Source of the DNA: Azolla caroliniana
Taxonomy: Eukaryota; Plantae; Polypodiophyta
Assembly (NCBI GenBank): GCA_043228905.1
Contig: JBHGNT010000010.1
Location: 6,758,001 to 6,822,000, forward strand
Length of the DNA stretch: 64,000 nt
Direction: 5' to 3'
Positions 1 to 64,000 of the stretch are shown here, one piece after another. A program made the translations under genes and the position numbers. A model generated the notes under the pieces. The model saw only the letters and a program-made list of their open reading frames with translations. It did not search any database and was not told the DNA's origin. The first letter of the stretch is position 1. The number at the start of each line of letters is the position of its first letter.

Positions 1-1781
1 CTTATGATTCATCTCAGCTATGTATTTAAGCATGCATGAAGCGAAGCAACGGCATGACAGATGATGGACATTGCTATAGACACATCAAATCGGAGACCCC
101 GTCAAGGAATTAGGGTATAGAACTGCAATCTAAGCATCTACGAGCCCAACAAACATGAAAATTATATGATGGGCACTTCAGTAAACAGATCAGGTGTGAC
201 GATTAGGAGATTTCTGGGCCTTAACAGGAAAATTAATGCCTTAACAACTAGCGGGTGATGCTATTGAATAAACGCAATAGAAGTGAAAATCAGGTCAAAT
301 TAAGGCATTTTGAGGCCAGATCAAAGACAGTAGCAAAACACTCACCTAAAGGCTCTGACAAATTTCTGCACAGCAAGGAATGAGGCAAAAACTAGGGTAA
401 AGCATGCCCTTTATAAAAGGGCAAAGGCTATGTTTAGATCTACACAGCTCCTTGTGTGCTGTCGGACCATCAAACAGTCGAATCCTACAGAGGAGATTCC
501 TCGGAAGCACGACCACAGATCTTGACTTTGGTGCCATGGCGTTCACACCTGTCGGTGATGGGCATTATACTCAATTCAGATCTAGAAGACACAACAGCCC
601 CACCACCATGACCACCACAAGCTTTCCATTAATCCTTTGTGTCGGTCGTGATTCATAACTACCTCCCCTCCATCAATCGGTCTCTCGCCCACATCCAATC
701 CAACACCAACTTGGCAGGTAAAGTGATTGATCGTAGGGCCCACTTCCTGTTCGTTCAATTCGCATCTGCTAAGATCATTAGCTTTTTGTCTTTTAACGAA
801 TGTGGACCTCCGGAGACTTCAACTTCGCCAAATCTCGTCGCACAACACTTTCGAATCGTAGGGTAATGGCTTGTTCTGCTGTAAGGATCGAATCTGCTGA
901 GATTATTAGCTTTGTTGTCTCCCCGACAGTAACGATTTCTTCAAAAAGGATTAATGTGGATCGCCAAGTTCTTTACCTTAACCAAACCTATTGGACAACG
1001 CTTTTTAAAATAGCTGGATAATGTCATGTTTGTTGTATGGGTCAAATGCTTTTAAGTACATGAGACTAGAATTGACTCCGTTGTTCCCATACTGATAAAA
1101 GCAACCATCTCTAAAAGAAATGAACTATGGGACATATCCAAACTAGTAAACATCATATTGTGCTCATTGTTAGGATCAAACTCTCCTAAGTACATGTGAC
1201 AATACTTGGCCTCGATATGAAAATAATTTGTTATGAATACAATAGACTAGGGATAATACATATAACCAATGTAATGTGACACCAAATTAGTATGAACTTG
1301 TTCAATGTTGAGCATGATTCAATGGAAACACTACAATCGTCTGCTTCATTCAACCATATGCTTCTTTGGCTCTAACCCATCAGCTTGCTAGAGGAGTGGA
1401 CCTATATAACAACATTGATCAACAATTACCTCGTACACTAGGATCATATGTTGTCAATAAGATCATTGTTTCGTAGTCTATGGGAGATTCGCAAGCTATG
1501 GACCAAATGCTACTTAGGGGCACTACAAACCTCTCAACACAAAATATACCATAACTTATATCAATCTCCGGTTACTTAGAAATCTGAAAATAGATATTGT
1601 TGCTTTAAAACAAAGTTCATTACTAATTTAGATTCATATATGTGTTGGGTATTTTTCACATTTCCAAAAGAGATACAACTACAAGAAAACAATATTTAAT
1701 CTATGACTCTAAAGACCTATTAGGTTCTTACTAAAATAGTTATCTTAGTTTTAGCCAATTCACATTGTTCCTCCTCTAGTT

Positions 1782-1818
<37 letters not shown>

Positions 1819-1990
1819 GGGAAACTAGTTGGAGTACATGTAATCAATCAAGTGTGGTTGTGGATCAATGCATATAGTATGGTAGTTATTGTTAGGTGTG
1901 AAAAAGTGATGACCACCGTCACAAATGCAATCAATGGAAACTCAAGTGCATTGATATGTTGTTGGTTAGGTTGATTGTAAGTGTAACAAT

Positions 1991-2023
1991 TGTAAAGAGT
2001 CAGGAGTGATTCTGTGCAGCAGA

Positions 2024-2093
<70 letters not shown>

Positions 2094-3209
2094 ATACAGA
2101 AAAACCAAAAAACTGTATTAACATGAACAAGAATGCATCAACCACTAACTATCACAAGGAGAAGGAGAAGGGTGCTTATGTAGTCACCTTCTCTCTATAT
2201 TCTCTTTTTACAACCACCACTTACTAAAGAGAGGTGGAGACTTAACTATACTAAATATGTGCCATAGAACCTTAAAGTTCTATGACACACTAGTTACTAT
2301 ACTAAGAGGTGGGGTGTTCACACACTTGAGTATACTAAAGTGTGTTCCCACACTAGGGAAGTTGAGTTTGATTCTCAACACGCAACTTCAAACGCAACTT
2401 CCGGTCGCCGAATAATTGGTTCAGACTGGTCTCCGGGTTAGCTTTGAGTCATCTCCGGCTTCGGCTACGGATAGCTGGCTCACTCGGTTTGGTCTTCGAT
2501 CAATGTCGTGTCGGTCGTTTCCTTACTCCCCCTCAAGCTCGGTTGGTCGGCGGTCGAGAGATCGAGGTTCTCCTTGAACAATCATAGCTTGTCGGCTCCT
2601 AGGGCCTTAGAGAAGATGCCAGTCGTCTGCAGGTTCGTGGTAATGTGTTGCAGGTCGATATCTCTCGCAAGGACGCGCTCTCGAATAAAGTGATAATGCA
2701 GCTCAATGTGCTTAGTCCGAGCATAGAATATTGGGTTGTGGGCCAAGTGGATGTTGCTCATGTTGTTGCAATATAGAAGAATCGGATCCTTGATGGGAAC
2801 ACCCAAATCCTTCAAGATTCGCTTCAGTCAAACAGCTTCACATGCTTCCACGGTTGCGTCCCTATATTCTGCTTCTATGCTTGAGCTCCCTCGATATAAC
2901 ACCAATAGCCTTGGCCGACAAGATATTGGTGCATCTTGTACTCCCAAGATGCAAAGTTATTCTTGTTGAGTTTGTCGGTGGGAAGAGCGCTTCTCATCTG
3001 AGTGTTCATGTTGAGATGACTTGTTTGGAGCGAGTTTTTCTTCTCCTTGTTCTCTATTATGCAAGTTGTGTAGGTTGCTGCTACAGTGATCCGCCAGTTC
3101 TTCGTGAACGCGGGCTTAGGCACAACACACGTGGAGGCGATGGACTTGGATCAAGCTACCAAGCGCTATGATACCATGTAAAGAATCAAGAGTGATTCTG
3201 TGTAGCGGA

Positions 3210-3251
<42 letters not shown>

Positions 3252-3539
3252 AGAGAGAGTTATACAGAAAAACCAAAAAACTGTATTAACATGAACAAGA
3301 ATGCACCAACCACGAGGAGAATGAGAGGGGTGCTTATGTAGTCACCTTCTCTCTATATTCTCTTTTTACAACCACCACTTCCTAAAGAGAGGTGGAAACT
3401 TAACTACACTAAATATGTGTCATAGAACCTTAAAGTTCTATGTCACACTAGTTACTATACTAGGACGTGGGGTGTTCACACACTTGAGTATACTAAAGTG
3501 TGTTCCCCACACTAGGGAAGTTGAGCTTGATTCTCAAGA
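1991..3539 (-). mobile_element. Internally deleted, non-autonomous Ty1/Copia element with two LTRs
   Basis: LTRs at 1991-2380 (TGTAAAG...CTCAACA) and 3177-3539 (TGTAAAG...CTCAAGA), both with (TG)n(AG)n. Near-TSD ACAAT/ACAAC. Met-type PBS (rc TGGTATCATAGC) at 3165-3176. The 0.8-kb interior holds only the gag start (DKLNKNNFASWEYKMHQYL) joined to the RNase H end (LYCNNMS..ARTKHIELHYHFIRE). Confidence 0.85.
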
Positions 3540-4515
3540 ACAACCATAGAGTGCATCGGGATGAAGTCTATTATTGTATCTATGCTTCAATGGTTTGTTA
3601 TTAATGTAGTGTTGTTTATTTTCACTATTGCTTGCTTTGTCAAGTACCTTTGCGTGAGTCCTTTTCATAAAATCTAATTTGGTATCAATGTTTTAGAGAT
3701 CCTGAACTTGTTACAAGACCAATTTTTGAAGTTAGATCTCAAGGGAAAACCAATTAAACAAGGTTTGCAATTGCTTGGTCAATGAAGTAGATGATATCAA
3801 CAAGTAGAATTGGAAATGAGACTCTTGGCAAGGCAGGATCACGAGCACTAGCAATGTAAGAGGGGAAACTCGATGGGACAAGGTGGAATATGAGTCCAAT
3901 TATGCCAATGCTAAAATTTGGGAAATCAAATAGAGAGGCACGATTTTCCCATAGTCGGATCTTCCCTCTAGGACCATCTCAAAAAAAGGAGGAAATCCCC
4001 CATATGATTGCACCTAAAATATGTATATATCAGTAGCCCACACTACTATTGAAATGTTTGGAAGTGTCGAGCAACAAAAAAAATCATTTGGTGATTTCAA
4101 TGCTTGTTGGAGCTAGTTGGTGACCAAGGGGGGCATTTCAACTATATGAGATTAGTAAGACTATGAATAATAAAAGCCTTCCTTCACCAAAGGTGGAATT
4201 AACACAAGACCTTCCTTCACCGAAGTCGTCATTAATTTTGACAATTGAGCACATTAACACAAGAACAACTATTAGTTTCTTGTTTTTCTTTACAAGAAAT
4301 GATAGTATATTAGTATTAAGAAATGCCCTAAACTTGTACTTGAAATATGATACATAGGACCTAGGTAATTACCCCCATTTTTTTTATCAAGGTTAAGTTC
4401 TAACTAACAACTTAAATAAATACTTCAATGACTCCACCTTGTCAAAAATCTGCCTATAAAATATTCCTTTGTCCTATATGGCATGAAACTACAGTTGTTG
4501 TAACGATTAAACTCT

Positions 4516-4665
4516 TGTTTAAGTCAATGTTCTTTTGATTAGAATGTAATCACTATGTTTCTAATAAAAACAAAGGAAAACATGTTTACATGTTTGAGTC
4601 AATGTTCTTTTGATTAGAATGTAATCACTATGTTTCTAATAAAAACAAAGGAAAACATGTTTACA
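4516..4665. repeat. 75-bp tandem duplication (2 copies)
   Basis: 4516-4590 and 4591-4665 are near identical (TGTTT.AGTCAATGTTCTTTTGATTAG...CATGTTTACA). Confidence 0.85.
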
Positions 4666-7280
4666 ATCGTTTAGCATTCTAAGAAAGGAAATTCACCCTT
4701 AGCATTCTAAGAGAATCACAACAAGGTCAGTATAGTAATAGGAAGGAAATTCACCCTTATCATTCTAAGAGAATCACAAGAAGGTGCAAATTTAGCTCTT
4801 AAGCTCTATAATTAGCAAAGCCGGTCCGTAAATAACTTTACATGAATGCCTTAAGCAATATCTAAGCTAGAAACAAAAACCCTATCATTAATCCATTAAG
4901 GTAGACATATAAGAAAGTCATTAAGCAGGTAAGAAGGGAAACAAACCTATATACAATTAAGGCAAACACCCTAAAACTCCAAGAAGAAGAGGATCCCCCA
5001 AAAAACCATATAATACCGAAAAATACAAATCCTCCCTTATGCCCTCTTTTTACTATTTTTTTCCCATTGTGATTGGATTTGGCAATGTTGTCATGTGGTG
5101 TGTATGAAGTTAAAAAAGAGCGACCAAAAAGTTAACTTTTGTGAGAACTCAAGAATCTAGAGAAAGCGATCACTAGATGAAAAAGGAAGGCAAGCAAAAA
5201 AGATTACAATGAACGATAGTTCAAACATTAAAAGTTAACCACTACTAATGAAAAGATCAGAGATTTAAGAAGAAGTAAAGATGACTAGAAGAGAAAAAGT
5301 GAAGCTACAAACAAGCAAACACAACATGGGAGCATGTGGTACAGATGGATGATTGCATGGCATGCACTTTTGGTCGAACCAAGCACCCATGCAAAAAGAA
5401 AAGCAAAGATGCACACAAAACGGAGAAATGGGGATAATCCACTTTTAGCTAGCACGAGAGCTTATGTGAGGGCTATTAAATGAGAGAGTGAGCTCATTGT
5501 TGGAGTTCCCATTATTTTGAAATTGGACAAGAAAGTGAATGTAGAGGGCATATGGAGGATTACGATGACTAGGGCGCTAAGGTTGTAGATTCCCACATCA
5601 AGGACCCTATCTCTTTCTTTCTTGTTCTTCCTCCCCATTTACTCCGGATCACCCATTGTATTACCTGGCTAAAATATGACCTACTTCTAATTATGGATTT
5701 ATGACACTTTGTTCCTAATTTGGTCAATTATCCCACTTGCCAATTTGTGTTTATATTGGAACTTGTGAATGATTCAATGTGAATTTGAGTGGTGATCTTT
5801 CGTGTTACATGATTTTTAATTGCATAAAAAAGTTGAATGTTAATGTACATCTTGGATCCAAACTCTTGTTGAAACTCAACTACGAGGTTTCCAAACTCTT
5901 ATAAAGGGCAAAGGGGGGAAAAAACTAATTGTGAAACCTTTGTGAAAGGGAAATGACAAAGGAAGTGATTGAGACATGTGAATGAAGTCTATCCTATTTG
6001 AGGTTGTATGGAGGAAGAAGTGTCAAAGAAAACACATGGAGCGCAATTATTTGATAGGATTGGACAACTAACTCATAGGCCTCATTCACTCTACTTGGTT
6101 GAGTTGGAGTGAAAAAACTACTCATTCACAGAATTCATTGTCACTTGTTCAAACTAGCCAAACTCGTTGCTCATTTGAGCAGTTCAAGCTCACTATTTGA
6201 ATGAGCTAAGTAATATTCAAACAAGATGTTCAATCAACTTTTCTATTTGAGCGACAGAGAAGGAACTCAATTCAAAATGTTTCTAATTTGAGCATAACTA
6301 GTCAAAACATATCCGCCACTGCTTGAATGAACAACTTGCATGCTAAACAAAAAAGGCATAGTTGCATGCTCCATATCACTTCTAGCTTGATTTGAGAAAC
6401 TATTGAGAAAAGGTGCATTGGCCCATAGCTTCTCCATCTTCAGTCGTTGCATCAACTGAAAAAGTATCTGGAATGTAGGATGATATGCACACTTTGAAGA
6501 CAAAAGTACGATAACTTTTCCCAAAAGATTTTGTCAATGAATAAATATATAACTTGCGCGTTGAATCTCCAAAATATTCTACAATTGTTGTGGCTAGGCT
6601 GAGCCAACTCTTGTAAGATCTCTTCAACAAGCTAGGGTAGTCAAGTTGTGTGCCTTTTCTTATAGAAAATAAGGTAGAAATGAACCTCATCTAATTTAAA
6701 TGTAGCGAAAAGATTATGGTTTTCCTCCTATATTAAACAAGCAAAAGATAACCACATTTAAAGGCTACAAATATTTGATGACAATATATACTCCACAAAA
6801 TCCGTTTGTAAGTACCTCTTAACATATAATTAAATGTTTTAAGTGTTTTAGAACATTTTGTATCCGTGTTTTAAGTCATTTCTTAAATTTTGCGATTCTA
6901 AATGTATTCTCAATCCATCCAAGGATAGACCTAAAGTGGATGAAACAATAATGATCAATCATCATCAAAAAATGATGACGATTAATTAATTGACATATGC
7001 ATTGTATTTTATGTACAATTCACTAGAACGTAATTAATTAAAAGTGGTTTTACTTACGCAACATAATTTTGTTTAATTATCAATTGATCAAGAGAGCCTC
7101 TAAAGAGATCTACTATCATAGAGGGAGAGAGACAAAGAGAGAACAATCGTCGTAGATCGAGTGAGAGTCAAAAATAGCACAAGAATCATAAACCAAATGA
7201 GAGTGAGAGAATCGAAGACCAAGAGAGCATCGCAAGCAACAAAATTGGGGGGAAAGAGCAAGAGAGTTTAGGGGGGGGCC

Positions 7281-7312
<32 letters not shown>

Positions 7313-8686
7313 GACATTTTATAAGTGATGTTAAACACAACGTTTGGTGGAATATAGAAACGTCATATTTAATGGCTAGCATAGTGATAGGTTTCCATGA
7401 TGTTATGCCCTTTGTTTTGTAGTAGTGAATAATTAAAGAGTGAGTGGATATTGTAAAGTATCAACTCTAATCATTACAAGGTATCTCCCATACATTTGAT
7501 GCAACCTACATGTTTGTGATACATCATGTGTGTTCACAAACAAGGTGTGTGGTTAAGCTTGACATCTCAACACTCCTAGCATTTGTGGAACCTTTGGAGT
7601 AAGGTCTACAAGAATGTGTATGAGCAAGAGCCATGGATGCCCATACTAGGAGAATTGTTGGAAGGAACTAGGGAAAAAGGAAGGACCTCTACCATAGATA
7701 TGAAACATAGGGTCGACTATTGTTATTAAAGGTATTGGAGCACTATAGTAAAGTATAATACTTAGACTTGCAAATTCATTCAAGGTAAAACATGAATATT
7801 TGATTACTCGCAAATCATGTAAGGGTTAGTGTCTGAGAGAAGAAACCTTGTTGTTTTGTTGGGTGTAATATATGTAATATAATGTTTGAAGCAATATAAT
7901 TATTGTCACGTTGATCAATACTCAAGCTAAGTGTAGAGAAACAATAGATGCCATGTGTGTACCCACTTGGATGAGCCAAAATTCGAAGGATATTTGCATA
8001 GAAGTGATGGGAATTCTAAATTCATTATATGGCCATGTATAGATCTCTACCAAAATTCGCAATGGGAAAACATCATATCAACTCAATACAATGGTCTCAA
8101 AGTTCTTCAAACATGAACCCAACATCGAACACCCCTTGTTTTTTATAGCACTACATTTTATAGAGTTCTATATTGTTCCACTCTCCCCATGTATCATTAA
8201 ACAACTAGAAGGTTGTTGCTTGCCATCTCAGATTAGGTGCATGGTTGATACTTGTTGATTCACAAACGTTCATGGATTCACGTGATATAATCCATCTATC
8301 TATATCACATGTGTCCTCTTTGCATAGAAGTACATGAATCATGCAACCATCACAATTTATCTATCCAAGCCTAAAAGAACATTTTTACACATGGCTCCAT
8401 CATTGTATTTAAAGATTGTGTAAAAAATGTCTTCTTCTTATGTATATTGTCCGAGGGAGACATGATAGAACTATGTACATAATTCATGGTGGTAAGCCCA
8501 AAATAAGGCATGACCATCAACAAACATATGGACGTGAGTTCGACTAGCTCGGTAGTAACGACATGCACTTGCTTGTTAGGAAACACCAAAATTGGATAAC
8601 AACAAAAATAAATAAATAAATAATGCAAGCAAGAATCATGGTGTTCACCAATATGTATATCTATATGGCTACATCTAGCATTGGCC

Positions 8687-9628
8687 TTATTTATTGGTGC
8701 AGAAATGATGTGCCACGTGTTGAGAACGACCATGGATTTGGAAATGCCATAGCTTGCCCACACCTTCTACAAGGTTGTTCTTGCATAGGAACTCTTCACT
8801 AAATATCTTCTCCACATGACGGTCCACATCATGGAGAAGTATGTCTGTGTAGCTAGGAGCACCATGGGGATGTTCATAATTCATAGCCATAACGGCCGCG
8901 CTAAAGATGGCACTCATCCGTCCAGGCGCCTCGGCAAAGTATCCCCTAGGGGCATCGATCATTATCACATCCCACCTCGTCTCGTAGATCTCCTCCGGGA
9001 GACCTTTCATTGCTAGAGGCTCGCACCGTGATTCCCTCAAATCCGCGCACGCCCCGGGCGAGCAAACCCCGTCCCTCTCTTCCCTTGCATACCCGAGTAG
9101 CTCCTCGGCTTGAGAAAGCCTCGTCGGGTAGCTTGTCGCAACGGACCGCAAGCTAGGGTGCAATCCCTTCATCTCTTCTATCCAGCTCGGGTCCTCCTCT
9201 AGGAACACCGTGTTCCCCCCAAGGTTGAGGGTGTCCCACATCAAGCTATCGTGGCCTAGGCCGAACACGAGGAGATTGCAAGGACCCCTCTTGTTTAAAA
9301 TGTGTGCGGTCACCATGATCTCTTCCTTGGTTTGTTGCGGTGTTATGTTTGTGGTCGCGTAATGGATGAGCGCGAGGGGTACATGCATGTCGGGGAATGC
9401 CGCATGAGCATGTCTGTCGTAAATATTGCTCATCCTCGAGGAGATCCCTTGTACATCATGCACTTGGATGCCGTAGAGGAAGGCCAAAACTAGCACCACA
9501 ATGAGCAATGGCCATAACTTTAAGATGTGTTCAAGACGAGTGTGACACTTACCAATACCAATGCTAAAATGAGAGAATGTGGCCATAGCCGACGCTTTTT
9601 GCTTAGGGTTAGTGTATTGTTTGATCAT
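8687..9628 (-). CDS. DUF579 (GXM/AGM/IRX15 family) cell-wall polysaccharide O-methyltransferase, type II membrane protein
   Basis: Intronless 313-aa ORF with an N-terminal TM helix (LWPLLIVVLVLAFLYGI). Family motifs: HYATTNITPQQ, PCNLLVFGLGHDSLMW, TVFLEED, WDVIMIDAPRGYFAEAPGRMSAIFSAAVMA, HDVDR..EK.FSEEFLC, GKLWHF. Confidence 0.92.
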   Translation of the reverse strand: MIKQYTNPKQKASAMATFSHFSIGIGKCHTRLEHILKLWPLLIVVLVLAFLYGIQVHDVQGISSRMSNIYDRHAHAAFPDMHVPLALIHYATTNITPQQTKEEIMVTAHILNKRGPCNLLVFGLGHDSLMWDTLNLGGNTVFLEEDPSWIEEMKGLHPSLRSVATSYPTRLSQAEELLGYAREERDGVCSPGACADLRESRCEPLAMKGLPEEIYETRWDVIMIDAPRGYFAEAPGRMSAIFSAAVMAMNYEHPHGAPSYTDILLHDVDRHVEKIFSEEFLCKNNLVEGVGKLWHFQIHGRSQHVAHHFCTNK

Positions 9629-12600
9629 GTAATATTGTGGATGTGTCTATGTATTAGGTTGATACTTTGGTTTTCTCTTGGGAAACGCACACGTTAATCT
9701 ACACATAAATATATGGGTGGTTAGGATTGTACTTTTTATGGTGGGAGGAGGTATGATGCCTCCCATATATAAGTTGCCCCACTCTATAGTAGATTGCAAA
9801 ATAGAGCTTCTAGGTATGATTACCCACCCTTTAAAAAATAAGATTGTAAACCAGAAACAACCCACCAACTAATGATTAAAGTGGTCAATCTAACCTTACG
9901 CTTCCGTTTCACAAACCATCACCAATCCTTGACGATTTGAGTAATCGACAGTGATATTACATCCAAAAGCATAAACACAATTATGTAATTGCCTTTGCCC
10001 GTATATATTGTATATGGCAGTTTATACCAAGGTCTACTTTTGCAAGGTCACAATTATTCTGGAAAATTTGTTAAACCTAAGGAATAATTTTGTGGATTTT
10101 GAGAAAAATGAGACTAAGTTCGACATTGCAAAAAGAGATTGTGCTCTAGACAACCCCACTTATTCTATGCAACAACTTATTACTTAAAACTTACACATAT
10201 GCAAGCTTATGTTTCCAAAAAAATAAGTTCAACATGAACAGTAAAGCTTCTTCTTTTTTGACACCTTACTATTAGTTCAAATGTCACGAGATTGTTTGAC
10301 GTTAGGTTCTTTATGATGTGTTTTGTAGATAATGGATGCTAACAAATTGCACCAAGGTAGAAAACAATATTATTGCCAAGAGTAACTTTTTCATATTAAA
10401 AAATGAAATAATCTTAGAAGAAGTTTTAGGCTTCGAAAATGCGTTGATTTTTCTAAAATCTACTACATCATGTAAGGTATGTAGTATATATCACCACACC
10501 CACTAATTTCATGATGTTGTCTTAACTTAAAAGGTAGAAATTATCGGGTGAATCTAGAAAGTTGTTAGTGGGCTCAAGGAATACCGACCAAATTAAGATT
10601 TCTAGCTTTAAGATTCAAAAGTTTGCCTAACATTTGAATAAGGGGTAGACGAATTAAACAATTTCTTAATATGATATGGTTATGAGTCATGACATATTTT
10701 GTGAACATTTATGATGCCATGTTGTGTTTGATTATTCCTAAAGCGTAATAATTTAAATGAGCTGGATATATAGGCCACGTCCATGATTTCAAGCATAAAG
10801 CATGCTCTTGTAAAAATAGATATAACTTGTAATCATCCTCACTATGAAAGCATTATGGTTTTATTAAGAGAAATATCACAAAAGAGTCTTGCCGCTATAA
10901 AAGGACAATCCCCTCTCTTTAGCATGATAGTCTTTTGACTTTTGATGTTTATGACCCATAAATTTTTATTTCAAACATATATTTGTGTTGGGAAGTTGTT
11001 CTTGTTGTAGCGTAAATTGGATCTGAATTCAAGAAAGAGTTTGTTTGACTTGTAAAGGAAACACCTTTTCGTCTTTTATAGAGCATGTGTGCTCTAGAAA
11101 TAATCCATTGGTTTCTAACATGTAATTAGTCTAGTACAAATCCGAATACTACAATAATTGAAGAACTTACTACTAGCCAATAAGAGAATCAAAACATTGG
11201 GATGACATAGACAAATTAAAATTATTGTACTTGTATAAGTTTAATATAAAAAGTGAAAAGGATGTATACTAAAAGAAACAACACCTATGTCATTATGCAA
11301 CACCTCCTATATGTAGTTAAAAGAGGCTATTATGCAACACCTATATGTAGTTAAAAGAAACAATTTACACTAAAAGCAAGTATGAATTCTAAATTGAAGT
11401 ATAAACAATCAATCATTACCTAATAAACTCCTATTACATTGTTCATTGCGTAGGAACTATATAGCGATACTAGTAACATTGTCCCTGACACTTTATCTAC
11501 AATAATGAGAGTGCCACCCGATAACAAGACTCATGTCACCCCTTTAAAATAAATTGCAATAAATTGCAAATGTAATTTTATTTAATTGTCATTTAGCCTT
11601 CTTATTTGAATCTCGTTCAACAATGCAAAGCATTTAGTACGGTATTGCAAATGATTAATATTATTGTACTTATCCAAATTTAAGTGACAACGTAATTGGA
11701 GATTTTGTGGTTTTCTAGAAAGAGTTGGAGGAAATGGTGAAGCATGATCTGACAATGTCAAGGAAATGTTCAAACAAGCTACACGATATTGTTGTTTCCT
11801 CAATATTGGGTGGTTATCAAATCATGCCAATTGAAATTTGAAACTATTGGGATACTTGGTTGTGTAAACTAGATATATGTACATATTTCATTTGTTTTTT
11901 ATTTTAATTGAAGTTTGCTTTTAAGAGAGAGAAAACAAGAATTTGGTGTTGTCCTCTAGTCCCAATGTGACAAAGGACATACTAAACAGGAGAAAAAAGT
12001 CATGCCAGTCATAATACATATTATATCTTAGCTTTAATGACCGCATATGAGGGAAGTGACATATCATACATTGAATTTGGCCTATATAGTTAGTTATATT
12101 AAGGTCGAGACTCGAGTGCATCTCAAAGTGATATTGTAATGAGATTTTCAAGGCAAAGCACCGTAAAAAATTGTATTCCACAAAAGTTCAAAACCCCTAC
12201 ACTTGAAGGAATGTTTTATGATGACCATTCTGTGACAGCAACAAGCACTTGTCTCCAACATCTACATTGATCCCAAACCATGAAGATCTTATCTTTAAAA
12301 TGTCCCTAAAGGTTGAAAAAGTTGTGTACATTATGTTACTGGAAGTTCCATAGTGTATGATTTCAATCTTTAGTATAAACTTTGTAGCAAAATACTTGTT
12401 TGAATTGAAACACATCTTTGCAATAGTTTTTTAACAACCATTTACACAATAATATACAAAATCAAATATTGAACAAAGGTATATTAACGCCATATGCGCG
12501 CAACTTATGTCGTATGTTCATTATTTCAATGATTTAGAATGTTTTCCTTCACCCACTTATTATCTCCCTCGAACATAGACACATTAGCAATTGTTAGAAG

Positions 12601-12923
12601 ACAAAATATTATTGCTATTGTGTGCTAGTGCAGTATGATGCGCGAAACCTCATTTTAGCAAATGTATTGATGAGTTACGAAATGTGCATTAACGACATAA
12701 AGTAGGGGCGATAGAAACTAGCAAAAAACAAGCTAATGATGACATTCTTCATGTTAGTGTCATTTACCTACAACTTCTAAGTCACTAATCCGAGAGATAC
12801 CAATGAAGCGGGGGTGATCTAGACACACGAGGGGGATTTGACAAGGCTGTGGCTCTATCAATGGTGACGAGTGCGGACTGATGTGTCAGATGGTGCATGA
12901 GCCTCTCTGGTGTGGCTTGTCGG

Positions 12924-13165
12924 TATGGGACTCGAGGCCCGTCGTGTTACAATAGGCATATGAGACAACATTGAAGATGACATGGCAGACGAGGGACTCG
13001 AGGTAGGGAGACGTGCAGTATCATAGAAGACAGATTGTGATAGCCCTTGACCTCAATATGGGACTCGAGATCGATCGTGTTACAATAGGCATATATGAGA
13101 CAACACTGAAGATGACCTTGCAGACGAGGGACTCGAGCTAGAGGCATACACTATCATAGAAAGAC
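12924..13165. repeat. Diverged ~133-bp tandem duplication upstream of the PPR gene
   Basis: TATGGGACTCGAG...CGTGTTACAATAGGCATAT...GCAGACGAGGGACTCGAG starts at 12924 and again at 13057. Confidence 0.7.
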
Positions 13166-13355
13166 AAACTCTTTGATAACACCAGTACCTCATGTATGTG
13201 CACAATCTTCTCACTCTTCGGAATTCGTTGAAAGTTGGAGGGTATTTTTTGTAATTTGTAATTTCTTTTTTATTTCCTGTGATGCCCCTAGCTTAAACTC
13301 AGCATGTGATGATGAAGAAGAGGAAGATCAGTGGTAAGCTCAGAGGACTGAATCC

Positions 13356-15279
13356 ATGGCTGCCAGAGATACAGCCCTCCTGTGGAACGAGTTCTTCAGA
13401 GATCCTTCCCTCTTTTGGGACAATCGGCATGACAAGGTAATCACCATGGCTGCTTCACCCTTGATGTTTTTCCATAACTTTTCTTCTCCTTTTCTTTTTT
13501 TTCTGTTTCTCTCTCAGAAGCCCTAAACGACGACGGCTCAATTGTGTTTGAAACCCATCACAGAGGAGCTCAAAGTCACCAGATTTCAGGCATAAAAAGA
13601 CAAGGAAAGTGTTATGGGTAGATAATTGGTTCAACCCGCCTTTTGTTAAGGTTAAGCTAAAAGAGCTGAACTTGCCCACAATTCCGTTTTATGATAGAAT
13701 TGATCTTTTGAACCTTATAAAGGTATATGAGAAGGAGAAAAACTTGTTTAAGATCAGATGCATACATGATGATGTGATAGAGAGAGACTTGATAAGTAAA
13801 GATGTGTATGTTGCCACTGCCCTTCTAGGTGCTTATGCCAAATGTGGTAATATTGAGACAGCAAAAAATATATTCAACCAAATTCCGGTACGGAATGTTG
13901 TGGCTTGGACAGCCCTTATTTCTGGATATGTCGAACATGGACTCGGCCATGATGCCTTAAAATGCTTCAGAAAAATGCAAAATGAAGGGATCCACCCAAA
14001 TATTGTGACTTATGTTTGTGCTTTGAAAGCATGTGGCATCGTCAGATGTCTCGAGGTTGGAGAAGTTATCGAAGCTGAGGTTAGAAAGCAAGAAATATTG
14101 CAAAAGGATGTCATGCTTGGGACGGCATTGGTTGACATGTTTTCAAAATGTGGTTCAATGAAAAAAGCACAAGAAGTATTCGATGAGTTACCGATTCGGA
14201 ATATAGTGTCTTGGACAGCCCTCATTGCTGGATATGCCGAGCAAGGTCTTATCAATGAAACCTTGAAATGCTTCAATCAAATGCAAAATGAAGGAATTTC
14301 TCCAAATGTTGTGACTTACACTTGTCTTTTGAAAGCTTATGGCACAGCCGGATCGAGAGAGATTGTTCAAGACATTGAAGCCAAGGTCAGAAAGCAAGGA
14401 TTATTACAAAAAGACCTAGTGCTTGGAAATGCTTTGATAATCATGTATGCTAAATGTGGTGCATTGGATGAAGCGCAAAATGTATTTGAGCAACTGCCAA
14501 TGCAAGATGTTGTGTCATGGACATCCTTGATTTATGGATATGCTGAACATGGTTTCAGTGAGGAAGCACTAGAGTACTTCAGATGGATGCAGGACAAGGG
14601 AATTCGTCCTAGTATAGTAACTTATATTTGCATTTTGAAAGCTTGTGGAAACTTAGGGTCTCTCGAGATTGGAGAAGGCATCAATATTGAAGTTAGAAAG
14701 CAAGGACTATTGGAGAAAGACATAATGCTTAGCACGACGTTGATCGGAATGTATGCCAAGTGTGGTGCATTGAAGAAAGCACAAGAAGTATTTGAAGAGC
14801 TTCCGGTGCATAATGTCGTGTCGTGGACTTCCTTGATGGCTGGATATGCCCAGCTGGGTCAAACTAACGATGTTTTTGAGCTCTATAGACAAATGAGGAA
14901 CGAAAACATAGTCCCAAATTCAGTTACCTTTACTGTCTTGCTTTCTGCGTTTAGTCATGGAGGTCTGCTGGAAGAGGGTAAAATGTTGCTTGATGAAATG
15001 TGCTTCATTTACTATCTCACTCCAGAGTTAGAACACTATGCATGTATGATGGATTTATTCGGGCGAGCCGGATGTTTTAATGAGGCTGAAATGTTGCTCG
15101 AAAAGGTGTCATCTGAAGATCGTCTCCCGCTCTTCCTCGCTATATTGGGTGCTTGTCGTAAGTGGAACAATGTGAAGCTTGGTAGGTGGGCATTTGAGCA
15201 ATCAGTACTGTTGGATGAGAACTGTGGTGATGCGTATGTTTGCATGGAAAATATATATGCAAGTCAGAGTCAAGATTGA
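13356..15279 (+). CDS. PLS-class PPR protein with N-terminal OSB-type PDF motif; join(13356..13436,13564..15279), 598 aa
   Basis: Exon 1 encodes MAARDTALLWNEFFRDPSLFWDNRHDK, followed by a GT donor at 13437 and CAG acceptor at 13561-13563. Exon 2 continues RSSKSPDFRHKKTRKVLWVDNWFNPPFVKVKL in frame with the 13609 ORF. Then about 4 P-L-S triplets (ALVDMFSKCG..A..VFDELP.RNIVSWTALIAGY), E1 (LAILGACRKW) and a truncated E2. Confidence 0.85.
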
Positions 15280-15324
15280 CATAAAATTTTGAAATAATAC
15301 TGGTTTGATAGGCAAAAGAACATT

Positions 15325-15490
15325 GTTGGTTGGTCCAATATCAATGGGCATATATCCATGGGTTTGTTATGGCCAATAAGAGTGATCCAAGATTAATTAT
15401 GTGCTTTTCAACAAAAACAACTGAAGATTATGCTATTGGGCCTTGAATTACGATGGCTATGTGCACCAGACGTGGCTCTCCATGGGTCTT
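15325..15490 (+). pseudogene. Possible eroded E+/PG-box relic downstream of the PPR stop
   Basis: Frameshifted reading W-S-N-I-N-G-H..H-G-F-V-M-A-N-K-S-D-P followed by GYV/PDVAL, resembling the SWIE..VH.F...D.SHP...GY.PD consensus. Confidence 0.35.
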
Positions 15491-16332
15491 CCTTAATGGA
15501 ATTGGATTCTTCAATGCATGGAGATATACACTATGAAAGCTAGAAAGTTGCTGTAAATTATTATGAAGAGAGCTATCACTTATCAGCTAACTGTTGGGGT
15601 ATACCTTCTCATGCGATAAGTTTCAAGAGGACCAACTGCACTTAGTTATATCTCTACAGCTGTAAACTCAACTTCAAATATGTTGAGACCTTGAGTGGTG
15701 GATCCTCCCCACTTGTGAATAACTTCCAATGTCTGCACACAAGCATGTAACACAATCATCACTGCCTTTAGTGAACCTGACATGAAGATCACCGGGTGGA
15801 CCTGGAGTTGTGAAGAGTGAACAAGTTAGAGATCATGTAAATGGCATCGGACTTGGAGGAGATGATAGAGGTGTAAGACGGACTAAAGCGATTAATACAT
15901 CTGTTTGTTACGCAAACAGATTCAGATTCTGCATCGTGGCTACTATGAGTATATGCTACAAGAAACTTCAAGATATTATAGCTATTTGCTGATTGGATGA
16001 GTTATCTAGGCAAGAAATGTTTGTGAAAGATAACAGTTTAATGTGTATGGCAACAATGAGAAGTTGGGTCTATTAATCAATGCACCCTTAGTCACGAATG
16101 TCGTGCAAAACTAACAATAGCATGCCATCCATATTTGAAGATTCAATGGCTGAAAAAATCACACATCATAGACTCTAATAACCTTAATTCATCTTTCATC
16201 CTTATGAAGATGATTTGACTCCATTTCTACCCTTAATAATGAGATAAGGAACCTTTACATAGCACTCCATGGACTCAAAATGAATTCCAGACTTAAGAAT
16301 ATATGATACTCATTGCTGCTGTGTAGCAATCA

Positions 16333-17515
16333 TCATCAGGTTCTAACTTGTCATTGGCTTTGCTGTTGGAACATCAACAAAGTGAGGGTGATTGAATTGC
16401 TAGGAATATTACTGAAGTTCATAGCAAAGCCCGACTTACATGTGTCACTCTCATCAGGTTCTAACTTGTCATTGGCTTTGCTGTTGGAACATCAACAAAG
16501 TGAGGGTGATTGAATTGCTAGGAATATTACTGAAGTTCATAGCAAAGCCCGACTTACATGTGTCACTCTCATCAGGTTCTAACTTGTCATTGGCTTTGCT
16601 GTTGGAACATCAACAAAGTGAAGGTTATCGAATTGCTAGGAATATTACTGAAGTTCATAGCAAAGCCCGACTTACATGTGTCACTCTCATCAGGTTCTAA
16701 CTTGTCATTGGCTTTGCTGTTGGAACATCAACAAAGTGAGGGTGATTGAATTGCTAGGAATATTACTGAAGTTCATAGCAAAGCCCGACTTACATGTGTC
16801 ACTCTCATCAGGTTCTAACTTGTCATTGGCTTTGCTGTTGGAACATCAACAAAGTGAAGGTTATCGAATTGCTAGGAATATTACTGAAGTTCATAGCAAA
16901 GCCCGACTTACATGTGTCACTCTCATCAGGTTCTAACTTGTCATTGGCTTTGCTGTTGGAACATCAACAAAGTGAAGGTTATCGAATTGCTAGGAATATT
17001 ACTGAAGTTCATAGCAAAGCCCGACTTACATGTGTCACTCTCATCAGGTTCTAACTTGTCATTGGCTTTGCTGTTGGAACATCAACAAAGTGAAGGTTAT
17101 CGAATTGCTAGGAATATTACTGAAGTTCATAGCAAAGCCCGACTTACATGTGTCACTCTCATCAGGTTCTAACTTGTCATTGGCTTTGCTGTTGGAACAT
17201 CAACAAAGTGAGGGTGATTGAATTGCTAGGAATATTACTGAAGTTCATAGCAAAGCCCGACTTACATGTGTCACTCTCATCAGGTTCTAACTTGTCATTG
17301 GCTTTGCTGTTGGAACATCAACAAAGTGAGGGTGATTGAATTGCTAGGAATATTACTGAAGTTCATAGCAAAGCCCGACTTACATGTGTCACTCTCATCA
17401 GGTTCTAACTTGTCATTGGCTTTGCTGTTGGAACATCAACAAAGTGAAGGTTATCGAATTGCTAGGAATATTACTGAAGTTCATAGCAAAGCCCGACTTA
17501 CATGTGTCACTCTCA
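16333..17515. repeat. 118-bp tandem satellite, 10 copies, two variant types
   Basis: Unit starts TCATCAGGTTCTAAC at 16333+118n. Variant A is GTGAGGGTGATTGAA and variant B is GTGAAGGTTATCGAA. Order AABABBBAAB. Confidence 0.95.
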
Positions 17516-18578
17516 ATTACTCTTTCCAATGCATATACCTCTGCTACATTATATTGAATGATCACCTTGGCCTATGCATATATAGAATAAATTGCTTGAC
17601 ATTTTAAAAGCGGCACATACAAGTTACAACAAAGGTATGTGCATTTCACAGTTTCCCAACATTTTTCTTCCCAAAATTCTGGTTTAATACACCCTCCGTG
17701 GACTTCTTATTCCAAAAGAATTTTTGTTGCGACTCACGAGTCATGATCACCCCATAAGCACTTGTAATAAGCCTCAAGAGATTATCATCTTTGATTGTCC
17801 TCTCCCATCATTGTAACTAGTGCCAAACTTGAATGTTTGTGACAATTTTCTGACACAACTGATGGTGGATCTATGCATATATAAGCAAGTATAAAGATAC
17901 ATAACATAACCCTAAACTTCTAAATGCATCAAAATAACAGCACACAGTAGTATAAAAAAGCTTTTCCCCCTAAAATAAGACTATACCCTTTGTATAACAT
18001 CTTCACTATTCGTCCTCAACAAAATAATTGTGCTCATTCAAAACCACATCCTGATAAATGTAAACCTAGGCTTAGGAACCATATTAATAATTATAAGATG
18101 AATTTCTCATCACACCGTAGTTTTACATACTCCCAACAAAATAAGCAGCAATCGTTAAATATTGCAAACATGATAGATGCAACTTTTTGAGTGTACATAA
18201 AAATGATGCAATATGATTTAAAGAATAAGTGTAGCAATTTGATAATATAGTGCATGACTTCTAAACAAATTTTGCCTCGATTTTTTCTTTTGCCATTACA
18301 CCATATATGATATCTACCACTCTCAATTCTGAATGAATTTATCTTGAAAATACAGTTCGGAGCACAATCACAGCCAGAAATTTGAAGTTCCCAAAAGAAG
18401 AAAGAACATGATGACATTGAATCAATACAGACATTTAAGGCTTTTTCATTTTTCCCGATAAAATTCTCGATCACAAGCTCTCAGAAAATATTTGCAACTA
18501 AAACTAGGGAGGAGAAATATTCTGATATATAAAGATAGGAGATTTGGATCTAGTTTTCTTTGAACTTCTTCATGTTCT

Positions 18579-21500
18579 CTATATATGAAGCCACTTGAGG
18601 TTAGCAATATTGAGTTCCTGGAACTCGAGATTTGTTTGAGTTCCTTCCAAGCTAAAAATCTCCCGTTCCTTCTGTGTGAGCCCTTCACAAAAAGCCCTCG
18701 CCGCTTCATCAGCATCTCGGTATACTTGCTGTATATTAAAAACGAAATATTATGTATAAATGTAGTTGGATAAAAACAGAAAATACGAAAACCAAAAAAT
18801 AGCCCATTAATTTTTGGAGCATTTTTACGATAGTAATACTGCCCTCGCTAAGTTTACAAAATTGGCCAGAATGCCAGTATACAGTAGTAGGTTTTGCACT
18901 ACATAGACGTGCAAAGGGCAAAAAGAAAACCAGAAAACAGCCCCCTACCCTCCCCTCCTAAGTCTACAAAATTGGCAAGAAACTATCATAATAGGTTTTG
19001 TACTCTAATTAATTTTAAAAAGTTTGGGATATTCTGTAATTTATGAACATGTAATAGCAATCTCATCATAAAGTTGGAGTACCACAATACCTCAATGCTT
19101 TCAAAAGTTTACCAGAATACTGTTATTTTGTATTAAGTTTTGAACAACATATGGTACGCTGATAGTTTTTAGAAATTCAGGGTATTCCACTGAATTTCTA
19201 AACATTAGCGGTAATCGAGTGTTTTGCCCAAAAAGAAAGGTTTAACACAGTCATGTATAGTACCTCTTTATCACGAAGCATAAGACCCCTTTCTTGTTCT
19301 ATATCCGCGGTGCTACAAGTTCAAACGTAGAAAATGTTAAGAATAATGGAGTTTACAATGTTTCTAAAATGTTGAAAATGATTCGTTTAACTCATTAATC
19401 ATTTTTTGAGATGCAAACACATTGTACTTCTAGGTAATTTACCTGAATGAAACTTGGCCAGGATTTCGGCCTTTGATCAACATGGCTCGAACTTGTTCAC
19501 CTTCTGCAAAAAAGGTCGATACCGAGCTCACATATTCTTTTGATATATTGGAGATGTGTAGAAATCCCCTGGTTGCATTAAAACAAGGTTTTTTCAGGTG
19601 TTATAATTCTTTATCCCAACTTCATAATAGTTTGTTGCCATCAATGTAAAAAGTAAAACCATATAATTGAAAATAGTTCTCGAACCTTATGCGTGTGTTT
19701 TCAATTTCCACTTGTAAGCCATATGGATATATTCTTGTGACAGTGAGATTATGCACTGATCCAAGCAAGAGGTTTTTGCTCATCTGATTTTGATAATTTG
19801 AAAAATGTTAGCATGTGGACACCAATAACAAAGAAGTAATGAAGATAATGCTTTTTCTTGGATCTTGAATGAATAACACTCAGTAACTCAACATATGCAT
19901 GTGTGTCCACACAAGCGCAGTCAGTTATTAATGATACATGAAAGTGTTCTCTACAACGTCTAATGCATTATAACAAACACTCCAGACAAATTGAGAATAT
20001 GAAGATTTCGAAATAAACTGAGCTAAATAGAATTTCGATCTTGATACTTTAGAACCAAATAGATTGAATAAAACAGCACTATACCCAGGGTTTAACTTCA
20101 CTTGTGATACAATTTGAAGCTTGTATATCTGCTTGAGTTACTGCAACGGGAAGCATCTTTCCAACCTACAATGAAATATAAATAGTTTACAGGCAAAACC
20201 AAATTGTATTTTCTGCTTATTACGAATTCAATCAATTGGCATTTAAAATTTTGGGTTCAACATACGTAATCCTTCAATGAAATCGAACTATCTGGTTTCT
20301 GAAGGAGCTCTGATTTCGGAAGAAAAGCTCTCACACCCTGAAAAAAAAAGACCCTAGTTAAGAAAAGACACACATGGATTGCTCTGATACATTAATTGAC
20401 AATACTTGAAAGTGAAACTTTATTACCTCCAGATATCCCAAGAGCCCCCCTTCATTTGATTGTACAATCTCAAGTTGGATTGTTTCACCCGATTGCATCA
20501 GCTGATGAATATAAATAAAAAATCCAGACTAATGAGATGCAGAAAATATCATAGCACCAACCAATATTGAATTAACGCGTAATGATTCCCAACCTTATAA
20601 AGAGCATTTATCACAACCAAAAATTTAAGATCCCTATTTTCATACATGTATCAACAAATACTGAAGGATGTAAAACAATTACAACATGAATTTAGCCTTT
20701 GAATAAAATGTTTAGAATCTTAAAAAATAGACACAATAATCTCCTCAGAATAAAACAAGATCACAAACCTGGGCGATACGATTCCAGGAGAGTCTCCGTG
20801 CCGGCAATCTACATGAAAGAATGGCTCGGCCATCGGTCAAAGCTCGGCCTTGTACTTCAGCAAGGACAACTGTACCTATTTCCACACCTTCAGTATAAGA
20901 ACCATCGTTTACAGATTTATCTTCCATTAATAGAACTCTTCCTTCAGGGGCAACAAACCCTTCATTTGGGTTCCTGTCGCTCGTGGGTAGTTTAAAGAAA
21001 GTATTTTCTATAATCTGTGGAAATGGTTGGAACTCTCTGAAAGGCATCACAGCCGGGAACTGTGCTCCGATTTCTAACTCCAATTCATCATCATTAGAAG
21101 AAATCACAGCCCCAAGAACAATATCCCTCTCTTCTGGTTCATAGAACTCAGACTTTACATCAGAATTTTCTGACGCATTAACATTAGAAATAGTTGGCTT
21201 TGAAGAGTCAACCGATGATGGGTATGGTCCCCCAGCATAAGGTCTCATTTGAGAAGGCGAAGGTTGGCCACCTGTGGGAAATGGATCCCTATAACCAGGA
21301 GTTGTTTCGAAAGGTTTTGATTGAGTAAACAATGGTGTTCTGTTCTCATTACTTGTTTCGGGAGTTTTTGATTGAGGAAACAATGGTTCTCTGTTCTCGC
21401 TATTCACTTCAAGCGGTTTTGATTGAGGAAACAAGGGCGTACTGTTACTATCTCTCGATGGCTGACCCTGGGATAATCCTTCTGTTGTTAGATCACTAGG

Positions 21501-23393
21501 CCGAGTTTGAGGAACAAGTGGTGTCGTATTCTGGACATCCGTTCGCACCTGGCCACCACCCATGGGCTGTGTTTGTCCTGAACCACTTTGAGAAAACAAT
21601 GGTGTATAGGGTTTTCTCTCTTCTCCAGGTGGTGGCTGAGGAGCTGATGGCGGGCCATTTTGAGGAAAAAGGGGCGTGTAAGGCTTCTTTTCTTCGAAAG
21701 GTGGTGGTGGAGGAGGAGTGCCATTTCTAGGAAAAGGGGGAGGAGGAGAAGAATAGGACCTCTGTTCCCCAATCGGAGGCGGAGGATTGGTCATAGAGCC
21801 TTGAGAAAACGATCCTCGTTGAGGAGGGGGGGCATTATTCTGACCCTGAGAGAACTGGGGATTGTATTGCTGCCCTGGAGGAGGTGGCATCGGTGTTGGT
21901 TGTTGTCGGGGCGGTGGAGAAGTGTTCTGAGGAAACAGGGGTGTGTATTGCTGTCCTTGAGAAGGCGGTGACAACGGTGGTGGTGGTGGTGCTTGTCGGG
22001 GAGGTGGGGGAGAATTACCTTGAGAAAACTGGGGTGTGTACTGCTGCCCTTGAGGAGAGGAAGGTGGTGGTGGTTGTCGGGGAGGTGGCGGAGAACTGTT
22101 TTGAGAGAACGGGGGAGTGTACTGCTGCCCTTGAGGTGGTGGTGGACGAGGCGGCGATTGTTGTTGGGGTGGTGGTGGCGGCGGAGTATTGCTCTGTGAA
22201 AAAGGGGGATTATATGGCTGCTGCCCTTGAGGAGGGGGTGGGGGAGGAGGAGGAGGTGCCCTGTTCTGGTATTGAGTTTGTGAAGGCAGAGGAGGTGCCC
22301 TGTTCTGGTATTGTGTCGGTGGTGGTGGTGGTGGTGCCCTGTTTTGATACTGAGGAGGAGGTGGTGGCGTGTCTTTCGAAAATTCAATTGTATAAGGCTT
22401 CCTGTCTTGCACGGGAGGAGGAGGAGGCGATGATGATGATGATGGCGGCGATGCCCTGTTCTGAGAGAACAGGGGAGTATATGGATAAGGTTTCTTCTCA
22501 TTCAGAGAAGGAATGGGCGGAGTACCCTCGGGTGGGCTCGTGGGGAAGCCACCTTCTGGCATGGGAACTTCCTCTTGTTTCAAATCAGCCCTCTTCTGGT
22601 TCAAAGAATCGAGGAACATAAGGAAACTGCTGGTGGGCTTCTCTTGCTTCGGGATATAATCCTCACCGATGATTTCCCCATAGTAATCTTCGAAGGGACC
22701 ACCGAAGGGGATACTGGGGGGGGAGGGGGGTTCAAAATCATCCATGGTTTCAGTGGCATAGATGACATAGTGGAAATCCTCGATCGGGATTTGAGGGATA
22801 GGTTTTCTCGGTTCAAAGAAGGAGAAAGGGGGTGGTTTGGGGGGTGTGTTGGAGGTCTCTTTCGAGGAGGGAGGTATTGTGGCGGCGCCTGACAGAGAAC
22901 TAGGAGGCGGGCGGGGTGTAGTAGCAGCCATATTAGGGGGAGGGGGAGAAGGAGGATAGGAACCAGGACTTACCTCTGTTGATGCTACCATAGCCGTATT
23001 CAGGCGGTTCAGCCGCCCCGCCTGTGGGTGTATCTGATGATCATGGCTCCTCTTCATAGAAGGAGGGCAGCCGTAAAAGGAAGAGCCGAGCGAGAATGCG
23101 CCGCAATTCGACCCGAGAAAGAATGGAGAGCTCGATGCACCACCACCACCACTACCACCGCAGAAACTGGGTTTCTTCAGAACATCCTCCGCTTCGCTCG
23201 AAACCAATGGTTTGGAAGAAGAAGAAGAAGAAGAAGAGAGATGTCTTGCACTCCTTCTCTTGTGGGCATAGCAGCATATCTTGTCTGATGCAGAAGAAGA
23301 AGAAGAAGAAGAAGAAGAAGGGGAAGGAGAAAGTCCATGTTGGTGTGGAGAGGAAGGATAGATGGAGAGGGGTCTGAGCATGAAGGACGCCAT
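18579..23393 (-). CDS. PDE338: Chloroplast S1-domain RNA-binding protein, RLSB/BSF/PDE338 family, with very long Pro/Gln-rich insert; about 1091 aa
   Basis: Exons 23393-20769, 20501-20427, 20337-20266, 20165-20085, 19783-19686, 19568-19443, 19312-19264 and 18728-18579, all GT-AG and frame-consistent (3276 nt). Ser-rich transit-peptide-like start. S1 segments FYEPEERDIVLGAVIS, GTVVLAEVQGR..GRAILS.R..RRLSWNRIAQ, NEGGLLGYLEGVRAFLPKSEL and IYPYGLQV...RGFLHISNIS. C-terminal ANLKW corresponds to the ANW.W motif of the family. Confidence 0.85.
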
Positions 23394-23421
23394 ATCCACA
23401 CCTCCACAAAACCCCGGAGGG

Positions 23422-23454
<33 letters not shown>

Positions 23455-24008
23455 AGAGGAAGAGGAAGAGGAGTGGATGAGGCCTCCTCTTACTTATGTT
23501 TGAGACTCTGAAGCAAAAAAAACACTTAAAAAGACTTCACTCTTTTCTTGTTAAACATATATATACATACAATACATACATACATATCTCTTTTTAACAT
23601 TTTTGTACATAAAAAACCTAAGATCACTCTTCCAACAACAACAAAAAGAACTCACAAGCCAAGCAAAAGAAAATATCTTCTCATTTCTCTCTTTTTTGTG
23701 TCCGTCCGTCCGTCCGTCCGTCCGTGCACTGCAGCCGCCCACCCGAAGCTGGCCGCATACTCCCCCCTTCCCCTGCATGTATTGCCCCCTCACTCATTGA
23801 TTGTAGAACAAAGTTATAGTTCTATTGCGAGCTGCCTACACGAGTATCAAGCAGAAAACTCGAGTCAGAATCATTACTCTTAAAGAAAAGCACCACAACG
23901 AGCCTCCATCACACCAAAGATCCAATTCGTTTTAACTTACAACGACCCAAACTGGCTTTAAAAGGCATGGAAGCTACTACTTCTCGAAGTCACCAAAACC
24001 GCGATAGA

Positions 24009-24794
24009 ATTCTCAAAACGAAATGTTTTGACATACCAAGTGTGGTGATCCCAAAGGATACCTAACCTCTCGTCAAAAGGATCTCTTCAAATGTGATCGA
24101 GAAGGAAGTGTTCGAGTGAAAATCATGTTTGAATAAAGAGACGTAAATAATCTACATATTGTTTCGAGCTTGATAATCAAACCATCATTTCTATGGTAGG
24201 AGCCCCATTCTCAAAAGGAAATGGTTGACGTACCAAGTGCGGCGATCCCAAAGGATACCTAACCTCTCGTCAAAAGGATCTCTTCAAATGTGATCGAGAA
24301 GGAAGTGTTCGAGTGAAAATCATGTTTGAATAAAGAGACGTAAATAATCTACATATTGTTTCGAGCTTGATAATCAAACCATCATTTCTATGGTAGGAGC
24401 CCCATTCTCAAAAGGAAATGGTTGACGTACCAAGTGCGGCGATCCCAAAGGATACCTAACCTCTCGTCAAAAGGATCTCTTCAAATGTGATCGAGAAGGA
24501 AGTGTTCGAGTGAAAATCATGTTTGAATAAAGAGACGTAAATAATCTACATATTGTTTCGAGCTTGATAATCAAACCATCATTTCTATGGTAGGAGCCCC
24601 ATTCTCAAAAGGAAATGGTTGACGTACCAAGTGCGGCGATCCCAAAGGATACCTAACCTCTCGTCAAAAGGATCTCTTCAAATGTGATCGAGAAGGAAGT
24701 GTTCGAGTGAAAATCATGTTAGCATAAAGAGAAGTAAATAATCTACATATAGTTTCGAGCTTGATAATTAAACCGTCATTTCTATGGTAGGAGC
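24009..24794. repeat. 197-198-bp tandem repeat, 4 copies
   Basis: Units start ATTCTCAAAA at 24009, 24207, 24404 and 24601. The segment is single-copy in repeat copy B. Confidence 0.92.
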
Positions 24795-24820
24795 TCAAAT
24801 AGAGTTCAAACCCATAACCT

Positions 24821-25154
24821 TATAATATACAAGTCAAGGCCTTACCATTATATAAAATATTATTTTCATTTATTATTTCACCTAGATTCGAGAACTTCTC
24901 AGAATAATCTAGAAAATTTAGGAATAATCTAGAATAGTCAGGAACATTCTAGAAAGCTCGGGAATACTCCTGAAGGCCCTATAAATAGAGGCATATTACA
25001 ATAAATTGTCCCCATATTCCTAGACGTTAGGTAAATCAAGTAGTTGCTATTGATCAAATCAAGTCTATTGGCAACATTCTCGACTAGTTCCTAAGTACGG
25101 TCACTTGGACTATATCCTAGTAAATCCACCAAATAATAGAGCTTGTTGCGAACA
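24821..25154 (+). mobile_element. Probable solo LTR
   Basis: Absent from repeat copy B. Ends ...GAACA, with flanks ACCTT/ATCTT (left boundary ambiguous by 1 bp). Contains a CTATAAATAG TATA box. Confidence 0.55.
24891..24990 (+). promoter_or_regulatory. Heat-shock-element-like nGAAn array directly upstream of a TATA box
   Basis: Nine GAA triplets at exactly 10-bp period (24892-24974) with TTC-like half-sites between them (perfect core GGAACATTCTAGAAAG), followed by CTATAAATAG. Confidence 0.5.
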
Positions 25155-25237
25155 ATCTTGGAATCAAGGATAGCAAAAACTTTGTACTCTAGTCCATATT
25201 CAAGTTTGATAAGCGGTGGAAGTGGTGTATTACCATT

Positions 25238-25341
25238 TGTCAAAGAAAACGTGCGGAAGCGTTAGACAGAACCGGCTCAGCCGGATAGCAACAGAGAATA
25301 AGAGGTTTAATGGAGAAGCTTAATACACAGAGAGTATACGC

Positions 25342-25377
<36 letters not shown>

Positions 25378-25658
25378 AGAACATAAACTCAATTCAAAAT
25401 AAGTCTAAAACTCTGTCCATACAATGTGCTATAACATCACTATTTATACAAAGTCCATAAAGGACTGTCAGCAGTATTGACAGGTACTTCAATGCTCATA
25501 TGAGCGACTGACACTAACTACGAGACAATGATTACCTAGTAGTCTAGGTTACTACTAGGCTTCCGGTTCCCGCTCGAATCTGACTCATCCTTCCGAATGC
25601 CGATTTGACTCAAGCTTATTCAGCCGATCCGGATCCGGTTGAGCTTGCTTGCTCAACA
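25238..25658. mobile_element. Solo LTR (421 bp)
   Basis: TGTCAAAG...CTCAACA with near-TSD CCATT/CCGTT and internal (AG)n. The empty site is visible in repeat copy B near 45457. Confidence 0.8.
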
Positions 25659-25918
25659 CCGTTTGTAATAGAAATTACTTGGCATGGTTCTAAGAGAGAA
25701 TTGTGAAATACTGGATGTATCCATAATTGCTTGGCCAAATCAACCTCTTCTAAAGTATTTCTCGTCCTCGGCCACAATCCGAATTCGAGAAGAACATCTA
25801 TCCTTCCGACGTCTTGCTCTTATTTTTGACATGATTCTCTTCAACCAATAACATTGATTGGAAGTCGAAGAATGATGGTGGGTTTTCTCTTATAAAAAAT
25901 GTTGTCCTTATTGGGTTG

Positions 25919-28900
25919 TGTTGAAAAACAGTGCTCGGCCACAACCGAGGAATAGGATCAACTCACAGAAAACGGGAAATACAAAGTGCACGGGGACAAT
26001 AGAGAGAAAGGTACACTGGATATTTTACGTGGAAAACCCTAAATGGGAAAAACCACGGGAGTCCTCAAACTCCAACTATCACTATGAACAGGGATGTACA
26101 CTGGTGAAGCTACAAGGCAACAACCTTGAGCTCACTGTCTTCGCCACAGGCGGCGGTAATACACAGAGGCAACGACCTCTTCGTCTCTCTCTCTCTCTCT
26201 CTCGGCTGCTCTCACTTCGCATAAAAATGAGCAACAACAACAAAACTGTTTGCCCTAAGTCATATTTATACACATATGACTTTCGGGCTATTTACAAATA
26301 TGGCCTCAAGGGCCCTTGGCAAACATATTCACAAATATGTCCCCGCATCCGGATCTCTCTCCGGGTACATTCATCATCCGGCTCCGTAGCCGGGGTCTTC
26401 GTCATCCGGCTCCGTAGCCGGGTCTTCGTCATCCGTCTCCGTAACCGGGCACTCTTCATCCTCCGGTTCCGTAACCGCAACCGGGCTTGCCGTCATTCAT
26501 CTCCGGACATCCCATCCGGAGGGACCGAAATCCCAACAAACTCCCCCTTCACTTCGGCATGGGATGTCTCTCCAATCCGATCCTCTTCCGGCATGCTTCC
26601 AGCTTGTCGGGTGTGAGCACCTTGGTCAGCATATCCGACCCGTTCTCGTCCGTGTGGACCTTCGTCAGCACGAACTCCTTGTCTTCTATCCTTTCCCGGA
26701 TCCAGTGGTATCTACGCTGGATGTGCTTCGTCCGGGAGTGATAGGCCGCGTTCTTCGCAAGGTGGATGGCACTCTGACTGTCGCAGTAGAGTCGGTACTC
26801 CTCTTGCCGGATACCGAGCTCTCTAATGAAGTCCTTCATCCATATTATTTCCTTGCCGGCTTCAACAGCCGCCATGTACTCCGCCTCCGTGGTTGACAAC
26901 GCAACCTTCTTCTGCAGCCTCGACTGCCACGAAACAGCTCCCCCTGCATACGTCATCACATACCCTGATGTGGACCGGCTGGTATCTGCATCAGCCGACA
27001 TATCCGAATCGGTAAAGCCGTCGAGTTCGGGCTTACCGGAGCCGAATCGGAGGCACACGTTTGCCGTGCCCTTCAGGTATCGGAGTATCCACTTGACCGC
27101 GTTCCAGTGCTCCTTGCCGGGATTGCTCATGTACCGGCTCACCACTCCGACTGCGTATCCTATGTCCGGTCTTGTACACACCATAGCGTACATCAAGCTT
27201 CCGATGGTAGAGGCATATGGTACTTTCATCATGTCCTCTTTCTCAGCCTTTGTCTTGGGGCTTTGCTTGCTGGACAACTTGCAGTTTGCCGGGAGAGTTG
27301 ATCCGACCGGTCTTGCTTCCGACATGTTGAACCGGTGAAGCACCTTTGTTACGTACTTCTCCTGTGACAGCCACAACTGCTTCTTCTTCCGGTCTCGGAT
27401 GATGTGCATCCCTAGTATTTGCCTCGCCGGACCCAGGTCCTTCATTGAGAAGGTTCGGTGAAGTGCTTTCTTCAGCATCCGTATCTTGCCCTGGTCCCGT
27501 CCGACGATCAACATGTCGTCCACGTACAGGAGGAGTATTAGAGAGTCTCCTCCTTCGAACTTCTTCACAAACACGCAGTGATCGGACTGCGTTTTGTGGT
27601 ACCCTTCGTCGGTCATGAAGGAGTCGAACTTCCGGTACCATTGCCGGGGAGCCTGCTTCAGTCCGTAAAGGCTCTTCTTCAACCGGCATACCAGGTGCTC
27701 CTTCCCTTTCTTCTCGAATCCTTCCGGTTGCTGTATGTAGATCTCTTCTTCGAGGTCACCGTGAAGGAATGCCGTCTTCACGTCCATCTGTCCTACCTCG
27801 AGGTCCATGCTTGCCGCTATGCTCAGCACCGTCCGGATGGAGGTCATCTTCACTACCGGGGCAAATATCTCGTCGAAGTCGACGCCCTTCTTCTGCTGAA
27901 ACCCCTTCACCACGATCCTGGCTTTGTATCTCGGGGGATTTCCGGCATCTCCCGGTTTCAGCTTGAACACCCACTTGTTTCGAAGTGCCCGCTTTCCTTT
28001 CGGCAACTCCACAAGTTCATATGTGTGGTTCTCATGCAGGGAATCCATCTCGTCCTGCATGGCACTCAACCACCTGCGGCTCTGGGTGTCATGCTTTGCT
28101 TCTTCAAAGCTCTCCGGCTCCCCCTCGTCGGTTAGCAGCACGTGCTCTGGTTCCGGAAATCTCCGGGGGGCCCTTCTCTCTCTTAGAGGATATCTCCGTT
28201 CCGGAGCTTCGGTAACCGGTTCTCCCGATTCTTCTTCATCCGAATCCATTTCGGGATTGGGGCCGGTTCCGGTATCATTTTCATCTTCTTCGGCCGGTTC
28301 TGTTTCTTCACCATCTTCGGCCGGATCCTCGAGTGCTAACCGGTCCCTTGCCGGTCGGGACTGCTCCTCGTAGAGTTGATCCTCACCGGTCGACTTGGAG
28401 CTCTTCATCTTCTTCTCCGACTCCCAGTCGGCGAGTGTCTTGTTCTCCATGAAGATGATATCACGACTCCGGAATATCTTCTTGTCGACCGGGTCCCATA
28501 CTCGGTAGCCGAACTCGTCGTCGCCGTATCCGAGGAATATGCATGGCCGGGTCTTAGGATCTAACTTTCCTCTCCGGTCCTTTGCCACATGCACGTATGC
28601 GAGACACCCGAACACCTTCAGATGCCGGTAGGACACTTCCTTACCGGTCCACACTTTCTGCGGCGTGTCTCCGTCCAAAGGTACTGAGGGTGATCTATTT
28701 ATCACATACGTCGCCGTCGACATTGCCTCAGCCCAAAATCCCTTGGGTAATTTCGCATGTGCTAGCATACTCCGGACCCTCTCCATTATGGTCCGGTTCA
28801 TCCTCTCGGCCAGCCCGTTCAGTTCCGGCGTCTTCGGCACAGTAAACTCGAGCCGGATTCCCTTCGAGCGACAGTACTCCGCGAACTGCCCCCGGTATTC

Positions 28901-31273
28901 CCCTCCGTTATCCGCTCGTATCGCTTTCAGCTTCTTGCTGGATTCTCTTTCCACTCTCGCGTGGAGTTCTTTGAAGACGGACAATACTTGGTCCTTTGTC
29001 TTCAACGGTGCCGTCCACAGCTTCCGGCTGTGATCATCAATGAATGTTACGAAGTACTGGGCTCCGCCATGTGACTTCGTTTCTACCTGACACACATCAG
29101 TGCGTACCAACTCCAATGGTACACTACGTCTCGTCGGTGGCCTTGAGTGGAAGGAGGCTCGGTTTTGCTTACCGGCCAGGCAGTCGGTGCACTTCTCCAG
29201 GTGCACATGCTTCACTGGAATAAGGTTGTCTTCTGCAAGCCTCTTCATCCCCTTCTCACTCATGTGGCACAGTCTCTTGTGCCACAGCTCTCCGGCAGTG
29301 TCGGCTGCCACGTTCAGCTCCTCCGGACATAGCCGGGAATTCATCAGGTACAGTGTATTGACCTTCCGGGCCCGAGCCACTATCAGGTTCCCTTTGCTGA
29401 ACTTCATGACACCGTTCCGGATGCTACCCGTGTAGCCTTCATCATCTAGCCTCCCGGCCGAGATCAGGTTCAATCGGACCTCCGGAACGTGTCGAACATC
29501 CTTCAGCAGCATCTTGCATCCGGTTGATGTCATCAGCCACACGTCTCCTATGCCGGCAATCCGGCATGTGCCTTCATTTCCCATCCGGACACAGCCGTGC
29601 TCACCGGCTGTGTAGGATGAGAAGTATTTCTTCTCCGGGGTCAGGTGGAACGACGCTCCGGAATCGACCACCCAGGTCATCTCTTCACCGGCAAGGTTCA
29701 GCTCCGTCTCTTCGGTAATGAGCATTATCTCTTCTTCACTTGCCGCGAGTGCCGTCGTTCCTTTCCGGTCCTGCCCTCGCCAATCCGGACCTCTCCGGTC
29801 CGTGGCTCCCCGGTATGCACCGTTTCTCTCCGGTGACTTCTTCGAATCGGTGTCGTCGGATCCGTTGTCCTTTCGGTAATGCCGACAATTCTTCCGGAAG
29901 TGCCCCGGCTTCCCACAGTGGAAGCAGGTGGGTCTTCCTCTTGACTGCGACCGGGTCCCCGACTTCTCCCGTCTCTGCGGACTCCGGTTCCAGTGTCTTC
30001 CCCATTCCGATTCGGTAAGCAGCATCTTTGGATCGGAAACCGGTTCTTTATCTCTCCGACGCGCTTCTTCGTTCAAAATGCTTGTCTTTACCGTTTGTAG
30101 AGACAAGTTATCTTCGGTGCAGGAGGTGCTGAGAGTCACCACCAAGTTCTCCCAGCTTTCCGGCAATGTACACATCAGAATGATGGCTTGCATTGCATCC
30201 TCCAACGGGAACTTGATCGCCGCAAGCTGGTTCACGAATCCCATGAACGTGCTCACGTGTTCCACCATATTCTCGCCGTCCCGGTACTTGAGGTTCACTA
30301 TCTTCCTCATCAGGGAGGTCCGGTTCAACGCATTCTTCCTCTCGTAGAGGCCCGACAGCTTCTTCCACATCTCATATGCGTTGGTGTCGTTCGCCACATG
30401 TTGTAGGACGCTTACATCGACATATTGCCGAATCGTCGCTACGGCTTTCCGGTTCAGGAGCTTCCACTCCGACTCTATTACTCCCTTGGGTATCTCGGCA
30501 TTGTCGATCGGTTCGTACAGGTCTTGGACGATGAGAAGGTCTTCCATCTTTATCTTCCAGTCGGCGTAGTTCTGTGAGTTCAACACCATCATGCCCGGAG
30601 GCCCACTACCGCCGCCTTCCATTTTCTGTGTTACCGTCGCTCTGATACCAGTTTGTTGAAAAACAGTGCTCGGCCACAACCGAGGAATAGGATCAACTCA
30701 CAGAAAACGGGAAATACAAAGTGCACGGGGACAATAGAGAGAAAGGTACACTGGATATTTTACGTGGAAAACCCTAAATGGGAAAAACCACGGGAGTCCT
30801 CAAACTCCAACTATCACTATGAACAGGGATGTACACTGGTGAAGCTACAAGGCAACAACCTTGAGCTCACTGTCTTCGCCACAGGCGGCGGTAATACACA
30901 GAGGCAACGACCTCTTCGTCTCTCTCTCTCTCTCTCTCGGCTGCTCTCACTTCGCATAAAAATGAGCAACAACAACAAAACTGTTTGCCCTAAGTCATAT
31001 TTATACACATATGACTTTCGGGCTATTTACAAATATGGCCTCAAGGGCCCTTGGCAAACATATTCACAAATATGTCCCCGCATCCGGATCTCTCTCCGGG
31101 TACATTCATCATCCGGCTCCGTAGCCGGGGTCTTCGTCATCCGGCTCCGTAGCCGGGTCTTCGTCATCCGTCTCCGTAACCGGGCACTCTTCATCCTCCG
31201 GTTCCGTAACCGCAACCGGGCTTGCCGTCATTCATCTCCGGACATCCCATCCGGAGGGACCGAAATCCCAACA
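25919..31273 (-). mobile_element. Intact young Ty1/Copia LTR retrotransposon (Tnt1/Tork-like), GC-rich
   Basis: 620-bp LTRs at 25919-26538 and 30654-31273, no differences seen. Perfect TSD GGTTG. PBS TGGTATCAGAGC (30650-30639) and PPT at 26541-26549. Confidence 0.97.
26549..30622 (-). CDS. Copia Gag-Pol polyprotein, 1357 aa
   Basis: Uninterrupted ORF from MEGGG. Zn knuckle CFHCGKPGHFRKNC, protease VDSGAS, integrase HHCC and ADNGGEY/NGLAER, RT LLYVDDML, RNase H TDSD..STTEAEY..CDSQSAI. Confidence 0.95.
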   Translation of the reverse strand: MEGGGSGPPGMMVLNSQNYADWKIKMEDLLIVQDLYEPIDNAEIPKGVIESEWKLLNRKAVATIRQYVDVSVLQHVANDTNAYEMWKKLSGLYERKNALNRTSLMRKIVNLKYRDGENMVEHVSTFMGFVNQLAAIKFPLEDAMQAIILMCTLPESWENLVVTLSTSCTEDNLSLQTVKTSILNEEARRRDKEPVSDPKMLLTESEWGRHWNRSPQRREKSGTRSQSRGRPTCFHCGKPGHFRKNCRHYRKDNGSDDTDSKKSPERNGAYRGATDRRGPDWRGQDRKGTTALAASEEEIMLITEETELNLAGEEMTWVVDSGASFHLTPEKKYFSSYTAGEHGCVRMGNEGTCRIAGIGDVWLMTSTGCKMLLKDVRHVPEVRLNLISAGRLDDEGYTGSIRNGVMKFSKGNLIVARARKVNTLYLMNSRLCPEELNVAADTAGELWHKRLCHMSEKGMKRLAEDNLIPVKHVHLEKCTDCLAGKQNRASFHSRPPTRRSVPLELVRTDVCQVETKSHGGAQYFVTFIDDHSRKLWTAPLKTKDQVLSVFKELHARVERESSKKLKAIRADNGGEYRGQFAEYCRSKGIRLEFTVPKTPELNGLAERMNRTIMERVRSMLAHAKLPKGFWAEAMSTATYVINRSPSVPLDGDTPQKVWTGKEVSYRHLKVFGCLAYVHVAKDRRGKLDPKTRPCIFLGYGDDEFGYRVWDPVDKKIFRSRDIIFMENKTLADWESEKKMKSSKSTGEDQLYEEQSRPARDRLALEDPAEDGEETEPAEEDENDTGTGPNPEMDSDEEESGEPVTEAPERRYPLRERRAPRRFPEPEHVLLTDEGEPESFEEAKHDTQSRRWLSAMQDEMDSLHENHTYELVELPKGKRALRNKWVFKLKPGDAGNPPRYKARIVVKGFQQKKGVDFDEIFAPVVKMTSIRTVLSIAASMDLEVGQMDVKTAFLHGDLEEEIYIQQPEGFEKKGKEHLVCRLKKSLYGLKQAPRQWYRKFDSFMTDEGYHKTQSDHCVFVKKFEGGDSLILLLYVDDMLIVGRDQGKIRMLKKALHRTFSMKDLGPARQILGMHIIRDRKKKQLWLSQEKYVTKVLHRFNMSEARPVGSTLPANCKLSSKQSPKTKAEKEDMMKVPYASTIGSLMYAMVCTRPDIGYAVGVVSRYMSNPGKEHWNAVKWILRYLKGTANVCLRFGSGKPELDGFTDSDMSADADTSRSTSGYVMTYAGGAVSWQSRLQKKVALSTTEAEYMAAVEAGKEIIWMKDFIRELGIRQEEYRLYCDSQSAIHLAKNAAYHSRTKHIQRRYHWIRERIEDKEFVLTKVHTDENGSDMLTKVLTPDKLEACRKRIGLERHPMPK

Positions 31274-32094
31274 GGTTGAACTTGTTGGAACTAGTTGTCA
31301 ACAGCTGAACAAATCAGCACTCTCAGTCGAAGATCTTTGTAACACTCAATCAATAACCGAGAGGAATAACAGATTGAAGAAGACAAAGAAAACTTAGACA
31401 TGAGACAAGATCAAGTAATGTATGCAACAGTGAGAGAAGAAAGATTTAGGCACACCAAGATGTAATTGTGTTATTCTCAGAGTTACAATAACACAATATA
31501 CAAAATGTACAACCACCTAAAACTAGGTTACAAGAGTTAGTTTAAATACCAAATGATTTATGGCAACTATCCTTTCCACTATTTACATAAATAGACTAAA
31601 ACCTAGTATGTCCAATAGGACAGTGTGAATACGGCCATTATACACCTGTATTCAACACTCCATCGTAATGGGCATATATAACAAAAATCTGTAAACAAGA
31701 TGAACAAAAAATACAAATTTATACAAGGTTGTCGGACAAGTCCAAATCAGCAAAATATGGGATTAGAAGGCCAAATCGGCCGGGGCCGGAAGAGATGAAG
31801 CCGAATCTCGAATTGTTGATGTTGACTGTCTGAAACCATCCTGAATGTCCGACTCAATCAGACTGTTTCTTTGTTATGCCCATCTAGTGTTGATGGGATC
31901 GAAACCGATCCACCAGAAGACACTTGGTCATCCCATCTGTGAACATTGTCGGCTGTAGGTATCTTCTTGAGGCTGATTTTCCTAGAAATGATGCGGTTCC
32001 GAACAAAGTGATATCTCACGTCAATGTGCTTTGAGGCATTGTGTTGAACCAGATTTTTTGATAGAGCGACAACACCCTAATTTTCAACAGGCAT

Positions 32095-32700
32095 TGTATC
32101 ATGGCATGGGACAAATGTGGATGCTCACACTTCACACATTATACTACACATGTTGCACCTAACTACAAAACCATATTCTTTACGGAACGGGGAAATTGTA
32201 CACATTGATACATGTTAGAGCCCATACCATTATCTGCCATTCGAACCATTGCTTCCATGAGACTTAGCTCACATGCATTGCGATGTGAGATAGGGCGTTG
32301 GGGCACAAGTGATGAGAGTGGTCGGCTATGCACACTTTGCCCTAAACAAGTTCGTGAGTCTGAGTATCACACTTTGATACAATGCTCTGCCTTTGATCAT
32401 ATTTAACCATGCTTTCCACATCTCTTCGACCGAGCCCAATCTTTGCATGAATTCCTCTCACAACCACAATGTGCACTCTCGATTGTAACATTCATTGGTA
32501 AAGTTCTTGAACATCGAGAGTCACTACTCACTTTCACAAAATGTAATATTTTTGGTCTCATAGGTCATATTTGACCTCCGAAGAGGATAATATAATCTAT
32601 CTTCTTGAATCTTGTCACAATGCATATCTCTATCTTGATCACCACTCATGTTGTTCGTTGGACTCACAAGCAAGTCCTCGATCATATTCCGCAAAATCAA
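32095..32700 (+). mobile_element. 3' fragment of an RTE/RTE-X-type non-LTR retrotransposon
   Basis: RLSSHALRCEIGRW...RLCTLC...ESEYHTLIQC is the C-terminal CCHC motif typical of RTE-X-like LINEs. It interrupts the old Copia RNase H. Boundaries are approximate. Confidence 0.6.
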
Positions 32701-35700
32701 CTTCAATACTCAACAAAAGTTGACTTGTCGAAACGTGTGCAGTGTGCACTAGCCGACCGAGCCATAAGGCCTCTTTCACCACGTTGGGCGCGACTACATA
32801 TTCGGTCTCAATTATTGACATAACAGTGCATCCATGAAGTTTCGACTTCCATGAGATTGCTTAATTGCCGAATTTAAACCAATATCTGGTTGTCAATTTT
32901 CGATTGTCCCCATAGCCGGCAAAGTCCGAGTCGATATAACTGACTACGCCTGAAGTATCATTCGGGCCGAATAGGATGCCATAGTCTTTTATGCCCACTA
33001 GGTATCTGAACACATGCTTTACTGTGTTCCAATGCGATCGATCAGGATTATGCAGGAATCTGCTAACGACTCCTACGACATGAGCAATGTCAGGCCGTGT
33101 CACAACCATCGCGTACATCAAGGAGCCGACTATCGGTGCATATAGTACCAACTTCATATCTTCCCCCTTCGGAAGTCTGGATGTCAGACAGTCTCACTGA
33201 GATAGTCGAAGACTAATTGGGAGCGGGGTTGAAGAAGATATGGCTGATTGCATGTTCAACGTTGTCGTAGTGTGAATCACACACTACGTGAAATATGTAA
33301 AATACTATATCTAATTTAAAGTACGTATAATAAATAAAATAAACTATTAAAAAATATTTATTACATGCATAGGGCAAGATTCAAACCGTATACCTCCACA
33401 TAGACAAACCCCAACCTTACCATTGTACTAACTTATCCTAAGTGTTTTAAATATAGATTTAATACGTATAAGACCTTTATTTACGCCTACCTTTATTAAA
33501 AGGTAAGTCATGCATTTTTTTTAGAATGCGTGAATACTTTATTTATAAGAAAAATGTACACCAATAAAAAATGACTCATGCACATCTGACGAGCGTGAGC
33601 ACTATATTTAGGAAATAAAAGCATAGTGTAAAAAGGCAACTCATGCACATTTAGTGTGCATGAACACTTTAGAAAAAGCATGAAGCTATGCTTAGCCTCT
33701 TCCATCCTTATATAAGGAGGAGAGAATGATGTATGGGGGTTGTTGATTATTTTACAAGGGTTGATTAATATAATATATTTGTGGGATTCACGAATTTGCT
33801 AACTATTTTTCACTCTTAATCTGAGTACTCACTAATACACTATACTCGTGGGATTCACGAGTTTTTCATATATTTCTTTCTTACAATATATTTCATATTC
33901 TTAATTGCCTTAGAATTTTCTTTTCTCCTAGTCCAAAACCTCAGTGGTTCTCACCCGATTCACGCAATGATCCGGAGCCAAAAGGCACGACACAAGTGGT
34001 GAATCCGACGTGAACACGGGTGGCAAGGAGATGGAAAATCAACCGGAGGCTAACAACATGATGATGATGTTCAAGCGGATGCTTCAAGAACAATGTGCGA
34101 TGTCGGAGATAGCGGCGGCAGTAGAGCAACTCGTGCAACGGATCGGGCAATTCAACGGAAAGGACGTATCACGCTATCTTCGGGACTGGACTACAAGGCG
34201 GAAATGATACGGTGCGGGATTTCAGAAGGACTGCAAGTGACATCCTTCAAGGAAGTATCCACGGGCTACGACAACAAAATCCAACGTGGGAAGCGTTTGA
34301 AGAGGCGCTAAAGACCACGTTCGCTATCGAGGACTCCTCCAAGGCAACGCGGAGAGGATTCGAGGATTGGGTGGAAACGCCGGACAAGGGGATGAAGGTC
34401 CTCGATGTGTTTTCGGCATTCGAAAGTTAGTTCGGGAGGTTGTCTGCGAGAGATCAAGCTATCCTTGCACCGGACAAAGTTATCATGTTCTTACGAGCCG
34501 TAGACGTCTGGGACCGGAAGGATCTTGGAGTGCTGCTAGAGGATATAACTATCAAGAGTGGCCTCACCGAAACATGGGAAAGCGACAACCGCGGGAATAC
34601 GTGTTGGGGAGTCATCGGGAGCAAAGGTGTCTTTTTGGCCAGAAGTGCTAGAAAACACCGAGAAAACCGACTCCAACGAGATCCAAAGCACCGCGGAAGG
34701 CATCCGGGAAGCTACGGGATGGGAGTGCCCCATCGATAAGAATAGCGTATACGCCCTATGTCAATTACATGAGGTGTATGTGGACAAGAAGCGGCGACAC
34801 ACGAAGGATGCAACCGGACCATCGAAGACACCGGAGAGCTGGAACTCCGACGGAAGAGGGAAAGGAAAATCAATTCCGACATTCAAACTCGCTTTGAACA
34901 TCGAGCAACGGACGGACATAAAGAAAGTGTTCGAGGAGAGAATCCTCGACAGCCGGGTAGATTTTTCACTTCGGGAACTACTCGAAATAGCAAAAAAGGA
35001 GTTCCATGATCTTCTTGTGGATTTCGTAAAAAGAAAAAGGCAAACTACGGAGGAAAAAGCGCCGATGGTGAATGCAAATACCGTTCTGATGAACGACACC
35101 GAAGTGGAGGACGAGATTCCGAATTCCCACTATACAAAGCCACACTGGGCGCGTGCAACTACGGAGACTCCGGTCCGAATCGGCAACATCAAAGAGCCCG
35201 TGCTAGCATTGATTGATCACGGATCGGAGATCAATTTGATGTCCAAAGAGTTCTACCGGAAGGGGAAGTGGCCTATTAACACCAATCATGGATGGAAGAT
35301 CCGGGCGGCCACTAAAGCAACGGAAGATCTATTTGCGGCTTGTCCGGATGAAACTATGGATGATCGGGGATGCTAAAAGTTCATAGTCGACCATATTCAT
35401 GATTGTGAGAAAGTGCTTCGAAAATTAGAAGATGTGCACCTAACACTTTCTAGTGAGAAATCGGCATTTGGGCAAGAAGAAATATTGGTAGTCGGACATC
35501 TATGTGGGCCCTACGGCCGAAGACCGTCACCAACCAAGATCGATGCGATTCAAGCTATGAAAGAAGTATGCGAGTCACAATCCGAAGTCCGAAGGTTTCT
35601 TGGAGCATGTGCGTTCTATCACATATGGATTCCACACTATGCACATATTGCGGACCCACTCTATCACTTGTTGCGGAAGGGTAAGAAGTTCGAATGGAAA

Positions 35701-37117
35701 CCGGAGCATACCAAAGCCGTGAAGAAGCTCAAGAAATCACTACGGAGGGCAAAAGCACTAAAGAAGCCGAACTATGACCGACCGATCATAGTAACGGTTG
35801 ACACAAGTCCAACCGGAATCGGATGGGTCATCAATCAAACCGATCCGGATGGTTCACGATATCCGATCCGATTCGGAGCAAAGGTTCTCAACGAAAGGCA
35901 ACGCGGATATTCACAAGTCAAAAGAGAATTATGGGGAATCGTGTTGGCAATCAAATTGGATCGAGATTATTTGATCGGAGCCGAAGTAGTGATCGAAATG
36001 GATTGTCTTCCGATACTCGGGATGATGCGGTGTTGCACGATACCGGATGTGGCTATACTAAGATGGATTGCATATGTTAAGTCGCTTAATTCGGAGGTAC
36101 GACACATCTCCGGAAAAGACAACGCGGTATCGGATATGCTATCAAGGGCGCGGTTCGGAGATGACATAACCGATTCCGATAATGAAGAAGTTTCTGAAGA
36201 CTACTTTACTTCGGAGCACATATGCCGGGTAAATGTAATCTGAGAATTCCGGGAAGAAGAATACGAGGTAGAAAGCTTGCTGATTGGGAAAGTGCTACAA
36301 GAAATTGAGGAATCATCGGACAATAAAGAGAAGAGAGCCGAGATCCGAAGTAAGAAGCGGCAAGTCCGAAAGTTCTTCTTGAAAAATGGATTAATATGGA
36401 GGGAGCTGAAAAGACCGGATGACATACCACTTCGGGTAGTCGGGACGAAAGAGCAACGAAACCGGATAATGTCCGAATTTCACGAATCCGATTGGGCTGG
36501 ACATCGAGGAACATGGTCAACTTTTGTGAAAATCAAACAAAAATATTGGTGGAAAAACATGTACAAAGATATAGCGGAATTCACGGAAAGCTGCGAGAAG
36601 TGTCAAATCTACTCCGGAGTTCGACACCGAGATGAGTTACATCCGACATTCTCACCAACAATCAACTTCAAATGGATGGTCCATATTGTAGCCATGCCAA
36701 CTGGGATTGGACAAAAGAAGTACTTGGTGTTAGCTCGGGAAGATCTCACAAACCAAGTAGAAGGTCGGGCGCTACGAAGGAAAACATGTTCTGCAGTATG
36801 CCAATTTCTTTTGGAGGAGGTGTTTTGTAGGTACGAGTGCGTAGGACAAGTGATTGCGGATCGGGGAGAACTCGACTCTGATAAAGCTAAGGAATTCTTC
36901 ACCAAACATGGAGTTCGGTTAACACTGACAACGGCATACAATCCAGAAGCCAATGGGAAGATCAAACGAGGACATAGTCCGATTGTCAAAGCACTTGCAA
37001 AGGCATGCGATGGAAGGGTGAAGGATTGGCCGTAGATGCTTCCGTATGCACTATGGGCGGATCGGACGACGCATAGCTCCGTAACCGGTTACATGCCGCT
37101 AGAACTCATGACCGGAC

Positions 37118-40100
37118 TGTTAATTATCCGGTCACTATTTTGTTTTGTTTTTTTTTAATAACATTTATTATTATTATTATTAGATAGTAATATGAAACAA
37201 AACAAAAGTTTTGTTTCTTTAGTAATTATTACCCTTACTTTATTCTTTAAAAGGGTAAATGTAAGTTACGTTTTTTAGTGAGTAAAGAAAGAAAATAATA
37301 ATAGTAATAATAATAATAAAGAGTAAAACAAAACAAAACGATCGTTTTTGTTTTGAGAGAGACAAAGAGAAGGTGGAAAGGAGATATATATATATATGGG
37401 AAGAGATGAGAACAAAGTATGAGAGCGTGAAGGAGAGTGAAGCATTGTGAAGCATAGAGAAGCTTAGTGAAGCTTGGTGAAGCTTGGTGAAGCTTGGTGA
37501 AGCTTGGTGAAGCTTGGTGGAGCTTGGTGAAGCTTGGTGCTCGACTCATCTACTCTTAATCTTCTTTCCATCTCCGCTACTCAACGTGAGATCTACACGG
37601 CTACTACTTCGACTTGTGGACATTCTTATCCGGGTTTTCTTCTCTCTTCTTTTCTACTATATGCTTGAGAGATAGTCTTATCCCTTTGGATTATTGTACC
37701 ATTCTTGTCGGTAGTATTATGCTACATATCTCTACATATTTCTAGTATATCTAGAAGTAGAACTTGTACTTTGTGTTGTATCTCTTTCTTGATAGTGGAT
37801 TGGTTTTGGACTTTTGTCCCGTGGTTGTTTCCCTCATTGAGGGTTTTTCCACGTTAAATCTTGTGTAATCTTTTTTGTGTCATTGTGTGTGTGTTGTTGT
37901 GTTCCTTTTACATTATAATCGAGCATAAAACGTGACGCGTGTTACACTCTTACGTGTCTATACCTCTTCAAGTGGTATCAGAGCGGAGGTTGTGTTTTTT
38001 TTGCTCGATTATAAATGGAGGCAAACACATCAACAATGGTTGTTTTAAATGGCACGAACTATCAAAAATGGAAAGGAAAAATGAAAGATTTGCTTTTTGT
38101 TAAAAATATGCATTTACCTATATTTGCAAAAATTAAACCCGAAAAGAAAAATAATGAGGAGTGGGATTTTGAAAATGAACAAGTATGTGCTTTCATTCGA
38201 CAATGGGTAGGAGATAATGTCTTGAATCATATTGTGAATGAAACAAATGCAAAGACTTTGTGGAATAAATTAGAAACCTTATATGCTTCTAGAACCGGTA
38301 ACAATAAGTTGTTTTTACTTAAACAAGCAATGCATTTGACTTATAAAGAAAATAAGTCGGTTTTAGATCATTTAAATGAGTTTCAAGGATGTTTTGATCA
38401 ATTGTCTAGCATGGGTATAAAGTTTGAAGAAGAAGTTCTTTCTTTATGGTTGCTAAATACTCTTCCCGAGTCATGGGAAACATTTAGGGTTACTCTAGCT
38501 AGTGCGGCTCCTAAGGAAGGCATGACAATGGAACTTGTGAAGAGTGGAATTCTAAATGAAGAAATTCGGCGAAGGACGCAAGGAGCAACATCAAACATGG
38601 ACGCCTTCGTTGCAGAAAATAGAGGAAGAAGCCAAAAGAGGAGTGATGACCGAAACAACAAAGGTAGAAGTAGAAGTAAGTCAAAGTCTAAATATAAAGA
38701 TTTAGTTTGTCATTTTTGTGGTAAGACAGGTCACATAAAGAAATATTGTTTCAAATGGAAGAAGGAAAATAAGGTGTCGAACTACATGAAAGATAAGAAA
38801 AATGTGAATGACAATATCGATTCTGTTAATGTTGCTTCCTCTAATGATTTACTTGTTGTATGTACAAGTTACAATGAAGTTAACATAAGTAGCCATGAAA
38901 CCACTTGGGTTCTTGATAGTGGTGCCTCCCACCATGTTACGTCCAGAAGGGATTTTTTCTCATCTTACACTCCAGGTGACTATGGTGTTGTGAAGATGGG
39001 GAATGATGGATTCGCAAAGGTAATCGGCACAGGAACCATTTGCTTGCAAACCAACACGGGATCTAAGTTGATTCTACATCAAGTACGACACGTGCCCGAT
39101 ATTAGGTTGGATCTAATCTCCACAGGTACATTAGATGACGAGGGTTATAGTCATGCGTCTCAAAATGGTAAGTGGAAAATTTGTAAGGGTTCTATGATTA
39201 TTGCGAAAGCTAATAAATGTTGTCATAATGGTTTATATCTTTTGCAAGCTTCTGTCTCTACTGACTTTGTCAATGTAGTTGAAAATCAAGATGTTTCAAA
39301 ATTGTGGCATAAGAGATTGTCCCATATTAGTGAAAAGGGACTTGACTTTCTAGCAAAAAAGAACGTCCTACCAGGTTTAAAAGATGTGAAGTTAGATACA
39401 TGTGATCACTATTTGGCAGGGAAGGCTAAGAGGGTTTCCTTTAAGCATTCTTCTCTTCGACGAAAAGGTATACTCGATCTAGTGCATTCTGATGTGTGTG
39501 GACCCTTGAAGGTAAGGTCAATGGGTGGAGCACTTTATTTCGTTACTTTCATTGATGATCATTCTAGGAAGCTCTGGGTTCGAATGTTGAAATCAAAAGA
39601 TCAAGTTTTTGATGTTTTTAAAGAGTTTCATGTTTTTGTTGAGAGAGAAACAGGGAAGAAACTGAAGTGTATTCGTAGCGATAATGGTGGCGAATACTGT
39701 GGATCTTTCGATGCGTATTGTCGAGAGCAAGGTATCAAACATCAAAGAACCCCTCCTAAGACTCCCCAATTAAATGGTTTGGCCGAAAGAATGAATAGAA
39801 CCTTAGTTGAAAGAGTTAAGTGCTTACTCTCAGATGCAAGGTTACCTAAATCATTTTGGGGTGAGGCTTTGAATACTGTTGCACATATCATTAATTTATC
39901 TCCTACTACCGCATTGCAAGGTGATGTACCAAATAGAGTATGGTATGGTAAAGATGTCTCTTATGATTATTTACGTGTGTTTGGGTGTAAGTGTTTTGTG
40001 CATATACCCAAGGATGAAAGATCAAAGTTAGATGCTAAATCTAAACAATGCATTTTTATTGGATATGGTCAAGATGATTTTGGTTATAGGTGTTACGATC

Positions 40101-42923
40101 CTGTGGGAAAGAAGCTTATTAGGAGTCGTGACGTAGTGTTCATCGAAGACCAAACCATTGAGGACATTGACAAGGCGGAAAGGTCAAATACCCCTTCAGA
40201 TGGTGACCTAGTAGATATTGAACCAATTCCTATGATGGATGATGATACACAAGAGAGTGCCTCACAACAAGAAGAGCAACATGAGGATGTTGTTGAGCCG
40301 TTGATTATAGATGATGCTAGTAATGATGTTGTTTTGCCAGAGACAGGTCTTGAGCGGGGGGAGGAACTCCCATTACAAGAGGTGGCAAATCAACCTTTAA
40401 GGAGATCTACTAGAGAACGACGACCATCCATGAGGTATCCTAGCTCTGAATATGTTTTACTCACTAATGACGGTGAACCGGAAAGTTTTCATGATGTGCA
40501 AACTCTTAAAGACAAAGATAGTTGGGTAGAGGCCATGCATGAAGAAATTAATTCTTTGAAAAAGAATAACACATTTGAGCTAGTTGAACTTCCTAAGGGT
40601 AGGAAAGCTTTGAAAAATAAATGGGTGTTTAAGTTGAAAAGGGGTGATGATAACTTTATAAAATATAAAGCTCGTTTGGTAGTAAAAGGATATGGTCAAA
40701 AGAAAGGAATTGACTTTGATGAAATTTTCTCACCAGTTGTGAAATTAAGTTCAATACGAATTGTGTTAGGTTTGGTAGCTAGTTTAAACCTTGAACTTGA
40801 ACAACTAGATGTGAAAACTGCTTTTTTACATGGTGACTTAAACGAGGAAATATACATGGAACAACCGGAGGGTTTTAAAGAGAAAGGGAAAGAACATTTG
40901 GTATGTAGGTTGAAAAAGAGTCTCTATGGCCTAAAACAAGCACCGCGCCAATGGTATAAAAAGTTTGATTCTTTTATGGTGAATCAAGGTTATAAAAGAA
41001 CTAATGTGGACCATTGTGTGTATGTTAAACAATTTGAGGATGGTAATTTTATTATACTTCTTTTGTATGTTGATGATATGCTAATTGTTGGGCAAGACCT
41101 AAATATGATTAATAGGTTAAAAGTGGAGTTATCTAAGACTTTTGACATGAAAGATTTAGGGCCTTCTAAGCACATTTTAGGTATGCAAATAACTCGTGAT
41201 AGAGAATCAAAGAAATTGTGGCTTTCACAAGAAACATACATAGAAAGAATCCTCGAAAGGTTCAACATGCAACATTCGAAACCAGTAAGTACTCCCCTTG
41301 CCACTCACTTTAAATTGAGTAGGAAATATTGTCCAGTTACCGAGGAGGAAAGAGATGAGATGTCATCGATTCCCTATGCCTCGGCGGTTGGATCTTTAAT
41401 GTATGCTATGGTTAGCACACGACCAGATATTGCACACGCAGTTGGTACAGTGAGTAGGTATCTCTCTAACCCTGGTAAATCTCATTGGAATGCTGTAAAA
41501 TGGATTCTACGGTATTTGAGAGGTACATCTAAGTTGTGCATTTGTTTTGGAGGTTCTAAACCAATTCTTGAAGGCTTTACAGATGCGGACATGGCTGGAG
41601 ATCTTGATGGTAGGAAATCGACATCCGGTTTCTTATTTACTTTTGCAGGGGGAGCTATATCATGGCAATCCAAATTGCAAAAGTGTGTTGCCTTGTCCAC
41701 TACGGAAGCTGAATACATTGTGGCAACTGAGGCTGGCAAAGAAATGCTTTGGATGAAAAGGTTTCTTTTAGAATTGGGTTTGAGCCAATTAACTTATGTG
41801 GTTTTTTGTGACAGTCAAAGTGCAATGGACCTAAGCAAGAACTCAATGTATCACTCACGAACAAAACATATTGATGTGAGGTATCATTGGTTACGATTAG
41901 CTATCGAGGAGCAAAAGTTGCAACTAGAGAAAGTTCACACTGATGACAACGTTGCTGACATGCTAACAAAGGTGGTTCCAAGGGAGAAGCTTGAGCTATG
42001 TGCCAAGCTTGCCGGAATGGAGATGAATTGAGACACAAGCAATTCTCTCCTTGTGTGACCGGAGGGGGAGATTGTTAATTATCCGGTCACTATTTTGTTT
42101 TGTTTTTTTTTAATAACATTTATTATTATTATTATTAGATAGTAATATGAAACAAAACAAAAGTTTTGTTTCTTTAGTAATTATTACCCTTACTTTATTC
42201 TTTAAAAGGGTAAATGTAAGTTACGTTTTTTAGTGAGTAAAGAAAGAAAATAATAATAGTAATAATAATAATAAAGAGTAAAACAAAACAAAACGACCGT
42301 TTTTGTTTTGAGAGAGACAAAGAGAAGGTGGAAAGGAGATATATATATATGGGAAGAGATGAGAACAAAGTATGAGAGCGTGAAGGAGAGTGAAGCATTG
42401 TGAAGCATAGAGAAGCTTAGTGAAGCTTGGTGAAGCTTGGTGAAGCTTGGTGAAGCTTGGTGAAGCTTGGTGGAGCTTGGTGAAGCTTGGTGCTCGACTC
42501 ATCTACTCTTAATCTTCTTTCCATCTCCGCTACTCAACGTGAGATCTACACGGCTACTACTTCGACTTGTGGACATTCTTATCCGGGTTTTCTTCTCTCT
42601 TCTTTTCTACTATATGCTTGAGAGATAGTCTTATCCCTTTGGATTATTGTACCATTCTTGTCGGTAGTATTATGCTACATATCTCTACATATTTCTAGTA
42701 TATCTAGAAGTAGAACTTGTACTTTGTGTTGTATCTCTTTCTTGATAGTGGATTGGTTTTGGACTTTTGTCCTGTGGTTGTTTCCCTCATTGAGGGTTTT
42801 TCCACGTTAAATCTTGTGTAATCTTTTTTGTGTCATTGTGTGTGTGTTGTTGTGTTCCTTTTACATTATAATCGAGCATAAAACGTGACGCGTGTTACAC
42901 TCTTACGTGTCTATACCTCTTCA
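37118..42923 (+). mobile_element. Young full-length Ty1/Copia (Tork-like), AT-rich, nested in the Gypsy integrase
   Basis: LTRs at 37118-37970 and 42073-42923 (two substitutions and one AT-repeat indel seen). Perfect TSD CGGAC. PBS TGGTATCAGAGC at 37973 and PPT GGAGGGGGAG. Confidence 0.97.
38015..42031 (+). CDS. Copia Gag-Pol polyprotein, 1338 aa
   Basis: Open ORF with CHFCGKTGHIKKYC, LDSGAS, SDNGGEY, LLYVDDML and STTEAEY. The integrase zinc finger reads CDHY rather than CxxC. Confidence 0.95.
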   Translation: MEANTSTMVVLNGTNYQKWKGKMKDLLFVKNMHLPIFAKIKPEKKNNEEWDFENEQVCAFIRQWVGDNVLNHIVNETNAKTLWNKLETLYASRTGNNKLFLLKQAMHLTYKENKSVLDHLNEFQGCFDQLSSMGIKFEEEVLSLWLLNTLPESWETFRVTLASAAPKEGMTMELVKSGILNEEIRRRTQGATSNMDAFVAENRGRSQKRSDDRNNKGRSRSKSKSKYKDLVCHFCGKTGHIKKYCFKWKKENKVSNYMKDKKNVNDNIDSVNVASSNDLLVVCTSYNEVNISSHETTWVLDSGASHHVTSRRDFFSSYTPGDYGVVKMGNDGFAKVIGTGTICLQTNTGSKLILHQVRHVPDIRLDLISTGTLDDEGYSHASQNGKWKICKGSMIIAKANKCCHNGLYLLQASVSTDFVNVVENQDVSKLWHKRLSHISEKGLDFLAKKNVLPGLKDVKLDTCDHYLAGKAKRVSFKHSSLRRKGILDLVHSDVCGPLKVRSMGGALYFVTFIDDHSRKLWVRMLKSKDQVFDVFKEFHVFVERETGKKLKCIRSDNGGEYCGSFDAYCREQGIKHQRTPPKTPQLNGLAERMNRTLVERVKCLLSDARLPKSFWGEALNTVAHIINLSPTTALQGDVPNRVWYGKDVSYDYLRVFGCKCFVHIPKDERSKLDAKSKQCIFIGYGQDDFGYRCYDPVGKKLIRSRDVVFIEDQTIEDIDKAERSNTPSDGDLVDIEPIPMMDDDTQESASQQEEQHEDVVEPLIIDDASNDVVLPETGLERGEELPLQEVANQPLRRSTRERRPSMRYPSSEYVLLTNDGEPESFHDVQTLKDKDSWVEAMHEEINSLKKNNTFELVELPKGRKALKNKWVFKLKRGDDNFIKYKARLVVKGYGQKKGIDFDEIFSPVVKLSSIRIVLGLVASLNLELEQLDVKTAFLHGDLNEEIYMEQPEGFKEKGKEHLVCRLKKSLYGLKQAPRQWYKKFDSFMVNQGYKRTNVDHCVYVKQFEDGNFIILLLYVDDMLIVGQDLNMINRLKVELSKTFDMKDLGPSKHILGMQITRDRESKKLWLSQETYIERILERFNMQHSKPVSTPLATHFKLSRKYCPVTEEERDEMSSIPYASAVGSLMYAMVSTRPDIAHAVGTVSRYLSNPGKSHWNAVKWILRYLRGTSKLCICFGGSKPILEGFTDADMAGDLDGRKSTSGFLFTFAGGAISWQSKLQKCVALSTTEAEYIVATEAGKEMLWMKRFLLELGLSQLTYVVFCDSQSAMDLSKNSMYHSRTKHIDVRYHWLRLAIEEQKLQLEKVHTDDNVADMLTKVVPREKLELCAKLAGMEMN

Positions 42924-44884
42924 CGGACAAGCACCGGTAATGCCAACGGAAACCGCGATCGCGACATGGACAGTGCTACCGTGGAAGGAAGAGATGAGTT
43001 GGGAAGAACTACTAGCGGTCTGGATACGACAACTAGAGGGAAGACCCGAAGACGTAGCAGAAGCAATGCGCCAACAACAAGAAGCGCGATTCCAGAATAA
43101 AAGCCGGTTCGACACAAAGCACCGACTACGACCGTGGAAGATTGAAGAAGGAGATTGGGTGATTGTCTACGACAGTAGTTTGGATCATCAACATACAACG
43201 ATGCGGAAGTTCGCGAAAAGGTGGTACGGGCCATATGAGGTTCGGGAAGTTTTCGACAACGGAACTTACCGACTATGCGAGTTGGATGGAACGATGCTAC
43301 GAGTGCCTATAGCCGGGAAACAGGTGAAGATTTTCAAGAAGCGGACTGATGAAGAACCCTATGTGATCCTAGGCAAGACCGATAAGAAGGAGCAATCAGA
43401 CGAAGATCGCGGTGATGCGGAAAGCGAAGAAAGTGGATTACAACTCATAGTCGACTTAAGGGGAGAATCGGAGGAAGCTTCGGATGAAGGTGAATAGCAA
43501 GCATCGGGGACTTTGGCACATACCGGAGGATGTGCGGGTTCGGAGGGGGTGAGTGTCGTAGTGGGAATCACACACTACGTGAAATATGTAAAATACTATA
43601 TCCGATTTAAAGTACGTATAATAAATAAAATAAAATATTAAAATATATTTATTACATGCATAGGGCAAGATCCAAACCCTATACCTCCATGTACACAAAC
43701 CCCAACCTTACCATTGTACTAACTTATCCTAAGTGTTCTAAATATAGATTTAATACGTATAATACCTTTATTTATGCCTACCTTTATTAAAAGGTAAGTC
43801 ATGCATTTTAAAAAAAATGCATGAATACTTTATTTATAAGAAAAATGTACACCAATAAAAAATGACTCATGCACATCTGACGAGCATGAGCACTATATTT
43901 AGGAAATAAAAGCATAGTGTAAAAAGGCAACTCATGCACATTTAGTGTGCATGAACACTTTAGAAAAAGCATGACGCTATGCTTAGCCTCTTCTATCCTT
44001 ATATAAGGAGGAGAGAATGATGTATGGGGGTTGTTGATTATTTTACAAGGGTTGATTAATATAATATATTTGTGGGATTCACGAATTTGCTAACTATTTT
44101 TCACTCTTAATCTAAGTACTCACTAATACACTATACTCATGGGATTCACGAGTTTTTCATATATTTCTTTCTTACAATATATTTCATATTCTTAATTGCC
44201 TTAGAATTTTCTTTTCTCCTAGTCCAAAACCTCAGTGGTTCCCACCCGACTCACGCAACGATCCGGAGCAGAAAGGCACGAGAACGTTCAAGGACACGAG
44301 CGACGTAGTCGGCTTGCGATAGGAACAATTGTTGCTGATTCCGAAGCTGACTAATCTTTATCTTGAGAATGTGTCTTGGCAGACCGAGGTCTTTCATGGC
44401 GAACTTGAACCACAATTGTTGAACAAGATCGGCAAGCTCTCTGGCATGCTGACCGGAGAGGAGCATGTCATCCACATAGATGATGAAGGAGATGGGAGAC
44501 CCATCTCAAGCTGTTTTGGTGAAGAGGCAGTGGTCCTCATCGCAATTTGAGAAGCTGACCGATTGAATGAAGTCGTCGAACATCTTGTACCACTGCCGGA
44601 GTGCCTGCTTCAGGCCGTATAGACTCTTCCTGAGTCGGTAGACTACATGTTCCTGGCCAGATACCACGAAGCCTTTCGGCTGCTCCATATAAATTTCCTC
44701 GTCTAGGTAATCATGGAGGAATGTCGTTTTTACATCTAACGGAATCAACTCCAAATTCTCAGCTATCACGACACCGAGCATGAAGCAAAGGGTTGTCATT
44801 TTCATCGTTGGTGAAAAAATTTCATCAAGATTGACGCCATATTCCTGTCAAAACCCTTTCGCTACTAATTTGGCCTTCAATTTT

Positions 44885-45500
44885 GTTCGTCCACAGGAGC
44901 CACTTGCCCGAAGCTGGCCACATACTACAGGCCCCTTGCCCTGCATATATATTTCTCCCTCACTCATTGATTACGGAACAAAGTTATAGTTCTATTGCTA
45001 GTTGCCTACAAGAGTATCAAAAATAAACCCCAAGTCAGAATCATTACTCTTAAAGAAAAGCACCACAACGAGCCTCCATCACATCAAAGATCCAATTCGT
45101 TACAATGACCCAAAATGGCTTTAAAAGGCATGGAAGCTATTACTTCTCGAAGTCACCAAAATTGCGATAGAATTCTCAAAAGGAAATGTTTGATGTACCA
45201 AGTGTGGTGATCCCAAAGGATACCTAACCTCTTATCAAAAGGATCTCGTCAAATGTGATCGAGGAGGAAGTGTTCGAGTGAAAATCATGTTAAAATAAAG
45301 AGATGTAAATCATCTACATAATTTTTCAAGCTTGATAATTAAACCATCATTTTCATGGTAGGAGCTAAAATAGGATTTGAGCCTGTAATCTTAAAGGAAG
45401 AAACTTCATACTCTAGTCCATGTTCAAGTTTGATAAGGGGTGGAGGTGGTGTAGTACGATTTGTAATAGAAATTACTTGGCATGGTTCTAAGAGAGAACT
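44885..45500. repeat. Dispersed repeat copy B (unexpanded, no insertions)
   Basis: Homologous to 23720-25700. It abuts the point where the old Copia RT is truncated. Confidence 0.75.
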
Positions 45501-45502
45501 AT

Positions 45503-45970
45503 TGTTACGGGCATGCCCATATAATATCTCGTGGTAAGTTTTACCGTAGTATTCTATACATGTGGATAAAGTGTGAGGGTTAAACGAGAGTGTAAAGAAG
45601 GGAAGGATTACTTTTAATCGTTGGGATTGGGACAATCCATTAGGCCAAGTGTGAACTTGCTCAGGGGCCTTAGGTCTGTCTATAAATATGAGGCCTAACT
45701 ACCCTCATTTGATACCTTATCGACTACGTTGAGACTCCGTCCTTTTGGTGGGTCAACTCTTGTAGCGAGTGTGCCAATACCAGGTACGACTCAATGTCAC
45801 GACAGTGGTATGGGACACCGATCGAGGCTTGAGTCCATCTCGATCCCTTCGCTCGGGGGTGTTCAGGAGGATCGACATCCTTCTTTCTCTCTCCTCTCTT
45901 ATTTTTCTATCTATATTATCCTTATCATATGCTTACATTAGTAGTTAGCTCTAACAATTGGTATTAAAGC
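45503..45970 (+). mobile_element. LTR plus degenerate PBS of a truncated retroelement
   Basis: TGTTACGG...CTCTAACA (45503-45956) with CTATAAATA, followed by TGGTATTAAAGC (degenerate Met PBS). No coding region recognised downstream. Confidence 0.55.
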
Positions 45971-47549
45971 TTTTCTTTTAATGTTTCGTTTGTTGATTGA
46001 ATTTTTTGTTGGATGGCGATTGATCGATGTGCAGTCGACCTTGATCCAGAAAGGCATTAACAAGCCTACTTTGGTAACTCTTTCTTGATTTTTTTTCTAT
46101 TCTTTCTTCTCCCAATCTACTCATGTATAGTCAATATGTAGCTTTTTTTCATCGATTCAATTATGTTGTAGTGGTAATAATTGGTTGTATAAAATGTATA
46201 CATATGTGTATGAGATTAATACCTCATTTGACATATATTTGATATGTGATTTGTGTTGTATGCATACAAGGTTAATACCTCAATTGCGTGTGATGTTCAC
46301 ATACATATGTTACATATGCATATGAGGTCAATACCTCGATTTGTATGTAAATGATATGCAATTTATGTCATATGCGTAAGAGGTCAATACCTCAATTGCG
46401 TATTACGTTCACCCTTAATTTGGATGTTTCACGTGCGTAGAGGCTATATGCCTCGATAATGTATCTCGATTACATCATTCGTTGGCTATGTTATGTTACG
46501 ATTTTTTAATATATATGCCTATGTAAGCACGTGTATACGTATTTAATCGTATACATGTGATAAACATAAATATGTGTATATTAGTGTTTATTACGTGATT
46601 TTGGAATATCGAATGTTGTTCTTTTCGGGGGAAAGATTTGGTGGTCATCCTTTTTCAACAATTTTTTGTTGTTGTCATACCCGTTGGTCACTTCGATTTC
46701 GTTACGTGTTATAACAAAACGATCATAGCCACAATGATGTTGACAACGTAGGGCGTGACCCACTTGAAGTGAGGTCGCTCCTATGACACGCATCCAACAT
46801 CCCTCCATCGTTACATGGTTACGATGTCACCATGAGATCATCATTACGGAAGGCATTCGTAATGATGTAACCATGTGATGGGCCACGTGGGCCTACTACA
46901 AAAAGAGGGCTCGTATGGCTTGACCATTAGGTTGCACTTTGGGTTATGCCATCGTAATGATGAGACTTGAGGTTGGGTAACGTACCAACATAGTTGGGTA
47001 AAAGCATGCGAGTGGAAACACTATTATAGCTAATTAGCTACTAAAATGGCCATAGCTAATTAGCTATTTGTTTAGTTAGTCTTTTTTGTGGGAAAATCAA
47101 ATATTTGAAAAACTAATTTATGAAAAAACTCAAATATTTGAACTTCTGTTTCAGACATAGTGGAACTTGGGGAATAACACCATCATCTAAGGTCGACTTC
47201 AATGTCATCAATTTCCTGTTTAGCCTAAGTTTGATTTTGAATGCAGATGGAGTACTCAGAGCACGAACGTAGACGTAGCTCCCGCAACAGCAGAAAATCA
47301 ACATTGCAGATTGAGAGCTACAACACAGAACCCGCTCGATCATCGTCCAGGTATGTTTCAGTTATAGAAACCCCAAACATTTGTTTTTTCTTTTTGACTA
47401 CTGTCTGAACTTTGGTGCCAATTCATATTTCCCCAAAATCGAATGGGACGAAGTCCTTGGAGTCCCATACAAGGATGTCTCACAGATCGGGGAGTAGTAG
47501 CAGGTGTGTTTATATTACTTTTTTTGTATTTAATCCTATCTTTAGTGAT

Positions 47550-48070
47550 GATTGGGGTTTCTGATTGAAATTTCCGATTAGGGTTTTTGCTTATAAATTT
47601 TTGATTAGAATTTTTGATTAGTGTTTGTGATTGAAATTTCTTATTAGAGTTTCTGATTGAAATTTCTTATTAGGGTTTTTGATTATAAATTTCTGATTAG
47701 AATTTCTGAATAGGGTTTCTGGTTACAAATTTTGATTACATATTATAATTTCTGATTAGAATTTCTGAATAGGGTTTTTGTTTATAAATTTCTGATTAGG
47801 GTTTGTGATTGAAATTTCTGATTAGGGTTTGTGATTGAAATTTCTGATTAGGGTTTTTGATTATAAATTTCTGATTAGAATTTCTGAATAGGTTTCTGGT
47901 TACAAACTTCTGATTACAGATTTTGATTAGGGTTTCTGATTTCAAATTTCTGAATACAAATTATGATTAGGGTTTCTGATTTGATAAGTTAAAGATTTTG
48001 CACTATTTCTGTTGTTGTTGATTGGGGTTTCTGATTCTGACATATTCTGATTTTGCACTATTTCTGATTT
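47550..48070. repeat. Degenerate TTTCTGATTAGGG / GATTGAAA minisatellite in a probable 5' intron
   Basis: Many copies of (A)AATTTCTGATTAGGGTTT. The tract ends at acceptor TTTCAG (48087), immediately before ATG 48088. Confidence 0.8.
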
Positions 48071-48087
48071 CTGAAATGATATTTCAG

Positions 48088-51000
48088 ATGGCTCGTTCCT
48101 CCGTATCCGAGAGTGCTAAACTTCGCAAAATTTTGCGAGACAAAGGAGGACTTCCACAACACCTATGGTTTGTCACTCAAGGGTGTTGACCTTGCTGTCC
48201 TAAGTGATAAATTGATCAGTGATGTAGACTGGATGACAGTATATACAATGCCTAGAGTAAAAGGCAAGGTCAAGTTGAAGCATGTACGAGCCGACTTGTA
48301 CGATGACTGCATGAGGCTGCACTAGAAAGTTCATCAGGAGATCCCAGTCAACAATGAGTTGTCAGTTTCATTGCTAGAGCATTTGCATATGAGTACGGCA
48401 AAACAACGAAGGAATCCAGAGACCCTGAAATGTATAGGGTAGCTTGGGTAGTCTATGGTGAGGCATCGGTAAAAAGATGCCGAAAGATGGGGACCTTGGC
48501 ACAAAAAATAGATAGATTTTGGAGCATGGCAGTTGTTGATGCAACTGCCGACTCCCAGCAAAACCGGGGGCATACACCACACCGACACCCAAGGAAAGCC
48601 AATGTCGATGATACAGGTGAGACATTGGTTAGCTATATGCTAAAAAATGTCCATGAAGCCTGTGAGACATTGGCATTTTTTAAGACTTATTTAGAGAAAG
48701 CCACAATGGCTTCTGCAATGGAGAGCAAAGTTACTTCCGCTATTACAACGATTAGAAATAAGATTCAGGTAACAATTTTTTTGCTGGTATGTGATTCTGT
48801 TATAAATAACTTTAAGGGTAAAATGTGCTAATCAAGCATTATCTGGAATAGGTTGCGCAACAGGAGCTTGAATTAGAGGGGCCACTGGATCCCCAACGTA
48901 AAATACAACTGCAAATAGAGATCCAGGTTCTTTCAATGAACCTGAACCTTCTAGGTGTAAATACTGTTGCATATTACAATTTGGAAAAGCTTCAAGTAAG
49001 TTAACGATTCCTGAGCAAAGTTGGTGTATCTTTCTCAGACAGGAATAATTAATCGGTAAATTTCTCTGTTGCGTTGAAGGAACAATACATTCATCAAGAA
49101 CAGGTAGTTAGCTGCCTTAAGAAGTAGCTACATTTTGTGGAGGGAATGGTAAGGAGCAGACAGGATTTGGACCTGAACATTCTTGCTCCCTTACCAAATG
49201 AAGGAGAACCAGAAAATGATTTATTGACAGTTCAAGCACGTTGCATCGCTTGCGGGTTAGGTGTGGAGGACAAAATTGCGTCTTTGTTGATTCACCTACA
49301 ACCATGCAACCACACATACCATCTGCTTTGTTTTCAACATGCCTGTCGAATTGCTGCATTCTGTTTGGGAGATTGCAGTACAACTCTACCAAATGAGTGG
49401 AGAAAACTAACAGGTATACCATACTGTAGCTAATAAGCTTAGTCTTTTCTAATTAGCTAAGCCGTAAAAAGTATGGAAACTATTTTGCTGCTATCGTTGT
49501 AGCTAATTAGCTACTACCATAGTTGATTAAAGCAGCTAATAGCTATCCTATTAGCTAATTAGCTACTGCCATAGTTTACTACAGTAGTTAATTAGCTAAG
49601 TGGCAACTAGTTAGTTACTAGCTAATTAGCTATCCTACTGGCAGCTAATTAGCTACTGGCAGCTAGTTAACTACTAGCTAATTAGCTACTCATAGCTAAT
49701 TAGCTAGTACCATAGTTGTGTAAAGTAGTTAATTAGCTATCCTACTAGCTAATTAGCAACTGCAGCTAATGAGCTACTAGCTAATTAGCTATCCTAGTAG
49801 CTAATTAGCTATGGTACTAGCTAATTAGCTAGTGCCATAATTGTGTAAAAAAACTAATTAGCTATCCTACTAGCTAATTAGCTACTGCCATAGTTGTGTA
49901 AAGTAGCTAATAAGCTATCCTAGTAGCTAATTAGCTACTGGCAGCTAATTAGCTATCCTAGTAGCTAATAAGCTATCTTAGCTACTGCATAGTTGAGAAA
50001 GTAGCTAATTAGCTATCCTAGTAGCTAATTAGCTAATGCCATAGTTGTGTAAAGTAGCTAATAAGCTATCCTAGCTACTACATAGTTGAGAAAGTAGCTA
50101 ATTAGCTATCATTGTAGCTAATTAGCTATCCTACTAGCTAATTAGCTACTGCCATAGTTGTGTAAAGTAGCTAATTAGCTATCCTAGCTATTATCATGGT
50201 TGAGAAAAGTAGCTAATTAGCTATCCTAGTAGCTAATTAGCTATCCTAGCTACTACCATAGTTAGTAAAGTAGCTAATTAGCTATCCTAGCTACTACCAT
50301 AGTTGAGTAAAGTAGCTAATTAGCTACCGTAGTAGCTAATTAGCTATCCTAGCTACTACCATAGTTGAGTAAAGTAGCTAATTAGCTACCATAGTAGCTA
50401 ATTAGCTATCCTAGCTACTACCATAGTTGAGTAATGTAGCTAATTAGCTACCCTAACTACTACCATAGTTAGTAAAGTAGCTAATTAGCTATCCTAGCTA
50501 CTACTATAGTTAGTAAAGTAGCTAATTAGCTATCCTAGCTACTACCATAGTTGAGTAAAGTAGTTAATTAGCTACCGTAGTAGCTAATTAGCTATCCTAG
50601 CTACTACCATAGTTGAGTAAAGTAGCTAATTAGCTACTGTACTAGCTAATTAGCTATCCTAGCTTCTACCATAGTTTAGTACAGTACCTAATTAGCTATC
50701 CTAAATAGCTGCCATGTTATTGTAGAATCTTGTGGATTAAGGACGGCACATGATGTGTCTGGTGTTGATGACGTTGCAATAGATGAGAATACTGCTGCCA
50801 ACGTGGCTGAAAGTAAGAGTCCTGCTATCACATCTCCTTCAGATCAGCTCCACCCTATTCTTTCGGAACAATGTACTAAATTAGGCAATGATGTGAAATG
50901 CCATGAAATAGTGGAAACAACATGTAAAATTGAGGTTCACAACAACAGTGTTTATGAACACTTGATGCAACATTTCTTCAAATCTCAAGACCTTGATTCC

Positions 51001-51198
51001 ACCCCATCGAGCCCAACTACTGAAAACGTCCAAACAGATCCCTCTGTACTTGAAAAGCTAGTTCAAGAAACGGCTGATGTGCAATTAGTTGCTGAGGCGA
51101 TGGGAAGGTTGTCGGAGGAGGACACACTTGCACATTGGGTGAAAGAAGCAAGGCTAAATGGGCAACCGACCAGAAAAAGGTTGAAGAAGGGGCCATGA
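48088..51198 (+). pseudogene. Spliced cargo gene with RING-like zinc finger (disrupted)
   Basis: ATG at 48088; approximate exons 48088-48768, 48852-48995, 49080-49413 and 50728-51198 with GT-AG borders. Frameshifts and stops in exon 1. CIAC-x-PCNHTYHLLC-x-CLGDC RING pattern. Basic C-terminal RKRLKK. Confidence 0.55.
49430..50720. repeat. Palindromic TAGCTAATTAGCTA satellite (intronic)
   Basis: Dozens of copies in about 20-bp and 42-bp units, lying between a GT donor near 49414 and an AG acceptor near 50727. Confidence 0.92.
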
Positions 51199-51431
51199 TC
51201 GGGAACAAGACCAGTTACTCGGTCAAGGGGCCCAGACGTAGTGGAGCGAAATACTGTTTAGTTGGATATGATTGTTTGCTTAGGGATTTTGCTAGGGTTT
51301 TATGAAGTTTTACTATCCTGTTGGACAAGTAAAACCTCAGATTGGTTGTTGCTTGATCCACATTATGTAATGGAACTCTATGATATTTTTCCAAGATAAT
51401 TTGAAGAGTGTTGTTCTATGACTGAAACTCT

Positions 51432-52487
51432 TTGATGTTCAGGATGTTGTTTTGTGAGACTGTTAGTTACTTTGTGAGTGTGAATATGTTGGTGTTTTCT
51501 GATGTTGTAGAGTCTAAAGGGTTTGATTCTATTGCTCGTAAGGCCAATGGCAGTGTGGATACTGTTGATGTTGCGGCGTGTTTAAAGGGCCCCATCTTGA
51601 AAGTAGATGTAGCAACTGACACAAGTGATCTAGTCACACAAGTTGATCAAGCATGTTGCACGGATGACTTGGTGTTGTAGGTAGATGCATCATGTGATAC
51701 CAGTGGACTGATATCGAGTAGATCAGTAGCTACATGCACCGAGGTAATCCAAGGATTGATAACTAAGTCGACAAAACAAGAGCACCAGAATGTGAAGCCA
51801 GGCCCAACACAGTCGACTAGGGGTTTGAAGAGGAAAAGGACGCCAGTTGTGTCGGCCGAACCTGAGCTGATTGAGATTGATCGTGTCCTACCAGAAAATG
51901 GTGTAACAACAGCTCAGTTTCAGGAATGGAAACCTAAACCACTAGAAGTCTAAAGAAGAGCCTTGATCTTGGAGCTTGATAAAGTCTTGATGAGTGTGAG
52001 ATATATGCAGCCAAGGAGGGACGCGAATCAGTTTCTAGAGTGGGTTGTGCAATACTTTGATTTGTTTATTTGGAATGAAAAACCAAAATCAGATGTGTGG
52101 AAGTGTTTGGCAAGATTCTTCCCAAAATGGCGAAGTCGTTTTAAAGGTCAATGGGCACGAGAAAATTGTGAGCAAATGGAAGTTGCAAGATTCAAGAGAC
52201 TTTCGGATTTTTGGGCTACTTGGCCTGAATATAATGCCGACAACACATTGATTTTGGATACAGAACATTTTCGGTACTACTTCAATATTCGGAGATGCTG
52301 TCTCATTCTACCCGAGGAAATGCCTGAACAGTACCTGGTGCAAATAGTGAGCTGCCAACTAGGTGCATGGTTGTGGACTCCATACCGAGCTCGATATGCG
52401 GATAATATATGTAGACTCGTTCCACTGACTAGCAAGAGCTTAACTGTTTATAGGAGATTTGTAGACATTTCCAATGGTAATTTATAA
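51432..52487 (+). pseudogene. Cargo ORF with FCP1/NIF-like (HAD) domain, two premature stops
   Basis: ORFs 51432-51680, 51756-51953 and 51963-52487 share one frame (stops TAG 51678, TAA 51951). LILELDKVL..PRRDANQFLEW...FDLFIW...WARENC...FKRLSDFW...YNADNTLILD resembles plant FCP1-homology proteins. NLS-like LKRKR. Confidence 0.55.
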
Positions 52488-52910
52488 ATATGTAAAGAGA
52501 TGACATTATTCAATGAAGAATTTAATTACTTGTTCCCACTATACTTATCTACTGTGTAATTTGAGGAATATGTTGCAGATTGTTGATTTCATGCTATTGA
52601 TGACTATTTAGCTATTGACAGCTAATTAGCTGCATTTGTACAGCTAATTAGCTATTGATGACTATTTCGCTATAACTTATAACTTAAAACTTAACAAAAA
52701 AGACATGATTTTATTGAGAAAGAAGCACAGAAAGTAGACTGTATACAAGAAATTGATTCTCAAACGAATTTATTTAACTGTTTTCGCGAAATACATGTTT
52801 GTTTTACAAGAGAACATGGTAATTGCTACTTGTAGCTACAAATTCCATGGCATACTATTGTAAATACATTCATACACATTAGCACCAACAGTGTATAAAC
52901 CTGAGCAACT

Positions 52911-53564
52911 ATTGTATTCTGAAATTGGGACGTTGATGCACCTGACCAAATGAGAGTACATGTATGCCACTGGTTTGTCTACTAACAGCCTGTACACATA
53001 TTCGTAGTCATCTAGTTTTGCATAAAAAATACCTTCGATGTAGAATGTCCCGGCAGATAAAAAATTTCCCCATGCATCTACAATATTCTACCTTGCACAC
53101 TGTTTACTAACCGTGCACTTCAATATATAGAAATCAACACCCTCTGAATTTCCTTCTTCAACATTTACAACGAAGTTATCCCCAACGTTCAGGACATCAC
53201 TCAAAGTATCTCCAAGTCCCTGATATGTGAAGTCAGCATTGTATTCTGAAATTGGGACGTTGATGCACCTGACCAAATGAGAGTACATGTATGCCATTGG
53301 TTTGTCTACTAACAGCCTGTACACATATTCGTAGTCATCTAGTTTTGCATAAAAAATGCCTTCGATGTAGAATGTCCCGGCAGATACAAAATTTCCCCAT
53401 GCATTTACAATATTCTGCCTTGCACACTGTTTACTAACCGTGCACTTCAATATATAGAAATCAACACCCTCTGAATTGCCTTCTTCAGCATTTACAGCGA
53501 ACTTATCCCCAACGTTCAGGACATCACTCAAAGTATCTCCAAGTCCCTGATATGTGAAGTCAGC
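52911..53564. repeat. 327-bp (109-codon) in-frame tandem duplication in the transposase C-terminus
   Basis: Units at 52911-53237 and 53238-53564; NADFTYQGLGDTLSDVLNVGD...CTVSKQCAR is repeated. Confidence 0.9.
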
Positions 53565-54896
53565 ATTCTGCCCTATTTCTCTATCAACTGCTTCCTTATC
53601 ATTCAGAGTGTGATACTCCCAATTCTGAATGTATGCTTTGTTTAGACAATATCTCCAATTTCCCTGCACACAATGGAAGCAAAAACAAGTCAATTCTCTA
53701 ACCGCAATACAATGACCATCCAACCTGGAATAACCGCGAACAACATGCAGAGATCGCAATTCGGGAATTCCTTGGCACTCCTAGGTCTTCTCCCTATTTA
53801 CTTCATCTATCTTCACTTCCCAAAATTCACGTTTGATATCTCGGACTTGCGAGGAATAAACACCTGTTGCACTCGTTGACATATTTGTTCTTAAAAATTC
53901 AACTACATGTGAGGCACAATTCATGTGCACACCATCTGTCTTTAGTTGTTCATGGGTAAGTGCCCGCTTTATAACAACCCCTGCACCATCATGTTCACCT
54001 TTACCATGGCCAGACCTAAAAAAATTCCATCTCCTCTCCAAACCTGTTATAGTAGGATACCTCCCCACAAAATATAATGGACGTCAAGCCTTGAATTGTG
54101 ACGCAGCTCCGTCAGACCAGACCCAATGTTGAGTAAGCTCCAAACGTTGAGCTAATAACCACTGCTAATGTAACTTAAAACAATGTTGGACGAACAAGGT
54201 ATCATGCTTCTTATCATCAAAAATAAAGAAATGAATTACTTTTTTAACATCACCTGAAACTCGAAAATATGTTATGTGCACAAAAATGGTTACCTGAACT
54301 GAACACCAATGCATAGATTAAATTTCATTCTGCTGCTTGAAAGTATAATTCTCTGCGAAATCTACTACTGAGACTACTACATCATTTGGGAAATCAGATA
54401 TGCAAGTCTTAAACTGATGGGCCTGCCATGAATAAATGAAGTTGTGTTTAATGAACTTTCCTAGAGATACTACAAACAGAGACACCAAATCCCTTGGTTT
54501 AAGCATCTTCCAAACTAGATCCTTTCTTTTACACACCTTTCCTTCAAAATTGGTGTTCACTGACTCAAATAAATTCACAGAGATCAATATTTCACTACTC
54601 AATTAATTTGGACACCACCTAAATCTAGTAGGGCCACAATCTTGACATAAACCCATGACACATTTATGAATATGGAAGATAGCGTCAGTTTCTCTCGGAC
54701 ACAATATTGAATCTAATAAATAACTCATGGAAGAGATAACGTGGTCAGATGATTTACACTCCTCTTGTGGGCTTGATCGACAGATTGGGCACCCACATGT
54801 GCAAACTGTATTAGTTAGGGATGCGCTATGGTGACGTAGTAGATTAACAGAGTCCTTCAGAAAACCCATCTGTACATGGTAAATGCAACAACATGT

Positions 54897-57800
54897 TGTG
54901 AAAGTGTTTTTAGAATCTAAGCCATTGAACATTAGGAGAATATAAAGTATAGATAATTCACCTTTTGAGGATAAGAACACGAACTAAAGACCTTAGGGAA
55001 GAAGTCAAAAGTAAAAGTACGAGACCAAGAGAAAAGTAAAAAGAGAAAACGCAGACTATAAAAAACAGTAAAAATAGAATGGTCATAACTCCCTCGTTGT
55101 TTATCCAAATATCACGTTTAAATATGGATTAGAAAGCTTGTAAAAAGAGCTTTCTATAGCTTTTTAAATCTCTTAATTTGGATATCGGATGAGGGAGATA
55201 TGACGATTAGAAGGTTGATGTGTCATAGCTAAAAATAGGGAGATAAAAAGCTTCTAAAAATAGCATGAACGTGGATAAGAAGAGGAAGGTTATAAAAGAA
55301 GAAGTAATATTAGTGAGAAGGGGCGAAGAGTGAAGGCGAAAGAGTGGATGAGGAGTGTTAGGAAGAAGTGTCTTTGTGGAAGAGGAAGTGTCTTAGAAGA
55401 GGAAGGTCTTTGGTTTTAGTTCAATGTGGAGTTTGTCTCCTTTGTATTCTCTTGATGTTGGAATATCAGAACATTCTTATTTCTTGCTCGCTTTCTCTAT
55501 CTTTTTTCTTAGTTTCTTGAGTTATACTCTCCAATCATAATTACCTAGAGCTATATAATATATTATGATTTTCAACTCCATCTAATCAGTTTGGTCAAGC
55601 CCTCATATAGTGTATAACTATCTATTATCTTATACACCCTATCATTTTTGGCGCTCCAGGGAGGGCGGATCCTTTCCGTATAGGAGGGAGAACTTACCAT
55701 TTAATTGTGTTACTATATTACATTAACTTAGCTATGCAGTTTGCATTTTCAGGTGAAAGAACACAAGATGCGGGTGCCTTTTTGGCATCTTTTGAGCATC
55801 ATGCTGTCTCTATTGGACGCATCACCGACAATGAGAAGTTACCTTTATTAGTAGCTACATTCTATGGTCGAGCTCGAGATTGGTATGACTCTCTTCCTCC
55901 AAACCAACAGGGAGCATATCAATTGTTGGTGCACCAGTTTCGTGCCAAATATATTCAACGACGAAGTGCAACCGAAGTAAGGGAAGAGCTATTTCGACTA
56001 AAGATGGAATCACCAATTGGTTTCACTGAGTATGAAAGAAATTTCAAGGATTTGTGGACTACATGGATTAGTCTTCGTGGCGGCACTGAAGACGAGTGGT
56101 TTAAAATGGAACGATTCAAGATGGGTCTTGATATGTATTTCCGTTTGGAAGCAAACTTGAAGGATCCCACATCGTTTCAAGCTCTTATCCAAGTTTGTCA
56201 AGCTTATGATCGACAAGTGAAGATGATGAGCTCCTTGGGGGATCCCCAAATGACGGCTTTGGGTGCAAATTTGATGCCTCGTGCCAACTTTCAAGCCTCA
56301 TCTTCAATTGTGCATGGGGGACAAGTGTTTCCAAATGTGTATACCACCACAACAATAAACCCAACAAGTATATCCCAAGAAGTTGAACAAGTGAGGAGTG
56401 AACAAGATACCATGGCATTGGTAAATCGGCGCTTTGATGAAGTGATGACCCACTTGCAACAATCCCAAGCAATTCACAACACTATTCCCGATGGTGGTGG
56501 CTCTAGAGGGCATCACGGTGTAATTTGTTATTCTTGTCAAGAGGAGGGACACATTTCAACAAGATGTCCTCATCGACAACAAAGAGGCATGGGAAGAGGC
56601 ATTTATCAAGTGCAAAGGAATGGACAACGACCTAACAACAATGAAGTCGAAGGAAACGTAACACTCCCTATGGCTCAGGTTCCTACAATTCCTCATAATG
56701 TGAATCTTCTTAATTTTATTGATGATAGTGATAATTCTTTTGAAGTAGCTCCTGTGAAAAGGACAAGGTCCTCGCAAAAGGAGAAAGAAGTTGAAGGAGA
56801 ATCTAGTGCCTCAAGACAAAAGAAGAAGTCTAAGGAGAATGAGAAAGAGGAAAAATTGAGAAGGAGACACTCTAGAAGAAAGATCAAGATGGAGGACATT
56901 CCTATGGGTGAAGGTGTAGAAGCTTTCAATTTGAAGCATGAGTTGATTTCAAGTGGACCAAGGATAACATGGCCGCAACTTCTCCAATTATCGCCCACAT
57001 TACGAAAGGAGTGGGGGCGACTTGCAAGTATTCGCCAAAGTCGGAAGACTGTGCATTATGTGGGAATCGTGCGAGTAGAAGATCGAAAGGACATACGACC
57101 CACCATCCCCGTCTCCATCAAAGGGTTTCACATCAAAGATGCGTTGGTTGATAGTGGTGCTAGAGTAAGCTTGATTTCTGAATTTGTGGTAAACAAAGTG
57201 GGAATTCCTATAAGTAGGTCATCTTCGGCAAGAGTGGCTGTAGCCGATGGTGGAGTGGTCCATTGCATTGGCATAGTGGAGGATGTTGTCATCAAGTGTT
57301 TTGGGGTAAGCATTTCCATGGATTTTCATGTAATACCACTAAAAGGACCGTCATATTCTTTGGTACTAGGACGACCATGGATGCAAGAACTCAATGTTGT
57401 CCAAGATTGGAGCAAAGGTTTGATGACCATAACGCCATCAAAAGGAGTGAGCATACATTATGATATGCGGCAACAAAGACTTATTGAGAAAGAAGAAGAT
57501 GGAATAACTGAATATGATAGTGGGTCCGCATATGAAAGTGATGAAAGTGAAGATTCCTCGTCAGAATGGGAAATGACCACATCATATGCCGTTTTGAAGG
57601 AAGAAGATGATGAAGGAAGTTTAATTACTATGGAGCAAAAAGAGAAGATGATTTCTAAAGATCTTAAAGGGCAAGAGAGGCAACAATTTATTAATTTGAT
57701 TTCTGAATTTCCTAACCTTTTCATTAGTGATTATGCTCATATTAGGGGTGTAGATGTCATCCAACATCACATAAATCTAAAGGAGGGTACAACTCCCGTT

Positions 57801-60800
57801 GCGCAAAAGTTGCGAAGGCTAGGTCACGTGCAAAAGGAGGCCTTATTAAAGGAAGTCAAAGCTTTGTTGCGTGCACAATTCATTTACCCAGTGGAAGATT
57901 CGGAATGGGTTTCGCCCATTGTGGTGGTACCTAAAAAGAATGGAAAATGGAGGGTTTGTGTTGATTACAAACCTCTAAATGCGGCTACCAAGAGGGATCA
58001 CTTTCCTCTCCCTTTCCAAGATGAAATATTAGATGAAATTGCGGGTCATGAAATGTACTCTGTTTGTGATGGCTATTTAGGTTATTTTCAAATTCGTATT
58101 GCGGAAGAGGATCAAAAGAAGACGACATTCATCACTCCATGGGGATGCTTTGCATATCGATGCATGCCCTTTGGACTCACAAATGCTGTTTTTACATTTA
58201 ATCGTCTTGCTATTCATGTATTCCAACCATTCTTTGGAAAGTTTGTTAGAGTCTTTATGGATGACTTTGCAATTTATAGTAGCAGGAAAGACCATTTGGA
58301 AAAGGTTCGCTTGGCATTCAAAAGATTGGAGGAATGCAAAATGCAACTCAACCCAGAGAAGTGTCACATAGGTGAAAAGGAGGTGGTGATGCTTGGTCAT
58401 GTGATGTCTCAAGAAGGAATCAAAGTTGATAGCTCAAAGATTGAAGCAATTCAAAAGATGACAACACCCACGAGTATCAAAGATTTGGAGGTATTTGTTC
58501 AAAAAGTTCGTTACTTTGAACGATTCATTCATATGTTGGCCCAAATTCTCTATCCTTTTCGCATTATTCTTCGCACCAACAACTTCTTGTGGACATCTAC
58601 AACTGAAGAGCAATATGTAAGAATAAAAGAACTATTATGTAATGCTCCTATTCTAAAGCCACCTGATAGAACATCTACCTTCTTTCTTTCTCTTAGTGTT
58701 GGATCTCATGCTATAGGAGCCATTCTTATGCAACAAGATTCTGAAAATAGGCTTATGCATCCTATATATTTTATTAGTAAAGCCATGTCTGATGTAGAGA
58801 AAGAATTCTTAGAAGTAGAAAAGTGGATGTTAGCTCTTATATATGCTTGTAAAAAGTTTAGAAGCTTTCTACTACCTCATCATTTTGTAATAATCACTAG
58901 CATGTCATTACTCCCATATGTACTCCAACATGTGAGCATTTCAGCACGAATTGCTAAATGGGCTCTACTATTGGCGGAGTTTGATTTTGAAGTCAAATTG
59001 GAATCAACTATGCGTGCCGAATTGGCGGATCTTCTCACCTTTAGAGAAACCTTTCATGAAGAAGACTTGGTAAAGCTACGAAAGGCACTTCCCGAGCCGG
59101 ATATGGAGGATGCATTCACCTTATTCTTTGATGGGGCATTTCGCAAAGCCACAAACATAGCCGTGGGTGGGATTATTCTCAAGGATCCTCAAGGAGACAG
59201 AGTAAAAAGTGAAGGTATTACATTAAGTGGTGTGAATTCAAATAATGAAGCGGAGTATGCTACCTTGTGTTATGGTCTTCGTCTATGTAAAGCTATGAAG
59301 ATAAAAAGATTAATTCTTAAGGGTGATTCCTTATTGGTAATTAAACAAATTCAAGGCAATTGGAAATGTCAAAGTGATGGGCTTAGAAATTTTTATAAAG
59401 AAGCAATGAGTCTACTAAGGTCTTTTGAAAAGATACAGGTTAAGCATGTGGGGAGATTATACAATAAAGAAGCGGATGCATTAGCTCAAGCCCAATTAGA
59501 TAAGATCAAGGAAGGTTTCGTTGGTGTTTTGGAGACGTGCAAAGATGTAGACTCCCTAGAGGAAGTACATAATTTTCTTAATAAAGGAGAGTTTCCAAAT
59601 AACCTCAATGCTTTGCAAAGAAAGCGTTTGGTGGCAAAGGCTTCACAATATCATTTGGTGGGTGAAGATTTGTACAACAAAGGGAAAGATGGAGTTTTAC
59701 GAAGAGTTCCTAACAAAAGCGAGATTATAAAGATACTCTTTAAGTTGCATGAAGAAGTTTGTGGTGGGCATTTAGCCCATGATATAATGATAAGAAAGAT
59801 TTTACTAATTGGTTTTACATGGCCTACTATCCATAGGGATGTGCATGATTGGTGTAGATCTTGTGATGCATGTCAAAAAGCGGGAATAAGACATCTACAA
59901 AGTGGACCTTTACAACCCATTGTGGTGTTTGCTCCATTCGAGAAATGGGGAATTGATGCAGTAGGACCTCTTCCGAAAACTCAACATGGTAAAGAGTTTA
60001 TTTTGGTGGCCATTGACTACATGACAAAGTGGGTGGAAGCTATAGCAACTTCCTCGATTAAAGCCAAAGATGTAGCCCAATTTGTGTATAAGAATATTTG
60101 TACTAGATTTGGAGTTCCCATGGAGATTGTATCCGATCATGGACCCGGTTTTAGGAGTGAAATGTTAGCTTGTCTATTAAGCAAGTTGAAGATTAAGCAT
60201 CGATATTCAACGCCTTATTATCCTCAAGCAAATGGTGCAGTTGAGAAAGTGAATGGGCTTATAGTGAAGAATTTGACAAAGTTAGTGCAAGACAAAGTAA
60301 GAACATGGGATAGGTATTTGGATGATACTCTTTGGGCTTATAGAGTTTCTTATAAATCCTCCACAGGTTTTACTCCTTTTTATTTGGTTTATGGAAAAGA
60401 AGCGTTACTTCCGATCGAACTTGAGATCAAAAGTAATAGACTAATGGAGGCATCGCATCGCTCAAAAGGAAATGATGTGATGAGTCGTTTAGCGAGCAAC
60501 CATCTACTACAATATTCAAGAGAAGAAGCTGTGGAGCATTACTTAAATCAAGCAATGAAGAGAAAGGAGGCATATGACAAAAAACACAAGGGCAACCACA
60601 TTGAAGAAGGATCATTGGTTCTTAGGTATGATAATAGATATGATTATATTCAAGGACAAAAGCTTGATAATAAGTGGGAAGGACCCTTTGTGGTTCACAA
60701 AAAGTATGACAACGAAAGTTACCAATTGAAAGATGTGGATGGAGCACTTCATTCTTATCGAGTGAACGGATGGCGCCTTAAAAAGTATGTAACTCGGGGA

Positions 60801-61902
60801 CCTACTTATATTTCCCAAGTTACTAATGATATTGTTGATACGGATGGATGGGAGCAAGAAGTGGACTTGTTTCCCCATACATTATTTTCTTAATAGTCCA
60901 TATTGTAGACCCCTCTTTCTCTCTATTAACAAAGAGGAAGATGGTAATAGTGATTATCTTTTTTATTTGTAGAGAATGTGAGGTTTTTCCTACCGATTAG
61001 CGGGGGTTTTACTCACATCTTTTTATTTTCTTTTTATTATATCTCTCTCATTGTCTATAGCCAAGAGATTGGCGAGAGAGCTTTTGTTTGTTAAGTACTG
61101 CCAATAAGTGCTTCGCCATAAATGGCTTAGCCTCTAACAAGGGGGAGGGCTAAATGTGAAAGTGTTTTTAGAATCTAAGCCATTGAACATTAGGAGAATA
61201 TAAAGTATAGATAATTCACCTTTTGAGGATAAGAACACGAACTAAAGACCTTAGGGAAGAAGTCAAAAGTAAAAGTACAAGACCAAGAGAAAAGTAAAAA
61301 GAGAAAACGCAGACTATAAAAAACAGTAAAAATAGAATGGTCATAACTCCCTCGTTGTTTATCCAAATATCACGTTTAAATATGGATTAGAAATCTTGTA
61401 AAAAGAGCTTTCTATAGCTTTTTAAATCGCTTAATTTGGATATCGGATGAGGGAGATATGACGATTAGAAGGTTGATGTGTCATAGCTAAAAATAGGGAG
61501 ATAAAAAGCTTCTAAAAATAGCATGAACGTGGATAAGAAGAGGAAGGTTATAAAAGAAGAAGTAATATTAGTGAGAAGGGGCGAAGAGTGAAGGCGAAAG
61601 AGTGGATGAGGAGTGTTAGGAAGAAGTGTCTTTGTGGAAGAGGAAGTGTCTTAGAAGAGGAAGGTCTTTGGTTTTAGTTCAATGTGGAGTTTGTCTCCTT
61701 TGTATTCTCTTGATGTTGGAATATCAGAACATTCTTATTTCTTGCTCGCTTTCTCTATCTTTTTTCTTAGTTTCTTGAGTTATACTCTCCAATCATAATT
61801 ACCTAGAGCTATATAATATATTATGATTTTCAACTCCATCTAATCGGTTTGGTCAAGCCCTCATATAGTGTATAACTATCTATTATCTTATACACCCTAT
61901 CA
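54897..61902 (+). mobile_element. Intact Ty3/Gypsy, Tat-type (additional RNase H), 7.0 kb
   Basis: 748-bp LTRs at 54897-55644 and 61155-61902 (four substitutions seen). Perfect TSD CATGT. PBS TGGCGCTCCAGGGAGGG at 55649 and PPT AAGGGGGAGGG. Confidence 0.96.
55734..60893 (+). CDS. Gypsy Gag-Pol: gag-ZnK-protease-RT-RH-aRH-integrase, about 1719 aa
   Basis: CYSCQEEGHISTRC, LVDSGA, RT VDYKPLN..FMDDF, degenerate native RH (LSLSVGSHAIG), second RNase H FFDGAF..NNEAEY..GDSLLV..NKEADAL, integrase GGH..CDACQ..WGIDAVG..SDHG..ANGAVE, and KWEGPF. Confidence 0.95.
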   Translation: MQFAFSGERTQDAGAFLASFEHHAVSIGRITDNEKLPLLVATFYGRARDWYDSLPPNQQGAYQLLVHQFRAKYIQRRSATEVREELFRLKMESPIGFTEYERNFKDLWTTWISLRGGTEDEWFKMERFKMGLDMYFRLEANLKDPTSFQALIQVCQAYDRQVKMMSSLGDPQMTALGANLMPRANFQASSSIVHGGQVFPNVYTTTTINPTSISQEVEQVRSEQDTMALVNRRFDEVMTHLQQSQAIHNTIPDGGGSRGHHGVICYSCQEEGHISTRCPHRQQRGMGRGIYQVQRNGQRPNNNEVEGNVTLPMAQVPTIPHNVNLLNFIDDSDNSFEVAPVKRTRSSQKEKEVEGESSASRQKKKSKENEKEEKLRRRHSRRKIKMEDIPMGEGVEAFNLKHELISSGPRITWPQLLQLSPTLRKEWGRLASIRQSRKTVHYVGIVRVEDRKDIRPTIPVSIKGFHIKDALVDSGARVSLISEFVVNKVGIPISRSSSARVAVADGGVVHCIGIVEDVVIKCFGVSISMDFHVIPLKGPSYSLVLGRPWMQELNVVQDWSKGLMTITPSKGVSIHYDMRQQRLIEKEEDGITEYDSGSAYESDESEDSSSEWEMTTSYAVLKEEDDEGSLITMEQKEKMISKDLKGQERQQFINLISEFPNLFISDYAHIRGVDVIQHHINLKEGTTPVAQKLRRLGHVQKEALLKEVKALLRAQFIYPVEDSEWVSPIVVVPKKNGKWRVCVDYKPLNAATKRDHFPLPFQDEILDEIAGHEMYSVCDGYLGYFQIRIAEEDQKKTTFITPWGCFAYRCMPFGLTNAVFTFNRLAIHVFQPFFGKFVRVFMDDFAIYSSRKDHLEKVRLAFKRLEECKMQLNPEKCHIGEKEVVMLGHVMSQEGIKVDSSKIEAIQKMTTPTSIKDLEVFVQKVRYFERFIHMLAQILYPFRIILRTNNFLWTSTTEEQYVRIKELLCNAPILKPPDRTSTFFLSLSVGSHAIGAILMQQDSENRLMHPIYFISKAMSDVEKEFLEVEKWMLALIYACKKFRSFLLPHHFVIITSMSLLPYVLQHVSISARIAKWALLLAEFDFEVKLESTMRAELADLLTFRETFHEEDLVKLRKALPEPDMEDAFTLFFDGAFRKATNIAVGGIILKDPQGDRVKSEGITLSGVNSNNEAEYATLCYGLRLCKAMKIKRLILKGDSLLVIKQIQGNWKCQSDGLRNFYKEAMSLLRSFEKIQVKHVGRLYNKEADALAQAQLDKIKEGFVGVLETCKDVDSLEEVHNFLNKGEFPNNLNALQRKRLVAKASQYHLVGEDLYNKGKDGVLRRVPNKSEIIKILFKLHEEVCGGHLAHDIMIRKILLIGFTWPTIHRDVHDWCRSCDACQKAGIRHLQSGPLQPIVVFAPFEKWGIDAVGPLPKTQHGKEFILVAIDYMTKWVEAIATSSIKAKDVAQFVYKNICTRFGVPMEIVSDHGPGFRSEMLACLLSKLKIKHRYSTPYYPQANGAVEKVNGLIVKNLTKLVQDKVRTWDRYLDDTLWAYRVSYKSSTGFTPFYLVYGKEALLPIELEIKSNRLMEASHRSKGNDVMSRLASNHLLQYSREEAVEHYLNQAMKRKEAYDKKHKGNHIEEGSLVLRYDNRYDYIQGQKLDNKWEGPFVVHKKYDNESYQLKDVDGALHSYRVNGWRLKKYVTRGPTYISQVTNDIVDTDGWEQEVDLFPHTLFS

Positions 61903-62034
61903 CATGTGTATCGATCCTTTAAGCGTCTCACAAAGTGTGGCTTAAGAGACTCGAATGTTCGTAGTTGAACTTTGATATTTGGATGCATTCGTTTGAACCT
62001 AATAAATAAATCGACTTGCGTAATAAAGGGGAAT

Positions 62035-62815
62035 TAGTTATTCTTGTAACTAGCTAACTATCCTAGTAGCTAATTAGATGTTCTAGTAGCTTATTAGCTA
62101 TTCTAGTAGTTAATTAGCTATCATGGTAGCTAATTAGCTGTCCTAGTAGCTAATTAGCTATCATGGTAGCCAATTAGCTATCCTAGTAGCTAATTAGACA
62201 TCATGGTAGCTAATTAGCTGTCCTAGTAGCTAATTAGCTATCATGGTAGCTAATAAGCTATTCTAGTAGCTAATTAGCTATTCTAGTAGCTAATTAGTTG
62301 TTATGGTAGCTAATTAGCTGTCATGGTAGCTAATTAGCTGTCATGGTAGCTAATTAGCTGGTCTAGTAGCTAATTAGCTATCATGGTGGCTAATTAGCTG
62401 TCCTAGTAGCTAATTAGCTATCATGGTAGCTAATTAGCTTTCCTAGTAACTAATTAGCTATCATGGTAGCTAATTAGTTGGTCTAGTAGCTAATTAGCTA
62501 TCATGGTGGCTAATTAGTTGGTCTAGTAGCTAATTAGCTATCATGGTAGCTAATTAGCTTTCCTAGTAGCTAATTAGCTAGTAATAACGAAATTAGCTAT
62601 CCTAGTAGCTAATTAGCTGTCCTGGTAGCTAGTTAGCTATTTTGGTAGCTAATTATCTAGTAGTAACTAAATTAGCTATTGAGAATAGCTAATTAGCTAT
62701 CATGGTAGTAGCTATTGAGAGTAGCCAATTACCTATGTAGTAGCTATCCTAGTAGCTAACTAAGGTAAATGTAATTGATAAGCTAATTAGCTTTTCTGCT
62801 AACTGAGCTAATTAA
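62035..62815. repeat. Palindromic TAGCTAATTAGCTA satellite, 20-bp unit, in the transposase intron
   Basis: GTAGCTAATTAGCTATCATG / GTAGCTAATTAGCTGTCCTA units repeated, lying between transposase exons (donor at 62860). Confidence 0.92.
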
Positions 62816-64000
62816 CTTTCCGTGTAGAGTCAAAACAAATGTTGAGATAAATGTAAATACCTGAGGTACATCAAGAAGATGAATGGGATGCTCCTCGTAT
62901 TGATTTCTTCCAACACGTTTCCTGCATAAATCCTTTTTATTGGGTGAAACCCTACTCTCATTAGTCCAAAACATTGTGATTACATCCTTGATTTCAAATG
63001 TTATGGGTGTCATTGGCTTACATCTTGTAGTTAGCTTTAGTAGACTAGTTCCTTCACCCGAGGAAATTATATGGTTCATTGTATTGTACACTGTTTTTCT
63101 ACTAACACCAATTACCTTAGATAGCTCATTGATGTTTATATCGTCAACATCACTATTAAGTAACATCATTAGACTAGACCTTTTTAAGACAAGATCATCT
63201 TCTGACCTGCTCATGGATACGAAACTATTACGAAGATTATTTACTAAAATAGATGATATATTTGCATTAAGACCATCACAATCAACTAAGTCCTTTATCG
63301 ATGGATCATTACATATTCCATAAAGTACTATCTTCTTTTCTTCATTGCTGATGTGCTTGGTTTGAACATTGAAATAGTCTACAACCTTTCTCTCTATGAT
63401 GGTAGTCGCATTACTTACATTCTAAGCTAAACTATCCTTACCTTTACTGAGTGTGGCTTTCGTATCCTTCAACAATTGACGATGTTTCCTTTTTTTTTCT
63501 GCCCAATAGTTTCGTATGGCTTGTTGTGTCTTGATAGCATCATCCCTATCCTTATGATCATTGAGGGGTAATTCTAAACACCCTTCTTCCCCTTCCATTT
63601 GGCTGGACATATTAAAACCCTAAATTTCCAGAAAAAAAAACAAGTATTTAAGATGGCTATGGGCAACAACAATACACAAAAATATTCCACAATACACAAG
63701 ATTAGACACAACAATACACAAGATAATCAATAGACAGAAAAATTATTGCAATCCAAGACCGAACAGTAGAGGAGTTCACTCTGTTGGATCGAACAGTTGA
63801 GGAGGCGATCTAGGACCTACCAATGGCGACAACTGAGTGTAGAATGTTGTCGTTGGATGAGTGAACTCCGTCAAATCGAAATGTGGAAGCAATCCAGGAC
63901 TGGACAGTAGCGGCAACTGAGTGTAGAATGATGGAAATGGAGGAGAGAACCCCATCAGATTGAACAGTTACCGATGATGCTTGGAACGCACAAAGAAGGC

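Follow-up and report, generated by a model that had tools for sequence, protein, structure and literature searches.

A PDF motif of the OSB type fused to a deaminase-less PLS-class PPR array in the fern Azolla caroliniana

The locus described here lies in a window of 64,000 nucleotides of Azolla caroliniana, by which we mean the whole stretch of DNA that was analysed (GCA_043228905.1, contig JBHGNT010000010.1, positions 6,758,001 to 6,822,000). It raises the question of whether a motif known from plant ssDNA-binding proteins is spliced onto an array of PPR repeats in one protein and, if so, what such a protein would do. Judging from an IRX15/GXM gene and from copia and gypsy elements, the window is plant nuclear DNA. 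The gene is a deaminase-less fern member of the PLS-PPR kind of editing factors, and the fusion is real. The PDF domain likely gives RNA-editing guide proteins a built-in helper.

The features of the gene are collected in Table 1. The open reading frame track alone covers 13552-15279 and lacks exon 1. The original prediction was that a missed first exon splices in frame into the long frame, and its coordinates hold: the joined frame yields the peptide quoted there, a contig of a related organism bridges the junction, and the position of the intron is shared with moss-like loci. Within the motif, the intron is flanked by WDNR, whose Arg lies 9 nt upstream of it, and by PDF, whose Pro follows 15 nt downstream. 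An in-frame TAA (13335-13337) is located 21 nt before the ATG at 13356, which is the first in-frame start, as seen in a transcribed contig. A candidate mini-exon spotted by eye at 13292-13333 is unsupported; the stretch 12700-13305 is without contig cover in four runs.

Table 1. Features of the PDF-PPR gene in the window.
Feature	Coordinates	Strand	Remarks
Joined gene	13356-13436 + 13564-15279	+	1797 nt; single ORF of 598 aa
5' leader	13329..13355	+	From contigs; first letter of the X2 record 13329, of the X13 record 13349, neither with loose ends
Exon 1	13356..13436	+	81 nt, 27 codons; encodes the start Met and the PDF motif's first half
Intron	13437..13563	+	127 nt, phase 0; GT 13437-13438, AG 13562-13563; inside the PDF motif
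Proximal alternative acceptor AG	13516..13517	+	Contigs X8 and X2 (short sides)
Exon 2	13564..15279	+	Stop codon 15277-15279
PDF motif, second half	13564..13668	+	Residues 28-62; OSB HMM, conservation profile
Linker and probable degenerate first L motif	13669..13803	+	Residues 63-107; reading as an L motif inferred
PLS array S-P-L-S-P-L-S-P-L-S-P2-L2-S2	13804..15123	+	102-residue period; Pfam PPR families
E1 and first 17 residues of E2, then stop	15124..15279	+	Pfam E_motif profile 1-37 of 63

Splicing was read from GT..AG joints in contigs of related organisms, about 96-98% alike, which came from 5 of 19 run datasets; four of the runs cover the junction analysis. The runs carry no RNA record, and the contig depths do not rank isoforms. 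At least 31 letters on the short side of a joint were taken as a valid bridge. The productive skip of 127 nt is present in two of the four runs: a 298-nt contig of X13 with 86 letters on the short side is a valid bridge of the productive junction, and the joint in X8 has 25 letters, which is below the threshold. The proximal acceptor, whose use had been named as an argument against the fusion, is also joined in two of the four runs (X8 with 25 letters, X2 with 27, both below the threshold), alongside the productive junction and not in its place. Its use leads to a stop within two codons (TAA 13524-13526), and retention of the intron, seen in contigs of runs X1, X2, X8, and X6, leads to a stop at 13524. 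The productive form exists alongside non-productive ones that are at least equally visible in the contigs of the four runs. Such a leaky intron inside the PDF motif would set the amount of full-length protein. Loose ends of contigs in the fern runs also reveal several paralogous motif-coding transcripts.

The identity of the motif was assessed with an HMM built only from OSB-type sequences (8 PDF motifs, contributed by 4 proteins with an SSB domain). On this HMM the joined motif reaches 63.7 bits (profile positions 5-57) and its halves separately 24.0 and 33.2 bits, in a test that is not fully independent, since the source proteins of the HMM were found with a profile holding the window's two motif halves. 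A thousand shuffles reach at most 9.1 bits and the other frames of the window at most 6.2 bits, so the segment can be taken as a PDF motif of the OSB type, as had been proposed. A word search using the second half-motif alone gave no match. The motif comprises roughly 50-55 residues with invariant Trp, Asp, Arg, Lys, Pro-Asp-Phe, and Leu-Trp, and 4-8 residues stand ahead of it in this protein. All positions that are at least 90% conserved among 143 OSB-type motifs are retained. Two positions that are usually Trp are Phe here, a residue found there in no more than 1% of 284 sampled PPR and OSB motifs. The second half of the motif is 68% identical over 19 residues in the ortholog, vs. 74% for the array.

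One may ask whether a motif with these changes still serves the protein. It could be a passenger that was useful in an ancestor of the family and is now decaying, the array working without any need of it. The two Trp-to-Phe changes and the leaky splicing are in line with decay, and so is the motif's presence in only a subset (8 of 120) of the PPR relatives of this protein, most fern PPR matches being without it. Half-motif remnants with which the Adiantum models P0007, P0012, and P0051 open fit it too, although these may be missed first exons, as occurred here. However, the near-invariant residues are all kept, the only start codon before the array sits in exon 1, and the second half, down to its Pro-Phe-Val end, is retained in the ortholog P0380. 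Decay of the motif in this gene appears quite improbable.

The Pfam search revealed neither PF00436 nor any other OB family at E up to 1, and its library, which lacks PF30937, gave no model for the PDF motif. An AlphaFold2 model of a homologous motif shows a compact helix/three short strands/helix arrangement with pLDDT 89-96 over residues 1-60. The best hit of a PDB sequence search with the motif has an E of 1.4, which is no match. Fold searches with the modelled domain gave a best E of 4.1 in Foldseek and a best Z of 4.0 in VIA (rmsd 3.3 over 54); this lack of a match speaks for neither a new nor a different fold. In the ESM Atlas, residues 8-71 of the Adiantum homolog P0218 are assigned to the Pfam 38.1 family PF30937; the family is ascribed to the window motif through this homolog. 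P0218 has PF30937 matches in three PPR/DYW clusters (127, 57, and 63 members), in one SSB cluster of 53, and in a phage cluster (TM 0.70). Feature searches of the Atlas gave no usable match.

The second part of the protein is a PLS array of 13 motifs by anchors; its period and its P2-L2-S2 end agree with the PLS class, in which P, L, and S motifs have 35, 35-36, and 31 residues. Among named proteins, PPR proteins of Ceratopteris and Adiantum are most closely related to the long frame. The original prediction placed the repeats directly after the motif. The in-frame PLS-E array stands; however, about 45 residues, a linker or degenerate L motif, precede the first clear S repeat. The predicted ending in E1 and a truncated E2 is borne out, E1 being whole and E2 having only 17 residues, and the ortholog fragment P0378 (80% identical) ends at the identical E2 residue. 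The E1 motif is nearest to fern DYW proteins, with 53% identity to P0017, vs. 35-38% to moss and Ginkgo. The predicted lack of a deaminase is likewise confirmed as far as 17000: an HMM of 41 DYW tails (15100-16400) and a tblastn search with 7 tails (15100-17000) match E1/E2 only. DYW remnants suspected by eye after the stop were not confirmed by these searches.

The code residues of the P and S motifs are S:TN P:TN S:TN P:TN S:ND P:TS S:TN P2:TN; seven of the eight pairs are canonical (six TN, one ND), and one is TS. TN occupies six of the eight pairs here; in relatives it makes up 20% of the P motifs (498) and 9% of the S motifs (387). The repeats of this protein are, however, not independent of each other. 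According to the PPR code, T or S with N reads A, N with D reads U, and S2 is placed at -4 (PMC10482289). The target, which the original prediction left to be derived from the code, is predicted to be A-rich: A-A-n-A-A-n-U-(purine)-n-A-A at -16 to -6 before the edited base. All 16 P/S code residues recur in P0380 and P0079, two likely orthologs with 74-75% identity; a paralog with 59% identity has 9 of the 16. Among the rows listed for the relatives, 15 of 33 coding differences are synonymous vs. 10.1 expected (P about 0.04), and unpaired indels fall in the intron or after the stop, none in coding parts. Judged by these comparisons, the gene is maintained with a kept target and is not a recent wreck.

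How widely the fusion occurs was examined with a motif profile of six PPR-borne homolog stretches and the window's two halves, which matched 286 proteins and 1184 representatives. Among the best 120 of the 286 matches, 100 are PPR proteins, and in 99 of these the motif is N-terminal to the array. Within the same 120, a strict pattern with HSEK/HSER and CxxC identifies a terminal DYW domain in 32, and 29 carry two or three PDF motifs. These figures indicate that the motif travels with editing-type PPRs, the co-occurrence for which the original prediction had proposed to scan. The named PPR-bearing matches among the best 120 belong to Diphasiastrum (most), Sphagnum, Ceratodon, Calypogeia, and Adiantum, and none to seed plants; the named motif proteins of the seed plants Asparagus, Digitaria, Kingdonia, Welwitschia, and Coptis are without PPR. 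The best 150 representatives comprise 62 of the OSB type, 13 with PPR, 17 with tandem motifs alone, and 58 short or other ones. SSB-domain proteins with at least two motif copies, the OSB build, are found among the profile matches, and none of the fetched motif proteins that were scored combines an OB fold with PPR.

A survey of 80 metagenome loci retrieved with a Sphagnum homolog (one of them, L001, is 100% identical to the query) gives further information on the intron. The motif is split with both anchors in 51 of the loci, 50 of which have GT and AG at the window's intron position, in 25 different donor contexts; the remaining ones are unsplit (7), without the motif (6), or partial or unanchored (16). 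In a motif tree of 105 rows and 58 columns the window's motif shares a group (SH 81) with 2 OSB motifs and a further 43 from the PPR side. This tree, made by a quick method and without strong support, decides neither for nor against a single origin. One PPR-side motif in this group comes from a fern fragment without repeats, and two motifs of P0148 fall outside it. Taken together, these sequences show the PDF-PPR fusion to be a large family of long standing in seed-free plants, whose members have an intron in common. The suggestion of a lineage-specific family was hence too narrow: mosses, a liverwort, a clubmoss, and ferns are included, many members have DYW, and up to three PDF copies occur. 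Since the motif is missed wherever a gene model leaves out the short first exon, the family is probably undercounted in ferns.

Some individual models call for comment. The Diphasiastrum protein P0127 has its second PDF motif in mid-protein (678-735) and may represent two merged genes. In Coptis P0274, PDF motifs are joined to a kinesin, probably in a merged model. Tandem-PDF proteins without SSB or PPR (P0248, P0315, P0273, and P0261) come from datasets of the dinoflagellates Cladocopium, Yihiella, and Biecheleria and from a volvocine alga, a wider spread than is allowed for in a review, where the range is "green plants only".

Where in the cell would the protein act? No presequence is visible in the spliced frame, which has a stop upstream of its ATG in frame. 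No obvious presequence is seen in 50 of the 52 fern PPR models listed either. In four named fern fusions the motif is preceded by 2-31 residues; the corresponding leaders in mosses, liverwort, and clubmoss mostly measure 40-150. Those PLS-E proteins whose location is known are organellar. A different possibility is that the fern subfamily remains outside the organelles, in nucleus or cytosol, where its ligand would be A-rich RNA or ssDNA. The stop in the transcribed contig and the short leaders of the four fern fusions speak for it, as does a paralogous transcript that, in loose ends of three of the four runs, has a stop directly before its matching Met-Ala start; the basic stretch in the motif could, speculatively, act as a nuclear signal. 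But fern PPR models without the motif are also mostly without a visible presequence, which may reflect unusual import or incomplete 5' ends, and the known PLS-E proteins argue for organelles. A location outside the organelles is very improbable in our judgement.

We propose that the gene encodes a 598-residue deaminase-less PLS-E guide for organellar editing, in which the PDF domain is a sequence-unspecific grip on single-stranded RNA, its binding being putative; the chances of this proposal appear evenly balanced. The organellar-guide reading relies on the family of editing-type PPRs, the kept code, the shared intron, the near-invariant motif residues, and the synonymous excess. The array would read the predicted A-rich site by the PPR code, and E1 with the stub of E2 would bring in, in trans, a DYW or DYW:KP protein as the donor. 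The PDF domain would sit at the 5' side of the bound RNA, adding affinity and holding or melting the flank. In seed plants, separate cofactors (MORF, ORRM) do this job. On the other side are the missing presequence, the non-productive splice forms, the two Trp-to-Phe changes, and a second half of the motif that is no better conserved than the array. OSB1 and OSB2 are reported to favour ssDNA over RNA, the PDF motif of OSB1 being sufficient for ssDNA binding (PMC4166229, PMC6963530). For ferns, DYW-less PLS proteins acting in trans have been proposed as the main mode of editing (PMC13263110, PMC12548569), and the former leaves room for an editing cofactor peculiar to seed-free plants. MORF is reported in seed plants only (PMC13386178), and MORF homologs are claimed in two ferns (PMC12561531).

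A partial precedent for an RNA grip comes from an alga. The Chlamydomonas protein RBP40 is, we assume, built of PDF repeats. A 383-aa protein with four motifs from Astrephomene, an alga related to Chlamydomonas, lends this indirect support. The published primer for RBP40 starts Met-Leu-Thr, like P0261, which is weak support (PMC3570535). According to PMC3570535 and PMC3555230, RBP40 by itself binds any RNA; the repeat protein Nac2 makes it specific, and RBP40 destabilises a stem-loop. RBP40/RB38 with Nac2 thus resembles the fusion in that an unspecific single-strand binder is guided by a helical-repeat RNA reader, but it consists of two proteins that activate translation (PMC3555230, PMC3570535), whereas here one chain has an editing-type C-terminus.

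The main competitor of the RNA grip is a tether to DNA: the PDF domain would bind single-stranded organellar DNA (nucleoids, D-loops, R-loops) and hold the guide at transcription, or the array would guide the domain to specific DNA:RNA hybrids. It agrees with ssDNA being the only measured ligand of a PDF motif (PMC4166229, PMC6963530) and with editing-type arrays with tandem motifs resembling the multi-motif build of OSB proteins. It is also consistent with phage sequences. Among viral contigs, a scan by pattern picked out 18 loci (L081-L098, around 1500-1560) with a stretch related to WDNR..NPK.PDFK, in 17 of them at the C-terminus of ERF ssDNA-annealing proteins, and PF30937 includes the phage cluster named above. 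However, the pattern itself was the criterion by which these phage loci were chosen, and on the plant HMM they reach only 11-20 bits. Moreover, the N-terminal repeats read the 5' side of the RNA (PMC10482289), which would place the motif away from the polymerase, and a single motif without a tetrameric OB scaffold would presumably bind weakly. OSB2 is described as a tetramer in the OSB literature. In general, a DNA tether seems rather unlikely, though it is a serious alternative. The phage ERF stretch is a possible prokaryotic relative of the plant PDF motif and, as a likeness in sequence, a lead on its ancestry. Within the phage stretches, a CxxC..C..C frame resembling a zinc ribbon precedes an acidic tail that ends in Pro-Phe/Tyr.

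The protein may first be compared with two known groups. With OSB1-4 and PTAC9, the latter presumably an alias within the OSB group, it shares the PDF motif of about 55 residues with its invariant residues, which is present in one to three copies in relatives. OSB1-4 are reportedly organellar ssDNA-binding proteins (PMC6963530, PMC4166229, PMC6451138), as Zaegel et al. are said to have found in 2006. In contrast to OSB proteins, where the motif is C-terminal, the protein is without an OB/SSB domain and carries the motif N-terminally before the PPR array. The second group is that of PLS-E editing factors with a donor DYW, such as Arabidopsis CRR4 with DYW1 and the DYW-less fern PLS proteins (PMC13263110): the PLS triplets, P2-L2-S2, E1, the lack of DYW, and the canonical code residues are the same. 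Unlike the CRR4 type, the fern protein has an extra folded N-terminal domain, an E2 of 17 residues, no visible presequence, and one intron. RRM-PPR and MORF-PPR proteins (PMC13386178) likewise have an accessory nucleic-acid-binding domain fused to a PPR array, but the domain is different.

As to novelty, a review of moss PPR proteins lists RRM, LAGLIDADG, SMR, NYN, CBS, and SAP as added domains, and not PDF (PMC9459714). The words PDF and OSB do not occur in the main text of a survey of editing factors in 364 genomes (PMC13386178). The fusion is unmentioned in the main texts of these two papers and of three fern/U-to-C papers, and a literature search whose coverage is incomplete, with supplements and some key papers beyond reach, gave no description of a PDF-PPR fusion. 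The original remark that no description of the architecture was known stands to that extent, while PF30937 of Pfam 38.1 already covers the motif in PPR clusters. That entry includes the homologous stretch of P0218 and is a database record, not a functional description of the fusion. The "CURE domain" of moss PPR proteins was considered as a prior description, which a check of the literature did not bear out.

The wider meaning of the fusion concerns how, in the absence of MORF, PLS-PPR proteins in mosses and ferns manage to edit sites in the hundreds to thousands, and the fused PDF domain is a concrete candidate for the cofactor. Recombinant editing factors are routinely trimmed to 14 residues before the first repeat (PMC13656186), a practice that would remove an N-terminal domain of the PDF type. 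If the PDF domain binds DNA instead, it would physically connect editing with the nucleoid. In designer PPR editors, the domain could serve as a small affinity module. A broader scenario is offered tentatively, and as a whole it is somewhat unlikely. Seed-free plants would possess a large undescribed class of editing factors with an OSB-derived PDF domain as a built-in single-strand cofactor, which was fused once near the origin of land-plant editing, as the shared intron may indicate, reached two to three copies in clubmosses, and was lost in seed plants as MORF took over. The domain, which has no solved fold and has phage relatives on ssDNA-annealing proteins, would unfold the target RNA or tie editing to organellar DNA, and the leaky intron in ferns would be a switch.

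The surroundings of the gene deserve a short description. A gene of the IRX15/IRX15L/GXM family (8687-9646, minus strand) and the PPR gene are divergently oriented. At 16333-17515, about 1 kb downstream of the PPR gene, a 118-bp unit occurs in ten copies that are 98% alike, and a 197-bp unit is present in four copies at 24009-24794. The frame of 914 codons at 20748-23489 (minus strand) begins with a Ser-rich leader like a plastid transit peptide, has a long repetitive region rich in Pro and Gln, and is without a Pfam match; its end resembles what we take to be the start of an S1 RNA-binding domain. Two retrotransposons of the copia type and one of the gypsy type have long open frames (26549-30697, minus strand; 38015-42031 and 55611-60893, plus strand), and a further one of the gypsy type at 34549-37035 (plus strand) is broken by stops.
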